Source: Rhizobiaceae bacterium
GTDB lineage: Bacteria > Pseudomonadota > Alphaproteobacteria > Rhizobiales > Rhizobiaceae
Assembly: GCA_029212415.1 (NCBI GenBank)
Contig: JARGOF010000008.1
Coordinates: forward strand, 87,521-151,520
Direction: 5' to 3'
DNA length: 64,000 bases
In this document: piece after piece, positions 1 to 64,000 of the stretch
Layout: every line of letters begins with the position of its first letter
How positions within the stretch are numbered: the first letter of the stretch is position 1
Translations under genes and position numbers: made by a program
Notes under the pieces: generated by a model
Database searches by the model: none
Told to the model about the DNA's origin: nothing
What the model saw: the letters and a program-made list of their open reading frames with translations, nothing else

Positions 1-77
1 AAGCGTTCTGCGGCTGATTCCATCGGTTTGCCGTCCCGGATCTTGTCCGCCATCTGGAGCATGTTCATCGCATCCAT
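1..77 (-). CDS. N-terminus of an unidentified gene running off the window edge
   Basis: Open frame MDAMNMLQMADKIRDGKPMESAAER from ATG at 77 with AGG just upstream, divergent from the MFS gene; family not recognised. Confidence 0.3.
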   Translation of the reverse strand, partial: MDAMNMLQMADKIRDGKPMESAAER

Positions 78-446
78 CCTGTATGCCTATAGCGTTGCTC
101 TGGCCCGGGTTCTCAATCCATGCTTTTGCTCAATGTGAGCATAAGGCGACCAAAATGAAATCCGGAAAAGCCGGACTGAGTTTTACTTAAGGCGCTTGAA
201 GGCCGATTGCAAGTGGGCCGGGTTCACAGTATCCCTCCATTGATGGCGCATGCTGCAACGTGTCACACCGAACATTGGCGTTGAAAAGCATCAATGTTCG
301 TGATGGCTTGGTCAAAATTGCTGTTTTGACAAAGCCTGCAATTGGTATCTATTAATTCGCAACCACATTCGTCATTTTTTGATCATTTCACCTATTGAAT
401 GTGGACGTATCATTCAGCGCCGTCCGTCCGGCACCAAGGAAGCCCC

Positions 447-1691
447 ATGCCCAACGCCGCAGCAAAAGCCGCCAACAATTCGCCTGCAGCCTTTCCATGG
501 GTCATCATTGTCGCCGGGTGCCTTGTCGCAGCCATGACTTTCGGCCCCCGCTCCGCCATGGGATTTTTTCAACTGCCCATGCTGGCCGATCTTGGATGGG
601 ACCGGACAACCTTCGCCATGGCCATGGCGTTGCAGAACCTGTGCTGGGGGCTGGGACAGCCGGTTTTTGGAGCCATCGCTGATCGCTACGGCTCGTGGCG
701 CGTGTTGTTTTTATCGGCAATTCTTTATGCAGGCGGTCTCACCATGATGGCCGTTGCAGACGCTCCGGTCTGGCTCTATGTCGGTGGCGGCGTGCTGATC
801 GGTCTGGCTGTCGCAGCCGGATCATTCGGCATTATTCTGGCGGCCTTTGCCCGCAATGTGGCGCCTGAAAAACGGTCTTTCGCCTTTGGCCTTGGCACTG
901 CAGCCGGATCTGCCGGCATGTTCCTGTTCGCCCCGATTACCCAGGGTCTGATCGAGACGGTCGGCTGGTCGGACACCCTGATCTATCTGGCTATTGCCAT
1001 GTTGACTGTTCCCGTTCTGGCGATTGCGCTTCGCGGCAATGCATCTTCCGGCTCACAAGCTCCCGATGCCTTCGCCCAGACAGCCCGGCAGGCCCTGCGC
1101 GAAGCGATAGGCCATCAAAGCTATCTTCTGCTGACGGCGGGTTTTTTCGTTTGCGGATTTCAGGTGGCCTTCATCACCGCTCACTTTCCTGCCTATCTGG
1201 GGGATATCGGCATCGACGCCAGCTATGCGGTTCTGGCCATAGCCCTGATTGGATTTTTCAACATTTTCGGGTCCCTGGCCTCAGGCATACTTGGCCAGAA
1301 TCACTCCAAGCCCATGCTGTTGATTGCACTCTATGTCAGTCGCTCCATCGCCGTGACGCTGTTCCTTCTGCTGCCCCAGACAGGCACATCCGTCATCGTG
1401 TTTTCCATTGTCATGGGTTTGCTCTGGCTGTCGACCGTCCCGCTGACCAATGGTCTCGTTGCGATCATGTTCGGAACCCGTCATCTGGGTATGCTGGGCG
1501 GCATTGTTTTTCTTTCCCACCAGACCGGTTCATTCCTCGGGGTCTGGCTGGGCGGGGCCTTTTATGACCGTTTTGGTTCCTACGATCCGGTCTGGTGGCT
1601 CAGCGTGGCGCTTGGCCTGTTTGCCGCGCTCATTCACTGGCCCATCCGCGAAAAGGCGGTCGCGCGCAACCTTGCTGCCGGGGCTGCATAG
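447..1691 (+). CDS. MFS transporter
   Basis: About 12 hydrophobic segments, motif A-like GAIADRYGSW; ATG 447 preceded by AAGGA. Confidence 0.9.
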   Translation: MPNAAAKAANNSPAAFPWVIIVAGCLVAAMTFGPRSAMGFFQLPMLADLGWDRTTFAMAMALQNLCWGLGQPVFGAIADRYGSWRVLFLSAILYAGGLTMMAVADAPVWLYVGGGVLIGLAVAAGSFGIILAAFARNVAPEKRSFAFGLGTAAGSAGMFLFAPITQGLIETVGWSDTLIYLAIAMLTVPVLAIALRGNASSGSQAPDAFAQTARQALREAIGHQSYLLLTAGFFVCGFQVAFITAHFPAYLGDIGIDASYAVLAIALIGFFNIFGSLASGILGQNHSKPMLLIALYVSRSIAVTLFLLLPQTGTSVIVFSIVMGLLWLSTVPLTNGLVAIMFGTRHLGMLGGIVFLSHQTGSFLGVWLGGAFYDRFGSYDPVWWLSVALGLFAALIHWPIREKAVARNLAAGAA

Positions 1692-1723
1692 AGCGTTTCA
1701 TGATCAAATAGCAAGATGGGTGA

Positions 1724-2464
1724 TCATTGCGCTGTGGCCGCAAGTGCTTTCAGGCAGGCCTGGACAAAACCGGATCGTGTGTCCGGCGCGTCCAGCCCGC
1801 GCGGTTCATAAACGTGGCGCTGAAGAAAATATCCGGTGAGGCGAAAAGCATCGGCCAGACTTTCCTGGTCAGCAGACAGGTTGCTGCCACGCTCCAGAAA
1901 TGCCGGTAGTGCCAGCATCTTGTCGGCCCAGGGCAGACCGGCCTCATGACTGACGGCACGTCCGGTTTTGGGCGAAACGAAGCGCAATCTCTCAGTCGTG
2001 CCGGTTGCCGCGCATTGGTTCAAATCGAGCCCGAAACCCAGGTCTTCCAGCATGGCAAGTTCAAAACGGATAAACAGTTCCCCGGCGCTGGCCGGGTGAT
2101 GCAGGTTCTCCAGAATGATTCCCAGCGTCTCATACAGGTGCGGATGCGGGTCGCGCTCCGGCAACAGGCGCAGAAGCGCCGCCATTGCCTGCACCCCATA
2201 GACCGCCATGGCGGTCTCCATCAGCCGTGCGGCGCGCAATTGGGTCGGTTCGATCTGATAGATGCCCAGATGCTGATCAAGGCGGGCGCGCCAGACCAGT
2301 GACACGCTGTTTCCCGGCTGCAGTACGGGTTGCATGCGCCGGGAACGTCCGCCACGCACAAGGCCCAGATGACGACCACGTTGCTGTGTCATGATCTCGG
2401 CGATAACGCTGGTCTCTCCGTGTCGTCGAACACCGAGAACTATGCCTTCATCCTGCCATTCCAT
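1724..2464 (-). CDS. recO: DNA repair protein RecO
   Basis: [18 protein letters not shown]-terminus, CAATG and [10 protein letters not shown] motifs; follows era. Confidence 0.97.
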
Positions 2465-2482
2465 GCTGTGAAATTGCGCCTG

Positions 2483-3442
2483 TCAGGTGGGAAATTCAAG
2501 CCCGATCTCGCGATAGCGCTCCGGGTCATTGCCCCAATTGCTGCGCACCTTGACGAACAGGAACAAATGCACCGTTTGGCCCAGGATCTCGGCAATCTCC
2601 TTGCGCGATCCCTGGCTGATGTGCTTGATGGTTTCGCCGTTCTTGCCAAGCAATATCTTCTTGTGACCATCACGCTCGACATAAATGACCTGTTCGATCC
2701 TGACACTGCCGTCCTTGCGCTCTTCCCATTTTTCTGTCTCCACATGGGAAGCATAGGGCAATTCCTGATGCAGCCGCAAATAGAGTTTTTCACGGGTAAT
2801 TTCGGCGGAAAGCTGACGCATCGGCAGGTCCGAAATCTGATCCTCCGGATAGTACCAGGGACCCTCAGGCAGGGTTTTGGCAAGATAATCCAGCAGGTCC
2901 TTGCAACCGGCGCCCTTGAGCGCCGAAATCATGAACGTTTCGTCAAATGGGCAAATTTCATTGGCTTTTGCCGCCAGGGCCAGCAGCGCCTCATGTCTTA
3001 CCCGGTCGATCTTGTTGAGCAACAGGACCTTGGGTCGCTTCACGTCGGCCAGGCTCTCCAGAATGTTCAGCGTGTCGCCGACCAATCCGCGTTCCGCGTC
3101 AACAAGAAGAAAAATGATATCCGCATCATGCGCATTGCCCCAGGCCGATGTCACCATGGCGCGATCCAGCCTGCGCCGCGTTTTGAAAATGCCCGGCGTG
3201 TCGATGAAAACAATCTGCGCATTGTTGTGCATGACAATGCCGCGCACAATGGATCGCGTCGTCTGCACCTTGTGACTGACGATGGAAACTTTCACTCCAA
3301 CGAGTTTGTTGAGCAGCGTTGATTTGCCGGCATTGGGCGCACCGATCAGCGCCACAAACCCGGAATGGGTCGGGCCTGCGGCTGCTTCGCCAGTATCGAC
3401 TACTTTTTCAGTCTCTACGTCTTTTCCAGTCTCTTCAGTCAT
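2483..3442 (-). CDS. era: GTPase Era
   Basis: GAPNAGKSTL, VSHKVQTTR, DTPG, NKID and KH domain; start at 3442 overlaps the rnc stop (ATGA). Confidence 0.98.
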   Translation of the reverse strand: MTEETGKDVETEKVVDTGEAAAGPTHSGFVALIGAPNAGKSTLLNKLVGVKVSIVSHKVQTTRSIVRGIVMHNNAQIVFIDTPGIFKTRRRLDRAMVTSAWGNAHDADIIFLLVDAERGLVGDTLNILESLADVKRPKVLLLNKIDRVRHEALLALAAKANEICPFDETFMISALKGAGCKDLLDYLAKTLPEGPWYYPEDQISDLPMRQLSAEITREKLYLRLHQELPYASHVETEKWEERKDGSVRIEQVIYVERDGHKKILLGKNGETIKHISQGSRKEIAEILGQTVHLFLFVKVRSNWGNDPERYREIGLEFPT

Positions 3443-4146
3443 GATGAGCTCCAAATATTTTCCCGTTCCAGCAGCCTTGTAGCCGCGTCCTGTTCGGCGG
3501 CGCGGCGGGAACGGCCGGTTCCGGTTTCAACTGCAAGCCCTTTGACAACGACACTGACGGTAAACATCGGTTCGTGATCGGGGCCTTCGCGTTCGACAAT
3601 CTTGTAATCAGGCGCTTCACCCGTCTGGCTGTGCGCCCATTCCTGCAACTCGGTCTTGGCATCACGCCGGGCATAGGCCGAATCTCTGGCCCTCGCCTCC
3701 CAATGACGCAAGACAAAGGCCCGCGCGGCTTCCAGCCCGGCATCCAGATAGATTGCCGCGATCAATGATTCCATCACGTCAGCACGGACATTCGCCATCC
3801 GCTTGCCGGTCAGGCTTTTGATGTCGGTGCCGGTCCGGATGAAGTGATGCAACTCAATTTCGTCGGCGATGGCTGCGCAGGTCTCGGCGCTGACAAGCTG
3901 GTTCAGACGAACAGAAAGCTCGCCCTCCTTTGCCAATGGAAACAGCTGAAAGAGCACTTCAGCAATCACCAGCCCCAGAACGCGATCACCCAGAAATTCG
4001 AGTCTTTCGTAATTGCCCTGCCCGGTGGTGCGGGCACTGGAATGGGTTAATGCCCGTTCCAGTCGCGATGCATTGTCGAATGTGTGCCCCAGAACCTTGG
4101 ACAGCCGTTTAAGATCGGGCTTCGACAGCGCAGTTTTCTGCTTCAT
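3439..4146 (-). CDS. rnc: Ribonuclease III
   Basis: NYERLEFLGDRVLGL signature and C-terminal dsRBD. Confidence 0.98.
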   Translation of the reverse strand: MKQKTALSKPDLKRLSKVLGHTFDNASRLERALTHSSARTTGQGNYERLEFLGDRVLGLVIAEVLFQLFPLAKEGELSVRLNQLVSAETCAAIADEIELHHFIRTGTDIKSLTGKRMANVRADVMESLIAAIYLDAGLEAARAFVLRHWEARARDSAYARRDAKTELQEWAHSQTGEAPDYKIVEREGPDHEPMFTVSVVVKGLAVETGTGRSRRAAEQDAATRLLERENIWSSS

Positions 4147-4886
4147 TCGGTCTTCTCGAACAGACGGTCAAAGCGCATATGGGCTGGCCATTTCCAGATT
4201 TCCAAAGGCGAAGAATCGCCACCGATGGAAAAGAATATCATTTCCGCGCGACCGACGAAATTTTCCAGCGGCACGAAGCCGACGTCAAACCGGCTGTCAG
4301 CGGAATTGTCGCGGTTGTCGCCCATCATGAAATAGTGGCCGGCAGGCACCACAAATTCGCGGGTGTTGTCACCCACAGCGTTGGGGATCAGATCCAGAGT
4401 GTCAAAGGAAACGCCATTGGGCAAGGTTTCAACGTAAACAGGTGTTTCCGAACCGGTATCGTAACTGTCGTCGGGTCGGAAACTGCCATCACGCACGCGC
4501 TTGACCGGAACACCATTGATATGGAGTACGCTATCGATCATCTGCATGCGGTCACCGGGCAATCCGGTTACGCGTTTGATGTAATCGATCTTCGGGTCCC
4601 GCGGCAGGCGGAAGACAGCAATGTCGCCGCGCTTCGGCTCACTGCCCCAGATACGGCCGGAAAACAGATTTGGCGAAAAGGGGAAGGAATAGCGCGAATA
4701 GCCATAGGCGTATTTGGAGACGAACAGATAGTCGCCGACCAGAAGCGTGGGCATCATCGAACCTGAGGGAATAGAAAATGGTTGAAACAGAAAACTGCGA
4801 ATGACCAAGGCCAGAAGCAGCGCCTGTATAATGACCTTAACGGTTTCCCCGAAGGTCGATTCCTTTTTTTCTACCTTGTCAGACAC
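4143..4886 (-). CDS. lepB: Signal peptidase I
   Basis: IPSGSMMPTL, YIKRV, GDNRDNSADSR; GTG start at 4886 after AGGAAGG. Confidence 0.97.
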   Translation of the reverse strand: MSDKVEKKESTFGETVKVIIQALLLALVIRSFLFQPFSIPSGSMMPTLLVGDYLFVSKYAYGYSRYSFPFSPNLFSGRIWGSEPKRGDIAVFRLPRDPKIDYIKRVTGLPGDRMQMIDSVLHINGVPVKRVRDGSFRPDDSYDTGSETPVYVETLPNGVSFDTLDLIPNAVGDNTREFVVPAGHYFMMGDNRDNSADSRFDVGFVPLENFVGRAEMIFFSIGGDSSPLEIWKWPAHMRFDRLFEKTE

Positions 4887-5094
4887 GTTTGTGGACCTTC
4901 CTGGCTGGATTATCAGCATGTTTACTAGAGCGATGCCGGGACAATGTAAATGGACAGCGCGCAACTGTGCATGTCCAGTTTCTGCGGCTCTTTAACACAG
5001 CCCCGGGCGTTCGCGAAACCATGTCCAGATTCAATTGATTGAATGCATGTGATCGGCCTCCGTCAGGACAGGCCGTCGCGCGACGCTTTCGCGT

Positions 5095-5676
5095 TCAAAC
5101 CGTCTGCTCACCACGCAAATTTGCATTGACGTCACGCTTTTTTCTCAGGCGACGTTTGCGCTGTTTCTGGAAGGTCAGCACGCTGACGTAGGTCAAAACA
5201 TAAAACAGCAGGCCGAAGGCCAGAGCAAATGGCAAACAGCCGATCAGCATCGGTTTGAGAACCGGCCCCCATAGTTGATGCACATCAAGATGGCGAAACA
5301 ATTGCCCCAGATGAATTCCCGGTACCGAATCGTCAAAGCGTCCGTTTAGAAAATGTCTGCCGAGTTGGTAGCTGCCCGTCCATATGAAGGGGAATGTCAG
5401 CGGGTTACCAAAAGCAGTTCCAAGTGCAGACGCGAGGATATTTCCCGCCATCAGATAGGCCAGTGCCGCAGCAATGAAGAAGTGAAAACCGATGAAGGGT
5501 GTCCAGGAGGCGATTACACCTGCCGCCACCCCGGCAGCAATCGCATGAGGCGTGGCTGTCAGACGCAGGATACGTTTGCCGAAATATTGAAATGAACGCG
5601 CAAAGGACCGTCGCGGCCAGATAAATATCCGCATTTTTTCAATGGCCCCAGCGGGGTTACGGCGGCGAAACAACAT
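5095..5676 (-). CDS. DUF2062 family membrane protein
   Basis: ATPHAIAAG, TPFIGFH, GNPLTFP motifs; usual neighbour of rsh in Rhizobiales. Confidence 0.85.
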   Translation of the reverse strand: MLFRRRNPAGAIEKMRIFIWPRRSFARSFQYFGKRILRLTATPHAIAAGVAAGVIASWTPFIGFHFFIAAALAYLMAGNILASALGTAFGNPLTFPFIWTGSYQLGRHFLNGRFDDSVPGIHLGQLFRHLDVHQLWGPVLKPMLIGCLPFALAFGLLFYVLTYVSVLTFQKQRKRRLRKKRDVNANLRGEQTV

Positions 5677-5832
5677 TCCTCGTCTTCAACCTTTCTGACG
5701 CTTTACAGGAAGCTACCATATCCTAACAAGTTTACAGTTTTCCTTACAAACGGGGTGATTTGATGGCCTTTCCGGCACCCCATATTTTTCATGAGAAAAT
5801 TCGCTTCTTCAGGCGTTTTCTGTTTCACATGT

Positions 5833-8064
5833 CTATTCATACAAGCGCGCTACGGTGCTGATACAGGAAAGACCTTTCAAGCTTGTGACGAGTTTGTTGA
5901 GATGTTTAAGGTCCCAAACCTCAAGGTCAACATTCATTTCCGTAAAATCGTCGGCAACCCGCACCATTGTCAGTGTCCGGATATTGCTGTCACTGGCCGC
6001 TATCGTCTGCGCCACTTCCGCCAGAGTGCCCGGTTCATTGATGGCATTCATCGAAATGCGCGAGTGAAATCGCTTGCTGCCAGCCTCGTCCATATCCCAG
6101 CGCACGTCGATCCAGCGGTCTGGTTCGTCATCATATTTGGTCAGCATCGGCGACTGGATCGGATAGATTGTGATGCCTTTACCCGGCTCCATGATGCCGA
6201 TGATACGGTCTCCGGGCACAGCGCCCGCTGCACCGAAAGAAACGGAAACATCGCTTGCCGCACCACGGATCGGCAAGGCATCGGCAGCATTCGCCGCCTT
6301 TTTGTCACGCCGTGATTTGGAGGCCTTGGAGCGACCGGGAATTCGGAAGATCATTCCGGCTGCACTGCGCAGATTGAACCAGCCCTCATCCGATGTCGAT
6401 TGCTTCACCGGCACGCGATCGTGCTGATGGTCCGGATGGATTGCGATCAAAACATCCTTGGACGCCAATTCTCCACGTCCGACAGCGGCAATGGCGTCTT
6501 CGACCTCCTTGAAGCCCAGCCTATGCAGCACGGGGCCCAGCTGATCGCGTGAAAAACTCTTGCCTGCCCGGTTGAACGCGCGCTCCAAAATGCGATAGCC
6601 CAGACCGGAATATTGTTTGCGCACGGCGGCCCTGGTTGCCCTGCGGATTGCAGCCCTGGCCTTGCCGGTCACAACAATCTCTTCCCAGGCAGGCGGCGGA
6701 ACCTGAACGCCGGAGCGGATGATTTCCACCTCGTCACCATTGCTCAACTGGGTGACCAGCGGCATGATCCGACCATTGATCTTGGTGCCGACACAGGTAT
6801 CGCCGATATCGGTGTGGACCGCATAGGCAAAATCGATCGGCGTGGCACCACGCGGCAGGGCAATCAGCTGCCCCTTGGGCGTAAAGCAGAAAACCTGATC
6901 ATGAAACAATTCAAGCTTGGTATGTTCGAGAAATTCTTCCGGATTATCACCAATCGACAATTGTTCGATGGTTCTGCGCAACCATGAATAGGCATTGGAA
7001 TCCTGCGGCAAAATTCCACTGTCCGACCCATCTGCATCCTTGTAAACCGCATGGGCTGCGACACCATATTCGGCGATTTCATGCATGCGGACCGTACGTA
7101 TCTGAAGCTCGACGCGTTGCCGTGACGGGCCAATGATCGTGGTATGAATGGATCGGTAGTCATTTTGCTTGGGGGTTGAGATGTAATCCTTGAAACGCCC
7201 GGGCACCACAGACCAGCGGGTGTGGACAATTCCCAGCGCCCGATAGCAGTCCTCAATACTGTTGACGACGATTCTGAAGCCGTAAATATCAGACAATTGT
7301 TCAAACGACAGTGATTTCGACTGCATTTTCTTGAAGACCGAATAGGGCTTTTTCTGCCGACCGGTCACCGTCGCCCTCAGGCCCTGCTCTTCGAAAAGCG
7401 CCTCCAGCTCGATTTCAATCTTGCGGATGAGGCCGCTGTTTTTCTCCGACAGTTCAAGCAGCCGTTTCGTCACGGTTTCATAGGCGTCGGCATTGAGATG
7501 CTGAAAGGACAATTCTTCCAGTTCATCCCGCATGTCCTGCATTCCCATGCGGCCAGCCAGTGGCGCATAGATATCCATCGTCTCTTCCGCGATGCGGGCT
7601 CGTTTTTCCGGGGGAACGAAGACCAATGTGCGCATGTTGTGCAACCGGTCAGCAAGCTTGACCAGCAACACGCGCACATCATCGGAAATCGCCAGCAGCA
7701 GCTTGCGCAGGTTTTCGGCCTGCTTTGCCCGCTTGGAAACAAGGTCGAGCTTACTGATCTTGGTCAATCCTTCGACCAGCGTGCCTATATCTTCGCCAAA
7801 CAGTTCGTCGATTTCATCGCGCGTTGCTGTCGTGTCTTCAATGGTATCGTGCAACAGCGCGACCGCAATCGTCGCTTCATCCAGGTGCATTTCGGTCAAT
7901 ATGGCCGCGACTTCCAGCGGATGGGAGATATAGGGATCACCATTCGCGCGCGTCTGCTTGCCATGCTTCTGCATGGCGTAGACATAAGCCTTGTTGAGGA
8001 GGGCTTCGTTGACGTCCGGCTTGTACTGGTGCACGCGCTCTACGAGCTCGTACTGACGCATCAT
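5833..8064 (-). CDS. relA: Bifunctional (p)ppGpp synthetase/hydrolase Rsh (RelA/SpoT)
   Basis: HD hydrolase LLHDTIED, synthetase region, TGS (FAYAVHT) and ACT domains. Confidence 0.98.
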   Translation of the reverse strand: MMRQYELVERVHQYKPDVNEALLNKAYVYAMQKHGKQTRANGDPYISHPLEVAAILTEMHLDEATIAVALLHDTIEDTTATRDEIDELFGEDIGTLVEGLTKISKLDLVSKRAKQAENLRKLLLAISDDVRVLLVKLADRLHNMRTLVFVPPEKRARIAEETMDIYAPLAGRMGMQDMRDELEELSFQHLNADAYETVTKRLLELSEKNSGLIRKIEIELEALFEEQGLRATVTGRQKKPYSVFKKMQSKSLSFEQLSDIYGFRIVVNSIEDCYRALGIVHTRWSVVPGRFKDYISTPKQNDYRSIHTTIIGPSRQRVELQIRTVRMHEIAEYGVAAHAVYKDADGSDSGILPQDSNAYSWLRRTIEQLSIGDNPEEFLEHTKLELFHDQVFCFTPKGQLIALPRGATPIDFAYAVHTDIGDTCVGTKINGRIMPLVTQLSNGDEVEIIRSGVQVPPPAWEEIVVTGKARAAIRRATRAAVRKQYSGLGYRILERAFNRAGKSFSRDQLGPVLHRLGFKEVEDAIAAVGRGELASKDVLIAIHPDHQHDRVPVKQSTSDEGWFNLRSAAGMIFRIPGRSKASKSRRDKKAANAADALPIRGAASDVSVSFGAAGAVPGDRIIGIMEPGKGITIYPIQSPMLTKYDDEPDRWIDVRWDMDEAGSKRFHSRISMNAINEPGTLAEVAQTIAASDSNIRTLTMVRVADDFTEMNVDLEVWDLKHLNKLVTSLKGLSCISTVARLYE

Positions 8065-8139
8065 GTGGTGATCACTCCTTTAGAGGCTTTTGAGAAATGT
8101 GCACGGACTTGATTACTATCTGGTTATGCTTGCGTGGTC

Positions 8140-8181
8140 TTCAAAATAAAAATGCGCCGTATCGATCGACACGGCGCATTT
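8140..8181 (-). terminator. Intrinsic terminator after rpoZ
   Basis: Perfect 11-bp arms AAATGCGCCGT (8150-8160) and ACGGCGCATTT (8171-8181), T-rich tail on the minus strand. Confidence 0.75.
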
Positions 8182-8208
8182 CAAAACAGAAGAACTCAAA
8201 CTTTGAGT

Positions 8209-8625
8209 TCAATAATCGTCGCTCTTTTCCGGCGGAACCAGACCTTCAATCCCGGCCAGCAGATCATCCTCGGACATACGGTCAAAGGTAACAACCTCTT
8301 CTTCCGCATCGGACGCTGCTTCACCAGAAAGCTCAATCGTTGTTTCCGACTGCTCAACCACAAGCAAGGATGCTGGATCGGGTTCCGGCTCATCAACTTC
8401 CACATGTTTCTGCAGGGAGTGAATGAGGTCTTCCTTCAGATCTCCTGGCGACAAGGTCTCGTCGGCGATTTCGCGCAGAGCAACAACAGGGTTTTTGTCA
8501 TTATCACGATCAACGGTGATCATCGCTCCCTGCGAAACCTGTCGAGCCCGATGGCTCGCCAGCAATACCAAATCAAATCGATTGTCGACCTTGTCGATGC
8601 AATCTTCGACTGTGACACGGGCCAT
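8209..8625 (-). CDS. rpoZ: RNA polymerase omega subunit
   Basis: [28 protein letters not shown]. Confidence 0.98.
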
Positions 8626-9078
8626 TGCCTGTCCTTTATTTTTAAAAAAATTGAGAGGTTGCCCTGCCGATACCCTTAATAGTAAAAAAATTCAAGCTTA
8701 TTGCGCCAGATTTATAAGATTCAATGGCACCGACATGACACCAGAGCGCTTGATGACTGCCATAATACCGGCGAAAAGACCGCCTCGGAGACATCGCCCA
8801 TATTTGTCATGCGACACACAGGACGCTGTCAGCAGGCGCGCCAGAGTTGCGACAAAAGCGCAAAATTCAACTTGATTACCAAGTCACGGACTTAAAATGT
8901 AATTTATTATTTACATATACAACCACCTCTATTCGTTGAACGGAATAGAATTGTTTACATTTGGATTTTATGCAATATAAGCGCACCATTCTGCAATATT
9001 TCGAATGGCGCAAGAATTCACATTTCAAATAACGCCGATATTTTACGGCCACCCAATTCAAAAGGCACAGAGGAATTA

Positions 9079-9669
9079 ATGTTCGATCAGAGAGAAAAAA
9101 TATCCTTGTTCATTGATGGCGCGAATCTTTTTGCAGCCTCGAAAAGTCTTGGTTTCGATATTGATTACAGAAAATTGCTCAGCGCATTCCACAGTCGTGG
9201 ATATCTGCTGCGGGCCTACTACTACACGGCGATCATTGAGGATCAGGAATACTCGTCCATCCGCCCACTGATCGATTGGCTCGATTACAATGGATACCAT
9301 GTGGTCACGAAACCCGCCAAGGAATTCACCGATTCCAGCGGACGTCGCAAGATCAAGGGCAATATGGATATTGAACTTGCCGTCGATGCAATGGAACAGG
9401 CCAAGACGGTTGATCATCTGGTGATTTTTTCCGGTGACGGTGACTTTTCCAGTCTCGTCGCAGCGCTGCAGCGACAGGGCAGGAAAGTAACGATTGTTTC
9501 CACCCTGGCAACACAGCCTGCAATGATTGCTGACAGTCTGCGCCGCCAGGCTGATCAATTCATCGACCTGGTATCGTTGAAATCAGAGATTGGCCGCGCC
9601 GAGTCCGAAAGGCCTGTGCGTCGTCCTGCAGAAGAATTTGTCGAAGAAGAAGACGAACAGGATGACTAG
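9079..9669 (+). CDS. NYN domain (LabA/DUF88) protein
   Basis: FIDGANL, KGNMDIELAVD, FSGDGDF. Confidence 0.93.
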   Translation: MFDQREKISLFIDGANLFAASKSLGFDIDYRKLLSAFHSRGYLLRAYYYTAIIEDQEYSSIRPLIDWLDYNGYHVVTKPAKEFTDSSGRRKIKGNMDIELAVDAMEQAKTVDHLVIFSGDGDFSSLVAALQRQGRKVTIVSTLATQPAMIADSLRRQADQFIDLVSLKSEIGRAESERPVRRPAEEFVEEEDEQDD

Positions 9670-9858
9670 CATCATTCAATCGCTGCAATTGGTGCAGTGA
9701 AACGCTTTCAGTTTGTAAAGTTTCCAGTCAGGATCTGTCGCGCCCGCATGTCAAAGCGCTTCAGGGCCTGACCGATTGTGTTTTGGTCCTGTTGCGCCTG
9801 TGACATCAAGTTCCGGATGATGAGCACCTGCTGATTTTCTTTGTGATCAAATTGGTCT

Positions 9859-10524
9859 ATGTCGGACAGTATGAGCGACATTATCGATCCAGATTCAGAA
9901 TGTTCACTGTGCCCGCGATTGCATGGCTTCATTGCCGAGCAGCGACGGGCCCATCCCGACTGGTATAATGCGCCGGTCCGCACCTTTTATCCCCTCGCAG
10001 GCCCTTCCGGCGTGCAATTGCTGATTGTCGGGCTGGCACCAGGTCTGCGGGGCGCCAACAAAACCGGCCGTCCCTTTACCGGTGATTATGCCGGCGACCT
10101 TCTCTATGGCACGCTTTCGCGGTTTGGATTTTCCAAAGGCACGTTTGATGCCCGCCCCGATGACGGCTTGGAACTGATCGATACGGCCATCACCAATGCC
10201 GTGCGATGCGTACCACCGGAAAACAAACCCGTGGCCACTGAAATCAATACCTGTCGCCAGTTCCTGACCGCTTCACTGGCGGCGATGGGTGAACTCAAAG
10301 CCATCATCACGCTGGGAAAAATTGCTCATGACTCGACGATCCGAACATTGGGCGGGCGTGTCGCAGCCCATCCCTTTCGTCACAATGGTCAGTCGGAACT
10401 GGCGGGTTTCACGGTCTTTTCGAGCTACCATTGTTCCCGCTACAATACCAATACAGGCAGACTGACCGAACAAATGTTTGCTGATGTATTTGCAAATGCG
10501 GCCGCGTTTCTGGGCAAAGCCTGA
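9859..10524 (+). CDS. Uracil-DNA glycosylase, family 5 (UdgB-like)
   Basis: CSLCPRL, GLAPG..GAN.TGRPFTGD, VRCVPPENKP, YHCSRYN; start may be 9871. Confidence 0.9.
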   Translation: MSDSMSDIIDPDSECSLCPRLHGFIAEQRRAHPDWYNAPVRTFYPLAGPSGVQLLIVGLAPGLRGANKTGRPFTGDYAGDLLYGTLSRFGFSKGTFDARPDDGLELIDTAITNAVRCVPPENKPVATEINTCRQFLTASLAAMGELKAIITLGKIAHDSTIRTLGGRVAAHPFRHNGQSELAGFTVFSSYHCSRYNTNTGRLTEQMFADVFANAAAFLGKA

Positions 10525-10550
10525 TCCAGACTGCCGATGGCTGGATCAGG
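10520..10550. terminator. Hairpin between convergent UDG and smpB
   Basis: Perfect 10-bp arms CCTGATCCAG / CTGGATCAGG. Confidence 0.6.
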
Positions 10551-10565
10551 AAAAACAGGGCAAGC

Positions 10566-11042
10566 CTATCCCCGGTCGCGCATCACACGGGCTTTTTGCC
10601 GATCCCAATCGCGCTTCTTCTCGGTTTCACGCTTGTCATGCAATTTCTTGCCCCGGCCAAGCGCTAGTTCGATTTTGGCCCGGCCCCGGTCATTGAAATA
10701 GACCTTCAACGGAACGAGAGACATTCCGTCCCTTTGCACCGCTCCGATCAATTTGCGGACCTCACGCTTGCTCAGCAGCAACTTGCGTCTGCGCCGCGTC
10801 TCATGGTTGGCGCGATTGGCCTGCAGATATTCCGGCAGGTAGGAATTGATCAGCCATATTTCCCCACCCTCCTCGCTGGCATAGGATTCGGCAATATTGG
10901 CCTTGCCCTCTCTCAAAGACTTGACCTCGGTCCCGGTCAACACGAGACCCGCCTCAAACGTTTCAAGAATTTCGTAGTTGAAACGCGCCTTGCGATTTTC
11001 GGCAACAATATGCCGCTTTGGATTGGCGCTGTCTTTAGCCAT
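10566..11042 (-). CDS. smpB: SsrA-binding protein
   Basis: [25 protein letters not shown]. Confidence 0.98.
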
Positions 11043-11067
11043 GCTTGTTAAATGCTCCCGCCAACCG

Positions 11068-11949
11068 TCAGTTCAAGAGGCCTGCGTGGCGAAGGGCATC
11101 ATCTATCACAGATCGTGTTGCACTTTCCACGGGCATCATTGGAAGGCGCAAACTTTCTTTCATATGCCCCAATCTACTCAAGGCGTATTTGGCGCCAGCG
11201 GGATTTGGCTCGATGAACAGGGCGCTGTGCAGAGGTAGCAGGCGGTCCTGATATTCCAAAGCTGTGGCGAAGTCACCGGCAAGCGTTGCCTCCTGAAATT
11301 TCGCGCATAGTGCTGGTGCCACATTGGCCGTCACCGAAATGCAGCCGACACCACCGTGCGCATTAAATCCCAGCGCTGTTGCATCTTCTCCGGAGAGCTG
11401 AACGAAATCCTTGCCACAAAACTGCCTTTGCTGCGAAGCACGATCAACTTTGGCGGTTGCGTCCTTGGTTCCCACAATATTGGAGAAATCCCGCGCAAGA
11501 GCAGCCATCGTCTCAACGCTCATGTCGATGATGGAGCGGCCTGGTATATTATAGATGAAGATCGGCAAAGACACCGCTTTGGCAACTTCTGCAAAATGCG
11601 CGTAAAGACCGCGCTGACTCGGCTTGTTGTAATAGGGGGTAACAACCAGCACACCGTCGGCGCCTGCCTTTTCGGCATGCTGCGCCAGATCAATCGCCTC
11701 ATGCGTATTGTTTGAACCAGCACCAGCCATCACCGGGACACGTTTGCCAGCGACTTCAACGCACAGCTCGACGATATGTTTGTGCTCATCATGCGACAGA
11801 GTCGGAGACTCACCGGTCGTGCCGACTGGCACCAGACCGTGACTTCCCTGTGCTATCTGCCATTCCACAAAATTGCAAAATGCCGTTTCATCCAGTGCAC
11901 CGGTGTCGTCGAATGGTGTGACCAACGCCGGCATAGACCCTTTGAACAT
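11068..11949 (-). CDS. dapA: 4-hydroxy-tetrahydrodipicolinate synthase
   Basis: [21 protein letters not shown]; ATG 11949 after AGGAG. Confidence 0.97.
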
Positions 11950-12139
11950 AGTAACTCCTGACAAATCGGGCGGCATTGCATGCAACTGCCGCATCACAAG
12001 CGCTGACGCGGTCAATCAAGGCAGAGCATGCCACTAAAAGCGCTGCACCATAGTCCCAGCATACCTTTGCTGCAAGCGCTGTTATCGACAATCTCACTTG
12101 CCCCAGCGGGCGCTGCAAAATTCATTACAAAGAGCATCA

Positions 12140-12155
12140 ATAACCTTTGGTTAAC
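12140..12155 (+). promoter_or_regulatory. CtrA-like box in the dapA/slt divergent region
   Basis: ATAA-cctttgg-TTAAC, one mismatch to TTAA-N7-TTAAC. Confidence 0.45.
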
Positions 12156-12264
12156 CCAATTTTCACCGATCTTGTTCACACTGAAGATTGGCAATGGGCG
12201 GACCGCTCGCAAAAGAGCGGCGCTTCGACCGACTTATGCCCCATTTTAAAGGGATACTATTTCC

Positions 12265-14343
12265 ATGAACAGATTGGCTTTGACGACATTGTTGGTAACC
12301 AGCGCATGCGCGGGTCTCGTTGACCAGGGCTTTGCCGAGAGCCGCAGTGTGACGATTCCGGTGCCGACATGGCGACCGGCATTCAATAATCAGCTTGCCG
12401 ACAATAACGTCCCGTCCATGGAAACCACGGCTTCGATCACCCGGGCGGATAATCCCGTTGCCCGTTCAGGCAGCCTTAAAAGCGGTCTGGATGCACTCGC
12501 TGACGACCAGATAACAAAAAGCCGCGCCATTCGCGACAGTATGCCCAAGTCCTCGCTTGACCGCGATATCCTGACCTGGGCGATCGCCGTCTCCGGCGCC
12601 AAGGGTGTCCCTTCATCGGAAATAGCGGCAGCAGCCAATCAATTGAAAGACTGGCCGGGGCTCAATGCACTCAGACGCAATTCCGAACGCGCCATTGCCC
12701 GCGAAGATGCGACACCGGGGCAAATTGTAGCTGCCTTTGGCAATACCATACCCCAGACAGATGACGGTGCCATCGCGCTTACCCGTGCGCTTGTTGCGTC
12801 TGGCGATCGCAAGAAAGCCGCGGCAACAATATCCAGACTCTGGCAAAACCAACGGCTCGACAAAGACACTGAAACACTCATTCTCGGGGAGTTCTCAGGC
12901 CTTCTCGGCAGGAATGACCACAAACGCAGAATGGATATGCTGCTCTACGACAAACGCGTCGCCCAGGCCGACCGGGTCGATGCGCTGGCCAACGCACAAT
13001 CCCTGTTTCAAGCCCGCGCTGCGGTGATCCGCAAGAGTTCTGACGCCTCCAAATTGCTCAAGGCCGTCCACCCCAGTTGGCACAAGGATCCCGGCTATCT
13101 GTTTGCCCGGATCACCTACGAGAGAGGAAAGGACAATTATTCGGAAGCGGCCAGACTGCTGCTTCAGGCGCCGCGTGATGCAAATGCCTTGATCGACACC
13201 CATGAATGGTGGGAGGAAGGGCGCATCATTTCACGTGCCCTTGCCGAACAGGGCGACATGGCAACCGCCTACAAAGTGGCTGCAAGCCACCTTGCAACGC
13301 GCGATACGGACATCATCGAAGCAGAATGGCATGCCGGATGGTTTGCACTTCGCGGTTTCAATGACGGAAAAACGGCGTCAAAGCATTTCCAAAACGCATT
13401 GAAAACGGCCACCCGGCCTCTGTCTCTGTCACGGGCCTATTATTGGCTGGGCCGGGCGGCAGAAGTTGGCGGCCCCGGAACGGCAGGTGACTATTTTTCA
13501 AAGGCTGCATCTTTCTCGACGACCTATTATGGCCAATTGGCCGCCGCACGTCTCAATCGCAACGGCCTGGATGTGCGATACCCCTCACCCACTGCTGCTG
13601 AGCGAAACCGATTTGCTGCTCGTCAGGGCGCACGCGCCATCCAAAGGTTGAATGCGGTGGGCCACGGCAACAGGGCACGGACGCTCTATCTTGATATGGC
13701 GCGTGAACTCGACAGCCCCGGAGAGCTGGCCTTGCTTTCCGCCATGGCGGAAAGACAGGGAGAACATCGCGTTTCGCTGCAGGTCGGAAAAATAGCCTTT
13801 GGGCGGGGACTGGACGTCGCCGCCTTGGCATTTCCCACCGGCGTCATTCCCAACAGCGCCAATATTTCCGGTTCCGGCAAGGCTCTGGCCTATTCAATTG
13901 CCCGACAGGAAAGCGCCTTTGACAAAGCCGCCATATCCAGAGCGGATGCACGCGGCCTTTTGCAATTGCTGCCCAGCACGGCCAAGCTCGTTGCACGAAA
14001 ACACGGCATCAACTATTCAAAATCCCGGCTGACCACTGATGCTGGCTACAATGCGACACTGGGTGCGCACTATCTGGGTGAACACATCACCGATTTTGGC
14101 GGCTCCTATATTCTGACATTCATTGCCTACAATGCCGGTCCCCGGCGTTCGACCCAGTGGATCAGCAAGTATGGCGATCCGCGCGGCAAGCCCATCGATT
14201 ATGTGGTCGATTGGGTGGAACGCATCCCGTTTACCGAAACACGCAATTACGTACAGCGGGTGATGGAAAATTATCAGGTTTACAAAACGCGGCTGAATCA
14301 GAAACCCGATATTGTCAGTGACCTGCGCTTCGGAAGGCCTTAG
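12265..14343 (+). CDS. Soluble lytic murein transglycosylase (Slt70-like)
   Basis: Signal peptide, helical repeat region, ARQES, GLLQLLP, YNAG, ETRNYVQRV. Confidence 0.95.
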   Translation: MNRLALTTLLVTSACAGLVDQGFAESRSVTIPVPTWRPAFNNQLADNNVPSMETTASITRADNPVARSGSLKSGLDALADDQITKSRAIRDSMPKSSLDRDILTWAIAVSGAKGVPSSEIAAAANQLKDWPGLNALRRNSERAIAREDATPGQIVAAFGNTIPQTDDGAIALTRALVASGDRKKAAATISRLWQNQRLDKDTETLILGEFSGLLGRNDHKRRMDMLLYDKRVAQADRVDALANAQSLFQARAAVIRKSSDASKLLKAVHPSWHKDPGYLFARITYERGKDNYSEAARLLLQAPRDANALIDTHEWWEEGRIISRALAEQGDMATAYKVAASHLATRDTDIIEAEWHAGWFALRGFNDGKTASKHFQNALKTATRPLSLSRAYYWLGRAAEVGGPGTAGDYFSKAASFSTTYYGQLAAARLNRNGLDVRYPSPTAAERNRFAARQGARAIQRLNAVGHGNRARTLYLDMARELDSPGELALLSAMAERQGEHRVSLQVGKIAFGRGLDVAALAFPTGVIPNSANISGSGKALAYSIARQESAFDKAAISRADARGLLQLLPSTAKLVARKHGINYSKSRLTTDAGYNATLGAHYLGEHITDFGGSYILTFIAYNAGPRRSTQWISKYGDPRGKPIDYVVDWVERIPFTETRNYVQRVMENYQVYKTRLNQKPDIVSDLRFGRP

Positions 14344-14411
14344 CGCTGGCAGCGCTGCCCAACGATCCAATTTCCACGGCGAAATGATCACAGCAAATCG
14401 GAAGACCAACA

Positions 14412-15341
14412 ATGACGACTTCTCTCAAAGCCGGCGATGCGCCACTCACTGCAGAAGAAACAGGATATGAGCAGGTTTTCTTTTCTGCCAGTGACGGGCT
14501 TCGTTTGGCCGTGCGTGATTATGGCCGTAACCATTCGATCACCGGCACGCTGAAACCGGTCGTTTGCCTGCCGGGCCTGACGCGCAATGCTGCTGATTTT
14601 CATCAACTGGCTCTGCACCTGTCGCAAGATGAGGAACAGCCGCGCCGGATCGTCTGTTTTGATTACCGCGGGCGCGGCTTGTCGGATTGGGATTCGCAAA
14701 AGGAAAATTACAACATACTGACCGAAGCCGACGATGTTCTTTCAGGCTGCGCCGCTTTGGGTATCAGCCGTGCCGCATTTATCGGCACGTCACGGGGCGC
14801 ATTGATCATCCATGTATTGGGCGCGATGAGGCCTGGCGTGCTTTCCTGCGTCCTGTTGAATGATGCCGGACCGGTCATTGAAGGCGCGGGACTGGCACAG
14901 ATCATGGCCTATCATGACCGCATGAAATTCCCCCGCGATTTTGCCGAGGCAGCACAGACACTCAAAACGTTGCAGGGCGGCGCATTCAGTGCGCTGGAGA
15001 ACGACGACTGGGAGGATCTGGCCAGGGCCATGTATGCCTGGAAGGGCAAAAAACTGGTTGGCAATTTCGACCCTGTCTTGATCGACATGTTGCGCGCAGT
15101 GGATCTCAACGTGCCGCTGCCGACGATGTGGCCGCAATTCGATGGCCTCAAGAACATTCCTATGCTCGCCATACGCGGTGCCAATTCGGCATTGTTTTCA
15201 GAAGCGACACTCGATGAGATGGCGCGGCGCCACAATAATATGCAGCACTATACGGCTGAAGGTCAGGGTCACGCGCCGATATTGCATATCGGCGCGTTGC
15301 CACAAATCATCACGGATTTCCTGAAGCAAACAGAAACATAG
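14412..15341 (+). CDS. Alpha/beta fold hydrolase
   Basis: CLPGLTRN, GTSRG nucleophile elbow, GHAP. Confidence 0.9.
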   Translation: MTTSLKAGDAPLTAEETGYEQVFFSASDGLRLAVRDYGRNHSITGTLKPVVCLPGLTRNAADFHQLALHLSQDEEQPRRIVCFDYRGRGLSDWDSQKENYNILTEADDVLSGCAALGISRAAFIGTSRGALIIHVLGAMRPGVLSCVLLNDAGPVIEGAGLAQIMAYHDRMKFPRDFAEAAQTLKTLQGGAFSALENDDWEDLARAMYAWKGKKLVGNFDPVLIDMLRAVDLNVPLPTMWPQFDGLKNIPMLAIRGANSALFSEATLDEMARRHNNMQHYTAEGQGHAPILHIGALPQIITDFLKQTET

Positions 15342-15347
15342 TCAGTT

Positions 15348-17150
15348 TCAGTGATTGTCGCGCGGCATGCCCTTGGAGGCTATCCTCTGGTATTTCACCG
15401 CCTTTTTCAGAACCATACCCTCTGACAATTGATCAACATCCTCCCGCTGCATTTCCTGCCAGGGTGTCTGCGACTTGGGATAGGGGTAGCCACCGGCCGC
15501 ATCCAGCTCTTCGCGGCGGCGATTGATTTCAGCATCATCGACCAGCATGTCCGCACGGCCCGCACGCAGATCGATACGCACACGGTCGCCCGTCTTGAGC
15601 AATGCCAGCCCACCGCCGACTGCAGCTTCAGGCGAGGCATTGAGGATGGAGGGTGATCCGGACGTTCCCGATTGCCGTCCGTCACCGATACAGGGAAGCT
15701 CGGAAATACCGCGTTTCAAGAGGTAGGATGGCGCCTGCATGTTGACCACTTCAGCCGCCCCCGGATAGCCGATCGGGCCTGTTCCACGCATGAAAAGCAT
15801 GCAATTTTCATCAATGCCCAGCGCCGGGTCGTCAATGCGATCGTGATAGTCCTCAGGACCGTCAAAGACGATGGCCCGTCCCTCAAATGCATCCGGGTCA
15901 TCCGGGTTGGACAGATATCGGGCTCTGAACACGTCGGAAATCACACTGAGTTTCATGATGGCCGAAGTGAAAAGATTGCCGCGTATCACCTTGAAACCCG
16001 CATGGGATGTCAGCGCGTTGTCCCATTCGCGAATGACATCAGAATTTTCACTGACGCTGGCACGGCAATTGTCGCCGATCGATCTGCCATTCACGGTGAT
16101 AGCGCTTTCATGAATGAGCCCATGATGGATCAACGCGGAGATAACAGCTGGCGCCCCACCTGCCCGGTGGAAATCTTCTCCAAGGTATTTCCCTGCTGGT
16201 TGCAGGTTCACCAGAAGCGGGATATCGAGTCCATGTTTTTCCCAGTCATCGACCGAAAGCTCCACGCCGATGTGGCGGGCAATCGCATTGATATGGACGG
16301 GGGCGTTGGTTGAACCGCCGATGGCGGAATTCACCGCAATGACGTTTTCAAAGGCTTCACGGGTCATGATGTCTGAAGGTTTCAGGTCTTCATGGACCAT
16401 ATCCACAATACGCTTTCCGGTGAGATAGGATATCTGACCGCGCTCGCGGTAGGGTGCCGGAATGGAAGCGCAGCCAGGCAGCGACATGCCAAGCGCCTCG
16501 GCCAGCGTATTCATGGTCGTGGCAGTGCCCATTGTGTTGCAATATCCGGCGGAAGGCGCCGAATCTGCCGCCATTTTGGTGAATTCCTCGTAATCGATTT
16601 CACCGGTCGACAGGAGCTCGCGGGCTTTCCAGACAATGGTGCCCGAGCCGGCGCGTTCACCCTTGAACCAACCGTTCAGCATGGGGCCGCCAGACAGGAC
16701 GATGGCAGGGATATCGACCGTTGCAGCAGCCATCAGACATGCGGGCGTTGTCTTGTCGCAACCGGTCGTCAAGACCACACCGTCAAGCGGATAACCGTAC
16801 AGCACCTCAACCAGACCGAGATAGGCCAGATTGCGATCCAGCGCCGCTGTCGGTCGTTTGCCGGTTTCCTGGATGGGGTGCACAGGAAATTCAATGGCAA
16901 TGCCGCCGGCTTCGCGAATACCTTCGCGGACCCGCTTGGCAAGTTCCAGATGGGGCCGATTGCAGGGAGAGAGATCCGATCCGGTCTGGGCGATACCAAT
17001 AATCGGCTTGCCCGACTGCAGTTCTTCGCGGGTCAAACCATAATTGAGATAGCGTTCGAGATAGAGAGCCGTCATGCCCGGATTGTCCGGGTTGTCGAAC
17101 CATTGCTGTGACCGTAATTTTCGACCATCCCGTTTGTTATCAGTAGCCAT
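15348..17150 (-). CDS. IlvD/Edd family sugar-acid dehydratase (XylD/AraD-like)
   Basis: PCN, GCDKT, CNTMGT, DGRQSGT, C-terminal PRDNH; GGAGG upstream; substrate not assignable. Confidence 0.92.
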
Positions 17151-17364
17151 AATGCCCTCCATTCGATTGCCTACATTTCCCTTAATAACGTTTTAATTGA
17201 CGTATACCAGCCAAGCCGATGACAATTTTCTCAAACGCGCGATGCGATAAATGATGATTTTTCCCGTTTGCACCCCAGATCGTGAAACTGTTTCTCACCA
17301 ATGGACGTGGATTTCAGTTCGTCATCGGCTAGTATCCGCATACCACAAAAAATGATGGGCAATC

Positions 17365-18780
17365 ATGGCTACGCTTTTACTGAAAAACGCCGACATGCTG
17401 GTTACGATGGATGGCGAGCGGCGGGAGATCGCCGATGGCGGCCTCTATGCTGAAGATGGCGTGATCACCATGGTTGGCCCGACGGCGTCCCTGCCGCAAA
17501 CGGCCGATCAGGTGATCGACGCATCCGGCCAGATCGTGTTGCCGGGTTTTGTCAATACGCACCATCACCTCAACCAGACATTGACCCGCAATCTTCCCGC
17601 AGCGCAGAACAACAATCTGTTTCCGTGGCTGAAAGCCCATTATCGCATCTGGGCAAAAACCGGACCGGTAGCCTCGCGCACCAGTGCGCTTATCGGGCTT
17701 GCGGAACTGGCCCTTTCGGGATGCACAACGGTGTTTGATCATTCCTATCTTTTTCGCAGTGGCAATAAGGTCGACTATCAGATCGAAGCGGCGCGTGATC
17801 TGGGCGTGCGATTTCATGCCAGTCGCGGCTCCATGTCCCTGGGAGAATCCAAAGGTGGCCTGCCACCCGATGATTGCGTCGAGAACGAAGACGATATCAT
17901 TGCCGACAGCATAAGGGTGGTCGACCGCTACCACGATGCCAGCCGCGGCGCGATGACCCGCATTGTGCTGGCACCCTGCTCCCCGTTCTCGGTGTCGGAA
18001 GACCTGCTGAGAGAAACCGCAGCGCTCGCCCGGGACAAAAAGGTGATGCTGCACACACATTTGTGCGAAACCCTGGACGAAGAACGCTACACGCTGGAGC
18101 GTTTCGGCAAACGACCGGTCGATTGGATGGAAGGGCTGGACTGGCTGGGAGAGGACGTCTGGTTTGCCCACGCGATCCATGTGGATGACGAGGAAATCAC
18201 AAAATTTGCCCATACCGGTTGCGGTGCTGCCCATTGCCCCTGCTCCAACATGCGGCTCGCATCGGGCATTGCCCCGATCAAGAAATACATGAAAGCCGGG
18301 ATCAGGGTCGGCCTTGGTGTGGATGGATCAGCCAGCAATGATTCATCAAATATCCTGCTGGAAGCGCGTCAGGCGATGTTGCTTGCGCGATTGAAAATGG
18401 GTCTGCTGCCGCCAGAAGGCCCGCGGAAGAATTTCCTGCTTTCCCAATCCCACCCACTGCGCGCAGATGAGTGGATGACCGCTCGCGAAGCGCTGGAACT
18501 GGCGACGATTGGTGGCGCCAGTGTTCTGGGGCGTGACGATATAGGCGCGCTCGCCGCTGGCAAATGCGCCGATTTTTTCACCATAAATCTGAACACAATT
18601 GCCTATGCGGGCGCGCTGCATGATCCGGTGGCAGCAGTGCTGTTCTGCGCCCCCCAGAATGCTCACTACACGGTGATCAATGGCCGGATTGTTGTTGATA
18701 ACGGCGAAATCGTGACGATGGATATGGCGCCGGTTATCGAAGCCCACAACACCCACAGCCGCCAACTCGCGGCCTCCTGA
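17365..18780 (+). CDS. Amidohydrolase, 8-oxoguanine deaminase-like
   Basis: NTHHH, HTHLCET, HCPCSNMRLASG, GVDGSASND. Confidence 0.85.
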   Translation: MATLLLKNADMLVTMDGERREIADGGLYAEDGVITMVGPTASLPQTADQVIDASGQIVLPGFVNTHHHLNQTLTRNLPAAQNNNLFPWLKAHYRIWAKTGPVASRTSALIGLAELALSGCTTVFDHSYLFRSGNKVDYQIEAARDLGVRFHASRGSMSLGESKGGLPPDDCVENEDDIIADSIRVVDRYHDASRGAMTRIVLAPCSPFSVSEDLLRETAALARDKKVMLHTHLCETLDEERYTLERFGKRPVDWMEGLDWLGEDVWFAHAIHVDDEEITKFAHTGCGAAHCPCSNMRLASGIAPIKKYMKAGIRVGLGVDGSASNDSSNILLEARQAMLLARLKMGLLPPEGPRKNFLLSQSHPLRADEWMTAREALELATIGGASVLGRDDIGALAAGKCADFFTINLNTIAYAGALHDPVAAVLFCAPQNAHYTVINGRIVVDNGEIVTMDMAPVIEAHNTHSRQLAAS

Positions 18781-18896
18781 CACGTCCCAATAATTGCCGC
18801 AATGCGATTTGATCCTCTCCCAGGAGCAGGTTCTGTTTGCAGATGTTGAATATACGGGTATGAAGCCGGTGCCTCGTTGACGAAAGAGCATCCTTC

Positions 18897-19745
18897 ATGA
18901 ATGTCGCCATTCTACCCTATGAATTTCATCTCACCGGAAATTTGGCGGATGTTCCGCTTGAGGACTTGAACTGGCCTCTGGGATCTCCACAGCGTTCGGG
19001 CACGATCAGGGACCTGGGGCCCGAGGACCACCTCATCCATTATCCACGGTCACAATATTTTTTGGGTCTACGGACAGGGATTGCGTGCAAAATATCCGTT
19101 ATCATTGCTGAACCATTCGTCATCCATCACACCAAATACCTTTTGGCGATCGCGATGCAAAAACGTTTTCACCGCATCATCACCCATCGTCCTTTCATGC
19201 GCCGCTGGACAGGCAATGCGCTGGTCATGCCGTTCGGGGGTAGCTGGGTTGACCCCGAGCTTGATCCAACGCGTGAAAAACCTCGAAACATGTCCCTGAT
19301 CGCCTCCGCGAAACGCGAACTGAAGGGGCATGCCCTGCGCCACGAGATTGCCATATGGTCCAAAGAGCAGGATATTGGGGTCGATCTTCTGGGGCTTGCC
19401 TATCAGCCGATTGATCAAAAAGAAGAGGGGCTGGCGCCCTACCGATATTCCGTCGTTATCGAAAACTGCCGTGAAGAAGGTTATTTCACGGAAAAGCTGA
19501 TCGACTGCCTGCTCTGCAACACTGTGCCCATTTACTGGGGCGCACCAGATATCGCACAATATTTCGACACGGACGGTATGGTCATCTGCCAGACAGCGGA
19601 CGCATTGAAGCAGGCGATCATCGATGCAACGCCGCAGGCCTATGAGAACAGACGGCAGGCCATTGAAAACAATCGCACAGCGGCCCTCAGCTTTACCAAT
19701 TATGAGAGAAATGCTGCCGAGCAATTGCTGCAGGATGCGCGCTGA
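18897..19745 (+). CDS. Glycosyltransferase family 10-like (fucosyltransferase fold)
   Basis: YSVVIEN...YFTEKLIDC...VPIYWG motif. Confidence 0.8.
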   Translation: MNVAILPYEFHLTGNLADVPLEDLNWPLGSPQRSGTIRDLGPEDHLIHYPRSQYFLGLRTGIACKISVIIAEPFVIHHTKYLLAIAMQKRFHRIITHRPFMRRWTGNALVMPFGGSWVDPELDPTREKPRNMSLIASAKRELKGHALRHEIAIWSKEQDIGVDLLGLAYQPIDQKEEGLAPYRYSVVIENCREEGYFTEKLIDCLLCNTVPIYWGAPDIAQYFDTDGMVICQTADALKQAIIDATPQAYENRRQAIENNRTAALSFTNYERNAAEQLLQDAR

Positions 19746-19765
19746 ACGTCACGGAACCTAGATCA

Positions 19766-20497
19766 TCACCGGGAGTGCTGATTGGAAAGACGCGCAATTT
19801 TCCTGCGATATATCAAACGTTGCAATTCACGACCAAGCCGATTCCAGATGGATTTGTCGCGGGAAATCGTACTCCCTCCCGCCTCCTGTGTGCAATCGGA
19901 CAGGCCCGAAGGTGAAACCATCATTGGCCTTATCTGCGTGATCCAGTGCATCTGCAGGAAGGTATCGACCGGCCTGTCAAACGTTTGTGTCATTTCCAGA
20001 AGACGTTCCGCAGCTTTCCTGCTGATGAATTGACCGGACAGACGAAGCGGCGTCACGACAGGCTGCAACAGGCGCACATTCTTGTGCGTTGCGATGGCCT
20101 TTGCATTGGCTGGTGCCTGTCGCACGGGAAACTGGATATAACCGACATCAGCAATATATTTCTCGGCAAATTCCATCGCCGGGACAGCAGCTGGCACAGC
20201 AAGTATGGCATCATCCTCAAGCACAAACCCGTAGTCGAGATTTTCATCGACAATTTTCTGCCAGCATTTTCGGTGGCTCAGAAAGCAGCCGATTTCAGCG
20301 GGTCGAAGACTGAACGGATAATGCGGCAAATGCAGGAGGCCTTTGTAGACCTCGGCGATCTGCGCTGCGGACAGATGGCGACCGTCAACGGCATCCACGA
20401 CTTCTGCCGTCATCCCACAGTCGGCCATCAAACGATCCACATAGGGTTTGCGCCCGGTCGCCCGAGCCAGATGGATGATGTAGGCTTTTCTGCGCAT
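19766..20497 (-). CDS. Glycosyltransferase family 25
   Basis: AYIIHL, AVDG, EIGCFLSH, VLEDDA, PVD; start inferred at 20497. Confidence 0.88.
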   Translation of the reverse strand: MRRKAYIIHLARATGRKPYVDRLMADCGMTAEVVDAVDGRHLSAAQIAEVYKGLLHLPHYPFSLRPAEIGCFLSHRKCWQKIVDENLDYGFVLEDDAILAVPAAVPAMEFAEKYIADVGYIQFPVRQAPANAKAIATHKNVRLLQPVVTPLRLSGQFISRKAAERLLEMTQTFDRPVDTFLQMHWITQIRPMMVSPSGLSDCTQEAGGSTISRDKSIWNRLGRELQRLIYRRKIARLSNQHSR

Positions 20498-20596
20498 GAA
20501 CAGCAGGACTCCAAGCATGGAACGATAACGTACTGATTGCTGCCATGTGAATGCACCCAACAGCGAAGTCAAGCCACCGCGCAACAGGCTGGCCAG

Positions 20597-21556
20597 TCAC
20601 CCCCTTGCCTGTGGCTCCATCCAGTCGATATCCGGTCCGACTGGAATGATCCCGAGCGGATTGCGCAGCGGGCTTGGGGAAAAATAGCCCTGTTTGTAGA
20701 TATTGAATGAAACCGTATCGGCAACACCGGGCATTTGGTAAATCTCGCGGGCATAGGCCCAGAGGTTCGGGTAATCCATAATTCTGCGGATGTTGCACTT
20801 GAAAGCGTAATGGTAGGCGACGTCAAAGCGGGCCAATGTGGGGAAGAGTCTCAAATCGCATTCGGTAAACCTGTCTCCGGTCAGGTAGCGCGTCACTTGC
20901 AATTGCCGCTCGATAGCATCGAGCGTTTCAAAAACCGCGCTCACTGCCCTGTCATAGGCTTCCTGCGTGCGGGCAAACCCGGCCTGGTAGACGCCATTGT
21001 TGACTGTGGAATAAATACGATCATTCCAGGTCTCGATCTGCGCGGCCAGGTCTTGAGGATACAATTTTCTACCCCGGTCAAAAGACAAATCAAGCATGCG
21101 TACGATATCCGCGGATTCATTGCTGACCGCGCGGTCACCCTCATTATCCCACAGGACCGGAACCGTAATGCGGCCGGTGTAGCGCGGCCGAACACGGGCA
21201 TAGATTTCGTGCAGGGACGATGAACCGAAGAGCGTGTCGCCATAGCCGTCTTCCGGGGCAAAAACCCATCCGTCTTCATTGCGGCGCGGTGCAACAAAGG
21301 AGACGCTGATTGAACGCTTCAAATCCTTGAACAGGCGGGCCAAAAGGGCTCTGTGGGCCCAAGGACAATTCCAGGCAAGGAACAGGTGGTAGCGACCATC
21401 CTGCGGGGTAAAACCACCCTCGCCCGTCGGGCCGGGACTGCCGTCCGCGGTGATCCAATGGCGTATCGAGCTGGCTGTACGGCGAAATTCGCCATCTTCA
21501 TTGGTGTCAGGCTCCGGGTCCTGCCTGAGGTATACACCGTTCAACATCAGCCCCAT
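20597..21556 (-). CDS. Glutathionyl-hydroquinone reductase (Xi-class GST, YqjG-like)
   Basis: CPWAHR active site, TVPVLWD, SNESADI, VNNGVY. Confidence 0.9.
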   Translation of the reverse strand: MGLMLNGVYLRQDPEPDTNEDGEFRRTASSIRHWITADGSPGPTGEGGFTPQDGRYHLFLAWNCPWAHRALLARLFKDLKRSISVSFVAPRRNEDGWVFAPEDGYGDTLFGSSSLHEIYARVRPRYTGRITVPVLWDNEGDRAVSNESADIVRMLDLSFDRGRKLYPQDLAAQIETWNDRIYSTVNNGVYQAGFARTQEAYDRAVSAVFETLDAIERQLQVTRYLTGDRFTECDLRLFPTLARFDVAYHYAFKCNIRRIMDYPNLWAYAREIYQMPGVADTVSFNIYKQGYFSPSPLRNPLGIIPVGPDIDWMEPQARG

Positions 21557-21792
21557 GGCATTCTCCGGTTTGCAACAGGCCCCAGCATGGCACCCCGATC
21601 GAAGGCTTGTCCAGCCTTGTCAAGAATGCCAGAGCGGAACTCACAAGGCCTTCCAGAGCGCCAAAAACCAAATTTTCCGCGAGGGCCGCTCAGACAGGCC
21701 ATTCAATCTATATCCAGACTGAATTTTGGAATTTCATTCGCTGCCTTCGATCCACCATGCGCGTATGAACACAGTTCATCAGGAGTACTGAC

Positions 21793-22887
21793 ATGGATTT
21801 TGTTCCGCTTATTGATTCTATCGGAGAACCTCAAACACTGGCCCTTGTGGGTCTGGCGCTTGGGGCTGCATTCGGATTCGTTCTTCAGCGGTCGCAATTC
21901 TGCACCCGGTCTGCCGTCCTTGAACTGGTTCGCGGCAAACATTCAAGCAGCCTTCCCATGTGGCTGATCGCGTTTTCCACTGCCGTCCTGTCAGTACAAT
22001 TGCTAATCATGAACGGCCAGATTGATGTTGCAGAAACCCGCTTCTTTTCTACGGCGCAAAGCCTGTCAGGAGCCGTGATCGGTGGCAGCCTGTTTGGTAT
22101 AGGCATGATTTTGGCGCGCGGCTGTGCAAGCCGTTTGCTGGTGCTTGGCGCATCCGGCAATCTGCGGGCGATCTTTTCAACGGCTGTTCTGGCGGCTGTC
22201 GCCTGGGCAACCTATCAGGGACCGCTCGTGCCGCTGCGCAACCAGTTTGCCGGTTTTCTTTCTTCGGCATCCATTGGTACCAATGATTTCGCCACGCTGA
22301 CCGGCTTCAGCCTGACGGGGCCAGTGCTTGGCGTCGTGGTCGCCTTGGTCGCCGTGGTCTTCGCCATTCGAACCAGACTTTCTGTTGCTCTTGCGACAGG
22401 CGGCCTCCTCGTTGGCGCGCTGATTGCCGCAGGGTGGTTTTTGTCCTTCTCCCTGTCAACGCAGGTGTTTGAACCAATACAGGCCGAGAGTCTTTCCTAC
22501 ATGCGCCCGCTGGCCAACAGCCTGAACTATATTGCCAGCGGTGGGGAGGAGAGTTTCCTCTCCATGGATATCGGCATCATTGCTGGCACAATTGTTGGAG
22601 CACTCATTGCATCATTGGTATTCGGCAGTTTCAGGATCAGCACATTTTCAGAGGCTGGAACACCACATATTCTGCGCTACGCAGCAGGCAGCGCACTGAT
22701 GGGGTTCGGCGGCATTCTCGCCGTCGGCTGCACCATCGGCGCCGGTCTTACCGGAGGGTCAGTGCTTGCAATCAACTCATTGCTGGCGTTGATATTCGTT
22801 TTCATAGCCGGCGCAATCACCGCTTCCGTGCTTGACGCAAGGACCAGCAAGACAGGGTCCGAAGCCCTTATGGCGCCGGCGGAATGA
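21793..22887 (+). CDS. Full-length YeeE/YedE sulfur transporter (SoxT-like, copy 1)
   Basis: Family cysteine motifs SQFC, RGCAS, GCTIG; multiple TM helices. Confidence 0.9.
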   Translation: MDFVPLIDSIGEPQTLALVGLALGAAFGFVLQRSQFCTRSAVLELVRGKHSSSLPMWLIAFSTAVLSVQLLIMNGQIDVAETRFFSTAQSLSGAVIGGSLFGIGMILARGCASRLLVLGASGNLRAIFSTAVLAAVAWATYQGPLVPLRNQFAGFLSSASIGTNDFATLTGFSLTGPVLGVVVALVAVVFAIRTRLSVALATGGLLVGALIAAGWFLSFSLSTQVFEPIQAESLSYMRPLANSLNYIASGGEESFLSMDIGIIAGTIVGALIASLVFGSFRISTFSEAGTPHILRYAAGSALMGFGGILAVGCTIGAGLTGGSVLAINSLLALIFVFIAGAITASVLDARTSKTGSEALMAPAE

Positions 22888-22954
22888 TGTGATTGTCGGG
22901 AAGCAGCCAGGCATGGCCTGCAAAACAGGCTTGAGCCGATCACGGGGAACCTTG

Positions 22955-23126
22955 TCAGGAGGATCTGGCAAGATTCCGTGTCAGGATGTCGGTGATGCGT
23001 TGCGACGCCTGTCCGTCACCATAGGGTGAGACACCCCGCACCATCGCTGCATAAGCGACGGGATCGTCAAGGAGGCTCTGGGCCTCTGCGACGATTTTTT
23101 GCGTTGTCGTGCCCACCAAGGCGAAC
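22955..23126 (-). pseudogene. wecB: C-terminal fragment of UDP-GlcNAc 2-epimerase (wecB)
   Basis: LVGTTTQKIVAEAQSLLDDPVAYAAMVRGVSPYGDGQASQRITDIL matches the WecB C-terminus from memory; the remaining ~300 aa are absent. Confidence 0.85.
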
Positions 23127-23208
23127 AAAGCGACAAGCACCTTCCTATGCCATGCACAATAACCTCCCAATTTCCCGTGGATTGATCCAGGTCATTTTAA
23201 TATTCACC

Positions 23209-23226
23209 CATTCACATTACTGAATG
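23209..23226. promoter_or_regulatory. Putative SoxR/SqrR-type operator
   Basis: CATTC-acattact-GAATG, perfect ATTC-N8-GAAT upstream of the DUF302 gene. Confidence 0.6.
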
Positions 23227-23423
23227 TAATTGGAACAGACGCAAGTCTGATGTTTATTCCAAGGGCAATGGTCCTGCACGTCATCGGCAACAATGGATTT
23301 GGAGTTTGCCAGGCAGATTGCGGATCCATCAGGGCTTGAACCAAAGCCTTCGAGCAGGAAATTCTTCAAACCGGTAAGATGTTTCGCATCGATCGGTTAA
23401 GCACTAGCAAGGGATGAGAAAAC

Positions 23424-23921
23424 ATGACCTGGAATTTTGCAATGGCAGGGCGCAAAACCATAATTGCAGCAGCAACGGCGGTCATGGCCTTCATGGCCGG
23501 CAATGCTATGGCCGCTGACGTCACCGAATATAGTGTTGAAGCGCCCTTTGCAGATGTCCGGCAGGATTTGAGCAATGCGGTCGTCAATCGTGGTTACAAA
23601 ATCGATTATGAGGCCATGATCGGAGCGATGCTTGAACGAACAGCTGACGATGTGGGCGGCAAAAAAACCATATTCAACAATGCGGAATTCGTACAATTCT
23701 GTTCAGCGGTCCTGTCGCGCGATGCCATGGAAGCAGACCCGGCGAACATCGCTTTTTGCCCCTATGTGCTGTTTGTCTATGAGCGCGCCGATGAACCGGG
23801 AAAAGTACATGTCGGTTTCAGAAGGCTGGAAAATCCAACCGGCAGTGAAGCATCACAGTCCGCCTTGGGCAAAGTGAATGATGTTCTCGACGCGATCGCA
23901 CAGGAAGCTGCTGACCAGTAG
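23424..23921 (+). CDS. Periplasmic DUF302-like protein
   Basis: Signal peptide; FVQFCSA and IAFCPY motifs, VGFRR. Confidence 0.8.
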   Translation: MTWNFAMAGRKTIIAAATAVMAFMAGNAMAADVTEYSVEAPFADVRQDLSNAVVNRGYKIDYEAMIGAMLERTADDVGGKKTIFNNAEFVQFCSAVLSRDAMEADPANIAFCPYVLFVYERADEPGKVHVGFRRLENPTGSEASQSALGKVNDVLDAIAQEAADQ

Positions 23922-24132
23922 TGTCAGCGCGATCACAGGCAACGCCTGGACGGAAGTTCCCTTGCATAGCCGTTTCTGGAAAATTTCACTCCCGTAATTC
24001 GGTTGGATGCGCTGATTGTTGCATCCTGCACTCATGGGTGTGTAGCAAGGACCGAATTGCTGGAAATTTGCTATTTGTAGTCGATCATCAAACCAATTGA
24101 CGCTATGTATTCAGCGATGGAGGCATAGTGAG

Positions 24133-25803
24133 ATGAGGACTGGTAACCGGACAGACATTCAGCGAATTCCCGACAGGATTGTCTTCAAGCAGACTGTCGG
24201 GGCGCTACTCATATCCTTCGGCTCCGTTCAGATAATGAAGGAATATTATGGGCTGCCTGACCTGATTTTGCTGTTTGCGGTTGTTTTATCAATTTTTCTA
24301 TACGGCCTGTTCATCAAAAACGGCGACCACCACAAACCGTACAATTCCTATTTCCAATTATCCGTCGTCCCGATCATTGCTGTCGGCACCTATTGCTATT
24401 TTGTCCTGAAATTCGGTTTCTTCGACTTGTCGGCAATAGCCGTCCATCTTCAACTGGGGCTTGATGCGCCGGATGTCGTGCACAGCTATTTCCTTGAGGC
24501 TTTCAATATAGCCCTTGGGGTTGCGCTGTTCATTGCAGGAAATGCGATTCTGGTCAGAAACAACAGCAAATACAGAGGCTTCGAGCGTATTGTATCCCTG
24601 CTTTTTTTCGCGGCTCTGACCTTCTGGATTGTCTCGAATTCAAATCTTCTGGCGAAGGACAATGACGTAAGACTTGCGGACCTGTATAGGGAACCCACTC
24701 CACTCTCGTCAGACTCTGCACCGCTGAAGAATTTCATACATGTCTATCTGGAAAGCACAGAAGGCACCTATTTTGACGAGAGCCAGTTTGGCGATACGAT
24801 GGCACCGCTCAAACCGCTTGTTTCGCGCGGCCTGAATGCAACCAACATGGTCCAGATTCACAACACAGGCTGGTCATCTGCCGGGATGACGGCCGCCAAT
24901 TGTGGAGTCCCGCTTTCACCGATCGGACTTGTGGCGTTCAACAATTTTGACTGGCTGGACGCGTTCCTTCCCTCCGCTGTCTGCCTGGGTGATATCCTGA
25001 ACAAAAAGGGTTACCAGCTTTCCTTCATCCTTGGGGCAAATGCAAGATTTTCAGGCGTCGATCATTTATACATCAAACATGGTTTTGATGATGTTCTGGA
25101 TCTGGACCATTTCAAACGCAGATACCGTGACGATCCGATGGCACTGGCCCGGAGCAAACAGGATTGGGGACTGCAGGATGACATTGTTTTTGATGCAGCC
25201 CTTGAAGTCCTGCGTGCACAAAATGCGAAGGCAGCACCATTTGGGCTCGTCATTGAAACCATTGGCGGACATGCACCAGACGGGTTTTTATCTCCACGTT
25301 GCTTCAGCCAGACGGACATTATGGCCATCGAAATCAATGTCCTGCGTGCAGTGAAGTGCACGAACTGGTTGTTGGCACAATTCCTTGCTGCGGCAGAGCG
25401 CGACGGACTGCTGGAGAACACAATCGTAGTTGTGCAGAGTGATCATCTGTCCATGAAAAACAGCATTTACAGCCAGCTTACCAGCCGTAAACGCAGAAAC
25501 CTGTTTTTCCTGTTTGGTGAAGGTATCGAGGCGCGCAGCCACACCAATAAGGTTTCGCCAGTGGATGTCTATCCGACCTTGCTGGAGGCAGTTGCCGTGC
25601 GCCTGCCCGACAGCAGGGCAGGACTTGGCGTTTCCATGCTATCCAAAAGGAAATCCTGGATTGATATCCATGGCGAGGCATTGTTCAACGCCATGATCCG
25701 TTCTGATCGGGAATTGAACGCTCGGTTATGGACACGGTCAGATGCCAAATCCGTGGCTGATGCACCTGCAATGAGCGACGCCTCAACCGGGAACACCCAC
25801 TGA
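24133..25803 (+). CDS. LTA-synthase/sulfatase-fold transferase, OpgB (phosphoglycerol transferase I)-like
   Basis: Four N-terminal TM helices, YLES, TGWSSAGMTAANCGVPL, CLGDIL, WGLQDD, GGHAPDG, QSDH; start uncertain (24097-24235). Confidence 0.8.
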   Translation: MRTGNRTDIQRIPDRIVFKQTVGALLISFGSVQIMKEYYGLPDLILLFAVVLSIFLYGLFIKNGDHHKPYNSYFQLSVVPIIAVGTYCYFVLKFGFFDLSAIAVHLQLGLDAPDVVHSYFLEAFNIALGVALFIAGNAILVRNNSKYRGFERIVSLLFFAALTFWIVSNSNLLAKDNDVRLADLYREPTPLSSDSAPLKNFIHVYLESTEGTYFDESQFGDTMAPLKPLVSRGLNATNMVQIHNTGWSSAGMTAANCGVPLSPIGLVAFNNFDWLDAFLPSAVCLGDILNKKGYQLSFILGANARFSGVDHLYIKHGFDDVLDLDHFKRRYRDDPMALARSKQDWGLQDDIVFDAALEVLRAQNAKAAPFGLVIETIGGHAPDGFLSPRCFSQTDIMAIEINVLRAVKCTNWLLAQFLAAAERDGLLENTIVVVQSDHLSMKNSIYSQLTSRKRRNLFFLFGEGIEARSHTNKVSPVDVYPTLLEAVAVRLPDSRAGLGVSMLSKRKSWIDIHGEALFNAMIRSDRELNARLWTRSDAKSVADAPAMSDASTGNTH

Positions 25804-25807
25804 AACG

Positions 25808-25834
25808 AAAAAGGGCCACCTGACTTGGTGGCTC
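25808..25834 (-). terminator. Terminator after soxD (possibly bidirectional)
   Basis: GGGCCACC-tgactt-GGTGGCTC hairpin with an A-run on its left (T-tail on the minus strand). Confidence 0.6.
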
Positions 25835-25892
25835 TGCCATTGCGATCACATCACCTTCAAATGCCTTCAGTTGAAGATGATGTGTTTGGCAA

Positions 25893-26993
25893 TCAATCAA
25901 TGGCGCCAGCGCCACCTTCGTCTTCCTCGCCTTCAGGCGTGACGTCCAGCACGCGCGCATGCATCGTGACCTTTGCAGGTTCGGGCATGCAATTGCTCAT
26001 GCATGGTTCCAGTCCGGCGGCATATTGTGGCTCGTCCTGACGATTATCGTCTATGAAGTTTGCTTCATTTGGCAGACGCACTTCAGTGAAGTTGTCGCTC
26101 GACAATTCGAAATCTTCGTCAGTGACAATATCATTCAAATAGAGCAGATAGGCCGTCAGGGCGTAAACGTCATCATCGGAGAGTGACTGGGCATTGCCAA
26201 AGGGCATGGCGCGCTTCACATAATCAAACACGGTGGACAGATAGGGCCAGTAGGAGCCAATGGTCTTGACGGGCCGATCGTCGGTCAACGTTCCCTGCCC
26301 ACCAGCCAGGACAGGCCAGCGACCTTCGCCTTCGCCGAAAGAGCCATGGCAGACGGCACATTGTTCATCAAACAACTCACCACCCCTGGCAACCGTGCCG
26401 CTTCCGGCAGGCAGACCCTGCCCGTCCGGCCGTATGTCTATATCCCAGGCGGCAATTTCTTCCGGCAGCGCCGGGCGCCCGAGATGATAGGTTCCGTGGT
26501 CGGCCATCGGTGCATCAGCAACTGGGGCCGCTGCCACCTTTGTTTGCGGCTTTTTCTCTTCGTTCGCAGCAGCGTTATCCGGCTTTTCTGCTTCCTCGGT
26601 TGCTTCGCCCGAAAAACTCTTCAGATAAGCGATGACATTTTCGACATCCTTGTCCTTCTTCAGGCCGGCAAAGGACATCTTCGTGCCCTTGATATAGGCC
26701 TTGGGTTTTTCAAGATATTTCCCCACCGTTTCGTCATTCCAGACCAAGCCATCAGCACCGGCAGCCTTCATCGACTTGGAATATTTGAAACCGTCAAGCG
26801 AACCGGCCGTCCGCCCGAATACGTCGTTGAGCTGCGGGCCGACCTTGTTTTTGGCATTGTCACCCACAGCATGACAGGATGCGCACTTTCTGAATACTTT
26901 TTTGCCCGCATCCACGTCCTGAGCAAATGAGGGAACGCCGGTTACAATCAGCAACCCGGCAACTGCACCAAACAGCTTAAGAGATTTCGACAT
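25893..26993 (-). CDS. soxD: Diheme cytochrome c SoxD with cytochrome c2-like domain at the N-terminus
   Basis: CASCH in c2-like domain, CAVCH in the LGRPALPEEIAAWD...KTIGSYWPY domain; start overlaps the soxC end by 17 bp. Confidence 0.92.
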   Translation of the reverse strand: MSKSLKLFGAVAGLLIVTGVPSFAQDVDAGKKVFRKCASCHAVGDNAKNKVGPQLNDVFGRTAGSLDGFKYSKSMKAAGADGLVWNDETVGKYLEKPKAYIKGTKMSFAGLKKDKDVENVIAYLKSFSGEATEEAEKPDNAAANEEKKPQTKVAAAPVADAPMADHGTYHLGRPALPEEIAAWDIDIRPDGQGLPAGSGTVARGGELFDEQCAVCHGSFGEGEGRWPVLAGGQGTLTDDRPVKTIGSYWPYLSTVFDYVKRAMPFGNAQSLSDDDVYALTAYLLYLNDIVTDEDFELSSDNFTEVRLPNEANFIDDNRQDEPQYAAGLEPCMSNCMPEPAKVTMHARVLDVTPEGEEDEGGAGAID

Positions 26994-28269
26994 TTTCTGT
27001 CTCTCCATCTGTACGAACCTGCCAGGTTTGTATGCCATTGTTATGGTAAATCGAGTTTTCGCCGCGCGCTGCTCTGAGCTCATTTTTTGTCGGCTGAACA
27101 TTTCCGAGTTCATCAATGGCCCGCGATTGCAGATACATCTCGGACCCGTCCCAATTGAACTCATGATAAAAACGGTGCAAGGATTTGGACAGGCTCGGAC
27201 CATCGAGGCGCGCCGTCTGCCAGTTGCGGCCGCCATCCAGAGACACGTCAACCCGCTTTATGCGGCCATGACCCGACCAGGCAAGCCCGGTCAATACGGT
27301 GTGTCCGCGTCCATGGGTGATGGGCATTTGCGGGCTGGGACTGGTGATGACCGATTTGACATCCATTGCCCAGGTAAAACGGCGCGCTTTGCCGTTTGCC
27401 AGGAGGTCGGTATATTTGGACGTTTCTTCACGGTGATGCCAAGGCTGATCACCCACTTCGATGCGGCGCAACCATTTAATCCACATATTGCCTTCCCAGC
27501 CGGGAACGACAAGGCGGATGGGGTACCCCTGCTCGGGTCGCAGGGCCTCTCCATTCATCTTGAATGCCACAAGGCAATCATCAAGCGCCTTGTCGAGCGG
27601 AACCGAGCGGGTCATGCCGGAGGCATCTGCGCCCTCAGGAAGCAGCCAGGCAGCATTGGGCTTCAATCCCGCTTCCTGCAACAGCAGCTTCAGCGGGATG
27701 CCGGTATACATGACATTATGCACCATACCGTGGGTGAACTGGCAGCCGTTCAATTGGGAACCCCGCCACTCCATTCCGGAGTTTGCAGCGCATTCCAGAA
27801 AATACACATGGTTTTCACGCGGAAAACGCATCAAATCCTGCATGGTGAAGACAAGGGGATTGTCGACAAGGCCGTTGATCATCAGGCGATGATCAGCCGG
27901 ATCGATTTGAGCCACACCACCATGATGACGCTCAAAACACAGTCCGTTCGGCGTGATGATGCCGTCGAGCTGATGGATTGGCGTAAAATTGATGGAGGAA
28001 ATCGGATCGGCTGTCAGCCAGGGCACGTCACGGCGCACCACATCAGCTTCAAATTCGGAAGGAACCCCATAGGGCGCGGCATCAACACCATCACCCAACA
28101 CCTGATTCCACTCCTGAATCTCGGTGATCAATGGATCGGGCGTGGCCGCGACTGCGGCGCGGGCGCCAAGTGCGCTGGCGGCGACACCACCGGCGACAGC
28201 AACGCCCCCGCTCAAAAACGAGCGACGGCTTTTATTCGGGTGGGTTTTATCTTGCGATTGATCGGACAT
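26977..28269 (-). CDS. soxC: Sulfane dehydrogenase molybdoprotein SoxC
   Basis: Tat motif SRRSFL, FERHH, FLECAAN, GWEGNMWIKW. Confidence 0.97.
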   Translation of the reverse strand: MSDQSQDKTHPNKSRRSFLSGGVAVAGGVAASALGARAAVAATPDPLITEIQEWNQVLGDGVDAAPYGVPSEFEADVVRRDVPWLTADPISSINFTPIHQLDGIITPNGLCFERHHGGVAQIDPADHRLMINGLVDNPLVFTMQDLMRFPRENHVYFLECAANSGMEWRGSQLNGCQFTHGMVHNVMYTGIPLKLLLQEAGLKPNAAWLLPEGADASGMTRSVPLDKALDDCLVAFKMNGEALRPEQGYPIRLVVPGWEGNMWIKWLRRIEVGDQPWHHREETSKYTDLLANGKARRFTWAMDVKSVITSPSPQMPITHGRGHTVLTGLAWSGHGRIKRVDVSLDGGRNWQTARLDGPSLSKSLHRFYHEFNWDGSEMYLQSRAIDELGNVQPTKNELRAARGENSIYHNNGIQTWQVRTDGETENVEIS

Positions 28270-28288
28270 GATTCCTCCAATAATCCCA

Positions 28289-28310
28289 ATATATTCAAAT
28301 ATTCATATAT
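28289..28310. promoter_or_regulatory. Putative SoxR operator upstream of soxC
   Basis: Minus strand ATATGAATATTTGAAT is 15/16 identical to the site at 32654. Confidence 0.6.
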
Positions 28311-28388
28311 TTCAAGATGCAGATGGGCATCAATGTAAAATATCTCATATTCTTTAGATAAAACCCACCAAACACGGCCTGTGCCGGG

Positions 28389-30080
28389 TCACATTCCGAC
28401 AACCTTTACAGCGTCATTCTTCGGCATATTCACAACACCAAGGCGCGTGATGTAATTTTCCATCAGATCGTAGATCGCTGGTCCTTCCACGCCTTCATTC
28501 ACCGAGGCCCAACCAGCAACAACATAATTACGAGCCGGATCAATCGGTTCACCGGTTTTCAACATGGTCATATTGGTGATGCGGTTGCCGATATTTTCCT
28601 TGGGAGCACAGGTATACCCCATGCCGCCGACACGAACCATGTCACCACCCTGCTGGAAAAAGGGATCCTTGTTGAACAGGTTGTCACACACATCTTCCAG
28701 TATATCCTTGATTTGTGCGCCCGAGAATTCCAGCCGGTAAACCGACGGATAGGACATTGATGTCTGTGTATAAAGATCATCGACCGTGATATTCTGTCCC
28801 GGCAACAGGGTCGTTCCCCAACGAAACCCGGGGCTGAATGAGAGTTCAGCGTCCCGCTCTTCAATCAAGCCCTGGCAAATCAGGTCGTCCCAGGTCCCGT
28901 TGAAATTGCCACGACGATAGAGAAGTCCCTCGGTTTTTGCCAACACCCGATTGCATTCCGCCTCATAGGGCGCACGGACCTCATCAATTTTTGCAGCCAT
29001 TTCCGGGTCGGGGGTAATCACATCGGAAAACACCGGGATAAGTGTGGAATTATAATCGACGACCTCGCCGTTTTTCACCTCGAGATCGACCCGTCCCAGG
29101 TATTTGCCATGGGATCCGGAAGACAAGACCAGCGTTTTGCCAATCTTGATGGCTTCAGGCACTGCATCATGTGTGTGGCCCGTCAGGATGACATCAATAC
29201 CGCTGACAACCGTGGGCAATTTCTGATCAACATCAAAGCCGTTGTGGGAAAGAAGAACAACAATTTCGGCGCCCGCGGCGCGCGCTGCATCCACATTGGC
29301 CTGCAGCACATCCGGGCGAATACCGAAGGACCACTCGGGAAACATCCAGCGCGGATTGGCTATCGGCGTGTAGGGCATGGCCTGCCCAATGACCGCAACC
29401 TTGTGCCCGCCTTTTTCGTAGAAGGCCGTATGCTCAAAGACCGGCTCATCCCATTCCGTATCAAAGATGTTGCTGGCAAGAAACGGATATCCCATCTCGT
29501 CAATCAGTTCGAGGACACGATCCTCACCAAAGGTGAACTCCCAGTGCCCAACCATGGCGTCGGGTTTCAAGAGCTTCATGCAATCGACCATGTCCTGGCC
29601 GTTGGTCTTCAGCGACGTATAGGAGCCCTGCCAGGTATCTCCTCCGTCGAGGAACAAAACAGAGTCATCTCCGCGCTCGGCACGGATTGCCTTGACGAGG
29701 GTGGCTGTGCGGTCAAGCCCACCCAGCTTCCCATAGGTTCTGGCCAGATTGACGTAATCAACCATGGTGTGGGCATAGGCCAACGGAGAACCGGCCGGAA
29801 TATTGAAATGTTTGAGAAAGGCCTCACCCACCAGATGCGGTGGCACGCCTTCAAAGGCCCCTACCCCGAAATTTTCTGATGGCGGGCGAAAATAGAGGGG
29901 CTTCAACTGCGCATGCACATCGGTAAAGTGCAGCAGCGTTACCTTGCCCTTGGCATCAAATTTGAGCAGATCATCCTGCGTAAGCCGCTGCTGAGCGGCA
30001 ACCCGGGTCAATCCACCCGCATAGCCGGTTGTTGCCGCCACGACTGCTGACCACTGGAGAAAATCACGTCTGGAAAACAT
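28389..30080 (-). CDS. soxB: Thiosulfohydrolase SoxB
   Basis: Tat MFSRRDFLQ, TDVHAQ, DGGDTWQG, GHWEFT, SHNG, GHTHD, GFRWG. Confidence 0.97.
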   Translation of the reverse strand: MFSRRDFLQWSAVVAATTGYAGGLTRVAAQQRLTQDDLLKFDAKGKVTLLHFTDVHAQLKPLYFRPPSENFGVGAFEGVPPHLVGEAFLKHFNIPAGSPLAYAHTMVDYVNLARTYGKLGGLDRTATLVKAIRAERGDDSVLFLDGGDTWQGSYTSLKTNGQDMVDCMKLLKPDAMVGHWEFTFGEDRVLELIDEMGYPFLASNIFDTEWDEPVFEHTAFYEKGGHKVAVIGQAMPYTPIANPRWMFPEWSFGIRPDVLQANVDAARAAGAEIVVLLSHNGFDVDQKLPTVVSGIDVILTGHTHDAVPEAIKIGKTLVLSSGSHGKYLGRVDLEVKNGEVVDYNSTLIPVFSDVITPDPEMAAKIDEVRAPYEAECNRVLAKTEGLLYRRGNFNGTWDDLICQGLIEERDAELSFSPGFRWGTTLLPGQNITVDDLYTQTSMSYPSVYRLEFSGAQIKDILEDVCDNLFNKDPFFQQGGDMVRVGGMGYTCAPKENIGNRITNMTMLKTGEPIDPARNYVVAGWASVNEGVEGPAIYDLMENYITRLGVVNMPKNDAVKVVGM

Positions 30081-30140
30081 ATCAACGTCCTCGCTGTTTA
30101 CGATCTGCCTGCGGAAACCACCGCATCTTCCGGAATCCGG

Positions 30141-30177
30141 ATACAAAAAGGGCGGCATTTTTCTTCAAATGCCGCCC
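30141..30177 (-). terminator. Intrinsic terminator between soxA and soxB
   Basis: Perfect 11-bp arms GGGCGGCATTT / AAATGCCGCCC with TTTTTGT tail on the minus strand. Confidence 0.75.
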
Positions 30178-30189
30178 CCAAATTGATTG

Positions 30190-31047
30190 TCAGTTACGCA
30201 CGGCCGGCGTTTCGACAGAAAGCCCTTGTCCGCGTGATGCGACATAGAGTTCAAGCGCGACAAATTCGTCGGAACCACGCTTGTAGGGTTTTGCACGGAT
30301 ATTATCCATGCAGCCCTTGAAGCGACGGTGTATGGAGCCCAAGCCGTTCCATTTCAACCGATAGACAGGGAAGCCATTGATCTGGCCCTGACTCAAATGG
30401 TCAGCGCGGATCATGTTGCCGCTATTGTCCTCGTGGCAATTTGAGCAAGACATGTCCAATTGCCCCACCCGTGTGTAATACAGGTCCTTGCCCTTCTGGA
30501 ACCACGGCGTCATCTCACCATCGGTCTGCACGTCAACCGGCATGCCACGCGACTGCAACCCAATGAGTGCAGTCATGCCCAACATCGCTTTGGCTTCCCA
30601 TTTCCATGGCTCAGCCTGCATCCGTTCGGTTCGACACTCATTGATGATATGTTCAAGTGTTTCCGGTTTTCCGATCTCAGCATTCCAGCGTGGCAATTTC
30701 GCACGAAGTCCGGCAAATTCCTCAGCCCCACCTTCATGGCAGGATGCACAGGACTTGCCTGCCGCGCCTTCGACGACCTCGAACTGTTCAATCGCCTGGT
30801 CAACAGCGCCAAATGCCGGATTCTCGAAATCATCGGCCTGCAGCGATTGCGTTTCATCACTGCGATAGCGCCAGCCGGAATAAAGCGTTTCAAATGGGCT
30901 GTCTGGCGCCGCAGTGACCTCAGTCACGATTTCCTGGCCGTCGATGATCAGTTGATCTTCATCGGGATCTGCCTGCGCTGCCAGACCCATGGTGAGCGAT
31001 AAACCAATCACACCTCCGACAACCATGCTTTTTCTTATCAAATTCAT
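30190..31047 (-). CDS. soxA: Diheme SoxA
   Basis: CASCH and CSNCH hemes, active-site RRFKGCM; GGGAGG 8 nt before ATG 31047. Confidence 0.96.
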   Translation of the reverse strand: MNLIRKSMVVGGVIGLSLTMGLAAQADPDEDQLIIDGQEIVTEVTAAPDSPFETLYSGWRYRSDETQSLQADDFENPAFGAVDQAIEQFEVVEGAAGKSCASCHEGGAEEFAGLRAKLPRWNAEIGKPETLEHIINECRTERMQAEPWKWEAKAMLGMTALIGLQSRGMPVDVQTDGEMTPWFQKGKDLYYTRVGQLDMSCSNCHEDNSGNMIRADHLSQGQINGFPVYRLKWNGLGSIHRRFKGCMDNIRAKPYKRGSDEFVALELYVASRGQGLSVETPAVRN

Positions 31048-31114
31048 TTCCATTCCTCCCGTGGAACGCCAGATTTGGATTGATCAGTCAGTCAAACGGA
31101 CCTGCCCAAAATGG

Positions 31115-31441
31115 TCAATCCAAAGCGATCTTTTTCTCGGTATCGTAAACCTTGCCATCATCACCGGTCCAGACGAACCGGAATGTGCCCGCCTCCATCA
31201 CCTTTGCGGTGAATTCGAAATAGGGATTTGCCGAGATCGCCGGATCAATGTCACACGAGAACACTGGCGTACCATTAAAAAAGCACTCGAACTTGTTGAT
31301 GATATTACGCGGGATTACGTTTCCCTCTTTGTCCTTGCGCTGACCAGACTCCATATTGTGACTGATCAGGGTCTTGATGGTGATAACCTCACCGGCAGAC
31401 GCAGACTTGGGAACTTTAACGCGGGGTTTTGCTGTTGCCAT
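31115..31441 (-). CDS. soxZ: Sulfur carrier subunit SoxZ
   Basis: KTLISHNMESGQRKD, SANPYFEF. Confidence 0.96.
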   Translation of the reverse strand: MATAKPRVKVPKSASAGEVITIKTLISHNMESGQRKDKEGNVIPRNIINKFECFFNGTPVFSCDIDPAISANPYFEFTAKVMEAGTFRFVWTGDDGKVYDTEKKIALD

Positions 31442-31462
31442 TTTCAATTTCCTCCGAGGCCG

Positions 31463-31918
31463 TTAGCCGCCACAACCGCCGATGGTCACTTTGACCTCGC
31501 GCTTGTCGATATACACTTTTCCGGTGCTGGTTTTGGCAACTGCCACAACGTTCTGGGTCTTCGCCAGCCGCATGCGGGTTGTTGCAGATGCTTCACCGCT
31601 CATGGGCGTAAAGTTGAAAACCACAACTTCCGGATTTGGATTGCCTTCAGCATAGATCGCCACGGATTCCACGTAGTCATCAGCCGTCATAGGACTTTCA
31701 ACGCTTACAGAAACGGGAACGGTATTGCCATTTTCGGCGATCTCCGGTGCCTTCAACGTCATCATTCCGCTTTGGGGTTCCGCCCCTCCACTGAACGCCT
31801 GCACAGCAGCACTGGTATCTTCCGCATTTGCAAGTGCCGGACCAATACGCATGCCTGCCAGCGTGAAGGCAATTGCACCCGTGGAGAATGACAGGGCTTG
31901 TCGTCTTGTCAGTTTCAT
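31463..31918 (-). CDS. soxY: Sulfur carrier protein SoxY
   Basis: Tat signal, APEIAENG, C-terminal VTIGGCGG swinging arm. Confidence 0.98.
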   Translation of the reverse strand: MKLTRRQALSFSTGAIAFTLAGMRIGPALANAEDTSAAVQAFSGGAEPQSGMMTLKAPEIAENGNTVPVSVSVESPMTADDYVESVAIYAEGNPNPEVVVFNFTPMSGEASATTRMRLAKTQNVVAVAKTSTGKVYIDKREVKVTIGGCGG

Positions 31919-31941
31919 TTCTCGATCTCCTTTAGCGATTG

Positions 31942-32403
31942 CTATTCTTTGAGCGTACCCAGATAGGCAACCACATCTTCAACATCCTGAGCGGACAATA
32001 TGGTTTTGCCCTCAAATTTTTCGGCTGTCCGAGCGCCGTTTTTTACCCGGTAGAATGAGGGCATGATGGTCTCATCACCCAATATGATTTTGGAATTCAC
32101 AACAATTGCCCGCAACTCGGGCACTTCCCAGCGGTCGGCAACACCATCAAGCGGCGGGCCGACTTCACCATGAAACAATTGCTCTTTGATTTCTGCATTG
32201 ACGTGGCAAGCAAGGCAATTGCCAAGTTTGCGGTTGACAAACACTTCCCTGCCTCTGGCAGCATCACCGGGCTCACCGGTCAATGACATCACTATTGTTT
32301 CTTCTTCAAACTTGACATCATCGGGTGCGATCGTTCCCGCCCACGCGGCTGTCGGAGCAGCAGCAAGAAACAATGCCATCATTAAATTCGATTTCAAAGA
32401 CAT
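31942..32403 (-). CDS. soxX: Cytochrome c SoxX
   Basis: GNCLACH, GEVGPPL, TIMPSF. Confidence 0.96.
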   Translation of the reverse strand: MSLKSNLMMALFLAAAPTAAWAGTIAPDDVKFEEETIVMSLTGEPGDAARGREVFVNRKLGNCLACHVNAEIKEQLFHGEVGPPLDGVADRWEVPELRAIVVNSKIILGDETIMPSFYRVKNGARTAEKFEGKTILSAQDVEDVVAYLGTLKE

Positions 32404-32500
32404 GTTGCCAGTCTCCTCCCCAATCGTGATAAAATCATTCAGGACATGTCGGCATCATACCGCACCGATTGATATGCCCTGCTCTTTTATGCGTTCTATT

Positions 32501-32557
32501 CTATGCCAGAATTCTTTAAGCAAAACAGAATTCTTTATCTATGGCAGAATTAGTTGC
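32501..32557 (+). repeat. Three imperfect 19-bp direct repeats upstream of soxX
   Basis: CAGAATT core at 32507, 32526 and 32545. Confidence 0.7.
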
Positions 32558-32653
32558 TTCTTGAAACAGCACCATTCTCGGGGGCCTGCCTCCACCAGAT
32601 TCTCAACCCTTACCCATTAACTAAGCAATAACACGCAAAAGATCAATGCATAA

Positions 32654-32669
32654 ATATGATTATTTGAAT
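32654..32669. promoter_or_regulatory. Putative SoxR operator in the soxW-soxX gap
   Basis: ATAT-gattattt-GAAT. Confidence 0.6.
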
Positions 32670-32687
32670 GTGTCCCACCAAGGTCCA

Positions 32688-33275
32688 CTATTCAGCACCA
32701 ATACGTCCCTGTTCGCGCAGTTCATTGATAATGCGTGCATGATATTTCTGAAAATGCTCGTCTCCTTCATAGGCCTCTTCGTGCACCCATCGAAACATGT
32801 TCAGGAATGTCCATTTGCCAAAGGCCCCCGGCATCTTTTCCACAGCCGCCTGACCTGCATCACCATCTCCTGGATTGGTGGTCGGCATAAACAGAATTGT
32901 CGGTGTAAAAGCCACGCCCCATTTGCGAATGGCCGCTTTCTCCGTCAGAACGTCCCCGTCCAAATCGGTCACCTCCTCGTCACCGAACATATTGTACTGA
33001 ACGACTTTGAAATTGGCCTTTATATAGTCGGCCACTTCCGGGTCACTCAAAAGAACCTCATGCATTTTTTTGCAATAGATGCAGCCCCGTTGCTCGATAA
33101 ATATCGCAAGGCGCTTGCCTTCTTCACTGGCTGATTCAATGTCTTCCGCTATGTCCTTGAATGTAATGGAAAACCAGTCCTGTTTGTGCAAACCATCCTC
33201 ACCAAGGGTTGCAGCGGTTGCCGGCATAAAGCCGAGGAGGGCAAATAAAACGGCGATGGGGAAATATCGAATCAT
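32688..33275 (-). CDS. soxW: Periplasmic thioredoxin SoxW
   Basis: Signal peptide, EQRGCIYC, FTPT; position after soxV. Confidence 0.92.
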   Translation of the reverse strand: MIRYFPIAVLFALLGFMPATAATLGEDGLHKQDWFSITFKDIAEDIESASEEGKRLAIFIEQRGCIYCKKMHEVLLSDPEVADYIKANFKVVQYNMFGDEEVTDLDGDVLTEKAAIRKWGVAFTPTILFMPTTNPGDGDAGQAAVEKMPGAFGKWTFLNMFRWVHEEAYEGDEHFQKYHARIINELREQGRIGAE

Positions 33276-33286
33276 AACAGCCTCTT

Positions 33287-34021
33287 TTATCCAATGGTTG
33301 AAAAGACGGGAAAGGTTTCGAGCAGCCATTGCGCAATGACCTGCATCCGACCAGTGATAAACAGGATCCCTGTCAGCACCAGCAACAGACCCATGATCAT
33401 CTCGATCTTGCGCATGTGCTTCTTGAATCTGTTTGCCCAGCCGATGAAACGGCTGGCGAAAGCACCGGCCAGAATGAACGGAATACCAATGCCCAGCGAA
33501 TAGGTCGCCAGCAGACCGGCGCCCTGCAAGGCCGTTCCTTCAGCGCCGGCAATAAAGAGGATCGCAGCCAGCACCGGCCCGACGCAAGGGGTCCAGCCGA
33601 AAGCAAAAGCCAGACCCATGATATAGGCGCCGAACAGCCCGGCAGGCTTTCGCTGCACGTCTACACGCGCTTCGCGATAGAGCAAGGCGATGCGGAAAAC
33701 ACCGAGGAAATGCAGCCCCATGATGATGATCAGAACGCCGGCGATTGTTCCCAATATGTCGTAATAGCGCGCCAGGGATTGACCAATGACACTGGCCGTT
33801 GCGCCCAATGCCACAAAAACCGTCGTGAAACCGGCAACGAACATGATTGACGACCACAATATTCGCCGGGCAACGGCGCTGCCAGCATTGTCGTCGGTCA
33901 ATTCGTGGAAACTGGTACCCGCCAGATAGGCAAGATAGGGCGGAACAATGGGCAATACGCAGGGAGACACAAATGATAAAAGTCCGGCAATAAACGCCGC
34001 TCCAAAGCCGATGTCCAACAC
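33287..34021 (-). CDS. soxV: CcdA-like membrane thiol-disulfide protein SoxV
   Basis: SFVSPCVLP and GWTPCVGP; GTG start. Confidence 0.93.
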   Translation of the reverse strand: MLDIGFGAAFIAGLLSFVSPCVLPIVPPYLAYLAGTSFHELTDDNAGSAVARRILWSSIMFVAGFTTVFVALGATASVIGQSLARYYDILGTIAGVLIIIMGLHFLGVFRIALLYREARVDVQRKPAGLFGAYIMGLAFAFGWTPCVGPVLAAILFIAGAEGTALQGAGLLATYSLGIGIPFILAGAFASRFIGWANRFKKHMRKIEMIMGLLLVLTGILFITGRMQVIAQWLLETFPVFSTIG

Positions 34022-34156
34022 TTGAATGCCCTTTGTCTTGCATGATCAGGCCTTGCCGGATCGGATTCCCGACCTATTTTGAACGGGAGATGTTTAAATA
34101 TGCAGTTTTTCGTATATATTGCAATCATGCAAATGAAAATCGACCAACAAGATTGT

Positions 34157-34525
34157 ATGCTGATGCCAAAAAATGCCAGACAGATATTCACTTTGGCAGG
34201 GTTGTTTTTCCTTGTATTAACGCCAGTCACCTGGAGCGCAGAACTGGTGATGTTGGAACGTGTCGGATGTGTCTGGTGCATGCGATGGGATGAGGAAGTC
34301 GGTCCGATCTATCCAAAAACGGAGGAATCCAAAACTGCACCGCTTCGCCGGGTCGACATTGACGAACCATGGCCCGATGATCTTGTCAATATTGCCAAGG
34401 ATCAGTTCACGCCGACGTTTATTCTGGTAGACAATGGCAAGGAAATCGGTCGCATGCGCGGCTATGCCGGCGACGAGTTTTTCTGGGTGTTGCTGGATGA
34501 AATGCTGGGCAAGCTTCCATTGTAG
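34157..34525 (+). CDS. soxS: Thioredoxin-like SoxS
   Basis: GCVWC, FTPTF, GYAG..FFW; divergent from soxV; start inferred. Confidence 0.88.
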   Translation: MLMPKNARQIFTLAGLFFLVLTPVTWSAELVMLERVGCVWCMRWDEEVGPIYPKTEESKTAPLRRVDIDEPWPDDLVNIAKDQFTPTFILVDNGKEIGRMRGYAGDEFFWVLLDEMLGKLPL

Positions 34526-34560
34526 ATTGCCTTTGAAAAAATTGCGCCCTACTGGATAAA

Positions 34561-34594
34561 ATATATGAATTGATATATATATTTCGCATTGAAT
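34561..34594. promoter_or_regulatory. Tandem putative operators upstream of soxR
   Basis: ATAT-atgaattg-ATAT (34561-76) and ATAT-ttcgcatt-GAAT (34579-94). Confidence 0.55.
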
Positions 34595-34637
34595 TGGCTG
34601 CATATAGTCGAACAACAATCTACTTACGGATCCTGGC

Positions 34638-34976
34638 ATGTCACTTCCAAAACTCAAAGCAAACATGAACGCCGATGACGTCAAGGATTTGCTTGCACAG
34701 GCCCGCAAAGCCAGCGAACTTTTAAAAGCGCTGTCGCACGAAACGCGCCTGTTGATTCTGTGTATCCTTTCCGAAGGCGAGAAATCGGTCTCTGACCTTG
34801 AGGACATATTGTCCATGCCGCAGGCAACGGTCTCACAGCAGCTTGCAAGGCTGCGTTTCGACCGCCTTGTCACTGCCAGACGCGACGGGCGCATGATCTA
34901 TTACACGATTGCCGACAAGGAAGTGTCTTCCGTCGTCGAGACACTTTACGAATTGTTCTGCACACCGGTTCGTTGA
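34638..34976 (+). CDS. soxR: ArsR/BigR/SqrR-type persulfide-sensing repressor SoxR
   Basis: LKALSHETRLLILC, QATVSQQLARLR, C-terminal LFC; two Cys in the BigR-like positions. Confidence 0.92.
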   Translation: MSLPKLKANMNADDVKDLLAQARKASELLKALSHETRLLILCILSEGEKSVSDLEDILSMPQATVSQQLARLRFDRLVTARRDGRMIYYTIADKEVSSVVETLYELFCTPVR

Positions 34977-35061
34977 ACAGGGCAAAATGCCCGCTTGCTT
35001 TCCCCTGGTATCGTCGTCAGACTGACGGGTTCACAGATCAGCCCTGGAGGAGAAACTGATC

Positions 35062-36150
35062 TTGCTTGAGAACCCACTGGGTTTGCCATTGGCTGGTCTG
35101 ATCATCGGCTGCGTGATGGGTTACGTGGCCCGACGCAATCATTTTTGCACGATGTCATCCCTCGAAAGATATTGGTATGCTGGCGACAGCCACGGACTCA
35201 GGTCCTGGGTGCTCGCTGCGGGCGTTGCACTGATAGCAACTCAGTCGCTGATGGCGGCCAATCTGATTGACGTATCAGGCAGCTTTTATCTGACAAGCCC
35301 TCTTCCCCTTGCCGGTAGTATCGTCGGTGGATTGATGTTCGGATTCGGCATGGCTCTGGTCGGGACCTGCGGGTTTGGCGCCCTGGTCCGTCTGGGTGGT
35401 GGGAGTTTACGCGCTTTCATAGTCCTGGGCGCCATGGCTGTATCTGCGCTGGCAGCCAGCCGCGGCGTGATTGGCCATCTCCGGCAGGCTGCCATTGATC
35501 CGTTTTCCGTCGATCTTTCGTCCATTGGAGGCCAATCGATTGGGGCCATCATCAGCACGCTCACGGGTCTTGATTTGACTGGCGCATCGGCAATCATCCT
35601 CACCCTGCTCCTGGTATGGTGGGTATTCAAGAATCCCGGTTTTCGTGGTGACTACGGGAAAATTGTTGCCGGTTGCGTGATTGGCCTGTGTATCGCAGCC
35701 GGCTGGTTGATCACATCCCTTTACAGTCAAATCCTGTTCGTGCCGGTTCAATTGCAGGCCGGTTCCTTTGTCGCCCCTCTCGCTGACACGATGATGCAGA
35801 TCGTGGCCGTTACCAATGAATTGCCCGATTATGGCGTCGGGCTTGTGGTGGGTGTGTTGGTCGGCGCCGCTCTGGCGGCCTGGCAGGCGGATGATGTACG
35901 CTGGGAGGCCTGCGATGATGCGCGTGAACTGGGGCGCCACCTGCTTGGCGCATTCCTCATGGGGACCGGCGGTATTTTTGCGCTCGGCTGCACAATCGGT
36001 CAGGGCGTCAGCGCTGTCTCCCTTATGGCCATTTCGGCACCCATCGTCATGGCGAGCATTGCATTGGGCGCGCGCATGGGACTGGGCGTGATCGTTGAGG
36101 GCTCTGCCTTCGATTTTCTCTTTAGCCGCAAACAAAGCCCCGCAGAATAG
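35062..36150 (+). CDS. soxT: YeeE/YedE protein SoxT (copy 2)
   Basis: NHFC, GTCGFG, WEACDD, GCTIGQG; directly after soxR; TTG start. Confidence 0.88.
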   Translation: MLENPLGLPLAGLIIGCVMGYVARRNHFCTMSSLERYWYAGDSHGLRSWVLAAGVALIATQSLMAANLIDVSGSFYLTSPLPLAGSIVGGLMFGFGMALVGTCGFGALVRLGGGSLRAFIVLGAMAVSALAASRGVIGHLRQAAIDPFSVDLSSIGGQSIGAIISTLTGLDLTGASAIILTLLLVWWVFKNPGFRGDYGKIVAGCVIGLCIAAGWLITSLYSQILFVPVQLQAGSFVAPLADTMMQIVAVTNELPDYGVGLVVGVLVGAALAAWQADDVRWEACDDARELGRHLLGAFLMGTGGIFALGCTIGQGVSAVSLMAISAPIVMASIALGARMGLGVIVEGSAFDFLFSRKQSPAE

Positions 36151-36193
36151 CCTGCTTATACCAAAGGTCGATGATTTTGACCCATCTTTGGCA

Positions 36194-37114
36194 TCACCCC
36201 GCAACAAATCGGTAGGCTGCATCCTTGCGCTCAACAAAGCCAATTCCCGAATTCGGCAAATGAAAACCGACGATATGCATCCTGTCGGCTGCCATGCGAT
36301 CCATGATCTGACGCCGGGTCGCAATGGCCTGATTGGTATCCTGATCCGAATTGCTTGGCCAATCAGGTTTTTCAAATGAAACAAGACCTGTCACAACGTC
36401 ACCTAGAACCATCATGCTCTGCGAGCCATCATGGATTGCAAATGATGTGTGGCCGGGCGTATGGCCTCTTGTATCCACGGCCTCGACACCGGGCACGATC
36501 TCGTCGCCGAAATTGAACAGCTGGATACGATCTTCAAGCACGGCCATGCGGTTCTGCGCGCCGATCACAAAACTCTTGCGGGCCTCGGGTGTTTTCTCGA
36601 GCGTGTCATCGGCGCGCCAGTAGTCCCACTCCGCACGGCCCATATGATAGTTTGCATCGGGAAAAATCACTTCGTCAAAGTCATCCAGCAGGCCCCAGAT
36701 ATGGTCAGGATGCGCGTGTGTGAACACAACGTCGGTGACTGCGCCGGGATCGATGCCGGCAGCGTCCAGACTGTCTGTCAACCGTCCGGCAGTGGGCATG
36801 AAGTTCGGGCCTGCGCCCACATCGAAGACCACAAGACGGTCACCATCGCGCAACACGGTGATATTGCAGTCCGGCTCAAGTCGATCCGTCGGCAGATCGT
36901 TGGCTTTCAGAATTGCCACCAATTCTTCCTGAGGAACATCGGGAAAGGAAAAACTCAGCGGCAGAACAAGATTGCCGTCACTCAGAGTGTTGATGGTCTT
37001 GGTCCCCAATGCGACCGTTGATGTTGGCGAAGCCTGCGCCTGGCGTAGGTTCAACAGACCGGCGCTCAGCATGGCGGCGCCTGAAAAAAGAATGTCACGA
37101 CGGTTCATGCGCAT
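36194..37114 (-). CDS. Tat-exported metallo-beta-lactamase-fold hydrolase
   Basis: MNRRDIL Tat signal, THAHPDH, GHTPGH, GD, GFH. Confidence 0.88.
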   Translation of the reverse strand: MRMNRRDILFSGAAMLSAGLLNLRQAQASPTSTVALGTKTINTLSDGNLVLPLSFSFPDVPQEELVAILKANDLPTDRLEPDCNITVLRDGDRLVVFDVGAGPNFMPTAGRLTDSLDAAGIDPGAVTDVVFTHAHPDHIWGLLDDFDEVIFPDANYHMGRAEWDYWRADDTLEKTPEARKSFVIGAQNRMAVLEDRIQLFNFGDEIVPGVEAVDTRGHTPGHTSFAIHDGSQSMMVLGDVVTGLVSFEKPDWPSNSDQDTNQAIATRRQIMDRMAADRMHIVGFHLPNSGIGFVERKDAAYRFVAG

Positions 37115-37195
37115 AGCTTTGATCCTTGTGTTTGAGAGAACGACCATGCTCCCCCGGGGAAGAAATCCTTCCCTCTACGAGCGTTTCCACGATAC

Positions 37196-37211
37196 ATATG
37201 ATTTACTATAT
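37196..37211. promoter_or_regulatory. Putative operator upstream of the Tat MBL gene
   Basis: ATAT-gatttact-ATAT; first 8 nt identical to the 32654 site. Confidence 0.45.
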
Positions 37212-37388
37212 ATTTCAAGCAAGATGCCGTATGACGTGACGGGCGTCAAGTTCGCATACGCCGGAGTCTGGACTGGTCGGTTGAAACACGCCTGGTTTGT
37301 GTTTGCGCCCTTCCCGCGCATTTTTGCGCATAACTCCGTTGGCACCGAAGCGGCCAAACAGGAAATCATCAATCCCCAGCAAAAACAT

Positions 37389-37422
37389 ATTCCGAATATT
37401 GCATATTAGCATTTGCGAATAT
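37389..37422. promoter_or_regulatory. Tandem putative operators upstream of the DUF2892-PDO operon
   Basis: ATTC-cgaatatt-GCAT and near-palindrome ATATTAGCA-TT-TGCGAATAT. Confidence 0.55.
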
Positions 37423-37454
37423 ATATAGAGTTATACGGAACTTAATTTGGAGAC

Positions 37455-37682
37455 ATGAAGATGACCAAGAAAGCGAATGTGGGGTCGATTGATCGCATCT
37501 TGCGGATGATTATCGGAGTCTTGCTCATCGCAGCGCCCTTTGTTTTTCAGGCGCAATTGCAAGATCAGACGATCATCTCTTACGCCATCCCGGTGGTGGG
37601 CATTGTTCTGATTGCTACAGCTCTTTTTCAATTTTGTCCGATCTATCGCCTTTTCGGCGCCAGCACTTGCAAGGTAAACTGA
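37455..37682 (+). CDS. DUF2892 (YgaP-like) small membrane protein
   Basis: NVGSIDRILR, FCPIY..FG.STC. Confidence 0.88.
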   Translation: MKMTKKANVGSIDRILRMIIGVLLIAAPFVFQAQLQDQTIISYAIPVVGIVLIATALFQFCPIYRLFGASTCKVN

Positions 37683-37683
37683 C

Positions 37684-38112
37684 ATGACCACCGAATTCAC
37701 ACCCTATATGTCGCTGGGTGGCGGCATTCTGATTGGCCTGGCTGCCACGCTTTTGATGGTGTTTAATGGCCGCATCGCCGGAATGACCGGCATTCTTGGC
37801 GGCATTCTGCCGCCGGTTTCGTCGGACTGGCCCTGGCGCGCTGCTTTTCTGGCCGGCGCCATCATCGCTCCTATGATCTATGTGATGAGCGGCAATACAA
37901 TCGGATTTTCCGTTCCGATCTCAACGGGCGCCCTTGTCATCGGTGGCCTTATCGTTGGTGTGGGTGTCATGTTCGGCTCAGGCTGCACCAGTGGTCATGG
38001 GGTTTGCGGCATGGCCCGCCTGTCTCCCCGCTCCATCGCTGCAACGGTGGTCTTCATGGTTTCCACCGGCATCACAGTCTTTGTTGTTCGCCATATCTTT
38101 GGGGGAATTTGA
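37684..38112 (+). CDS. Half-size YeeE/YedE protein (PmpB-like)
   Basis: GRIAGMTG, SGCTSGHGVCG. Confidence 0.9.
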   Translation: MTTEFTPYMSLGGGILIGLAATLLMVFNGRIAGMTGILGGILPPVSSDWPWRAAFLAGAIIAPMIYVMSGNTIGFSVPISTGALVIGGLIVGVGVMFGSGCTSGHGVCGMARLSPRSIAATVVFMVSTGITVFVVRHIFGGI

Positions 38113-38115
38113 ACC

Positions 38116-38550
38116 ATGCGCATCCTGTCAGCACTCGTTATCGGCATGATTTTTGGCATCGGCATTGCAATCTCCGGCATGGCAAACCCGGCGAAAGTTC
38201 TGAATTTTTTCGACATTGCCGGATCCTGGGATCCCAGCCTGATTTTCGTCATGGGCGGCGCCCTGATAACAACAGCAATCGGTTATCGGTTGGTTTTCGG
38301 CACACGCAGCACACCGCTTTTTGAAGGCGCCTTTGTGGTTCCAGGCAACAGGATCATTGACCGGCGGCTTGTGCTGGGATCCGCAACATTCGGAATTGGC
38401 TGGGGAATTTCCGGCTTTTGCCCGGGTGGCGCAATCCCGGCATTGGGGCTCGGCTATTCCGAGACCTTCATATTTGTCGGCGCCATGATCGGTGGAATGG
38501 TGCTGGCGCGTGGCATCGACACAGCCGTTTTCAAAACAGCAAAAGCATAA
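38116..38550 (+). CDS. Half-size YeeE/YedE partner (PmpA-like)
   Basis: SGMANPAKV, WDPSL, GFCPG. Confidence 0.9.
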   Translation: MRILSALVIGMIFGIGIAISGMANPAKVLNFFDIAGSWDPSLIFVMGGALITTAIGYRLVFGTRSTPLFEGAFVVPGNRIIDRRLVLGSATFGIGWGISGFCPGGAIPALGLGYSETFIFVGAMIGGMVLARGIDTAVFKTAKA

Positions 38551-38563
38551 TGAGGAGATGGAA

Positions 38564-39445
38564 ATGACACATCATGTTGACCTGTCCGTCAAACCGGACG
38601 TAAAGGCCTTTTTTGATCCGGCCACCAATACCATCAGCTATGTGGTGAAGGATCCGGCGAGCCAGTCCTGTGCCGTGATTGATTCCGTCATGGACATCGA
38701 CTACGCGGCCGGTCGGATCACCTATGACCATGCCGATGAAATCATCAACTACATTCAGGCCAATGATCTCAAGCTTGAATGGATCATTGAAACGCATGTA
38801 CATGCCGATCATCTGTCTGCCGCGCCCTACATACAGAGCAAACTTGGTGGCAAGATCGGCATCGGCGAGCAAATTCTTGTGGTTCAGGACACATTCGGAA
38901 AGATCTTCAATGAAGGCACAGAGTTCCAGCGTGACGGCTCGCAATTCGATGCTTTGTTCAAGGATGGTGATACCTACAAGATAGGCAATCTGGAGGTATT
39001 CGTCATAGCGACCCCTGGCCATACACCGGCTTGCATGTCTCACGTCATAGGCGATGCTGCTTTTGTGGGTGATACTTTGTTCATGCCAGACGGAGGTTCC
39101 GCACGGGCTGACTTTCCCGGTGGTGATGCCGGCACGCTTTACGACTCAATCCAGAAAATCCTCGCCCTGCCGGAGGAAACACGCCTGTTCATGTGCCACG
39201 ACTACGGACCGAACGGCAGGGACATTCGATGGGAAACCAGTGTTGGCGAGCAAAAGGCGCACAATATTCATGTGGGCAACGGCAGGACCAGAGAAGAATT
39301 TGTCAAATCTCGCACGGAACGTGACGCAACGCTTGCCATGCCAAAGCTGATTATCCCGTCGCTGCAGGTCAACATGCGTGGTGGCACAGTGCCAACCGAT
39401 GAGGACGGCAAGCCTTTGCTCAAAATACCGGTCAACGCCCTTTAG
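38564..39445 (+). CDS. Persulfide dioxygenase (MBL fold, Blh/SdoA-type)
   Basis: ETHVHADH, TPGHTPAC, GDTLF, MCHDY; GAGGAG before ATG 38564. Confidence 0.93.
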   Translation: MTHHVDLSVKPDVKAFFDPATNTISYVVKDPASQSCAVIDSVMDIDYAAGRITYDHADEIINYIQANDLKLEWIIETHVHADHLSAAPYIQSKLGGKIGIGEQILVVQDTFGKIFNEGTEFQRDGSQFDALFKDGDTYKIGNLEVFVIATPGHTPACMSHVIGDAAFVGDTLFMPDGGSARADFPGGDAGTLYDSIQKILALPEETRLFMCHDYGPNGRDIRWETSVGEQKAHNIHVGNGRTREEFVKSRTERDATLAMPKLIIPSLQVNMRGGTVPTDEDGKPLLKIPVNAL

Positions 39446-39570
39446 ATCGACCGTTGTTTCCAAATACAAAAACGTGACACCATCATGGCGCGTGCGGGTC
39501 TTCCAAGACCGGGCTTCAGCCAGGGCAAGAAACGCACGGGCCACATGGACGAAAGACAGGAAGAACTTTA

Positions 39571-39993
39571 ATGGATATCCGCCCCATCACCAAAAAATTG
39601 GCTGTCAGCCCGCAAATTCTCGCCAGCGATGTCGGCTATATTGCAGACATCGGCTTCCGATCGATCATCTGCAATCGACCGGATGGCGAAAGTCCGGACC
39701 AGCCGAGTTTTTCAGAGATTGAGGCGGCCGCCAAAAAAGCAGGACTTGAGGTCAGATATCTGCCTATCGTGGCCGGGCAGATGCAGCCCGGTGATCCGGC
39801 TGACTTTGCTGCGGCATTGACCGAAATGCCCGGTCCGGTGCTCGCCTATTGCAGAACCGGAACCCGCTCCGCTACGCTGTGGGCACTCATGCAGGGTGCA
39901 CAGGGCCAGTCAGTGTCCGATGTTCTGGAAGCCACCAAACAGGCAGGTTACGACATGACGGACGTCATGCGTCGCTTTGCAACGGCGGGATGA
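39571..39993 (+). CDS. DUF442/TIGR01244 sulfurtransferase domain protein
   Basis: SPQI, CNRPDGE, AYCRTGTRS. Confidence 0.9.
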   Translation: MDIRPITKKLAVSPQILASDVGYIADIGFRSIICNRPDGESPDQPSFSEIEAAAKKAGLEVRYLPIVAGQMQPGDPADFAAALTEMPGPVLAYCRTGTRSATLWALMQGAQGQSVSDVLEATKQAGYDMTDVMRRFATAG

Positions 39994-40038
39994 ACCCGTG
40001 TTTTGGGCACCCGCGTTCTGTAGATTCTGATGAAACGT

Positions 40039-40082
40039 AAAATCGGCAGCCTTGCAAACAACAAGGCAGGCTGCCTGATTTT
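40039..40082 (+). terminator. Inverted repeat between the DUF442 gene and sulP
   Basis: AAAATCGGCAGCCT ... AGGCTGCCTGATTTT. Confidence 0.5.
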
Positions 40083-40164
40083 CCGAACCTGTTGTGGCAG
40101 CAGACCAGTGTGCCTCGCATCACACGTCCGCAGCCATCCTGAATGACCCGAGAGAAGAACCACA

Positions 40165-41892
40165 ATGGCCGCAAACGGCAAAACCCGCCTGCAACAGTAT
40201 ATTCCAGTTCTCGACTGGGGGCGCAGCTATAATCGTGATGCGCTGACGAATGACCTTGTGGCTGCTGTGATCGTCACCATCATGCTCATTCCGCAATCGC
40301 TTGCCTATGCTTTGCTTGCCGGATTGCCTGCGCAAATGGGCATCTATGCCTCCATCGTCCCGATCATTCTCTATGCCATTTTCGGAACCAGCCGGGCACT
40401 GGCTGTGGGTCCGGTTGCGGTCGTCTCATTGATGACCGCCGCAGCCATCGGCAATATAGCCTCCCCCGGGTCGCCCGAATATATTGTTGCAGCTTTGACG
40501 CTGGCCTTTCTTTCCGGCGTATTTTTGTTGCTTCTTGGCGTCTTCAGGCTTGGTTTTCTTGCCAATTTCCTGTCCCATCCGGTGATTGCCGGCTTCATAA
40601 CCGCATCTGGAATCATCATTGCGGTCAGCCAGTTGAAACATATTCTGGGTGTTGAGGCTTCCGGTCACAATCTGCTTGAAATTGTCACCTCGATCCTTAC
40701 CCACCTGGGCGACACAAACTGGATCACGCTGATCATCGGCATTTTTGCCATCGGCTTTCTGTTCTGGGTGCGCAAGGGCCTCAAACCTGTCCTGCTCATG
40801 GCTGGTCTGGGTGAACGCATGGCAACGATCGTTGCCAAGTCAGGCCCCGTGGCCGTCGTCTTTGTCACCACCTTGGTCACCTGGGCTTTCGGGCTCGCAG
40901 GCTTGGGTGTGCAGGTCGTTGGAGAGGTTCCGCAGGGGCTACCTCCCCTCACCCTGCCGTCCTTTTCCATGGACCTGTGGGGCGATCTGATTGGCGCAGC
41001 CATTCTGCTTTCAGTCATCGGCTTTGTGGAATCGGTTTCGGTTGCCCAGACGCTGGCTGCGAAGCGGCGCCAGCGCATCAATCCGGATCAGGAGCTGATC
41101 GGACTTGGTGCTGCCAATATCGGCGCGGCCTTTACGGGCGGCTATCCGGTGACGGGCGGCTTTGCCCGGTCTGTGGTCAATTTTGACGCGGGTGCGGAGA
41201 CACCGGCGGCAGGCGCCTATACGGCGGTCGGACTGGCGATCGCGGCTCTCGTCCTGACACCACTGGTGTTTTTCTTGCCCAAGGCAACGCTGGCCGCTAC
41301 CATCATCGTCGCGGTGCTGTCACTGGTCGATTTTTCCATTATCGGCAAAGCCTGGACCTACTCAAAGGCAGATTTTGCCGCCGTTTGCGCCACGATCGCA
41401 ATCACGCTGGGCATGGGCGTAGAACTGGGTGTTACCGCCGGTGTGGTCATTTCCATCGTCATTCATCTGTATCGGACATCGCGGCCGCATATGGCGATTG
41501 TCGGACGTGTTCCAGGGACAGAGCATTTTCGCAACGTGCGTCGGCACGACGTGATCACCAGCGAAAAAATCCTCACTGTGAGAGTGGATGAAAGCCTCTA
41601 TTTTGCCAATGCGCATTTTCTGGAAGACAAGATTTACGACATGGTCGCGCAGAATCCAAAGGTCGAACACGTCATCCTGATGTGTCCGGCCGTCAATGAT
41701 ATCGATATGAGCGCATTGGAATCGCTGGAAGCCATCAATGAACGGCTTAAAGCCACCAACGTCAAATTTCATCTGACGGAAATCAAGGGCCCGGTCATGG
41801 ACAGGCTCAAATGCAGCGACTTTCTTTCACATCTGACAGGCAAAGTATTCCTGAGCCAGCATCTGGCTGTGAAAGAACTTTCATCCGAATAG
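40165..41892 (+). CDS. SulP family anion transporter with STAS domain
   Basis: IPQSLAYALLAGLP, GPVAVVSL, FLSHPVIAGF, LYFANA. Confidence 0.95.
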   Translation: MAANGKTRLQQYIPVLDWGRSYNRDALTNDLVAAVIVTIMLIPQSLAYALLAGLPAQMGIYASIVPIILYAIFGTSRALAVGPVAVVSLMTAAAIGNIASPGSPEYIVAALTLAFLSGVFLLLLGVFRLGFLANFLSHPVIAGFITASGIIIAVSQLKHILGVEASGHNLLEIVTSILTHLGDTNWITLIIGIFAIGFLFWVRKGLKPVLLMAGLGERMATIVAKSGPVAVVFVTTLVTWAFGLAGLGVQVVGEVPQGLPPLTLPSFSMDLWGDLIGAAILLSVIGFVESVSVAQTLAAKRRQRINPDQELIGLGAANIGAAFTGGYPVTGGFARSVVNFDAGAETPAAGAYTAVGLAIAALVLTPLVFFLPKATLAATIIVAVLSLVDFSIIGKAWTYSKADFAAVCATIAITLGMGVELGVTAGVVISIVIHLYRTSRPHMAIVGRVPGTEHFRNVRRHDVITSEKILTVRVDESLYFANAHFLEDKIYDMVAQNPKVEHVILMCPAVNDIDMSALESLEAINERLKATNVKFHLTEIKGPVMDRLKCSDFLSHLTGKVFLSQHLAVKELSSE

Positions 41893-41893
41893 G

Positions 41894-41920
41894 AGACCGC
41901 GTGCCAGGGGCGCGCGGTCT
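41894..41920. terminator. Hairpin between convergent sulP and glnN
   Basis: AGACCGCGTGCC-agg-GGCGCGCGGTCT. Confidence 0.55.
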
Positions 41921-41966
41921 GTTATGCTTACCGGTTGCAGGTTTTGCCGCAACCGGCACTGCTGTG

Positions 41967-44147
41967 TTACCGGATGAACAGCATTTCCTGATAGGTTGGC
42001 AGTGGCCAAAGATCATCTGCAACTATGTCTTCCAGCGCATCGACAATCTTACGGACTTCAAGCATTTTCGGCAGGATCAAATCCTTGACAAAATGACAAT
42101 GCGCGGCAACATCCGCAGCGTCGTTCTCATTCGCCTTGAGCGCGACAAGTTCCGCAACCGAATCCTGCAAACTGCCGATCAGATCTGTCACCTGCAAAAT
42201 GGTTGCATGGTCTGATTCAATGCCGATTGCCTTGAGATTTGCAAGACTTGATGCGAGTTCGCCTTGGTAGCGGACTGCCGCCGGCAGAACCATGGTACGG
42301 GCCATCTCCACAACCAGATTGGATTCCACATTCACGGCATGAATGTATTGCTCGGCATAGACTTCGTAACGTGAATCCAATTCGCGTTCGGAGAGAACAC
42401 CGTATTTTCCAAACAATTCCGTGTAGCGTTTTTCCTTGATGACACCGACAGCATCGGGTGTTGTCACAAGGTTCGGCAAGCCCCGTCTTGCAGCTTCATC
42501 CTGCCATTCATCCGAATATCCGTCTCCATTGAAAACAACGCTGGAACACTCCGTCCAGACCTTCTTTACATAGTCTGACACGGCCTTGCCCAGCAGTTCC
42601 GGCGTGCTTGTATCCGACGCTTCCAGCATGGTGGCCGCTTCGTCCAGAGCTTCCGCCATGATCGTATTCATTGCCACCATCGGGCCGGCAATGGACTGGT
42701 TTGAGCCGACAGCACGGAATTCAAAACGGTTGCCGGTAAAAGCCATCGGGCTGGTGCGGTTGCGATCACCGGAATCCTTTGGTATCTGCGGCAGGACGTC
42801 CACACCGAGATTGAGCGGCGCCTTTCTGGACGTCACCTGGCCGCCATTGACAATGGATTCCATGATTTCATTGAGCTCCGCACCCAGGAAAACCGACAGG
42901 ATTGCAGGTGGCGCCTCATTGGCACCCAACCGATGGTCATTCGAGGCCGAAGCGACGACAGAGCGTAGCAATTTGGCATGTTTGTAGACGGCTGAGACCA
43001 TCGCAGCGCAAAAGACGATGAACTGGGTATTTTCTGCTGGTGTATCGCCCGGATCAAAGAGGTTGCCGGCCTTGGACGAGCCCATCGAAAAATTGACGTG
43101 TTTGCCGCTGCCGTTGACGCCGGCAAAGGGCTTTTCATGCAGCAGACAGACCATGCCATATTTGGTGGCGACCTTCTTCAGCGTGGTCATGACCAATTGC
43201 TGGTGGTCCGTGGCAACATTGGCAAATTCGAAAACCGGCGCCAGTTCGAACTGACCCGGAGCCACCTCATTGTGCCTTGTCTTGGCCGGGATGCCGAGCT
43301 TGAAGCACTCGCGTTCCACCTCGAACATGAAGGCCTGCACCCTTTCCGGAATTGCTCCGAAATAGTGGTCATCAAATTCCTGTCCCTTGGGCGGCGGTGC
43401 ACCAAACAGCGTACGGCCACAGGCCAAAAGGTCCGGGCGCGCGTAGTAGAAATGGTTGTCAACGAGGAAATATTCCTGCTCGGCACCGGCAGTTGCCGAT
43501 ACGAAGGGGCCATCCGTTCCAAAGAACTTCAAAACACGCTGCGTCTGTGAATTGAGCGCCTGCATGGAGCGCAAGACTGGCGTCTTCTTGTCGAGCGCTT
43601 CGCCCGTCCAGGACACAAAGGCGGTGGGAATGCATAGCGTCGTGCCGTTGGGATTTTCGATGATATAGGCAGGACTGGTCACGTCCCAGATCGTATATCC
43701 GCGCGCTTCAAAGGTCTGGCGAATGCCGCCATTGGGGAAAGACGATCCGTCGGGTTCACCCTGAATAAGCGCTTTACCGGCAAAGGTTGCAATCGTGCCG
43801 CCATCGCCATCGGGATCGAAGAAGGAATCATGTTTCTCGGCAGTCAGGCCGGTCAGCGGATAAAAGACGTGGGCATAATGCGTGACACCCTTTGTGATGG
43901 CCCAGGTCTTGATGGCCTCGGCGACCGCGTCTGCAGTGGTGATATCAAGTGGCTGACCGGACATGATTGTTTTCTTCAGCGATTTGAAGATCGCCTTGGG
44001 CAGTCGTTGCTCCATCTTGTCCAGACTGAAGACGTTTTCGCCCCAGACGGAACTGGTTGGACTGGAAACAAAATCAAAACCGGATTCAACAATGGGTGTG
44101 GTGATTATTGAAGCAATGGCATTAAGGCGCGCCGAATTTCCACTCAT
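41967..44147 (-). CDS. glnN: Glutamine synthetase type III
   Basis: 726 aa; [79 protein letters not shown]. Confidence 0.93.
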
Positions 44148-44203
44148 GAGGAGTTCCTTTTGTTATTGGTGTGGGGACAACGTGCCCAACGCCCTTAACC
44201 TAA

Positions 44204-44218
44204 GCAAATTCCGTGCCA
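44204..44218 (-). promoter_or_regulatory. Sigma54 (-24/-12) promoter of glnN
   Basis: Minus strand TGGCAC-ggaat-TTGC, perfect consensus, about 57 bp before the start codon. Confidence 0.85.
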
Positions 44219-44888
44219 TCTCAAAAGAAGAATATGCGCGGTACGCCCCTGAATTTCCGATGAAAATGCCAATAAATGCGGCGATGTGATCGATATTTAG
44301 TCACTGCGCCGGCACACCACCACAAGAGCGACCCTTCTTTTCAAATCGGCCTCACGCTTAGGGTTCATCGGGCGGCTTCGGTGGTGGCCGTTGGCTTGCA
44401 CTGCGATCTCTGCGCCATACTTGAGGACCACGACACGGGGCCGCATAAGATCGAAGCCATTCGTGCTGATCTGGGGATCCGCTGTTGCATCTCTTGAAAT
44501 TGCCGCATGCAGGTAAGTGCATTAAAAATTGTGAAATGCCCACTTGGTGGCAGAGTAAGGCTGTGAAAAAGAGCCTGGCCACGAAAATGTCGTTTGAAGG
44601 TGGTTGGCGCCGATCGTGCAACAGAAAAAATTGACTATATGGTCGCCCGCAAAAATGCGACGCCTTACACTTCTGGGCATCACAACAAGATAAAAAACCA
44701 AGTCACGCACCATATCCTTTGCCCGATGGGTCAAAATGCCGCCGAGTGTGCTTCTATGCTGATGCCGGGATTGACCCCGCTGCGCCATCTAGGTTTCCGC
44801 CATTCGCTTTTCCGATGCTCTGTTGATATGGCAGGATACGACAAAACAAATTCTAAAACAGAGGAATATTACTGAATAACCGCCACTT

Positions 44889-44903
44889 TTAAGAACAATT
44901 TAA
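44889..44903. promoter_or_regulatory. CtrA consensus box upstream of the diguanylate cyclase trio
   Basis: TTAA-gaacaat-TTAA. Confidence 0.55.
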
Positions 44904-44983
44904 TCTATTTACATGCAGGTTCGATAACAACTGAACACTTATAAAAGTGTTTCCATAAGCAGCGTACTGGAAGGATACCGGGC

Positions 44984-46078
44984 TTGAATATTGCAATGTC
45001 CATGCTGGACTCTGTCGGCCTGATGGCTTTGCTCTCTGTGATTCTGGGTACATTGCTCAGAACCGGATTGAGCAAATTTCAAAAATCTGTTGCCGCGGGT
45101 TTCCTGTTTGGGGGCGGTGCTGTCCTCTCAATGATGTCTCCAATAGCCATTATGCCCGGCATTATTGTGGATGGTCGCAGTGTCATGATTGGTCTTGGCG
45201 CTGCGTTCGGTGGTATACCTGCTGCCATTGTATCTGCTGCCATTGCGGCAAGCTATCGCGTTTACCTGGGAGGCTTGGGCGCCTTTCCCGGGGCGACCGG
45301 CATCATAGTGGCTGCCATTCTGGGCACGATATGGTCCAGATATCTGCGCCCCAAAGGCCGGATCAAAGTTTACCATCTTGTTGTTGTTGGTGTCATAATC
45401 TCTCTCCAGTTTGCTGTGGCTTTTTTGTTTCCCTACGAAATTGCCATCAAAATGATCTACGACGTCTATCCGATTTACTTCCTGGCCTCTGTCACAAGTG
45501 CCGTCATTTTGGGGACACTTATCGAAAGGGAGCGACGCCTGATCTCATCTGGAGCTTCATTGAAACAAGCGGCTGAAAATGACTTTTTGACGGGACTGGC
45601 CAATCGGAGGTCATTGCAAATGGCCGCATCGGACACGGAGAACCCGGCGGAATCGGGCTCACCGCGCCATACGCTGGTGGTTCTTGACCTGGATCATTTC
45701 AAGCAGATCAATGACAAGTGGGGGCACGATGCAGGCGATCGTGCGCTGGTGACTTTTGCCGACATCATGCGTCAGCATAGCCGCGCTGGTGACGTGGTCG
45801 CCCGTCAAGGTGGAGAGGAATTTGCAATTCTCATGAAAAACACGTCCCTCCCCGATGCCAAGAACGGTATGGAACGCATTTTGCAGGCAACACGAAGCAC
45901 AAAGATCGAAGGCCCTGCGGGTGGCTTCCATTTGACCGTCAGCGCCGGGATGGTGGAGTATCGTCCAGCCGAAGAATCCTTTTCGGCAGCCATGAGCCGA
46001 GCAGACGTAGCGCTTTACAATGCAAAAAGCGCGGGGCGCGATCAAATAAAAATCGCCCAATACAACAAAGCTGCATAG
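44984..46078 (+). CDS. Membrane diguanylate cyclase (5TM/LytS-like sensor plus GGDEF)
   Basis: About 6 TM helices with DGRSV motif; RAGD I-site and GGEEF. Confidence 0.9.
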   Translation: MNIAMSMLDSVGLMALLSVILGTLLRTGLSKFQKSVAAGFLFGGGAVLSMMSPIAIMPGIIVDGRSVMIGLGAAFGGIPAAIVSAAIAASYRVYLGGLGAFPGATGIIVAAILGTIWSRYLRPKGRIKVYHLVVVGVIISLQFAVAFLFPYEIAIKMIYDVYPIYFLASVTSAVILGTLIERERRLISSGASLKQAAENDFLTGLANRRSLQMAASDTENPAESGSPRHTLVVLDLDHFKQINDKWGHDAGDRALVTFADIMRQHSRAGDVVARQGGEEFAILMKNTSLPDAKNGMERILQATRSTKIEGPAGGFHLTVSAGMVEYRPAEESFSAAMSRADVALYNAKSAGRDQIKIAQYNKAA

Positions 46079-46220
46079 TATAGAAAGCAATACAGTGAAA
46101 GCATCTCATGGCCCGGTTTTTGGGGAAAATGTCTCCATTTACGGTTCATCCATGGGCTATCCTGACAATTTGAGGCAATCTGGGAACTCAAACTTCACTC
46201 AATCTTGCTATTTAATACTG

Positions 46221-47039
46221 ATGAAAAAACTTCGTGGATTTCTGCCAGACTTATATCTACCGGCTGGATGCTGGAAACGTATTGTCGTCAGGACTACTCT
46301 TCTCTCAATGATTATATGTGTGATTGCCATAGCTGGCTCCGCATTCGCAAACGACACGACGATCCAGGCTCTGCCGCTCCGCGACATAATGGTGGCCGTA
46401 GGACTTTCCATCATGTTGACCGTTCCGGTAATCGGTACGTTTGCATTCAAGATAGAAGAACTCAACCTCGCCTACGCAGAACTGCAACGTCACGCGACGA
46501 TGGATTCACTCACAGGCGCCATGAACCGCGCGGCATTCATCGCTGCAACAGAGCAACATCTGTCAAATGCTGAAAGCGGCTATAACCAATGTATTGGCAG
46601 CATATTGGCACTTGACGTCGATAGCTTCAAAACAGTGAACGATCTATTCGGGCACCATGCGGGCGACGATGCTCTCCAACGGATTGTGGCCACTGCGCGC
46701 ATGCAAATCCGCGAAGCTGACTTTCTGGGCCGCATGGGCGGGGAGGAATTTGCCATTTTTCTGGTCGGCGCGGAATTGAACCTTGCACTGACCATTGCTG
46801 AACGCGTGCGACTGGCTATCAGCGATATCCAGTTCAAGCCAGAGGGAAAATCTCACACGCTATCAGTCAGCATCGGGGTCTACACGCTTAAGGATAACAA
46901 GAGTTTTGCAGAGCTCTACCATGCAAGTGATCGCCTGCTTTACAGAGCCAAGAACAACGGACGCAACAGGGTCGAGTTTGACCACCGACAACAAGGTGCA
47001 GCGAAAACGGATGGGCGTGCTCAATTTGCCGATTCATAA
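46221..47039 (+). CDS. Diguanylate cyclase with two TM helices
   Basis: READ I-site and GGEEF; start inferred. Confidence 0.88.
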   Translation: MKKLRGFLPDLYLPAGCWKRIVVRTTLLSMIICVIAIAGSAFANDTTIQALPLRDIMVAVGLSIMLTVPVIGTFAFKIEELNLAYAELQRHATMDSLTGAMNRAAFIAATEQHLSNAESGYNQCIGSILALDVDSFKTVNDLFGHHAGDDALQRIVATARMQIREADFLGRMGGEEFAIFLVGAELNLALTIAERVRLAISDIQFKPEGKSHTLSVSIGVYTLKDNKSFAELYHASDRLLYRAKNNGRNRVEFDHRQQGAAKTDGRAQFADS

Positions 47040-47135
47040 GGACCGTCATATTTCTGCCTCCCAAGAACAAAGGTATTACGCGTTGCTAAAACCAGCGATA
47101 CGAAGACACATCATCTCTATAGATGATCAATCGAG

Positions 47136-49625
47136 ATGAAGTTCCGCAAGCCACCCATTGCTGTCCTCATTGGCCTGTCTATTGTCATACCATTGCTTGT
47201 TGTTGTCGGCATCGGTCTTTACGGAATTGTGCAGGTCCGCGCACTGGATGGTATCGCTAAAGAGGTGGAGCAAAGCCTGCTGCCCAAGCACGCATTGCTG
47301 CGCACAATCAGACAGTCGACAGCTTCGCTGAACCTGCTTGTGGCCCGACAGACCCAAAGCAATCATCTTCCGAATCTGGCTCCCGTTAGCAGTCAGATCG
47401 CCATGCTGAAATTGAAAACGGATATGGCCATGGAAGATTATGGCGAGGTTTTATACTCATCACAGGAAAAATCGACGTTCAACCGCCTGAACACGGCGAT
47501 CACCGACTACCATAATTCTCTGGCACATGCCGAGAACGCTGAAAACAAGGCGATGACGTCTCCAGAGACTGAGCAATTCTATGTAAATACCGGCAATGCA
47601 TTCGCGGCAGCATTTCAAAAAACCGACGCACTGGAAAACATTGTCCACAGACAGGTTCAGGACGCTCGATCCCGCGGCAAGGCCATCGTCCGACAGGCTG
47701 TTTTTGTCATTATGTTGCTTATTGCCGGCTCGACTGTAGCGGCCATTGTAGGAACCCTGCGCGCAATGCGGTCTGTCGCCACACCATTGGAACGCATCAG
47801 CAACGCCATGCGTCGGCTCATGGAAGGCGATGAGAATGTTGATCTGGGAGACATTGCAGGCGCAAGCGAAGAGATGTCCGCGCTCATCTCTGCAACAAAG
47901 GGCTATCGCGACAGCGTGATCCAGGCTCGGGAACTGGCAGAAGTTGCCGAAGGCAACAGAAGCCGGTTGGCATCGGCAATTGACAATATGCCGATTGGAC
48001 TGTGCATGTTTGACAATGATAACCGTCTGATCGTGTGCAATGAAAAATATTCAGCCCTCTACAAATTACGGCCGGAACTGACAGTCGCCGGCACAAGCCA
48101 TGCCGCCATCAATGCTGAACGGATCAGACAAAAAACCTTCTTTGGTTCCGATCCGGAGTCCTATCTCAGAGAAATTGAAGAAACTGTCGTTGGAAAAATT
48201 GATGGGGCCAGCATCTGCGAGATCAATGACGGACGTACTATTTCTGTGGTGTTTCAGCCTATGCGCGGAGGCTGGCTCGCTACCCATGAGGACATCACAG
48301 ACCGCCGTCGTTCAGAAGCGCGCATATTTCATATGTCCCGACACGACGCGCTGACAGATCTTCCCAACCGAACGTTGTTTAGCGAAAATGTCAACCTGGC
48401 CCTGACAAACCTTGCCGAAAACCAGCAATTGGCTGTTCTGGGTATCGACCTTGACCACTTCAAGGATGTCAACGATTCGCTTGGCCATCCTATTGGCGAC
48501 CGCGTGTTGCAGACGGTGGCAAAGCGTCTTCAGTCGACATTGCGCGACAGTGATACGGTTGCCCGCTTTGGCGGCGATGAATTTGCAGTGGTGCAGGTCA
48601 ACCCGGATCAACCGGCTGCCGCCCATGCCCTCGCGCAAAGATTGATTGATACAATCAGCAAGACGATACAGATCGATGGCCAGACGATTTCCATTGGTGC
48701 CAGCATCGGCATAGCGATGGCACCTACTGACGGAAACACCGCTGAAATTCTGCTGAAAAATGCCGACCTTGCAATGTATCGATCCAAGGAAGAAGGACGC
48801 GGTGTCTATCACTTCTTTGAACCGGAAATGGACGCACGTATGCAGACCCGTCGCCAGATGGCGCTCGATTTGCACCGCGCTCTGACAGAAGGTGAGTTTG
48901 TCCTGCACTATCAGCCACTGATGAACGTGGAGGCCAATGTGGTCTGCGGGTTCGAGGCTCTGCTTCGTTGGAATCATCCTGAGCGCGGAATGGTTTCTCC
49001 GGCTGAATTCATCCCCGTTGCCGAGGAGATAGGCCTGATCATCCCGTTGGGCGAATGGGTTCTGCATCAGGCATGCAAGGATGCAAATAGCTGGCCGGAT
49101 GATATTCGTGTCGCAGTCAATCTATCACCGGCGCAATTCCGCAGTCATCGCCTGGCAGAAACCGTGATGACGACTTTGAGTATTTCGCAACTTTTGCCCC
49201 GGCGTCTGGAATTGGAAATCACCGAAGGCGTACTGCTGACCGAGACGGAAGAAACCTTGTCGACCTTGCACCGCTTGCGCGAACTTGGCGTCTTCATAGC
49301 AATGGACGATTTTGGTACCGGCTATTCCTCCTTGAGTTATCTTCAGAGATTCCCATTCGACAAGATCAAGATTGATTCCTCTTTCGTTCGCGCGATGAAC
49401 GGCGAAGAGAATACAATGGCCATCATCCGTGCTGTCACCAGCCTGGGCGCCAGTCTTGGCATGACCACCACCGCAGAGGGGGTCGAAACAGAGGAACAGC
49501 TTGAATGGGTGCGCCGCGAAGGCTGCACGGAGGTTCAGGGGTTTTTATTCAGCAAGGGGGTGCCAGCAAATGAGGTTGGCGCGATTATTGAAAAACTTGG
49601 CAGCAAAGCTGCAGTCGCCGCCTGA
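47136..49625 (+). CDS. Sensor-HAMP-PAS-GGDEF-EAL c-di-GMP enzyme
   Basis: Two TM helices, HAMP, PAS-like region, GGDEF, EAL, DDFGTGYSSL all intact. Confidence 0.93.
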   Translation: MKFRKPPIAVLIGLSIVIPLLVVVGIGLYGIVQVRALDGIAKEVEQSLLPKHALLRTIRQSTASLNLLVARQTQSNHLPNLAPVSSQIAMLKLKTDMAMEDYGEVLYSSQEKSTFNRLNTAITDYHNSLAHAENAENKAMTSPETEQFYVNTGNAFAAAFQKTDALENIVHRQVQDARSRGKAIVRQAVFVIMLLIAGSTVAAIVGTLRAMRSVATPLERISNAMRRLMEGDENVDLGDIAGASEEMSALISATKGYRDSVIQARELAEVAEGNRSRLASAIDNMPIGLCMFDNDNRLIVCNEKYSALYKLRPELTVAGTSHAAINAERIRQKTFFGSDPESYLREIEETVVGKIDGASICEINDGRTISVVFQPMRGGWLATHEDITDRRRSEARIFHMSRHDALTDLPNRTLFSENVNLALTNLAENQQLAVLGIDLDHFKDVNDSLGHPIGDRVLQTVAKRLQSTLRDSDTVARFGGDEFAVVQVNPDQPAAAHALAQRLIDTISKTIQIDGQTISIGASIGIAMAPTDGNTAEILLKNADLAMYRSKEEGRGVYHFFEPEMDARMQTRRQMALDLHRALTEGEFVLHYQPLMNVEANVVCGFEALLRWNHPERGMVSPAEFIPVAEEIGLIIPLGEWVLHQACKDANSWPDDIRVAVNLSPAQFRSHRLAETVMTTLSISQLLPRRLELEITEGVLLTETEETLSTLHRLRELGVFIAMDDFGTGYSSLSYLQRFPFDKIKIDSSFVRAMNGEENTMAIIRAVTSLGASLGMTTTAEGVETEEQLEWVRREGCTEVQGFLFSKGVPANEVGAIIEKLGSKAAVAA

Positions 49626-49644
49626 CGATCTGCCTGCTGTTTGG

Positions 49645-50958
49645 TCACGGGGCCTCGAGTGGCACCAAAATCATGTCGCCATTCAGATCGACTTGCGCCG
49701 TGGCTGCAGGAGCGGATTCGGGGGTTTCGGGACCACGGTGAAACAAAAAGCCAATAAACAAAACAAACGGAAAGGCTATGCCTAGCGTGCGTAGCGGGTA
49801 ATCAACCAGCGAATGGACGAGAACAAACAGAATGGCGAGTGTCGCCGCCTTGTGCAATGGCCAGCGCAGCGTCTGCCCTACCCGCCAGGCAAACAGGCCG
49901 ATAAATACGACAATCAACAGGGCGGCAATGAGCCCCCCTTCGAAAACAAGCTCCAGATAGTCGTTATGTGCATGATTGACATAGGTCTGGAAAATCATTT
50001 CGGGCTTCTCATAGGCCGGGTAACCGGTGAGGAAATTGCCATAGCCGATGCCAAATGGCAGATTATCACGGATACCGTCCAGCGTCGTATAGGCAAATTC
50101 CAGACGCCCGTAGCCAAGATTTACCTGCTCAACCTGCAGCCGTGCCCAGACGCCCACAGAATATATGCCGAGTATGATGGAACCGCCGAGGATCGACAGA
50201 ATGCCGATCTGGCTGCGCTGAAACAGAATAATGACACTGAGAACTGTCATGGCAAAGCCGATCAGAACACCCGCAGTCGACCCCGCTGCCAGCAGGATGA
50301 GCAGCGCCGAGACTATGTAAGCTGTCAGGACGATCAGACGATTGGTCTCGATGAAATAGACGAAAGCAAACGGGATCGAGATGAAAACCAGATCGGAGAA
50401 ATGATTGACGTTGATGAAGAACCCCGCCTTGAGGTCATAGGAGAAGATATCGGTGACTATGGCGCGCCCTGTATAGGAGTACTGTATCAAGCCCGCAGTC
50501 ATATTCAGGACGACACCTGCAAGGAAATAGGGAATCAGGCCATAGGCCTGTTCGAAACGTAATTTGAGCACAGCGGTGAGAAACAGGCACAGGGTCATAA
50601 ACCAGACGGCAACTTCAACACTGCGACTGACACCCAGGCTGAGTGTCAGTGGATCAAGTCCGGGAAGCGGCATGGTTTCGGGCAGAATGCCCTGTGTCGA
50701 ACGCGTCAGACCAGAGGAAATGGGCAAGAGTTGAACGAGGATAGCAAGGCCTGCCGCCGCCATGAACCAGAAAACCCGGCGGTCGATTGCTCGGTCCATA
50801 TGTCGAAGGCAGACGACAGTCGATGTAAAGATGGCAAGCAACAGAATGCCGGTGTCCGTCGACAGGCCAGTCGTCGTGCCACCACCAAAGACCAACGCAA
50901 CCAGAAGCGTTATGCCCAGAAAATATTTATCTACATTAGAACCCACTGCCGCTTTCAT
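49645..50958 (-). CDS. O-antigen ligase / O-oligosaccharyltransferase-like membrane protein
   Basis: Many TM helices; GFFINVNHF, R in the large loop, GIGYGNF, HAHNDYLE, HSLVDYPLR. Confidence 0.85.
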   Translation of the reverse strand: MKAAVGSNVDKYFLGITLLVALVFGGGTTTGLSTDTGILLLAIFTSTVVCLRHMDRAIDRRVFWFMAAAGLAILVQLLPISSGLTRSTQGILPETMPLPGLDPLTLSLGVSRSVEVAVWFMTLCLFLTAVLKLRFEQAYGLIPYFLAGVVLNMTAGLIQYSYTGRAIVTDIFSYDLKAGFFINVNHFSDLVFISIPFAFVYFIETNRLIVLTAYIVSALLILLAAGSTAGVLIGFAMTVLSVIILFQRSQIGILSILGGSIILGIYSVGVWARLQVEQVNLGYGRLEFAYTTLDGIRDNLPFGIGYGNFLTGYPAYEKPEMIFQTYVNHAHNDYLELVFEGGLIAALLIVVFIGLFAWRVGQTLRWPLHKAATLAILFVLVHSLVDYPLRTLGIAFPFVLFIGFLFHRGPETPESAPAATAQVDLNGDMILVPLEAP

Positions 50959-52202
50959 AGACCGATATTCCTTAGCGCTACTTCATGTATCCGCATGGTG
51001 CCCGAATAGGGATAGCGGAAGCTTTCAGCGATCAGATCGGTGCCCATTTGCAGGCGCGTCATGCGGCAACTGCTGTCAGGCAGGTCAAATTCCGTCTGCA
51101 ACATTCTGTTGCGGTAGCTCCCCTCCGGGATATCAATGCGCGCAATCGCCTCCACTGGATTGATGCAGTCAATTTTCCAATAGAGGCCTCTGGGAGCCTT
51201 TAGATTGTATGCACTGGTTTCAGCACTCAGACGATATTTCCCGGCCGGAAGATAGATATATTGGCTTAAAGAAATATTTTTTACCGGTTTACCAAGGAAA
51301 CCGAGGGTCAGATTGCCGGCTGTACCGTCAGCATTGTTACCGACAATGCGTGAGATCCTCACGCCAGGGCGGTTTGCATAAGCCCAATCAAAGGGGCGCC
51401 CAGAGGGTTTCAGGACAAAATTACCGTTGAACACGTAACCGTTGTATCGCTGATCTTCCTCGTTCAGGGTCAGCAGAAAGAGCCGGTAGGCCTGGTCATA
51501 TTTCTTGTTGCGCAGAAGAGCTGACAATGTACCGGCAACTTCATTTGGACGACTGACATCGGTATCGCTGTTCAAATCCAGCTGCAGTCGGTAGGCCAGA
51601 TCCAGAGAGCTGACATCGCGGTTTAAAACGCTTAGGAACCGCCCACGCCATGGCGGCCCGGTTCGCAAGGTTGCAAGTGCTTCTTTGTAGCCTTCTGGGT
51701 CACGCAGCAAGGGCTGAATGATGACGGCGAAGGTGCTGAAATTGGAAGGCCAGCGACGAAACAGGATATCCAGTTTGGCCATTGCTTCAGCGTAGTCGCC
51801 ACCGATGATCGCAGTTGCCAAAGTGCGCTGCAGGGCAATCGCTTCCGTGCTGGAAACGGACAAGGCAGCATCATACAGTGCGTAAGCGTTTTTGGTTTCT
51901 TCGCGGGCGCGACGGATTTCTCCAAGAAGACCATAGGTCTGAGCATGGGAGGGCGCATAACGGATCGTCATTCGGGCAACTCTGTCTACATGCGCAAAAT
52001 CAACGTCGGAATCGGGTTGGATCAACCAATTGGCCAAAAAGCGATTGGCTGCTTCAGCATTAAACGGATTGAAAGAAAGCGCCTGCTGCGGCTGGGACTC
52101 GGCATAATAATTGCTAATTCCCGTTAAGGCGACCGCGCAAAAAGTCACCAGCGCGACGCATGCGAGCGCGAGTTGTTTCAATCGGATTGCTGCCATGGAC
52201 AT
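50955..52202 (-). CDS. Membrane-anchored TPR-like protein with C-terminal beta-sandwich (CBM-like) domain
   Basis: N-terminal TM, helical repeats, VFNGNF...PFDW motif, two Cys near the C-terminus; fold inferred by eye. Confidence 0.6.
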   Translation of the reverse strand: MSMAAIRLKQLALACVALVTFCAVALTGISNYYAESQPQQALSFNPFNAEAANRFLANWLIQPDSDVDFAHVDRVARMTIRYAPSHAQTYGLLGEIRRAREETKNAYALYDAALSVSSTEAIALQRTLATAIIGGDYAEAMAKLDILFRRWPSNFSTFAVIIQPLLRDPEGYKEALATLRTGPPWRGRFLSVLNRDVSSLDLAYRLQLDLNSDTDVSRPNEVAGTLSALLRNKKYDQAYRLFLLTLNEEDQRYNGYVFNGNFVLKPSGRPFDWAYANRPGVRISRIVGNNADGTAGNLTLGFLGKPVKNISLSQYIYLPAGKYRLSAETSAYNLKAPRGLYWKIDCINPVEAIARIDIPEGSYRNRMLQTEFDLPDSSCRMTRLQMGTDLIAESFRYPYSGTMRIHEVALRNIGL

Positions 52203-54483
52203 TGTTTTTTCCTGCAGTTGCAGCTGCGGCGTTTCCGCTTTCATCGCTCAAGGAGTAGTAACCCTCCGACATATACCGGTATGCATAGGCATATTCAAAC
52301 TTGTTGACGGCAAACTTCGACAGAGTTGCTCCAAAGACATTGGCACCTACACTTTTCAAACGTTTGAGAGCTGCTGCTGCACCTTTGCGAGACACCTGAT
52401 GGGCAGAAACAACCAGCAGGGTTCCTTCCACCAGACGGGCCAGAATTGGAGCATCCGAAATGCCGATCACGGGCGGACTGTCCAAGATAACGATATCATA
52501 ACGCTCGTTGCAGGCCTGAAGCAGGCGCGCCATCTTTGGCGAAGAGAGCAGATCCGGAGGATTGGGCGGGATTGTGCCTGCACTGACAAATGTCACGTTG
52601 GGAAAGCGCGTCGTTCGAAATATTTTCTTCAGATCGCCCTTCAGGACCGTATTTGTCAACAGATTGGAAAGGCCGACCACATTGTCAGTGCCAAATTTTG
52701 CATGGAGATTGGGCTTGCGCATATCCGCGTCAATCAGCAGGACCCGCAGGCCGAGCAAGGCAAAATCCTGGGCCAATTTGAAGGAGGTTGTCGATTTGCC
52801 TTCCGACGGCTCGGAACTTGTCACCAGCAGTGAGCGCGGATTGCCGTCGGTGCCAGTGAATTGCAGCGATGTGCGCAACGAGCGATAGGCCTCCGACAGG
52901 GCCGATTGCTGCTCATTCAATTGTTGGTCAATATTCCCGTCTTCCACCAGAGGCAGGATGCCCAACACGGGCAATTTCAATTCACTTTCGATCTGGTCCG
53001 GATTGGAGAAGGTGTTGTTGAGCAATTCGAGCAGATAGACGATGGCAGCAGCAAGGACCATGGAAAGCATGAGTGCAATGGCCAGATTGATCGACATGCG
53101 GGGAGAAAATGGACCGCCGGGTGGAACAGCAGCATCGGTAATCACCGTGCTTTCGCGTTTCAGCGCTGAACCAACCCCGACTTCGTTCAATTTACCGATA
53201 AGGCTTTCATATTGCGACCGATTGGAATCCACATCGCGTTTCAAGATCGTGTACTGAATATTCTTGTCCTGAAACGCGGACTGATCGGCTTCCAGTTCGG
53301 CAAGTTTGGTCCGCAGGTCCGCCTCTTTGGCTTTTGCCTCTTCATGCGAGATGCGGATGGAACTGGTGACAACCTTGACCGCCTCCTCAACCTGTTTTTC
53401 CAATTCCGTCATTTGGGCCTGAAGCTGCCTCATCTCCGGAAAATCAGGTTTCAGCAGTGAGCGCTTCTGTTGGTAGACGCCGCTCAATTCGGCGAGTCTC
53501 TCATTCAGTTTCTGGATGCCGGAACTCTCCAGAACCTGCGGCAGGCTGGCACCGCGGCCGGCCTCGATCTGCTGAACCAGACGACCTGTATCCAGCCGCT
53601 CCTGTACGGCCTTGGACAGGGCATTGTTGATATCTTGAATATTGGCTGCAATCAGCGACATTTCACTGCCGGTAACAGTGATGCCTTCCTGCTTGGCATA
53701 ATTGACCAGTGCCTTTTCCGAGTCCTGCAGCCGCTGCCTGATCTGCACCACCTGTTCCTGCATGAATTGGCGGGCAAGGTCCGAGGTTTCGCTGGTCTGG
53801 TCCACACCCTGGTCGATATAACTCGCGGCAATCTGGTTGGCAATCTGACTGGCAAAGAGCGGGCTCTGGTCGGTATAGGTAATGGCCAGAAGGCTGGTGT
53901 TCCTGATCAGATCGACAGAGAGGTTTGCAATCAAACGTCCCACGGCCATGCGTTCACGCTGTTCAGGCTCAAAATCCTCAATATTTTTACTGGTTTCATA
54001 GCCGAAGGCACGGGCAAAAATGTTGGACAGGGCAAATTGCGGCGCGGGAAATATAAATTTTGCATTGTCGGCAAGCCCCAATTCGAAAACCACACGCTGC
54101 GCAAGAGAACGGCTTTTCAGCTTCTCACGGGCAGTCTGATAAAGTCGCGAATCGGTGGATTGGGACATGAGTTCCAGATCCTGGAAGACCTTGGCTGCTG
54201 GCACCATGATTTCCATTTGGGCTGTTGCCCTGTATTGCGGTGTCTGCATCCAGGTGACCATGGTGCCGACCACAAGGCCAAGGCCCAGCAGTATCGCGAT
54301 CATCCAACGGTATTTGAGCAGGTACAGCAAAAGCGCCAGAGGATTTATGCCGTCATCGTCCTCCTCAAACGGCGTGCCATAGCCTTGTGCGTTATACCAG
54401 GGCGCATAGGGTGCCATCTCGCCTTGGGAGGGGTGCATCTGACCGGGAACAGGCGGTCTGCCCTGATTGGGGTTATTGAGCAT
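52114..54483 (-). CDS. Wzc/GumC polysaccharide co-polymerase with tyrosine autokinase
   Basis: Two TM helices, coiled coil, Walker A SEPSEGKST, DADMR, DSPP, Tyr-rich tail YAYAYRY..GYY. Confidence 0.94.
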   Translation of the reverse strand: MLNNPNQGRPPVPGQMHPSQGEMAPYAPWYNAQGYGTPFEEDDDGINPLALLLYLLKYRWMIAILLGLGLVVGTMVTWMQTPQYRATAQMEIMVPAAKVFQDLELMSQSTDSRLYQTAREKLKSRSLAQRVVFELGLADNAKFIFPAPQFALSNIFARAFGYETSKNIEDFEPEQRERMAVGRLIANLSVDLIRNTSLLAITYTDQSPLFASQIANQIAASYIDQGVDQTSETSDLARQFMQEQVVQIRQRLQDSEKALVNYAKQEGITVTGSEMSLIAANIQDINNALSKAVQERLDTGRLVQQIEAGRGASLPQVLESSGIQKLNERLAELSGVYQQKRSLLKPDFPEMRQLQAQMTELEKQVEEAVKVVTSSIRISHEEAKAKEADLRTKLAELEADQSAFQDKNIQYTILKRDVDSNRSQYESLIGKLNEVGVGSALKRESTVITDAAVPPGGPFSPRMSINLAIALMLSMVLAAAIVYLLELLNNTFSNPDQIESELKLPVLGILPLVEDGNIDQQLNEQQSALSEAYRSLRTSLQFTGTDGNPRSLLVTSSEPSEGKSTTSFKLAQDFALLGLRVLLIDADMRKPNLHAKFGTDNVVGLSNLLTNTVLKGDLKKIFRTTRFPNVTFVSAGTIPPNPPDLLSSPKMARLLQACNERYDIVILDSPPVIGISDAPILARLVEGTLLVVSAHQVSRKGAAAALKRLKSVGANVFGATLSKFAVNKFEYAYAYRYMSEGYYSLSDESGNAAAATAGKNNVHGSNPIETTRARMRRAGDFLRGRLNGN

Positions 54484-54546
54484 GACCGCCCCGTTTCCGA
54501 AGATCAGGCTGGTCAGGTTTCATGGATAGCATGCGAAGCGCCCTAA

Positions 54547-55341
54547 TCATGGCACCAATACCATTGTACTAGCGGCCAGACGCGTGACATCGAGCAGGTT
54601 GCGCATGGCAACCTTGGTGGCCGATGAAAAGACGACGATGACATCGCCACCGTATATCAACGGGTCTGGTCTTTTACCGGAACGAATGCTGCCGACGTGG
54701 TAATTTGCGACAAGTTGCTGCTCGCCATATTTGCGGTAGACATAGACTTTGGATTGATCGGCAATTCGCGTCAAACCACCGGCCTGAGAGACGACCGCGA
54801 GAAGCGAGGATTCTGCCGTGACCGGATAAATACCTGTCTTGGCAACCTCGCCATTGACCACAACGCGCTGGCCGATGGATTCCTTGACGAAAACACTGAC
54901 TTCGGGAGACTGAAGATATTTCTGGCCATATTTGGCTTCAATTTTCTTTGCCAGTTCACTGACGGAATTTCCGGCAGCTTCGATCTGTCCGATCAATGGC
55001 AAAGCGATGTAGCCAAGGGAATCGACCTGAACAACACGGTCCAGTTCATCCACCTGAAAAACGTCGACCTGAAGCACGTCATTCTTGGCAATTTGCTGGG
55101 ATGCGCCGTCTTCGCCCGTCGGCGGCGGCGGCAGTTCCTTGACGACACGAAGTCCGCCGGCGCTGGCACCCGGGATTGCGGCTGTTTGCATGCTGCTGGT
55201 CGTTTGCGATTGGCCAACGCCAGGCCCACCATTGGTATCAACACAGGCACTGATGCCAAAACATAGCAACACAAGAAAAAACAATCGCCCGATCCGGTCG
55301 GCGAAATGGTGCGGGGACAAAAGCTGGGACAGGGGGCTCAA
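54547..55341 (-). CDS. Wza/GumB polysaccharide export lipoprotein
   Basis: Lipobox ISAC, Poly_export and SLBB-like motifs; TTG 55341 overlaps the phosphatase stop (alternative start 55371). Confidence 0.9.
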   Translation of the reverse strand: MSPLSQLLSPHHFADRIGRLFFLVLLCFGISACVDTNGGPGVGQSQTTSSMQTAAIPGASAGGLRVVKELPPPPTGEDGASQQIAKNDVLQVDVFQVDELDRVVQVDSLGYIALPLIGQIEAAGNSVSELAKKIEAKYGQKYLQSPEVSVFVKESIGQRVVVNGEVAKTGIYPVTAESSLLAVVSQAGGLTRIADQSKVYVYRKYGEQQLVANYHVGSIRSGKRPDPLIYGGDVIVVFSSATKVAMRNLLDVTRLAASTMVLVP

Positions 55342-56144
55342 TGCATGTCCTTTCGCATCAATTTCTTCCAAAGACTTTGGCTTTCCTTTTTTCGCGCAAC
55401 GGTAACCCTGTTCCGCTGGCCTTGAGGCACAATCGATTCATCGGCCAGAATCTGCGCCGGTCTGGTCATGACCATGGCTATGGCCTGCGCTTCACCCAAC
55501 CGTTCAGCAACCGAATCACGGGCGGCGGAAAGAATGGGAGGGCGCCCACTGACATTATGTGCATCGCTGGCAAGAATGTCTACACGCCCCTCATCCAGCA
55601 GCCTTTCGGCATAATAGAGCGCCGTCTTGCCAAATGCACCGGTGATCGAGCCCGCCGTGATCTGCAACAGACAACCGATCTGATTGAGCCGCTCGATCGT
55701 GTCATAATGATGTTCAAGCCAGGTCAGGCGCTCCGGGTGGGTTAGAATCGGCACATAGCCGGCATCAACCAGCTGTGTCGCCAAGTCTTCGATGCGCGGC
55801 GGCAGGACGCGATGGGTTGGCTCGAACAGGAAATAGCGTGTGCTGTTCAACGTGGGGATATGACCGGCATCCAGCGAGGATAGAAGGTCCGGTGCGATAT
55901 GCACGTCGGCCCCCAGAACCAGGCGCAAATCCAGTTCTTCCTGCTCGAGCTTCATCTGCAAAGACTGCATTGCGCTGCCAATCGATTGAGCGGTATTGGC
56001 CCAAAGACCAGGAATAATGTGGGGTGTGCAGGCCATGCAACTAATGCCATCGCCCACGGCCATTCGCGCCATCTTCAAGGATTCCCGGAGGTCTGTCGCA
56101 CCGTCGTCAATGGCAGGCAGGATGTGGCTATGAAGATCGATCAT
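55338..56144 (-). CDS. CpsB/CapC-family PHP protein-tyrosine phosphatase
   Basis: MIDLHSHILP.IDDG, TPH, THPER, ASDAH. Confidence 0.93.
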   Translation of the reverse strand: MIDLHSHILPAIDDGATDLRESLKMARMAVGDGISCMACTPHIIPGLWANTAQSIGSAMQSLQMKLEQEELDLRLVLGADVHIAPDLLSSLDAGHIPTLNSTRYFLFEPTHRVLPPRIEDLATQLVDAGYVPILTHPERLTWLEHHYDTIERLNQIGCLLQITAGSITGAFGKTALYYAERLLDEGRVDILASDAHNVSGRPPILSAARDSVAERLGEAQAIAMVMTRPAQILADESIVPQGQRNRVTVARKKESQSLWKKLMRKDMH

Positions 56145-56234
56145 GGTTCAAAAAGCAATCAACTGCCCTGCTCCAGGCAAAACCAATTGAAGCTCCGCCA
56201 GGATCCGGCAGGCTGTGCGTCGGCAGCAGCCACT

Positions 56235-56987
56235 TCAATCTGATACGGAATCCTCTCCACCAGACAGGGCAAGCGCTACAATCCCACCCACACCAGCAAG
56301 CCCCAGAACAACAAGCGCGACAGAATTATCGTCATCATCCTCAGTTTGCGCAGTGTTGGGAGCGGCATTTGGAGTCGTGCCATTGTTGGCGGGCACAGGG
56401 TCGTTCGGAGCGGCATGAACAGCTCTGGCAGTATCCAAGGTCGTTGCCCCAGTGGTTGGCGACGTGGGCAGAGGAACATTGCGGCCTCCACGGACGGCTG
56501 TGTCCGGCACAGGCGGAGATACCACGACCCCCGACCGCGTCACATCCCCCAGAATAAATGGGTCAGCAAAGGCGGATGTGGCTTCCAAGGGAGCAAGCTC
56601 TACGTCGGCCGTCGTTGTCTGATCAAGGACGCGGACGCAAATCTTCGCATCGACGGGATCGAGCACAACATCCTGGTTCGCGCTGACCTGCAGAGGGCAC
56701 TTATCGCCAAGAGAAAGAGAGGCGGATGACCGCGGACCCACGATAATGCGGCTTCCGCCGCTCAACATGGCTCCCACTTTCGAATCGGAAAAGCCGGTTG
56801 CACCGGAGACCTGCACACGGCCATCAACAGCAACGATGGATCCAACAGGCTGCCCGGATACACTGGCAGGCACAAGGCAGCTGCAATCATCCAGTGATTG
56901 CGACTGCGCAAAGGCATTCACGGGCATGAAATTCAACGCGGTAACCACGGCAAGACCATGTATTGACACAGTTTTCAACACATTCAT
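56235..56987 (-). CDS. Secreted hypothetical protein: Cys-containing beta domain, Pro/Thr/Ala-rich linker, C-terminal TM anchor
   Basis: Signal peptide ending AFA-Q, four Cys, low-complexity linker, DDDDN-TM-GGEDSVSD tail. Confidence 0.75.
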   Translation of the reverse strand: MNVLKTVSIHGLAVVTALNFMPVNAFAQSQSLDDCSCLVPASVSGQPVGSIVAVDGRVQVSGATGFSDSKVGAMLSGGSRIIVGPRSSASLSLGDKCPLQVSANQDVVLDPVDAKICVRVLDQTTTADVELAPLEATSAFADPFILGDVTRSGVVVSPPVPDTAVRGGRNVPLPTSPTTGATTLDTARAVHAAPNDPVPANNGTTPNAAPNTAQTEDDDDNSVALVVLGLAGVGGIVALALSGGEDSVSD

Positions 56988-57459
56988 GAAAATTCTCCGA
57001 TTTCGCCACCCAACATGCAGACCGACATAAAGTAAAACGTTTCAATAAAGCCTGCATTCAAATTTCATACTGCACTTCATATCACACAAAACATTAATGA
57101 CACATTCATCTTAAAGTAGCAACTGTTACTTAGCCTCTTTGGTGCAACAAATCCGGGCGAAAATCAACCCCCTGTTTGGGGTATCTCCGTAACGCACGCA
57201 GAGATAAATTTGTTATTAACCCCCTATATTTCCGGACTTGTGAGGGTTCAATTCGCATATTTTTCGTACAGCCGAAGCGGCATCGCGAAAAGCCTCCCGC
57301 CATGGCCATTGCATGTGCGGGCGAGAATAATATACTTTAAATATTTCCGTGAACGGCGAAGTAATTGTGGGGATTGTCACTTCAAAATAACGTGCGGTTG
57401 TGGCTACATTATGACGAGACCCTGTTTTCGTTGCTTATCAACAGTCGGCGCTGCTGGAT

Positions 57460-57816
57460 TTATCGGGGCTTGGCAATCTCCAGAAGGCCAATTGCCAGAC
57501 GACGCATGAGCAACCCCACCAAGGCACCCGCGCCCGTGCCCACAACATCCGCGTAAAAATCAGGCCAAGCACCCTGACGGCCAAAGATTGGCTGGATCAT
57601 TTCGATGCCACCGCCAAACAGGACCGCGAAAGGCAGCAACCATTTCAATGCGCGCGGGTAGAGAATGGCGCTCGGCAGTGTCAAGGCAATAAAGCCGATC
57701 AGATGACCGGTCTTGTCCGTACCCGGCATGGCGATGGGAAGCTGTGTGTGGGACAAGGCCAGGCATGCAATAACAAGAGCCGCAATCGCAGTCGATGCGA
57801 ATGCGATGCCTTTCAT
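57460..57816 (-). CDS. VanZ-like membrane protein
   Basis: DKTGH, GIEMIQ..GR, DFYAD..G. Confidence 0.85.
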   Translation of the reverse strand: MKGIAFASTAIAALVIACLALSHTQLPIAMPGTDKTGHLIGFIALTLPSAILYPRALKWLLPFAVLFGGGIEMIQPIFGRQGAWPDFYADVVGTGAGALVGLLMRRLAIGLLEIAKPR

Positions 57817-57873
57817 GGTCCTGGTCGGCGCTCGAAGGTCGGCGATAGCAGCTCACTTTGCAGCGGATCGGTC

Positions 57874-58749
57874 TCAATGGCCTTCGGACAGATCCTTGAG
57901 ATAACGACCGTAATCGTTTTTGTTGAAAAGGTCTGCCCTCAGCTTGAGTTGTTCTTTGGATATGAAACCCATGTGACAGGCAATTTCATCGGGCGAGCCA
58001 ACCTGCTGGCCCTGACGCATGGTCAGAGTGCGCACGAAGTTTGCAGCGTCAAGCATGCTGCTATGGGTGCCCGTATCAAGCCAGGCGTAACCGCGGCCCA
58101 TTGTTTCGACATTGAGTGACCCCTCTTCGAGATACAACGAAAGCAGATCGGTGATCTCAAGCTCGCCGCGCGCCGACGGTTTGACCCGCGCCGCAAAATC
58201 CGGCGCGCGCCCGTCAAGGAAATAGAGCCCGGTCACGGCGTAATTGGATGGCGGCGTGACTGGTTTCTCAATGAGTTCGCTGACCCGCCCCTGTTCATCG
58301 AAGCCGACAACGCCATAGCGTTCCGGGTCGGAAACACGATAGCCGAACACGGTTCCGCCGACCTGCCTTGCATCGGCAATCGCCAGTTGTTCCGGCAGCC
58401 CGTGACCAAAGAAGATATTGTCGCCCAGGACCATTGCCGAGGGTGCGCCATCAAGAAATTCCCGCGCCAGCAGGTAGGCCTGGGCAAGGCCGTCAGGAGA
58501 GGGTTGAATGATATAGTGGAACGAGACGCCCCACTGACTACCGTCTCCGAGAACGCGCACGAATTGCGGCTGATCTTCCACGGTGGTGATGATGGCTATT
58601 TCACGAATACCGGCATGCATCAGCACGCTCAGCGGATAATATATCATCGGTTTGTCGTAGACCGGCAGGAGCTGTTTCGACACACCGATTGTGATGGGGT
58701 AGAGGCGGGTGCCGGAACCGCCCGCAAGAATGATCCCTTTTCGCTTCAT
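57874..58749 (-). CDS. rmlA: Glucose-1-phosphate thymidylyltransferase
   Basis: [28 protein letters not shown]. Confidence 0.97.
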
Positions 58750-59600
58750 GGCATCGCATCCATTTCCTTGAGTACTTTGGTAATCCCGTCTCTCCAGTCT
58801 GGCCGTTGCAAACCGAAAACAGTCTCTGTCCGGCTGCAATCCAGCCGCGAATTCATGGGTCGGCGCGCCGGGGTCGGATAGTCCGCAGTGGCAATATCGG
58901 CGACTGTTGTCGGGCACCCTGCCTGCGCAAAAATTTTCCGGGCAAAATCAGCCCAACTGACGTCGGGAGCGGCTGAAAAATGATAGGTACCTGACAGACC
59001 CCGGTCCGAACCCAATTGCCTGCCGATTTCAAGGACCGCCCGGGCCAAATCAGACGCAGGTGTTGGCCCGCCGATCTGATCGGCAACCACACGCAGCGTG
59101 TCATGCGTTTCTGCCAGGCGCAACATTGTCTTTAGAAAATTACTGCCGTGCGCCGAGAAAACCCATGAGGTGCGCAAAATGGCATAGGCGCCGCCTGCGG
59201 CGCGCACGCCATCTTCGCCGGCCAGTTTGCTGCGCCCGTAGGCGCTGATCGGCCCGACAGGTGCATCCGCAGGCCAGGGCGTCTTGCCGGAGCCATCGAA
59301 GACATAGTCCGTCGAGATATGAACAAATGCCGCTCCGATCCGGCGCGCAGCCGCGGCCATTGCCGACGGCGACGCGCCGTTGATCAGCGTGGTAATGTCC
59401 TCTTCGCTCTCCGCACGATCGACTGCGGTGTAGGCTGCTGCGTTGATCACAATCTTCGCCCCACTTTCGGCGATCAGGCGGGCACAGGCAGCAGGCTGGG
59501 CAAGATCGGCTTCCTCGCGTCCGACGAAGCGTGCTTCCGGCGCGATCCGGGCAAGTTCCGATGCCACCTGCCCCGTCCTGCCGAAGACAAGAACATTCAT
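58746..59600 (-). CDS. rmlD: dTDP-4-dehydrorhamnose reductase
   Basis: [28 protein letters not shown]. Confidence 0.96.
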
Positions 59601-60637
59601 GCTTTCGTTCCCAGCCGATGCCCGACGCCCTTGCGATCCAGCAGGGGCCGCCACCAATCCTCGTTTTCCAGATACCAGCGTACGGTGCGGGCGATGCCGT
59701 CCTCAATCGTCACCGATGGACGCCATCCCAGTTCGGTTCGAATACGGGACGGATCAATGGCATAACGGCGGTCGTGGCCCGGCCGGTCCGGCACGAAGGT
59801 GATCAATTGGTCGTGCGGCGCACCATCGGCATGCAGGCGATCAAGTTCCGCACAGATCGTGCGCACCAGATGGATATTGGTCGCCTCGTTCTCGCCACCG
59901 ATATTGTAGGTGCGCCCGGCCTGGCCGCCCTCAAGCACGGTGAGCAGGGCGTCGGCATGGTCTTCGACATAGAGCCAGTCACGCACATTGCCGCCGTCGC
60001 CATAGACGGGGATGGCCTCGCCCGCCAGGGCCTTGATAATCACCACCGGGATCAGTTTTTCAGGAAAATGATAGGGTCCATAGTTGTTGGAGCAATTGGT
60101 GACAAGAACGGGCAGCCCGTAGGTCTCCGACCAGGCACGCACCAGGTGGTCAGATGATGCTTTCGATGCAGAATAGGGCGAACGCGGGTCATAGGGCGTA
60201 TCCTCTGTGAACAGCCCCGTCCCGCCGAGACTGCCAAAGACTTCATCGGTGGAGATATGATGGAAGCGGAAGCCATCTGGCCGGCCCTGCCCGTCCCAAA
60301 AGGCCCGCGCCGCCTCCAGCATATTGAATGTGCCCAGGACATTCGTCTCGATGAAATCAGCCGGGGCGTCGATGGACCGGTCAACATGGCTCTCGGCGGC
60401 CAGATGCATCACGGCGTCCGGCGCATGACGGGCAAAAATGGCATCGAGCGCAGCCCGGTCGCGGATGTCGGCTTTCTCGAACTGATAGAGCGGGCTGTCT
60501 GCAACGTCGGCCAGATTGTCCAGGCAGGCCGCATAGGTGAGCGCATCCAGATTCACCACCGCGTGGCCGCGCGCCATGGCGAGGCGGATGACTGCTGAGC
60601 CGATAAATCCGGCGCCTCCGGTGATCAGGATCTTCAT
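59597..60637 (-). CDS. rmlB: dTDP-glucose 4,6-dehydratase
   Basis: [27 protein letters not shown]. Confidence 0.97.
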
Positions 60638-61194
60638 ACCTTACGCTCCCACACAAATGGCGATGTCCAGTTTTCGAACGCAGGTGCGGCAGCATCCTTG
60701 GCGGAAAGCACGGGATCGCCGGCGGCCTGCCAATCAATGGCCAGGCTGTCCCATCGGACCGCACCATCGCTTTCGGCCCCATAATAATCGCTGCATTTGT
60801 ATTGCACTTCGGTGTCTGCAACCCGCGTGATGAAACCGTGGAGGAATCCCTTGGGCACCAGGAGTTGTCGGCCATTTTCCGCCGTCAGTTCCATGGACAG
60901 CCAATCGCCATAGGTGGGAGACCCTTTGCGCGCATCGACCACCACATCGAGGATGGCGCCACGGGTGCAGGAAATCAGCTTGTCCTGCGCATGGGGCGGC
61001 GCCTGATAGTGGAGGCCTCGCAGGGTCTTTTCTTCAGCGGAAAAGGAGTGGTTGTCCTGGACAAAATCCAGTGCAATGCCTGCATTTTGCATTGTGCGCC
61101 GGTTCCAGGTCTCCGAAAACCAGCCCCGGTTGTCACCAAATCTGCGGGGTGTCAGGACAAGGACGCCTTCCAGCTTTGTCTTTTCAGTCTTCAT
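60634..61194 (-). CDS. rmlC: dTDP-4-dehydrorhamnose 3,5-epimerase
   Basis: DNRGWF, QDNHS, LRGLH, FLHGF. Confidence 0.96.
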
Positions 61195-61221
61195 GCCAGC
61201 TTTGTCTTTTCAGTCTTCATG
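61170..61221. repeat. Perfect 26-bp tandem duplication spanning the rmlC start
   Basis: ccagctttgtcttttcagtcttcatg at 61170-61195 and again at 61196-61221. Confidence 0.95.
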
Positions 61222-61422
61222 AATGTATCCCGGGTCCATTCTCTGCATGCAGAAGGTTGGACAATGCCAACATATTTTGTCCGATGTCCAGAACGCATGA
61301 CCTTTTTAAGGCAGGGTTCAAACGAACTCTGATTGTGCATCTCAGCAGGGTCGCACATCGCTCATGTCAGATACCGCTGATATCACCGCTTGTCCTGGCA
61401 AATCACACTCTTGCAATGGACG

Positions 61423-62700
61423 TTAGAGCCTGCCGTCAGAGCGATTTTTCTCAAATATGCCTTTGACATCAAAAAACACCGCGCCGGGCCGGCCCAATTG
61501 GCGAATGCGTTCAGCGCCCATGGCGATAAATTCCTGGTGACCAACGGTTAGAATGATCGCATCATATTGACCGGGTTCAGGTGGTTTATCGAGAAGGTCA
61601 ATGCCGTATTCCTGACTGGCTTCAGATCTCAAAACCCAGGGATCATGAACGTCGACCTTGGCATTGAAGCCGTCCAGCTCCCGGATCACATCGATGACTT
61701 TGGAGTTTCTGAGGTCAGGGCAATCCTCCTTGAAAGAGAGCCCCATCACGAGAATGCGACTTCCGACCACGGGAAAGCCGTTCTTCATCATCAGGCGGCT
61801 GACCCGATTGGCCACATAGGGACCCATGCCATCATTGATCCGGCGGCCGGCGAGGATGACTTCTGGATGATAGCCGGCCTCCTGGGCGCGGTGCGTCAGA
61901 TAATAGGGGTCAACACCTATGCAGTGACCGCCCACCAGTCCGGGTCGAAATGGCAGAAAATTCCATTTGGTACCTGCAGCCTCAAGCACATCATTTGTAT
62001 CGATACCGAGCCGTTCAAATATGATGGCCAATTCGTTCATCAGGGCAATATTGAGATCGCGTTGGGTATTTTCGATGACCTTGGCAGCTTCGGCCACCTC
62101 AATGTTTGCTGCCTTGAAGGTGCCGGCTGTTATGATCCTGCCGTAAAGCGCGTCGACTGCGTCGGCTACCTGTGTCGTGGAGCCGCTCGTTACCTTTTTT
62201 ATCAGTGGAATGCGGTGCAGCTTGTCCCCGGGGTTGACCCGTTCGGGGCTGTAGCCGGTATAAAATTCCTCGTTGAACCTCAGACCGGAAACGGCTTCGA
62301 GAATGGGAACACATACGTTTCGCGTGCACCCGGGGAAGACGGTGGATTCATAAATCACAACGCCGCCTTTCTTCAGAGCGCGGCCAACCGTCTCAGACGC
62401 TTTTTTCAAGGGCGTCAGATCGGGTCGCTTGGCACCGTCGATCGGCGTTGGAACAGTCACGATGAAAATCTGGCAATCTTCCAGATCGCGCTCGCTGGAG
62501 GTAAAACCGAGACGTTTTGATGCCGAAAGCTCGTCGGAAGTTACCTCGCGCGTTTCGTCATGGCCATTTTTCAATTGCTCAATTCGTGCAGGCTTGATGT
62601 CAAAGCCGACAATTTCATGGAACTTCGCGAATTCCACCGCAAGCGGCAGGCCAACATAACCAAGCCCGATAACGGCAATCTTTTTTGTACTCAAATCCAT
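61423..62700 (-). CDS. UDP-N-acetylhexosamine 6-dehydrogenase (WbpO/TviB/CapL-like)
   Basis: [34 protein letters not shown]. Confidence 0.93.
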
Positions 62701-62840
62701 GTTGGCTCCAAGCTTTGCTGGTTCATAAAGCGGGTTGATGACACACCAGACGTTCCGTCAGGCTGCACGATAGAAAGACAGGCAAAATTGCCAACAGACC
62801 TTTGGTTCGAAAAACCCTCTTTCACCTGCCCGAAAACCTG

Positions 62841-64000
62841 TCAACGGGCACCAAATCCCGTGTAGATGATGGCGATCGTTCGCATTGTAATGAGGATATC
62901 CAGCCAGATGGAAAAGTTCTTGATGTAGTAGAAATCAAAGTGGAGTTTTGTCTGCACTTCGCCCACTTCGGCCACATGGCCCTGGTTGACCTGTGCCCAG
63001 CCGGTGATGCCGGGGCGCACGATATGGCGGTAACGGTAGAAAGGTATTTCCTTTTCATACCATTTCGACAGGGGCAAGGCCTCGGGTCGCGGGCCTATCC
63101 AGCTCATTTCACCACGCAGCACGTTAAAGACCTGCGGCAATTCATCAAGCCGTGTTTTTCTCAGGAAACGTCCAATTTTTGTCACCCGGGGGTCGCCGTT
63201 GGATGTCTTGGCGGCTTCCCGTTCCGACAAGGTGGCACTTTGCACATGTTCCATCGTCCGGAATTTCCAGACCTCGAAGACATGGCCCTGAAAGCCCATT
63301 CTTGGCTGGCGGAAAAACACCGGTCCGGCACTGTCGCGCCGGATCAGCACGGCAATGACGGCGAAGAGCGGCAGCAACAGCGGCAACAGCGACAGCGCTC
63401 CCAGGATATCCAGCGATTTTTTGAAATGCAGGTAAATGAAACTGGGCAGCAATGAGCCGAGATTGTTTTCCGACAGATGCTCGATTTCCACCTTGCCGGT
63501 CAGCGATTCACTGAGCTGCTTGTAATGATAGACCGGGACGCCGCGCACGGCGACATCGGCAATGAAAGCCTGCCATTGCGGCGAAAGATCGGCCCGCAGA
63601 TCAACGGCAAGCCCCTGGATGGGAAAACCATTGAGGCGCGGTCGCTCCAGCACCTTCCAGTGGACATCCTTGATGCGGCAAAGCCGGGTTGTATTGCCGA
63701 CAGGCACGACGGCGAAACTGGGCTTGCCCACCCTGCTGGAGACATACCAGATGACATGAAAACAGATCTGTGCGCTGATGAAACTGAAGAGCAGGAAGAA
63801 CCGCGAATAATCCGCGCGAAAAAACAGGATCACGACCAGCACCAGACTGTAGCTGAAGGTGAAACTGGGCAATATGTAGGAGATATTGGTGATGCCGGGA
63901 TAGTGGTTCAGGCGGCGCAATCCGTAGTAGCCAATAAGGACAGCGCAAACAGTGGCCACCAGCGTATTGTATTGTGACGCCGACGTCAGTTTTTCCGCAA
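62841..64000 (-). CDS. Priming (undecaprenyl-phosphate) glycosyltransferase, WcaJ/ExoY-like; 5-prime end beyond the window
   Basis: KFRTM, RLDELPQ, GPRPE, RPGITGWAQV; frame stays open to base 64000. Confidence 0.93.
   Translation of the reverse strand, partial: AEKLTSASQYNTLVATVCAVLIGYYGLRRLNHYPGITNISYILPSFTFSYSLVLVVILFFRADYSRFFLLFSFISAQICFHVIWYVSSRVGKPSFAVVPVGNTTRLCRIKDVHWKVLERPRLNGFPIQGLAVDLRADLSPQWQAFIADVAVRGVPVYHYKQLSESLTGKVEIEHLSENNLGSLLPSFIYLHFKKSLDILGALSLLPLLLPLFAVIAVLIRRDSAGPVFFRQPRMGFQGHVFEVWKFRTMEHVQSATLSEREAAKTSNGDPRVTKIGRFLRKTRLDELPQVFNVLRGEMSWIGPRPEALPLSKWYEKEIPFYRYRHIVRPGITGWAQVNQGHVAEVGEVQTKLHFDFYYIKNFSIWLDILITMRTIAIIYTGFGAR

Follow-up and report, generated by a model that had tools for sequence, protein, structure and literature searches.

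Can the two haem domains of SoxD be carried in either order and, if so, how did a SoxD with the reversed order arise? This question is raised by a gene located in a stretch of DNA of 64,000 nucleotides from a Rhizobiaceae bacterium, hereafter called the window. SoxD forms with SoxC an alpha2-beta2 complex that carries out the six-electron oxidation of SoxY-bound sulfane sulfur, and SoxCD determines whether the Sox pathway takes thiosulfate fully to sulfate. To our knowledge, the sole SoxD characterised both biochemically and structurally is the Paracoccus form, in which the SoxC-binding haem-1 domain (D1) comes first and a cytochrome c2-like domain (D2) follows. The window gene encodes a c2-type domain followed by D1, an order referred to below as swapped.

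The sox cluster and the anatomy of SoxD

The soxD gene is the last of a minus-strand soxXYZABCD cluster, whose gene order is that of the annotated Paracoccus locus. The features of the gene and of its neighbours are the following (window coordinates, with protein residues in parentheses):

25893..26993, minus strand: soxD coding sequence, 366 codons plus stop, from the ORF list and its translation (P0002)
26922..26993, minus strand: signal peptide (residues 1-24), likely cleaved after SFA, read from the sequence
26607..26921, minus strand: N-terminal c2/c552-type class I cytochrome c domain (residues 25-129), from Pfam and PDB-sequence matches
26871-26885, minus strand: haem motif CASCH of the N-terminal domain (residues 37-41)
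26484..26606, minus strand: Ala/Glu/Pro/Lys-rich linker (residues 130-170), variable in length and sequence in the homologue alignment
25920..26483, minus strand: SoxD1 (haem-1, SoxC-binding) domain (residues 171-358), from the 2xts_B match and invariant residues
26346-26360, minus strand: haem motif CAVCH of D1 (residues 212-216)
25989-26003, minus strand: motif CMSNC of D1 (residues 331-335)
25896..25919, minus strand: acidic C-terminal tail ending in GAGAID (residues 359-366), from the tail comparison of homologues
26977..28269, minus strand: soxC, molybdenum subunit and SoxD partner, from a 2xts_A match of 598 bits over residues 41-429
28389-30158, minus strand: soxB, from the ORF list and translations
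30190-31053, minus strand: soxA, from the ORF list and translations
31115-31447, minus strand: soxZ, from the ORF list and translations
31463-31918, minus strand: soxY, from the ORF list and translations
31942-32403, minus strand: soxX, from the ORF list and translations

The stop codon of soxD occupies positions 25893-25895 and the ATG lies at 26993, where the methionine of MSK... is the start conserved in homologues. The copy of the window gene present in the protein collection (P0003) has 371 aa and starts five codons upstream (MERQK-MSK..., window 26993-27008); the homologues all start at the MSK/MLK methionine. The first 17 nt of soxD are the 3' end of soxC, whose product matches the crystallised SoxC across its whole mature length. 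No soxE follows soxD in the window, the next gene being a convergent sulfatase-like ORF (24097-25803).

In the Pfam search, PF00034 was found at residues 27-126 (86.7 bits) and PF13442 at residues 200-283. In the PDB sequence search, D1 (residues 171-358) aligned to residues 5-190 of chain 2xts_B with 231.8 bits (E 1.3e-67), and residues 27-129 matched free class I cytochromes, namely the c552 of 8ed4_I (126 bits) and the cytochrome c2 of 1co6_A (103 bits). No NCBIfam model was matched by the window SoxD at its cut-off; the best match, CycA c-550 of Bradyrhizobium, covered the N-terminal domain only, with 118 bits against an equivalog cut-off of 240. The presumed axial methionine of the N-terminal domain is M106, and the ligand region of D1 reads AMPFG with M263. 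The N-terminal domain has the traits of a class I cytochrome c2/c550/c552, that is an N-terminal CxxCH, a distal Met ligand and PF00034, and the protein as a whole has those of a SoxD, with SoxD1 homology, a soxC-coupled position in the sox cluster, and CxxCH, Met-Pro and CMxxC motifs. It departs from the D1-then-D2 layout of the Paracoccus type, the c2-type domain being at residues 27-129 and D1 at residues 171-358, and also from SoxE, its N-terminal domain lying outside the SoxE clade described below and its second domain being D1 instead of the second haem domain of SoxE.

All the motifs quoted in the initial annotation are present, in the N-terminal half (CASCH at 37-41, GTKMSFAGLKK at 103-113) as well as in the C-terminal one (LGRPALPEEIAAWD at 171, CAVCH at 212-216, KTIGSYWPY at 243-251 and EPCMSNC at 329-335). 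D1 is indeed the last domain, as had been proposed, but the protein does not end at EPCMSNC, since a further 31 residues come after it and the alignment to 2XTS_B extends to residue 358.

The reference order in Paracoccus

The soxD genes of P. pantotrophus DSM 11072 and P. ferrooxidans were located by tblastn of a plasmid/chromid collection, and the opposite order, D1 then c2, was read from the DNA of both. The translated SoxD of P. pantotrophus (L081:5917-7068, 384 aa) consists of a signal, D1 (28-213), an Ala/Pro-rich linker of about 70 residues and the c2-like D2 (284-383), which is the reference order given in the initial annotation. The central claim of that annotation, a reversed order with respect to the characterised P. 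pantotrophus SoxD, is therefore confirmed by the Pfam and PDB matches together with the translated Paracoccus protein. The two proteins are built from the same two domain families, as had also been claimed: the N-terminal domain of the window SoxD scores 122 bits against Paracoccus D2, compared with 95 bits against the N-domain of SoxE.

The annotated locus of P. ferrooxidans comprises soxXYZABC, a 383-aa "c-type cytochrome", a 236-aa cytochrome (SoxE), and flavoprotein and hydrolase genes; its soxC and soxD overlap by 17 nt, as in the window. The window and P. pantotrophus proteins both start with MSKSL, which says little about ancestry because these five codons lie within the soxC overlap and are set by the soxC frame.

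Distribution of the swapped order

With the window SoxD as query, a word-indexed search of 5.8 billion proteins gave at least 8000 candidates, the best 120 of which were inspected. Almost all of these 120 are 360-380 aa long, with 60-76% identity to the window SoxD and 90-100% colinear with it, and more than 100 full-length colinear protein clusters (at 90% identity) with the swapped order occur among the matches listed. The named sources of the colinear matches are Hoeflea, Roseibium/Labrenzia, Thalassospira, Nitratireductor, Oricola and Kiloniellaceae; one colinear match carries the IMG label SoxD.

A scan with D1 only, on one genome per GTDB species, returned 436 confirmed relatives, the best 80 of which were analysed by placing both domains with phmmer on stop-to-stop ORFs. 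The c2-then-D1 order was found in 55 of these 80 species genomes with the closest D1, distributed over at least 11 named families of Hyphomicrobiales and Rhodospirillales and the gammaproteobacterial Granulosicoccaceae. Two further swapped-order copies, L016 and L035, are broken by frameshifts on MAG contigs. Read from the longest ORF alone they would mislead, appearing single-haem or D1-then-c2; the candidate readings of L016 as a single-haem SoxD and of L035 as a D1-then-c2 protein inside the swapped clade were both rejected, each being a frameshifted MAG copy of the swapped form.

Two even samples of genomes were also analysed. Of 400 genomes from the window's order, 84 had a strong D1 match and 8 of these 84 were colinear with the whole window SoxD. 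Of 400 genomes from the class, the 29 best SoxD loci comprised 22 single-haem and 7 D1-then-c2 forms and no swapped one. A profile-free scan of 1.8 billion representatives, with roughly 1600 D1 homologues at E <= 1e-10, returned mostly single-haem forms, some D1-then-c2 forms and some with D1 followed by another haem domain, along with one swapped-order representative cluster and two D1-D1-c2 proteins among the matches listed. The single-haem form (D1 only) is the majority form in the genomes sampled, and the swapped order is a minority architecture overall, established within one clade.

No description of a swapped-order SoxD was found in a full-text literature search, with the primary Paracoccus papers outside its scope; many of the literature matches for SoxD concern the animal SoxD transcription factors. 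The swapped order of this well-known protein is apparently undescribed, and sequence databases already contain it in large numbers. The initial annotation had foreseen that the order might prove to be common and described, or to be that of the reference SoxD: it is common in databases, but it was not found described and it is not that of the reference.

As far as the window's own family is concerned, no SoxD match was found in the 12 other genomes sampled, which leaves room for horizontal acquisition, and the sox island may have entered this lineage by that route. The sole near copy of the window D1 (96% in D1) belongs to a Rhizobiaceae MAG (L001).

Evolutionary origin of the N-terminal domain

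Trees were built by quick LG+G4 searches and rooted at the midpoint; support for the key nodes is modest (94 and 93). In the D1 tree (163 rows) all 56 of the 56 swapped-order rows fall in one clade of 74 rows (SH-aLRT 94), which also holds genuine single-haem SoxD of Breoghania, Rhodospirillum, Aurantimonadaceae, Afifella and Rubrimonas. The Paracoccus-type rows form a separate clade of 26 rows (SH-aLRT 93), and the branches below both dihaem clades are single-haem. Parsimony on this tree gives a single gain at each end of D1, C-terminal and N-terminal, with several subsequent losses; a single N-terminal gain of the c2-type domain fits the tree, although gain and loss are not confidently separable on a midpoint-rooted topology. 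The SoxD of Granulosicoccaceae is nested among alphaproteobacterial sequences, which implies gene transfer. Moreover, the sub-clades of Roseibium, Thalassospira, Hoeflea and Phyllobacteriaceae recur in both the D1 and the c2 trees, indicating that the two domains have been inherited together since their fusion.

Two SoxD relatives from metagenomes, P0008 (623 aa) and P0010 (599 aa), are D1-D1-c2 proteins with three haem motifs. In the D1 tree the two D1 copies within each protein are mutual closest relatives, which suggests separate duplications or internal homogenisation.

In the c2-domain tree (138 rows, 108 columns) the N-domains of SoxE form their own clade (SH-aLRT 95), while the N-terminal domains of swapped SoxD, the D2 domains and the free cytochromes are not separated from one another. 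Constrained topologies were compared by AU tests, in which the groups were defined after a first view of the tree, so that the p-values are indicative only: on the short alignment of 108 columns neither the N-terminal domains as a single clade (p 0.16) nor the N-terminal domains joined to D2 (p 0.14) was rejected, whereas joining the N-terminal domains to the SoxE N-domains costs 91.6 log-likelihood units (p 0.019). The most similar free cytochromes are proteins of 120-150 aa with 60-71% identity to the N-terminal domain. The nearest free c2 genes were considered as sox-cluster precursors of the fusion and rejected, their contexts being non-sox: one lies beside a pyruvate-phosphate dikinase gene and the other beside a xanthine/CO-dehydrogenase-like operon.

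The alternative that survives best, although we consider it unlikely, is an intragenic permutation, by which an ancestral Paracoccus-type D1-D2 protein would have been rearranged, for example through a tandem duplication after which the first D1 and the last D2 were lost, so that the present N-terminal domain would be the old D2. The 122 bits shared with Paracoccus D2 agree with such a history, but the similarity to free c2 cytochromes of non-sox contexts is as high or higher (60-71% identity), and these cytochromes are interleaved with both groups in the c2 tree. A tree uniting the N-terminal domains and D2 is not rejected (AU p 0.14), yet on the D1 tree single-haem lineages separate the two dihaem clades. 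The signal peptide start and the soxC overlap common to both forms would also be expected from a permutation; the MSKSL start, being dictated by the overlapping soxC codons, is not independent evidence. Finally, P0008 and P0010 show that internal duplications do happen in soxD, but no D1-D2-D1-D2 or c2-D1-c2 intermediate was present among the best 150 representatives.

A derivation from SoxE, with a SoxE-derived domain fused to SoxD and compensating for the loss of soxE, is far less probable still. The initial annotation had offered it as a second possibility, regarding the N-terminal domain as SoxE-like and possibly a substitute for the missing soxE. It is true that no soxE follows soxD in the window and that the N-domain of SoxE falls, in a broad sense, within the same c2 family (95 bits). 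Nevertheless, the SoxE N-domain clade (SH-aLRT 95) excludes nearly all the N-terminal domains, the union of the two groups carries the likelihood cost given above, and a SoxE-like dihaem gene lies directly downstream of soxD in 19 swapped-order loci. Furthermore, the same genome encodes, on contig C61, a SoxE homologue, a dihaem cytochrome of 261 aa with 46% identity to Paracoccus SoxE (E 5e-64), followed by a SoxF-like gene for a flavoprotein of the flavocytochrome-c-sulfide-dehydrogenase-like type with a Tat-type signal:

L085 (G000:C61:185437-188832), ORFs 1399-2184 and 2207-3394: soxEF-like pair, away from the sox cluster; the second ORF runs off the locus end

This homologue and the 19 loci with both genes argue that the N-terminal domain is no replacement for SoxE, and neither part of the earlier suggestion, a specifically SoxE-like domain or a stand-in for soxE, is upheld.

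Conservation, linker and integrity of the gene

Across 50 homologues with 61-75% identity, C37, C40, H41 and M106 of the c2-type domain are invariant, and so are C212, C215, H216, M263, P264, C331, M332 and C335 of D1, with M106 and M263-P264 as the likely axial ligands. The CMxxC motif has been named as typical of in-cluster SoxD in a 2026 study (PMC13500833). The linker varies freely in length and sequence and stays in frame in 50 of the 50 aligned homologues; in 57 swapped-order ORFs the gap between the two domain matches measures 27-67 residues. An AlphaFold2 model based on the 50 homologues, with a mean pLDDT of 61 and a poor D1, gives pLDDT values of 70-92 for the c2 domain and below 50 for residues 131-176, and the linker is predicted to be disordered. 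The invariant haem motifs and ligands, the freely varying linker and its low pLDDT point to purifying selection acting on a pair of haem domains that a flexible tether would join.

The C-terminal tail (window 25896-25919) belongs to an acidic stretch that follows DVTPE in both the single-haem and the swapped-order forms, where the last two residues are usually a hydrophobic one and then Asp/Glu (VD, ID, VE).

Hardly any weight can be given to an artefact, whether an erroneous assembly or reading frame that merged a c2 gene with a single-haem soxD or a wrong start codon. Frameshifts do occur in some MAG copies (L016, L035), and separate c2 genes beside single-haem soxD exist (L102, L119). Nevertheless, an uninterrupted and colinear frame is present in the window as well as in 55 independent species genomes, among which are cultured type strains (e.g., Hoeflea marina DSM 16791, Thalassospira profundimaris WP0211 and Roseibium aggregatum), there is a single signal peptide with no internal start or ribosome-binding gap, and the linker keeps the frame in every aligned sequence.

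Proposed mechanism and significance

Taken together, the window gene probably encodes a functional SoxD in which a c2-type electron shuttle is tethered to the N-terminal side of D1, an architecture that would be the marker of a clade, gained once and later lost in part. In the proposed mechanism SoxC would oxidise the SoxY-bound sulfane sulfur, and the electrons would pass from molybdenum to haem-1 in D1, by analogy with the 2XTS complex, and from haem-1 to the c2-type domain, which would swing on its disordered linker of about 40 residues and deliver them to the respiratory chain, through a terminal oxidase or a soluble cytochrome c. If the second domain is a flexibly tethered shuttle, as proposed here, either end of D1 could carry it, and the swapped order probably changes the working of the enzyme little. 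According to its title, the study of Bardischewsky et al. (2005, Biochemistry 44:7024), cited in PMC13500833, found the haem-2 domain of Paracoccus SoxCD dispensable for catalytic activity; as far as the title goes, this agrees with a peripheral shuttle for which the site of attachment matters little.

Three arrangements of the c2-type partner were observed: it is encoded by its own gene behind a single-haem soxD, fused to the C-terminal side of D1, or fused to the N-terminal side. This Rosetta-stone pattern points to one functional partnership. The split version of the dihaem protein, a single-haem soxD with a separate single-haem c2-type gene, was observed in L102, L119, L105-L107 and L078; in L102 and L119 the c2 gene comes immediately after soxD or overlaps it.

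From an evolutionary perspective, the swapped form would be the mark of one SoxD clade of marine Hyphomicrobiales and Rhodospirillales, transferred into Granulosicoccaceae. Its most likely single origin would be the insertion of a c2-type domain into a single-haem SoxD, behind the signal peptide and ahead of D1, followed by loss of that domain in some lineages, such as Breoghania, Rhodospirillum and Aurantimonadaceae. That the N-terminal placement is itself adaptive, leaving the conserved acidic tail of D1 free as it is in single-haem SoxD and positioning a c2/cy-like domain for direct delivery to a terminal oxidase without a soluble carrier, in convergence with the Paracoccus fusion, seems to us doubtful; if true, it would mean a self-contained and differently wired link from SoxCD to the oxidase, and two convergent Rosetta-stone fusions.

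The finding refines a known system and reveals no new one. A clade of marine sulfur oxidisers of considerable size, with cultured members in Roseibium, Thalassospira, Hoeflea, Pelagibius and Nitratireductor, has the opposite order, and the swapped, split and single-haem forms together support the notion of the second haem domain as an interchangeable tethered electron shuttle. These SoxD variants are natural material with which to probe where the electrons of SoxCD exit. In addition, an annotation aware of domain order would put an end to the bare "c-type cytochrome" labels given to swapped SoxD.

Comparison with known systems

The closest characterised relative is the SoxD of P. pantotrophus, known from the SoxCD1 structure (PDB 2XTS). 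The likeness extends to D1 (231.8 bits), the c2-type domain (122 bits) and the Sec-type signal starting with MSKSL; in both, soxD shares 17 nt with soxC, the CMxxC motif is present and the two domains are separated by a flexible linker rich in Ala and Pro. The order of the domains is D1 then D2 in P. pantotrophus and c2 then D1 in the window SoxD, and the linker has about 70 residues in the former but about 40 in the latter. Furthermore, the window D1 keeps a free acidic C-terminal tail, whereas in the Paracoccus-type SoxD the linker to D2 takes its place.

The single-haem SoxD has in common with the window protein D1, the pattern of the C-terminal tail and the position after soxC, and in Breoghania, Rhodospirillum, Afifella and Aurantimonadaceae it belongs to the same D1 clade. 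It differs in being without the c2-type domain, some loci having in its stead a separate single-haem c2 gene (L102, L119). SoxE resembles the window protein in that its N-terminal half is also a class I domain of the c2 type (95 bits against the window domain), but it forms a separate clade in the c2 tree, has a second haem domain of its own and is encoded alongside swapped-order SoxD in many loci, as it is elsewhere in this genome. Finally, the soluble and tethered alphaproteobacterial cytochromes c2, c550, c552 and cy (e.g., PDB 8ed4_I, 1co6_A and the cy domain in 6xkx_p) belong to the fold family of the N-terminal domain and agree with it in haem motif and Met ligand region; the free relatives checked are encoded in unrelated gene contexts, whereas the window domain is covalently joined to SoxD.

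Follow-up and report, generated by a model that had tools for sequence, protein, structure and literature searches.

Organisation of the locus

Six minus-strand genes occupy positions 49645 to 56987 of the window, the 64,000 nt stretch of a Rhizobiaceae contig analysed here, and the six co-oriented genes listed in the first-pass annotation were all recovered as open reading frames. The first gene (56235..56987) encodes a 250 aa protein without a Pfam match, referred to below as the lead protein, and is followed by genes for a CpsB/CapC-type PHP tyrosine phosphatase (55338..56144, 268 aa; CpsB_CapC PF19567, 188.8 bits), a short Wza-type outer-membrane polysaccharide export lipoprotein (54547..55371; lipobox ISAC, Poly_export and SLBB domains) and a Wzc-type polysaccharide co-polymerase/BY-kinase (52114..54483, 789 aa; Wzz, GNVR and P-loop kinase domains), the C-terminal tail of which is a tyrosine cluster. 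The last two genes encode a membrane-anchored periplasmic protein of 429 aa (50955..52244), here named the TPR/CBM protein, for which sequence profiles gave weak TPR matches only, and a 437 aa membrane enzyme with a Wzy_C domain (49645..50958; PF04932, 44.4 bits against a cut-off of 31.7). The CpsB/CapC-type phosphatase is the partner of the Wzc kinase.

Overlapping reading frames are a feature of this operon, as had been noted before, with three overlapping junctions involving five genes rather than the four genes originally counted. The phosphatase and wza genes overlap by 34 nt when the longest open reading frame is taken, wzc and the TPR/CBM gene by 83–131 nt depending on the choice of start codon, and the TPR/CBM and Wzy_C enzyme genes share an ATGA overlap, consistent with translational coupling, while gaps of 90 nt and 63 nt separate the lead gene from the phosphatase gene and wza from wzc, respectively. 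A terminator-like hairpin (49599..49622, minus strand) lies 23 nt past the stop codon of the Wzy_C enzyme gene, within the end of a convergent GGDEF-EAL gene. The operon is preceded by an AT-rich intergenic region of 472 bp (56988..57459; GC 0.444 in 57000–57499 versus about 0.55 nearby), in agreement with the gap of about 470 bp described earlier; this is presumed to be the promoter or regulatory region, and scanning its minus strand for a sigma-70 consensus gave no match.

Upstream of this region is a co-oriented sugar-precursor block, also on the minus strand, of which a gene for a small VanZ-like membrane protein (57460..57816) is the last, preceded by rmlA, rmlD, rmlB and rmlC for dTDP-rhamnose synthesis (57874..61194) and a gene assigned by domain match to the UDP-sugar dehydrogenase family (61423..62700). 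A Bac_transf priming phosphoglycosyl transferase gene (62841..64000, minus strand) continues beyond the end of the window (456 aa in L010:361-1731), and in many relatives an ortholog of it is encoded next to the cassette. The features of group 1-like export are all represented in the locus, with an OPX protein, a PCP-2a BY-kinase with its tyrosine cluster, a phosphatase, Wzx and a priming transferase. Its phosphatase belongs to the PHP/CpsB type instead of the Wzb type, and its Wza protein is short.

Conservation of the cassette across Alphaproteobacteria

The genes for the lead protein, CpsB, Wza, Wzc, the TPR/CBM protein and the Wzy_C enzyme recur across Alphaproteobacteria beside differing sets of sugar genes, and together form the core for export in a capsule or slime pathway of this class. 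In a scan of one genome per species for 185,579 species (GTDB), the best 80 of at least 568 loci were tabulated, and within these the neighbours of the Wzy_C enzyme gene included the TPR/CBM gene in 71/80, wzc in 70/80 and wza in 65/80, with the TPR/CBM gene mostly located directly upstream of the Wzy_C gene. The TPR/CBM protein is therefore a constant neighbour of the Wzy_C enzyme across Alphaproteobacteria, and the co-occurrence expected by the first-pass annotation was borne out for the TPR protein and the ligase in these 71 loci, with the lead protein found in 51 of 92 loci. The Wzy_C enzyme family is also common in Sphingomonadales.

The cassette is retained next to unrelated glycosyltransferase (GT) and sugar-gene sets in Mesorhizobium ciceri, in Hoeflea, on an Agrobacterium leguminum plasmid and on a Mesorhizobium plasmid, with 27–72% identity among Wzy_C enzyme homologs despite the unrelated GT sets. 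The co-variation with the GT set that would be expected of a Wzy polymerase is hence not seen for this enzyme. Furthermore, a separate polymerase candidate accompanies the cassette in four inspected loci: EpsG is encoded in Hoeflea, in the orientation of the cassette, and on the contig of the window; a second Wzy_C protein is the candidate on the Mesorhizobium plasmid; and in A. leguminum it is a 10-TM protein without a family match located inside the GT block. Since these loci have polymerase candidates of their own, repeat-unit polymerisation is probably not the task of the Wzy_C enzyme.

Relationship of the Wzy_C enzyme to PglL, WaaL and ExoQ

The motifs HAHNDYLE and HSLVDYPLR reported earlier were located at residues 329–336 and 382–390 of the Wzy_C enzyme, and the second, about 52 residues past the H-x-H-N motif, does not vary within the family. 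The residues conserved throughout are R285, N328, H329, H331, E336, E340, H382, D386, Y387, P388 and R390, with N328, H329 and H331 unchanged in 26 homologs. An HSxx[D/E]YP motif was also present in 12 of 14 examined loci bearing Wzy_C_2, at the same spacing wherever both motifs were detected. Profile comparison of the family using hhalign with 12 Wzy_C_2-bearing PglL-type proteins gave a probability of 99.1% (E 5.6e-19, 269 columns), and comparison with a single ortholog of the solved O-oligosaccharyltransferase (O-OTase) 9rmk_A gave 75% (E 2.5e-5). The corresponding probability was 0.3% for Escherichia coli K-12 WaaL, which the PglL-type profile itself does detect (81.5%), and 1.7% for a paralog from the same genome, while Sinorhizobium meliloti ExoQ, the sole characterised Wzy_C-type polymerase compared, reached 15.7% (E 1.6e-3) over 85 columns confined to the catalytic motif region. 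By profile, the Wzy_C enzyme is much closer to PglL-type enzymes than to ExoQ, to the WaaL of E. coli or to its paralogs, which makes a PglL-like transferase role plausible.

The PglL-like label given earlier is thus upheld by profile kinship, motif and motif spacing, and not by the family models or the domain architecture. The Wzy_C model matched, as indicated above, but PglL_A (PF15864) gave no match at E<0.1 in the enzyme, and a genome scan gave none at the locus and none above the cut-off, and Wzy_C_2 (PF11846) remained below its cut-off (13.6 versus 28.5 bits, profile positions 5–38 only). The chain extends for 47 residues beyond the HSxx[D/E]YP motif, a C-terminal periplasmic domain is absent, and a Foldseek search with the model of the enzyme gave no placement. 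Three other Wzy_C proteins are encoded in the genome, two of them by genes that stand alone, with a GT4 or acyltransferase gene as neighbour.

The TPR/CBM protein and the lead protein

The AlphaFold model of the TPR/CBM protein (pLDDT 89.6) consists of a TM helix (7–47), a TPR region (52–265) and a beta-sandwich (295–426), and this beta-sandwich matches CBM4, CBM22 and CBM61 modules, in line with the TPR/CBM-like description first given to the protein.

The lead protein starts with a Sec signal peptide (...NAFA/QSQ), followed by a beta domain with four cysteines, similar to the initial half of the LapA retention module, and by a linker from 118 to 215 that is 30% Pro+Thr, as expected from its annotation as a Pro/Thr-rich first gene product; the linker is followed by DDDD, a 23-residue uncharged Gly/Ala-rich hydrophobic run, and an EDSVSD end. 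The retention-module model NF033682 matched 7 of 13 members of the lead family at positions ~4–75 of 145 (best E 4.2e-6), with the window's own protein scoring 15.9 bits against a cut-off of 50 bits, and the lead profile also matches the N-termini of giant open reading frames in other genomes. A Pro/Thr linker of ~100 residues is confined to the six closest relatives, whereas the spacer has a median of about 24 residues in the family and is 12–50 residues long and of differing composition outside the closest relatives, so that the linker cannot be upheld as a conserved acceptor. All lead proteins do have a short Ala/Gly/Ser/Thr/Pro-rich spacer ahead of the hydrophobic run, and a [V/A]-S-x C-terminal end is conserved, with Ser at -2 in 52/56. 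It is the retention-module-like domain and the C-terminal end that are conserved, and not the Pro/Thr linker.

The lead gene is on the same strand as the Wzy_C gene in 49 of the 51 loci that have it, and directly adjoins that gene in 11 rearranged loci, so that the two are genetically tied. It is missing from 23 full-context loci encoding both the Wzy_C enzyme and the TPR/CBM protein. In this genome the hydrophobic run resembles a genuine TM helix, which would place the conserved tail in the cytoplasm, beyond the reach of a periplasmic transferase.

Proposed role of the cassette and alternative explanations

We propose, at what we consider even chances, that the six genes form a glycan-independent export and assembly core for Wzx/Wzy-dependent capsule or EPS, in which the Wzy_C protein is a PglL-related en-bloc transferase. 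Repeat units would be primed by the adjacent Bac_transf enzyme, and their building, flipping by Wzx and polymerisation by an EpsG-type Wzy would be the task of a variable gene block located 8–40 kb upstream on the contig. The polymer would then be exported by Wzc with the PHP phosphatase CpsB and by the short Wza lipoprotein, while the Wzy_C enzyme may act at the periplasmic face, releasing the completed chain from undecaprenyl diphosphate and passing it to an acceptor or to water. The membrane-anchored TPR/CBM protein may hold the glycan, a partner or both alongside the enzyme, and the lead protein, where present, is the best candidate partner or acceptor, with a putative site near its conserved C-terminal end rather than in the Pro/Thr linker. 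Against the transferase assignment stand the missing PglL C-terminal domain and the failure to match PglL_A and Wzy_C_2, and against the lead protein as partner the 23 loci that do without it.

By convention, a Wzy_C protein encoded in an EPS operon is named a polymerase, and a single pathway can employ two of them, as for HfsC and HfsI. It is possible, if rather doubtful, that the Wzy_C enzyme is likewise an EPS Wzy-type polymerase, be it the principal one or a second that is also essential, with the TPR/CBM and lead proteins as accessory subunits and no ligation taking place. Its Wzy_C domain, the position of its gene close beside that of the co-polymerase Wzc, the weak alignment of its catalytic-loop region with ExoQ and the lack of an additional periplasmic domain to recognise a protein all fit a polymerase, and both CCNA_00470 and the export-locus enzyme were drawn as polymerases by Ardissone et al. 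(PMC4241560). This is difficult to reconcile with an enzyme kept at 27–72% identity beside unrelated GT sets and accompanied by another polymerase candidate in four inspected loci, and with a PglL-type similarity far stronger than that to ExoQ. A WaaL-type ligase that attaches the polymer to an outer-membrane lipid, lipid A-core or another, and so yields a K-LPS-type capsule, would share the Wzy_C domain, the H-x-H-N catalytic motif and the conserved Arg residues, and a conserved enzyme that is independent of glycan structure would suit a ligase. We nevertheless regard this as highly improbable, as profile comparison detected no similarity to the WaaL of E. coli, the gene closes a Wza/Wzc operon and does not lie in a core-LPS cluster, and the two stand-alone genes among the three other Wzy_C genes of the genome could serve as waaL. 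The family is moreover common in Sphingomonadales, which to our knowledge have no LPS or lipid A-core, and a WaaL-type role therefore cannot be general.

The first-pass annotation had envisaged a PglL-type O-OTase that glycosylates Ser/Thr residues in the lead protein's Pro/Thr linker, so that a glycoprotein layer or a capsule tethered to protein would result. PglL substrates contain low-complexity regions, every lead protein has an Ala/Gly/Ser/Thr/Pro-rich spacer before the hydrophobic run, and both the PglL kinship with its common motif and the linkage of the lead and Wzy_C genes speak for such transfer onto the lead protein. Glycosylation of the linker itself appears quite unlikely, since the 100-residue linker is limited to the six closest relatives, the lead gene is missing from many loci, PglL_A and Wzy_C_2 were not matched, and a membrane-spanning hydrophobic run would hold the lead protein in the inner membrane and not in a surface layer. 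A variant restricted to Hyphomicrobiales, in which a PglL-related transferase within the Wza/Wzc machine has the lead protein as its dedicated acceptor, is in our view unlikely as well. The finished chain would here be moved to the C-terminal region of the lead protein, at the penultimate Ser or the adjacent spacer, and the retention-module-like domain might be too bulky for the outer-membrane channel, so that the chain stays tethered in the manner of LapA-type adhesins. If true, such a protein-primed or protein-anchored capsule would constitute a new class of O-OTase/acceptor pair.

The cassette brings together a PglL-related enzyme, a predicted TPR/CBM-like glycan-binding protein and often a small secreted partner within one export operon, and as it is present in hundreds of alphaproteobacterial genomes, including genetically tractable rhizobia and relatives of Caulobacter, it makes the last step of Wzy-dependent capsule and EPS assembly testable, at which chains leave the lipid carrier and are then retained on the cell or set free. 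An enzyme for this step would moreover give glyco-engineering a further tool, a glycan-promiscuous transferase, while the locus would be an ordinary one if the enzyme is merely a second polymerase.

Comparison with known systems

Resemblance to PEP-CTERM loci had been suggested for this operon, and a PEP-CTERM/exosortase system was rejected: the exosortase of this genome is not in the locus but on another contig (C48), there is no TIGR03097-type ligase in the genome, and the lead protein did not match the NCBIfam sorting-signal families and has an acidic tail, unlike the basic tail of PEP-CTERM signals. With PglL-type O-OTases (Wzy_C plus Wzy_C_2, as in 9rmk_A) the enzyme shares the Wzy_C core, H-x-H-N and HSxx[D/E][Y/F]P ~52 residues further on, but it lacks their C-terminal periplasmic domain of ~180 aa, is encoded in a Wza/Wzc export operon, is paired with a separate TPR/CBM protein and has a candidate acceptor only. 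The S. meliloti ExoP/ExoF/ExoQ and Rhizobium leguminosarum PssP/PssN/PssT clusters have Wzc-, Wza- and Wzy_C-type proteins in common with our locus, but their published descriptions mention no CpsB, TPR/CBM or lead gene, and ExoQ lacks HSxxEYP in addition to matching the family only weakly.

The pilin-specific O-OTases TfpO/PilO and TfpM are small Wzy_C-only enzymes encoded beside a dedicated acceptor, and glycosylate Ser/Thr at or next to its C-terminus, the penultimate Thr in the case of TfpM, to which long polymers can be transferred (Knoot et al. 2022, PMC9829042). Set beside these descriptions, the lead protein has its Ser at -2 in 52/56 members and, in rearranged loci, its gene beside that of the enzyme, but it is not a pilin, and the conserved Ser follows the hydrophobic run. 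The capsule export locus of Caulobacter crescentus NA1000 (CCNA_00162-00168; Ardissone et al. 2014, PMC4241560) is by its published description a group 1-like system, similar in having Wza, Wzc, a metal-dependent (PHP-type) phosphatase, an 'O-antigen polymerase/ligase' adjoining Wzc, a protein of ~420 aa beside it and a priming transferase nearby, and differs in gene order, in the greater length of CCNA_00164 (at least 620 aa) and in the presence of the protease HvyA. The locus of a Caulobacteraceae MAG contained the same four-gene core, with no lead-type gene seen. The NA1000 genes for GTs, Wzx and a further polymerase lie outside this locus, and neither of the two polymerase-like genes is dispensable (PMC4241560); a release or anchoring function of the Wzy_C enzyme would account for this need of Caulobacter for two such genes.

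The export operon and its surroundings

The stretch at 49645-56987 contains six ORFs, all on the minus strand and in one orientation, and the operon, its upstream gap and both sequence motifs of its last gene product were present as described in the first-pass annotation. The first gene (56235-56987) encodes a 250 aa protein, here called the lead protein, and the fifth (50955-52244) a 429 aa protein, here called the TPR/CBM protein, neither of which had a significant family match in profile searches. These searches identified the other products as a CpsB/CapC PHP tyrosine phosphatase (second gene, 188.8 bits), a short Wza-type lipoprotein (third gene, Poly_export and SLBB), a Wzc-type co-polymerase/BY-kinase with a Tyr-rich tail (fourth gene) and a 437 aa Wzy_C protein (sixth gene, 49645-50958; 44.4 bits, cut-off 31.7). 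The latter, initially annotated as a ligase, carries HAHNDYLE at residues 329-336 and HSLVDYPLR at residues 382-390. Overlaps occur at three junctions, CpsB/Wza, Wzc/TPR and (as ATGA) TPR/ligase, the gap 5′ of the operon is 472 bp (GC 0.44), and a hairpin resembling a terminator is located 3′ of the last gene. The six genes very probably represent the conserved core for export and assembly in a capsule or EPS pathway of the Wzx/Wzy-dependent type.

The source genome comprises 5.84 Mb in 85 contigs, with the window at C76:87521-151520, and the nearest database relatives of the window are marine Rhizobiaceae MAGs. Upstream of the operon, on the same strand, are a VanZ-like gene, rmlADBC and genes for a UDP-sugar dehydrogenase and a Bac_transf priming enzyme. 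Past the window, the contig encodes a LuxR-like protein, an OMP beta-barrel, a GT4 and a NusG-like protein. A long plus-strand block adds Ugd, an epimerase and DegT together with a Wzx flippase, six GTs, methyltransferases and AsnB, and an EpsG-family protein is also encoded. The EpsG family is the usual type of Wzy polymerase, and hence a flippase and a polymerase candidate exist in the locus besides the Wzy_C protein. Three Wzy_C paralogs are located elsewhere in the genome, two stand-alone (beside a GT4 or an acyltransferase gene) and one in a GT4/Bac_transf cluster.

The NusG/RfaH-like gene (L010:7927-8439, L010 being the stretch of contig C76 running beyond the window; C76:157927-158439) stands between the two divergently oriented halves of the polysaccharide locus and precedes the long plus-strand block with GTs, Wzx and EpsG; its product is possibly an operon-specific antiterminator. 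The variable glycan block also contains, adjoining DegT, a formyltransferase domain fused to ankyrin repeats (L010:11715-12875, C76:161715-162875), a domain arrangement unusual for a sugar N-formyltransferase.

Three successive c-di-GMP genes on the plus strand (44984-49625; 5TMR-LYT-GGDEF, GGDEF and 4HB_MCP-PAS-GGDEF-EAL) converge with the end of the export operon, with 19 bp between the stop codons of the last of these and the Wzy_C gene, and the EPS of this locus is possibly under c-di-GMP control. MucR-family regulator genes were found at or near the cassette on an Agrobacterium plasmid (L015:13093-13527) and a Mesorhizobium plasmid (L017:33935-34456). Caulobacter capsule genes are controlled by MucR (PMC4241560), and the AT-rich 472 bp leader of the operon is a possible target of this type of regulator.

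Conservation of the cassette

The six-gene order (small secreted protein, CpsB, Wza, Wzc, ~400 aa protein, Wzy_C) recurs in M. ciceri, Hoeflea sp. TYP-13, an Agrobacterium leguminum plasmid and a Mesorhizobium sp. 113-3-3 plasmid, with a different sugar-gene set beside the cassette in each of these four. Scanning one genome per species with the peptides NHAHN[DE][YF]L and HS[LV]VDYP[LM]R gave at least 568 loci, in Hyphomicrobiales, Sphingomonadales, a Caulobacteraceae MAG, Methylocystis and others. Among the best 80 of these loci, homologs were detected by tblastn for Wzc in 70, Wza in 65, CpsB in 36 and the TPR/CBM protein in 71, with the gene for the latter mostly located immediately 5′ of the Wzy_C gene.

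The TPR/CBM protein belongs to an uncharacterised family, and is the constant, translationally coupled partner of the Wzy_C enzyme. Its structural model (pLDDT 89.6) combines a membrane anchor with a TPR superhelix and a beta-sandwich, the last of which matches CBM4, CBM22, CBM61 and a hyaluronan-binding module (target-normalised TM-scores 0.55-0.71). Comparison with the C-terminal domain of PglL, on the idea that this domain had been split off, gave a generic TPR match only (probability 50%).

Relationship of the Wzy_C enzyme to PglL

In Pfam the enzyme matched Wzy_C alone, with no match to PglL_A, and Wzy_C_2 reached 13.6 bits over its first 34 profile positions against a cut-off of 28.5. 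An NCBIfam search of the enzyme returned no matches, the exosortase-associated ligase TIGR03097 included, and neither did phmmer with the single enzyme sequence against PDB sequences. The sole PDB match of the enzyme family profile was the O-oligosaccharyltransferase 9rmk_A, at a non-significant E-value of 0.16, which was later reinforced by hhalign comparison with an alignment of 12 Wzy_C_2-bearing (PglL-type) proteins collected from Pseudomonadota, one of them an ortholog of 9rmk_A (933 bits). With the family profile of the window enzyme as query, hhalign matched this alignment over 269 columns with a probability of 99.1% (E 5.6e-19) and the 9rmk_A ortholog as single sequence with 75% (E 2.5e-5), followed by S. 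meliloti ExoQ (85 columns, 15.7%, E 1.6e-3), the same-genome paralog (1.7%, E 0.029), the second Wzy_C of the Mesorhizobium plasmid (0.8%, E 0.069) and E. coli WaaL (0.3%, E 0.21). The PglL-type profile itself matched WaaL (81.5%), indicating that the missing WaaL match is particular to the family of the window enzyme. The Wzy_C_2-bearing proteins contain H-x-H-N and, ~52 residues on, HSxxE[Y/F]P, a spacing equal to that in the window enzyme.

The HSxxDYP motif is present in one of the four Wzy_C proteins of the genome, the cassette enzyme, and the AlphaFold helices put it where the helix after the catalytic loop reaches the periplasm (inferred topology). The chain terminates soon after this motif, and thus the enzyme has no counterpart of the PglL C-terminal periplasmic domain; longer open frames of relatives were upstream read-through or low-complexity tails. 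Foldseek with the enzyme model (pLDDT 81) against PDB gave RodA only (E 0.1), then noise, and retrieved neither WaaL nor the O-OTase structure, so that a fold search cannot classify the enzyme. Judged from sequence comparison, the enzyme is PglL-related yet outside the PglL family as defined by Pfam: the PglL-like ligase first proposed is supported by hhalign kinship and by the shared motif and its spacing, and not by PglL_A, Wzy_C_2 or the C-terminal domain.

The lead protein family

A BLAST-level search recovered only 11 relatives of the lead protein. The long Pro/Thr linker, originally put forward as the glycan acceptor, is confined to the six closest, the remaining ones being 149-173 aa; this proposed site is not a conserved feature. 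An iterated profile detected the family in 51 of 92 loci, and the suggested co-conservation of lead, TPR protein and ligase was upheld for the TPR/CBM protein (71/80 best loci) and only in part for the lead protein. The lead gene was located at the operon head in 40 loci, directly 5′ of Wzy_C in nine and directly 3′ in two, co-stranded with Wzy_C in 49/51, and adjoins it even in some loci where Wzy_C is split from CpsB-Wza-Wzc-TPR. Full-context loci without a lead gene numbered 23, chiefly in Sphingomonadales.

Conserved across the family are a signal peptide, a beta domain with four Cys, a short Ala/Gly/Ser/Thr/Pro spacer (median 24 residues, 110 in the window protein), a hydrophobic run rich in Gly/Ala and a short, mostly acidic tail ending in [V/A]-S-x (Ser at -2 in 52/56, Val at -3 in 43/56). 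The beta domain resembles the first half of the LapA retention module in 7/13 members (best E 4.2e-6), the window protein scoring 15.9 bits against a 50-bit cut-off. By a crude Hessa-scale sum, the hydrophobic run is a clear TM helix in just 3/56 members and exceeds 2 kcal/mol in 34 of 56; that of the window protein is the most TM-like (-1.5, against -1.0 and -2.0 for two TM helices encoded in this operon). Together with the acidic flanks, these sums would be compatible with a tail on either side of the membrane.

At class level, whole-genome co-occurrence gave no clean result for lead and Wzy_C, since the beta domain of the lead profile also matches numerous unrelated proteins, giant adhesin-like ORFs among them. 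In other Alphaproteobacteria it matches the N-termini of giant frames of 3000-6900 aa (for example G201:C2:181688 and G462:C1:2360056 and 1150792), which fits a retention-module-type fold that would be common to lead proteins and large adhesins. Six Mesorhizobium loci (L047, L048, L049, L051, L052 and L080, about 3400-4730 in each) have two tandem lead paralogs. In the first, the beta domain is followed by a conserved SEQTAA(A/V/I), and the run is only weakly hydrophobic and 15-16 residues long; in the second it has 23 residues, and both paralogs terminate in DDD(D/N)(A/G)VSR.

LapG/HvyA-type cleavage as a general lead feature was rejected, since [TAP]AA[GV] occurs in 9/56 spacers and both BTLCP genes of the source genome (LapG/HvyA-type, Peptidase_C93; G000:C69:203168-203641 and C23:99850-100320) are on other contigs.

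Function of the Wzy_C enzyme and comparison with known systems

A role as repeat-unit polymerase would be the conventional reading of a Wzy_C domain beside Wza and Wzc genes. All four loci inspected encode a separate polymerase candidate besides the cassette Wzy_C: EpsG on the window's own contig and in Hoeflea (in the latter co-stranded and contiguous with the cassette), a second, unrelated Wzy_C protein on the Mesorhizobium plasmid, and a 10-TM protein of no assigned family within the GT block in A. leguminum. On balance, the cassette enzyme is somewhat more likely to be a PglL-related en-bloc transferase or release enzyme than the repeat-unit polymerase, and the TPR/CBM protein would be its working partner. 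Neither lipid A-core nor the lead protein can be the acceptor in every carrier; where present, the lead protein is the best candidate for a partner or acceptor. The likeness to PEP-CTERM/EpsH loci raised earlier was not sustained, as the exosortase gene is on a separate contig, TIGR03097 is absent and a PEP-CTERM signal is missing from the lead protein. The exosortase (543 aa frame) and a second partial match are located at G000:C48:42052-42816 and C48:46648-46869, and a PEP-CTERM-type system is thus present elsewhere in the genome.

There is nothing unusual about the export genes, and genetic studies of the Caulobacter system already exist. In Caulobacter NA1000 the polymerase CCNA_00470 is on a mobile element and independently required (PMC4241560); the Caulobacteraceae MAG shares the Wza-Wzc-TPR-Wzy_C core. 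The mtpABCDE genes of M. tianshanense are pssNOPT-like according to a review, and a gene set matching the cassette was not found in the PssP2 paper. The literature searched contained no description of a PglL kinship for the cassette enzyme, of the TPR/CBM protein as its obligate partner, or of the lead-protein family, which has a retention-module-like domain and a V-S-x end at the C-terminus. As in group-1 capsule loci, a conserved export region lies beside a variable region with wzx and wzy; unlike in those loci, the conserved region holds an extra Wzy_C enzyme. Pilin-specific O-OTases are small, have a Wzy_C domain only and an adjacent acceptor gene, and modify the last or penultimate Ser/Thr (PMC9829042), to which the cassette enzyme and lead protein may, by analogy, form a notable parallel.
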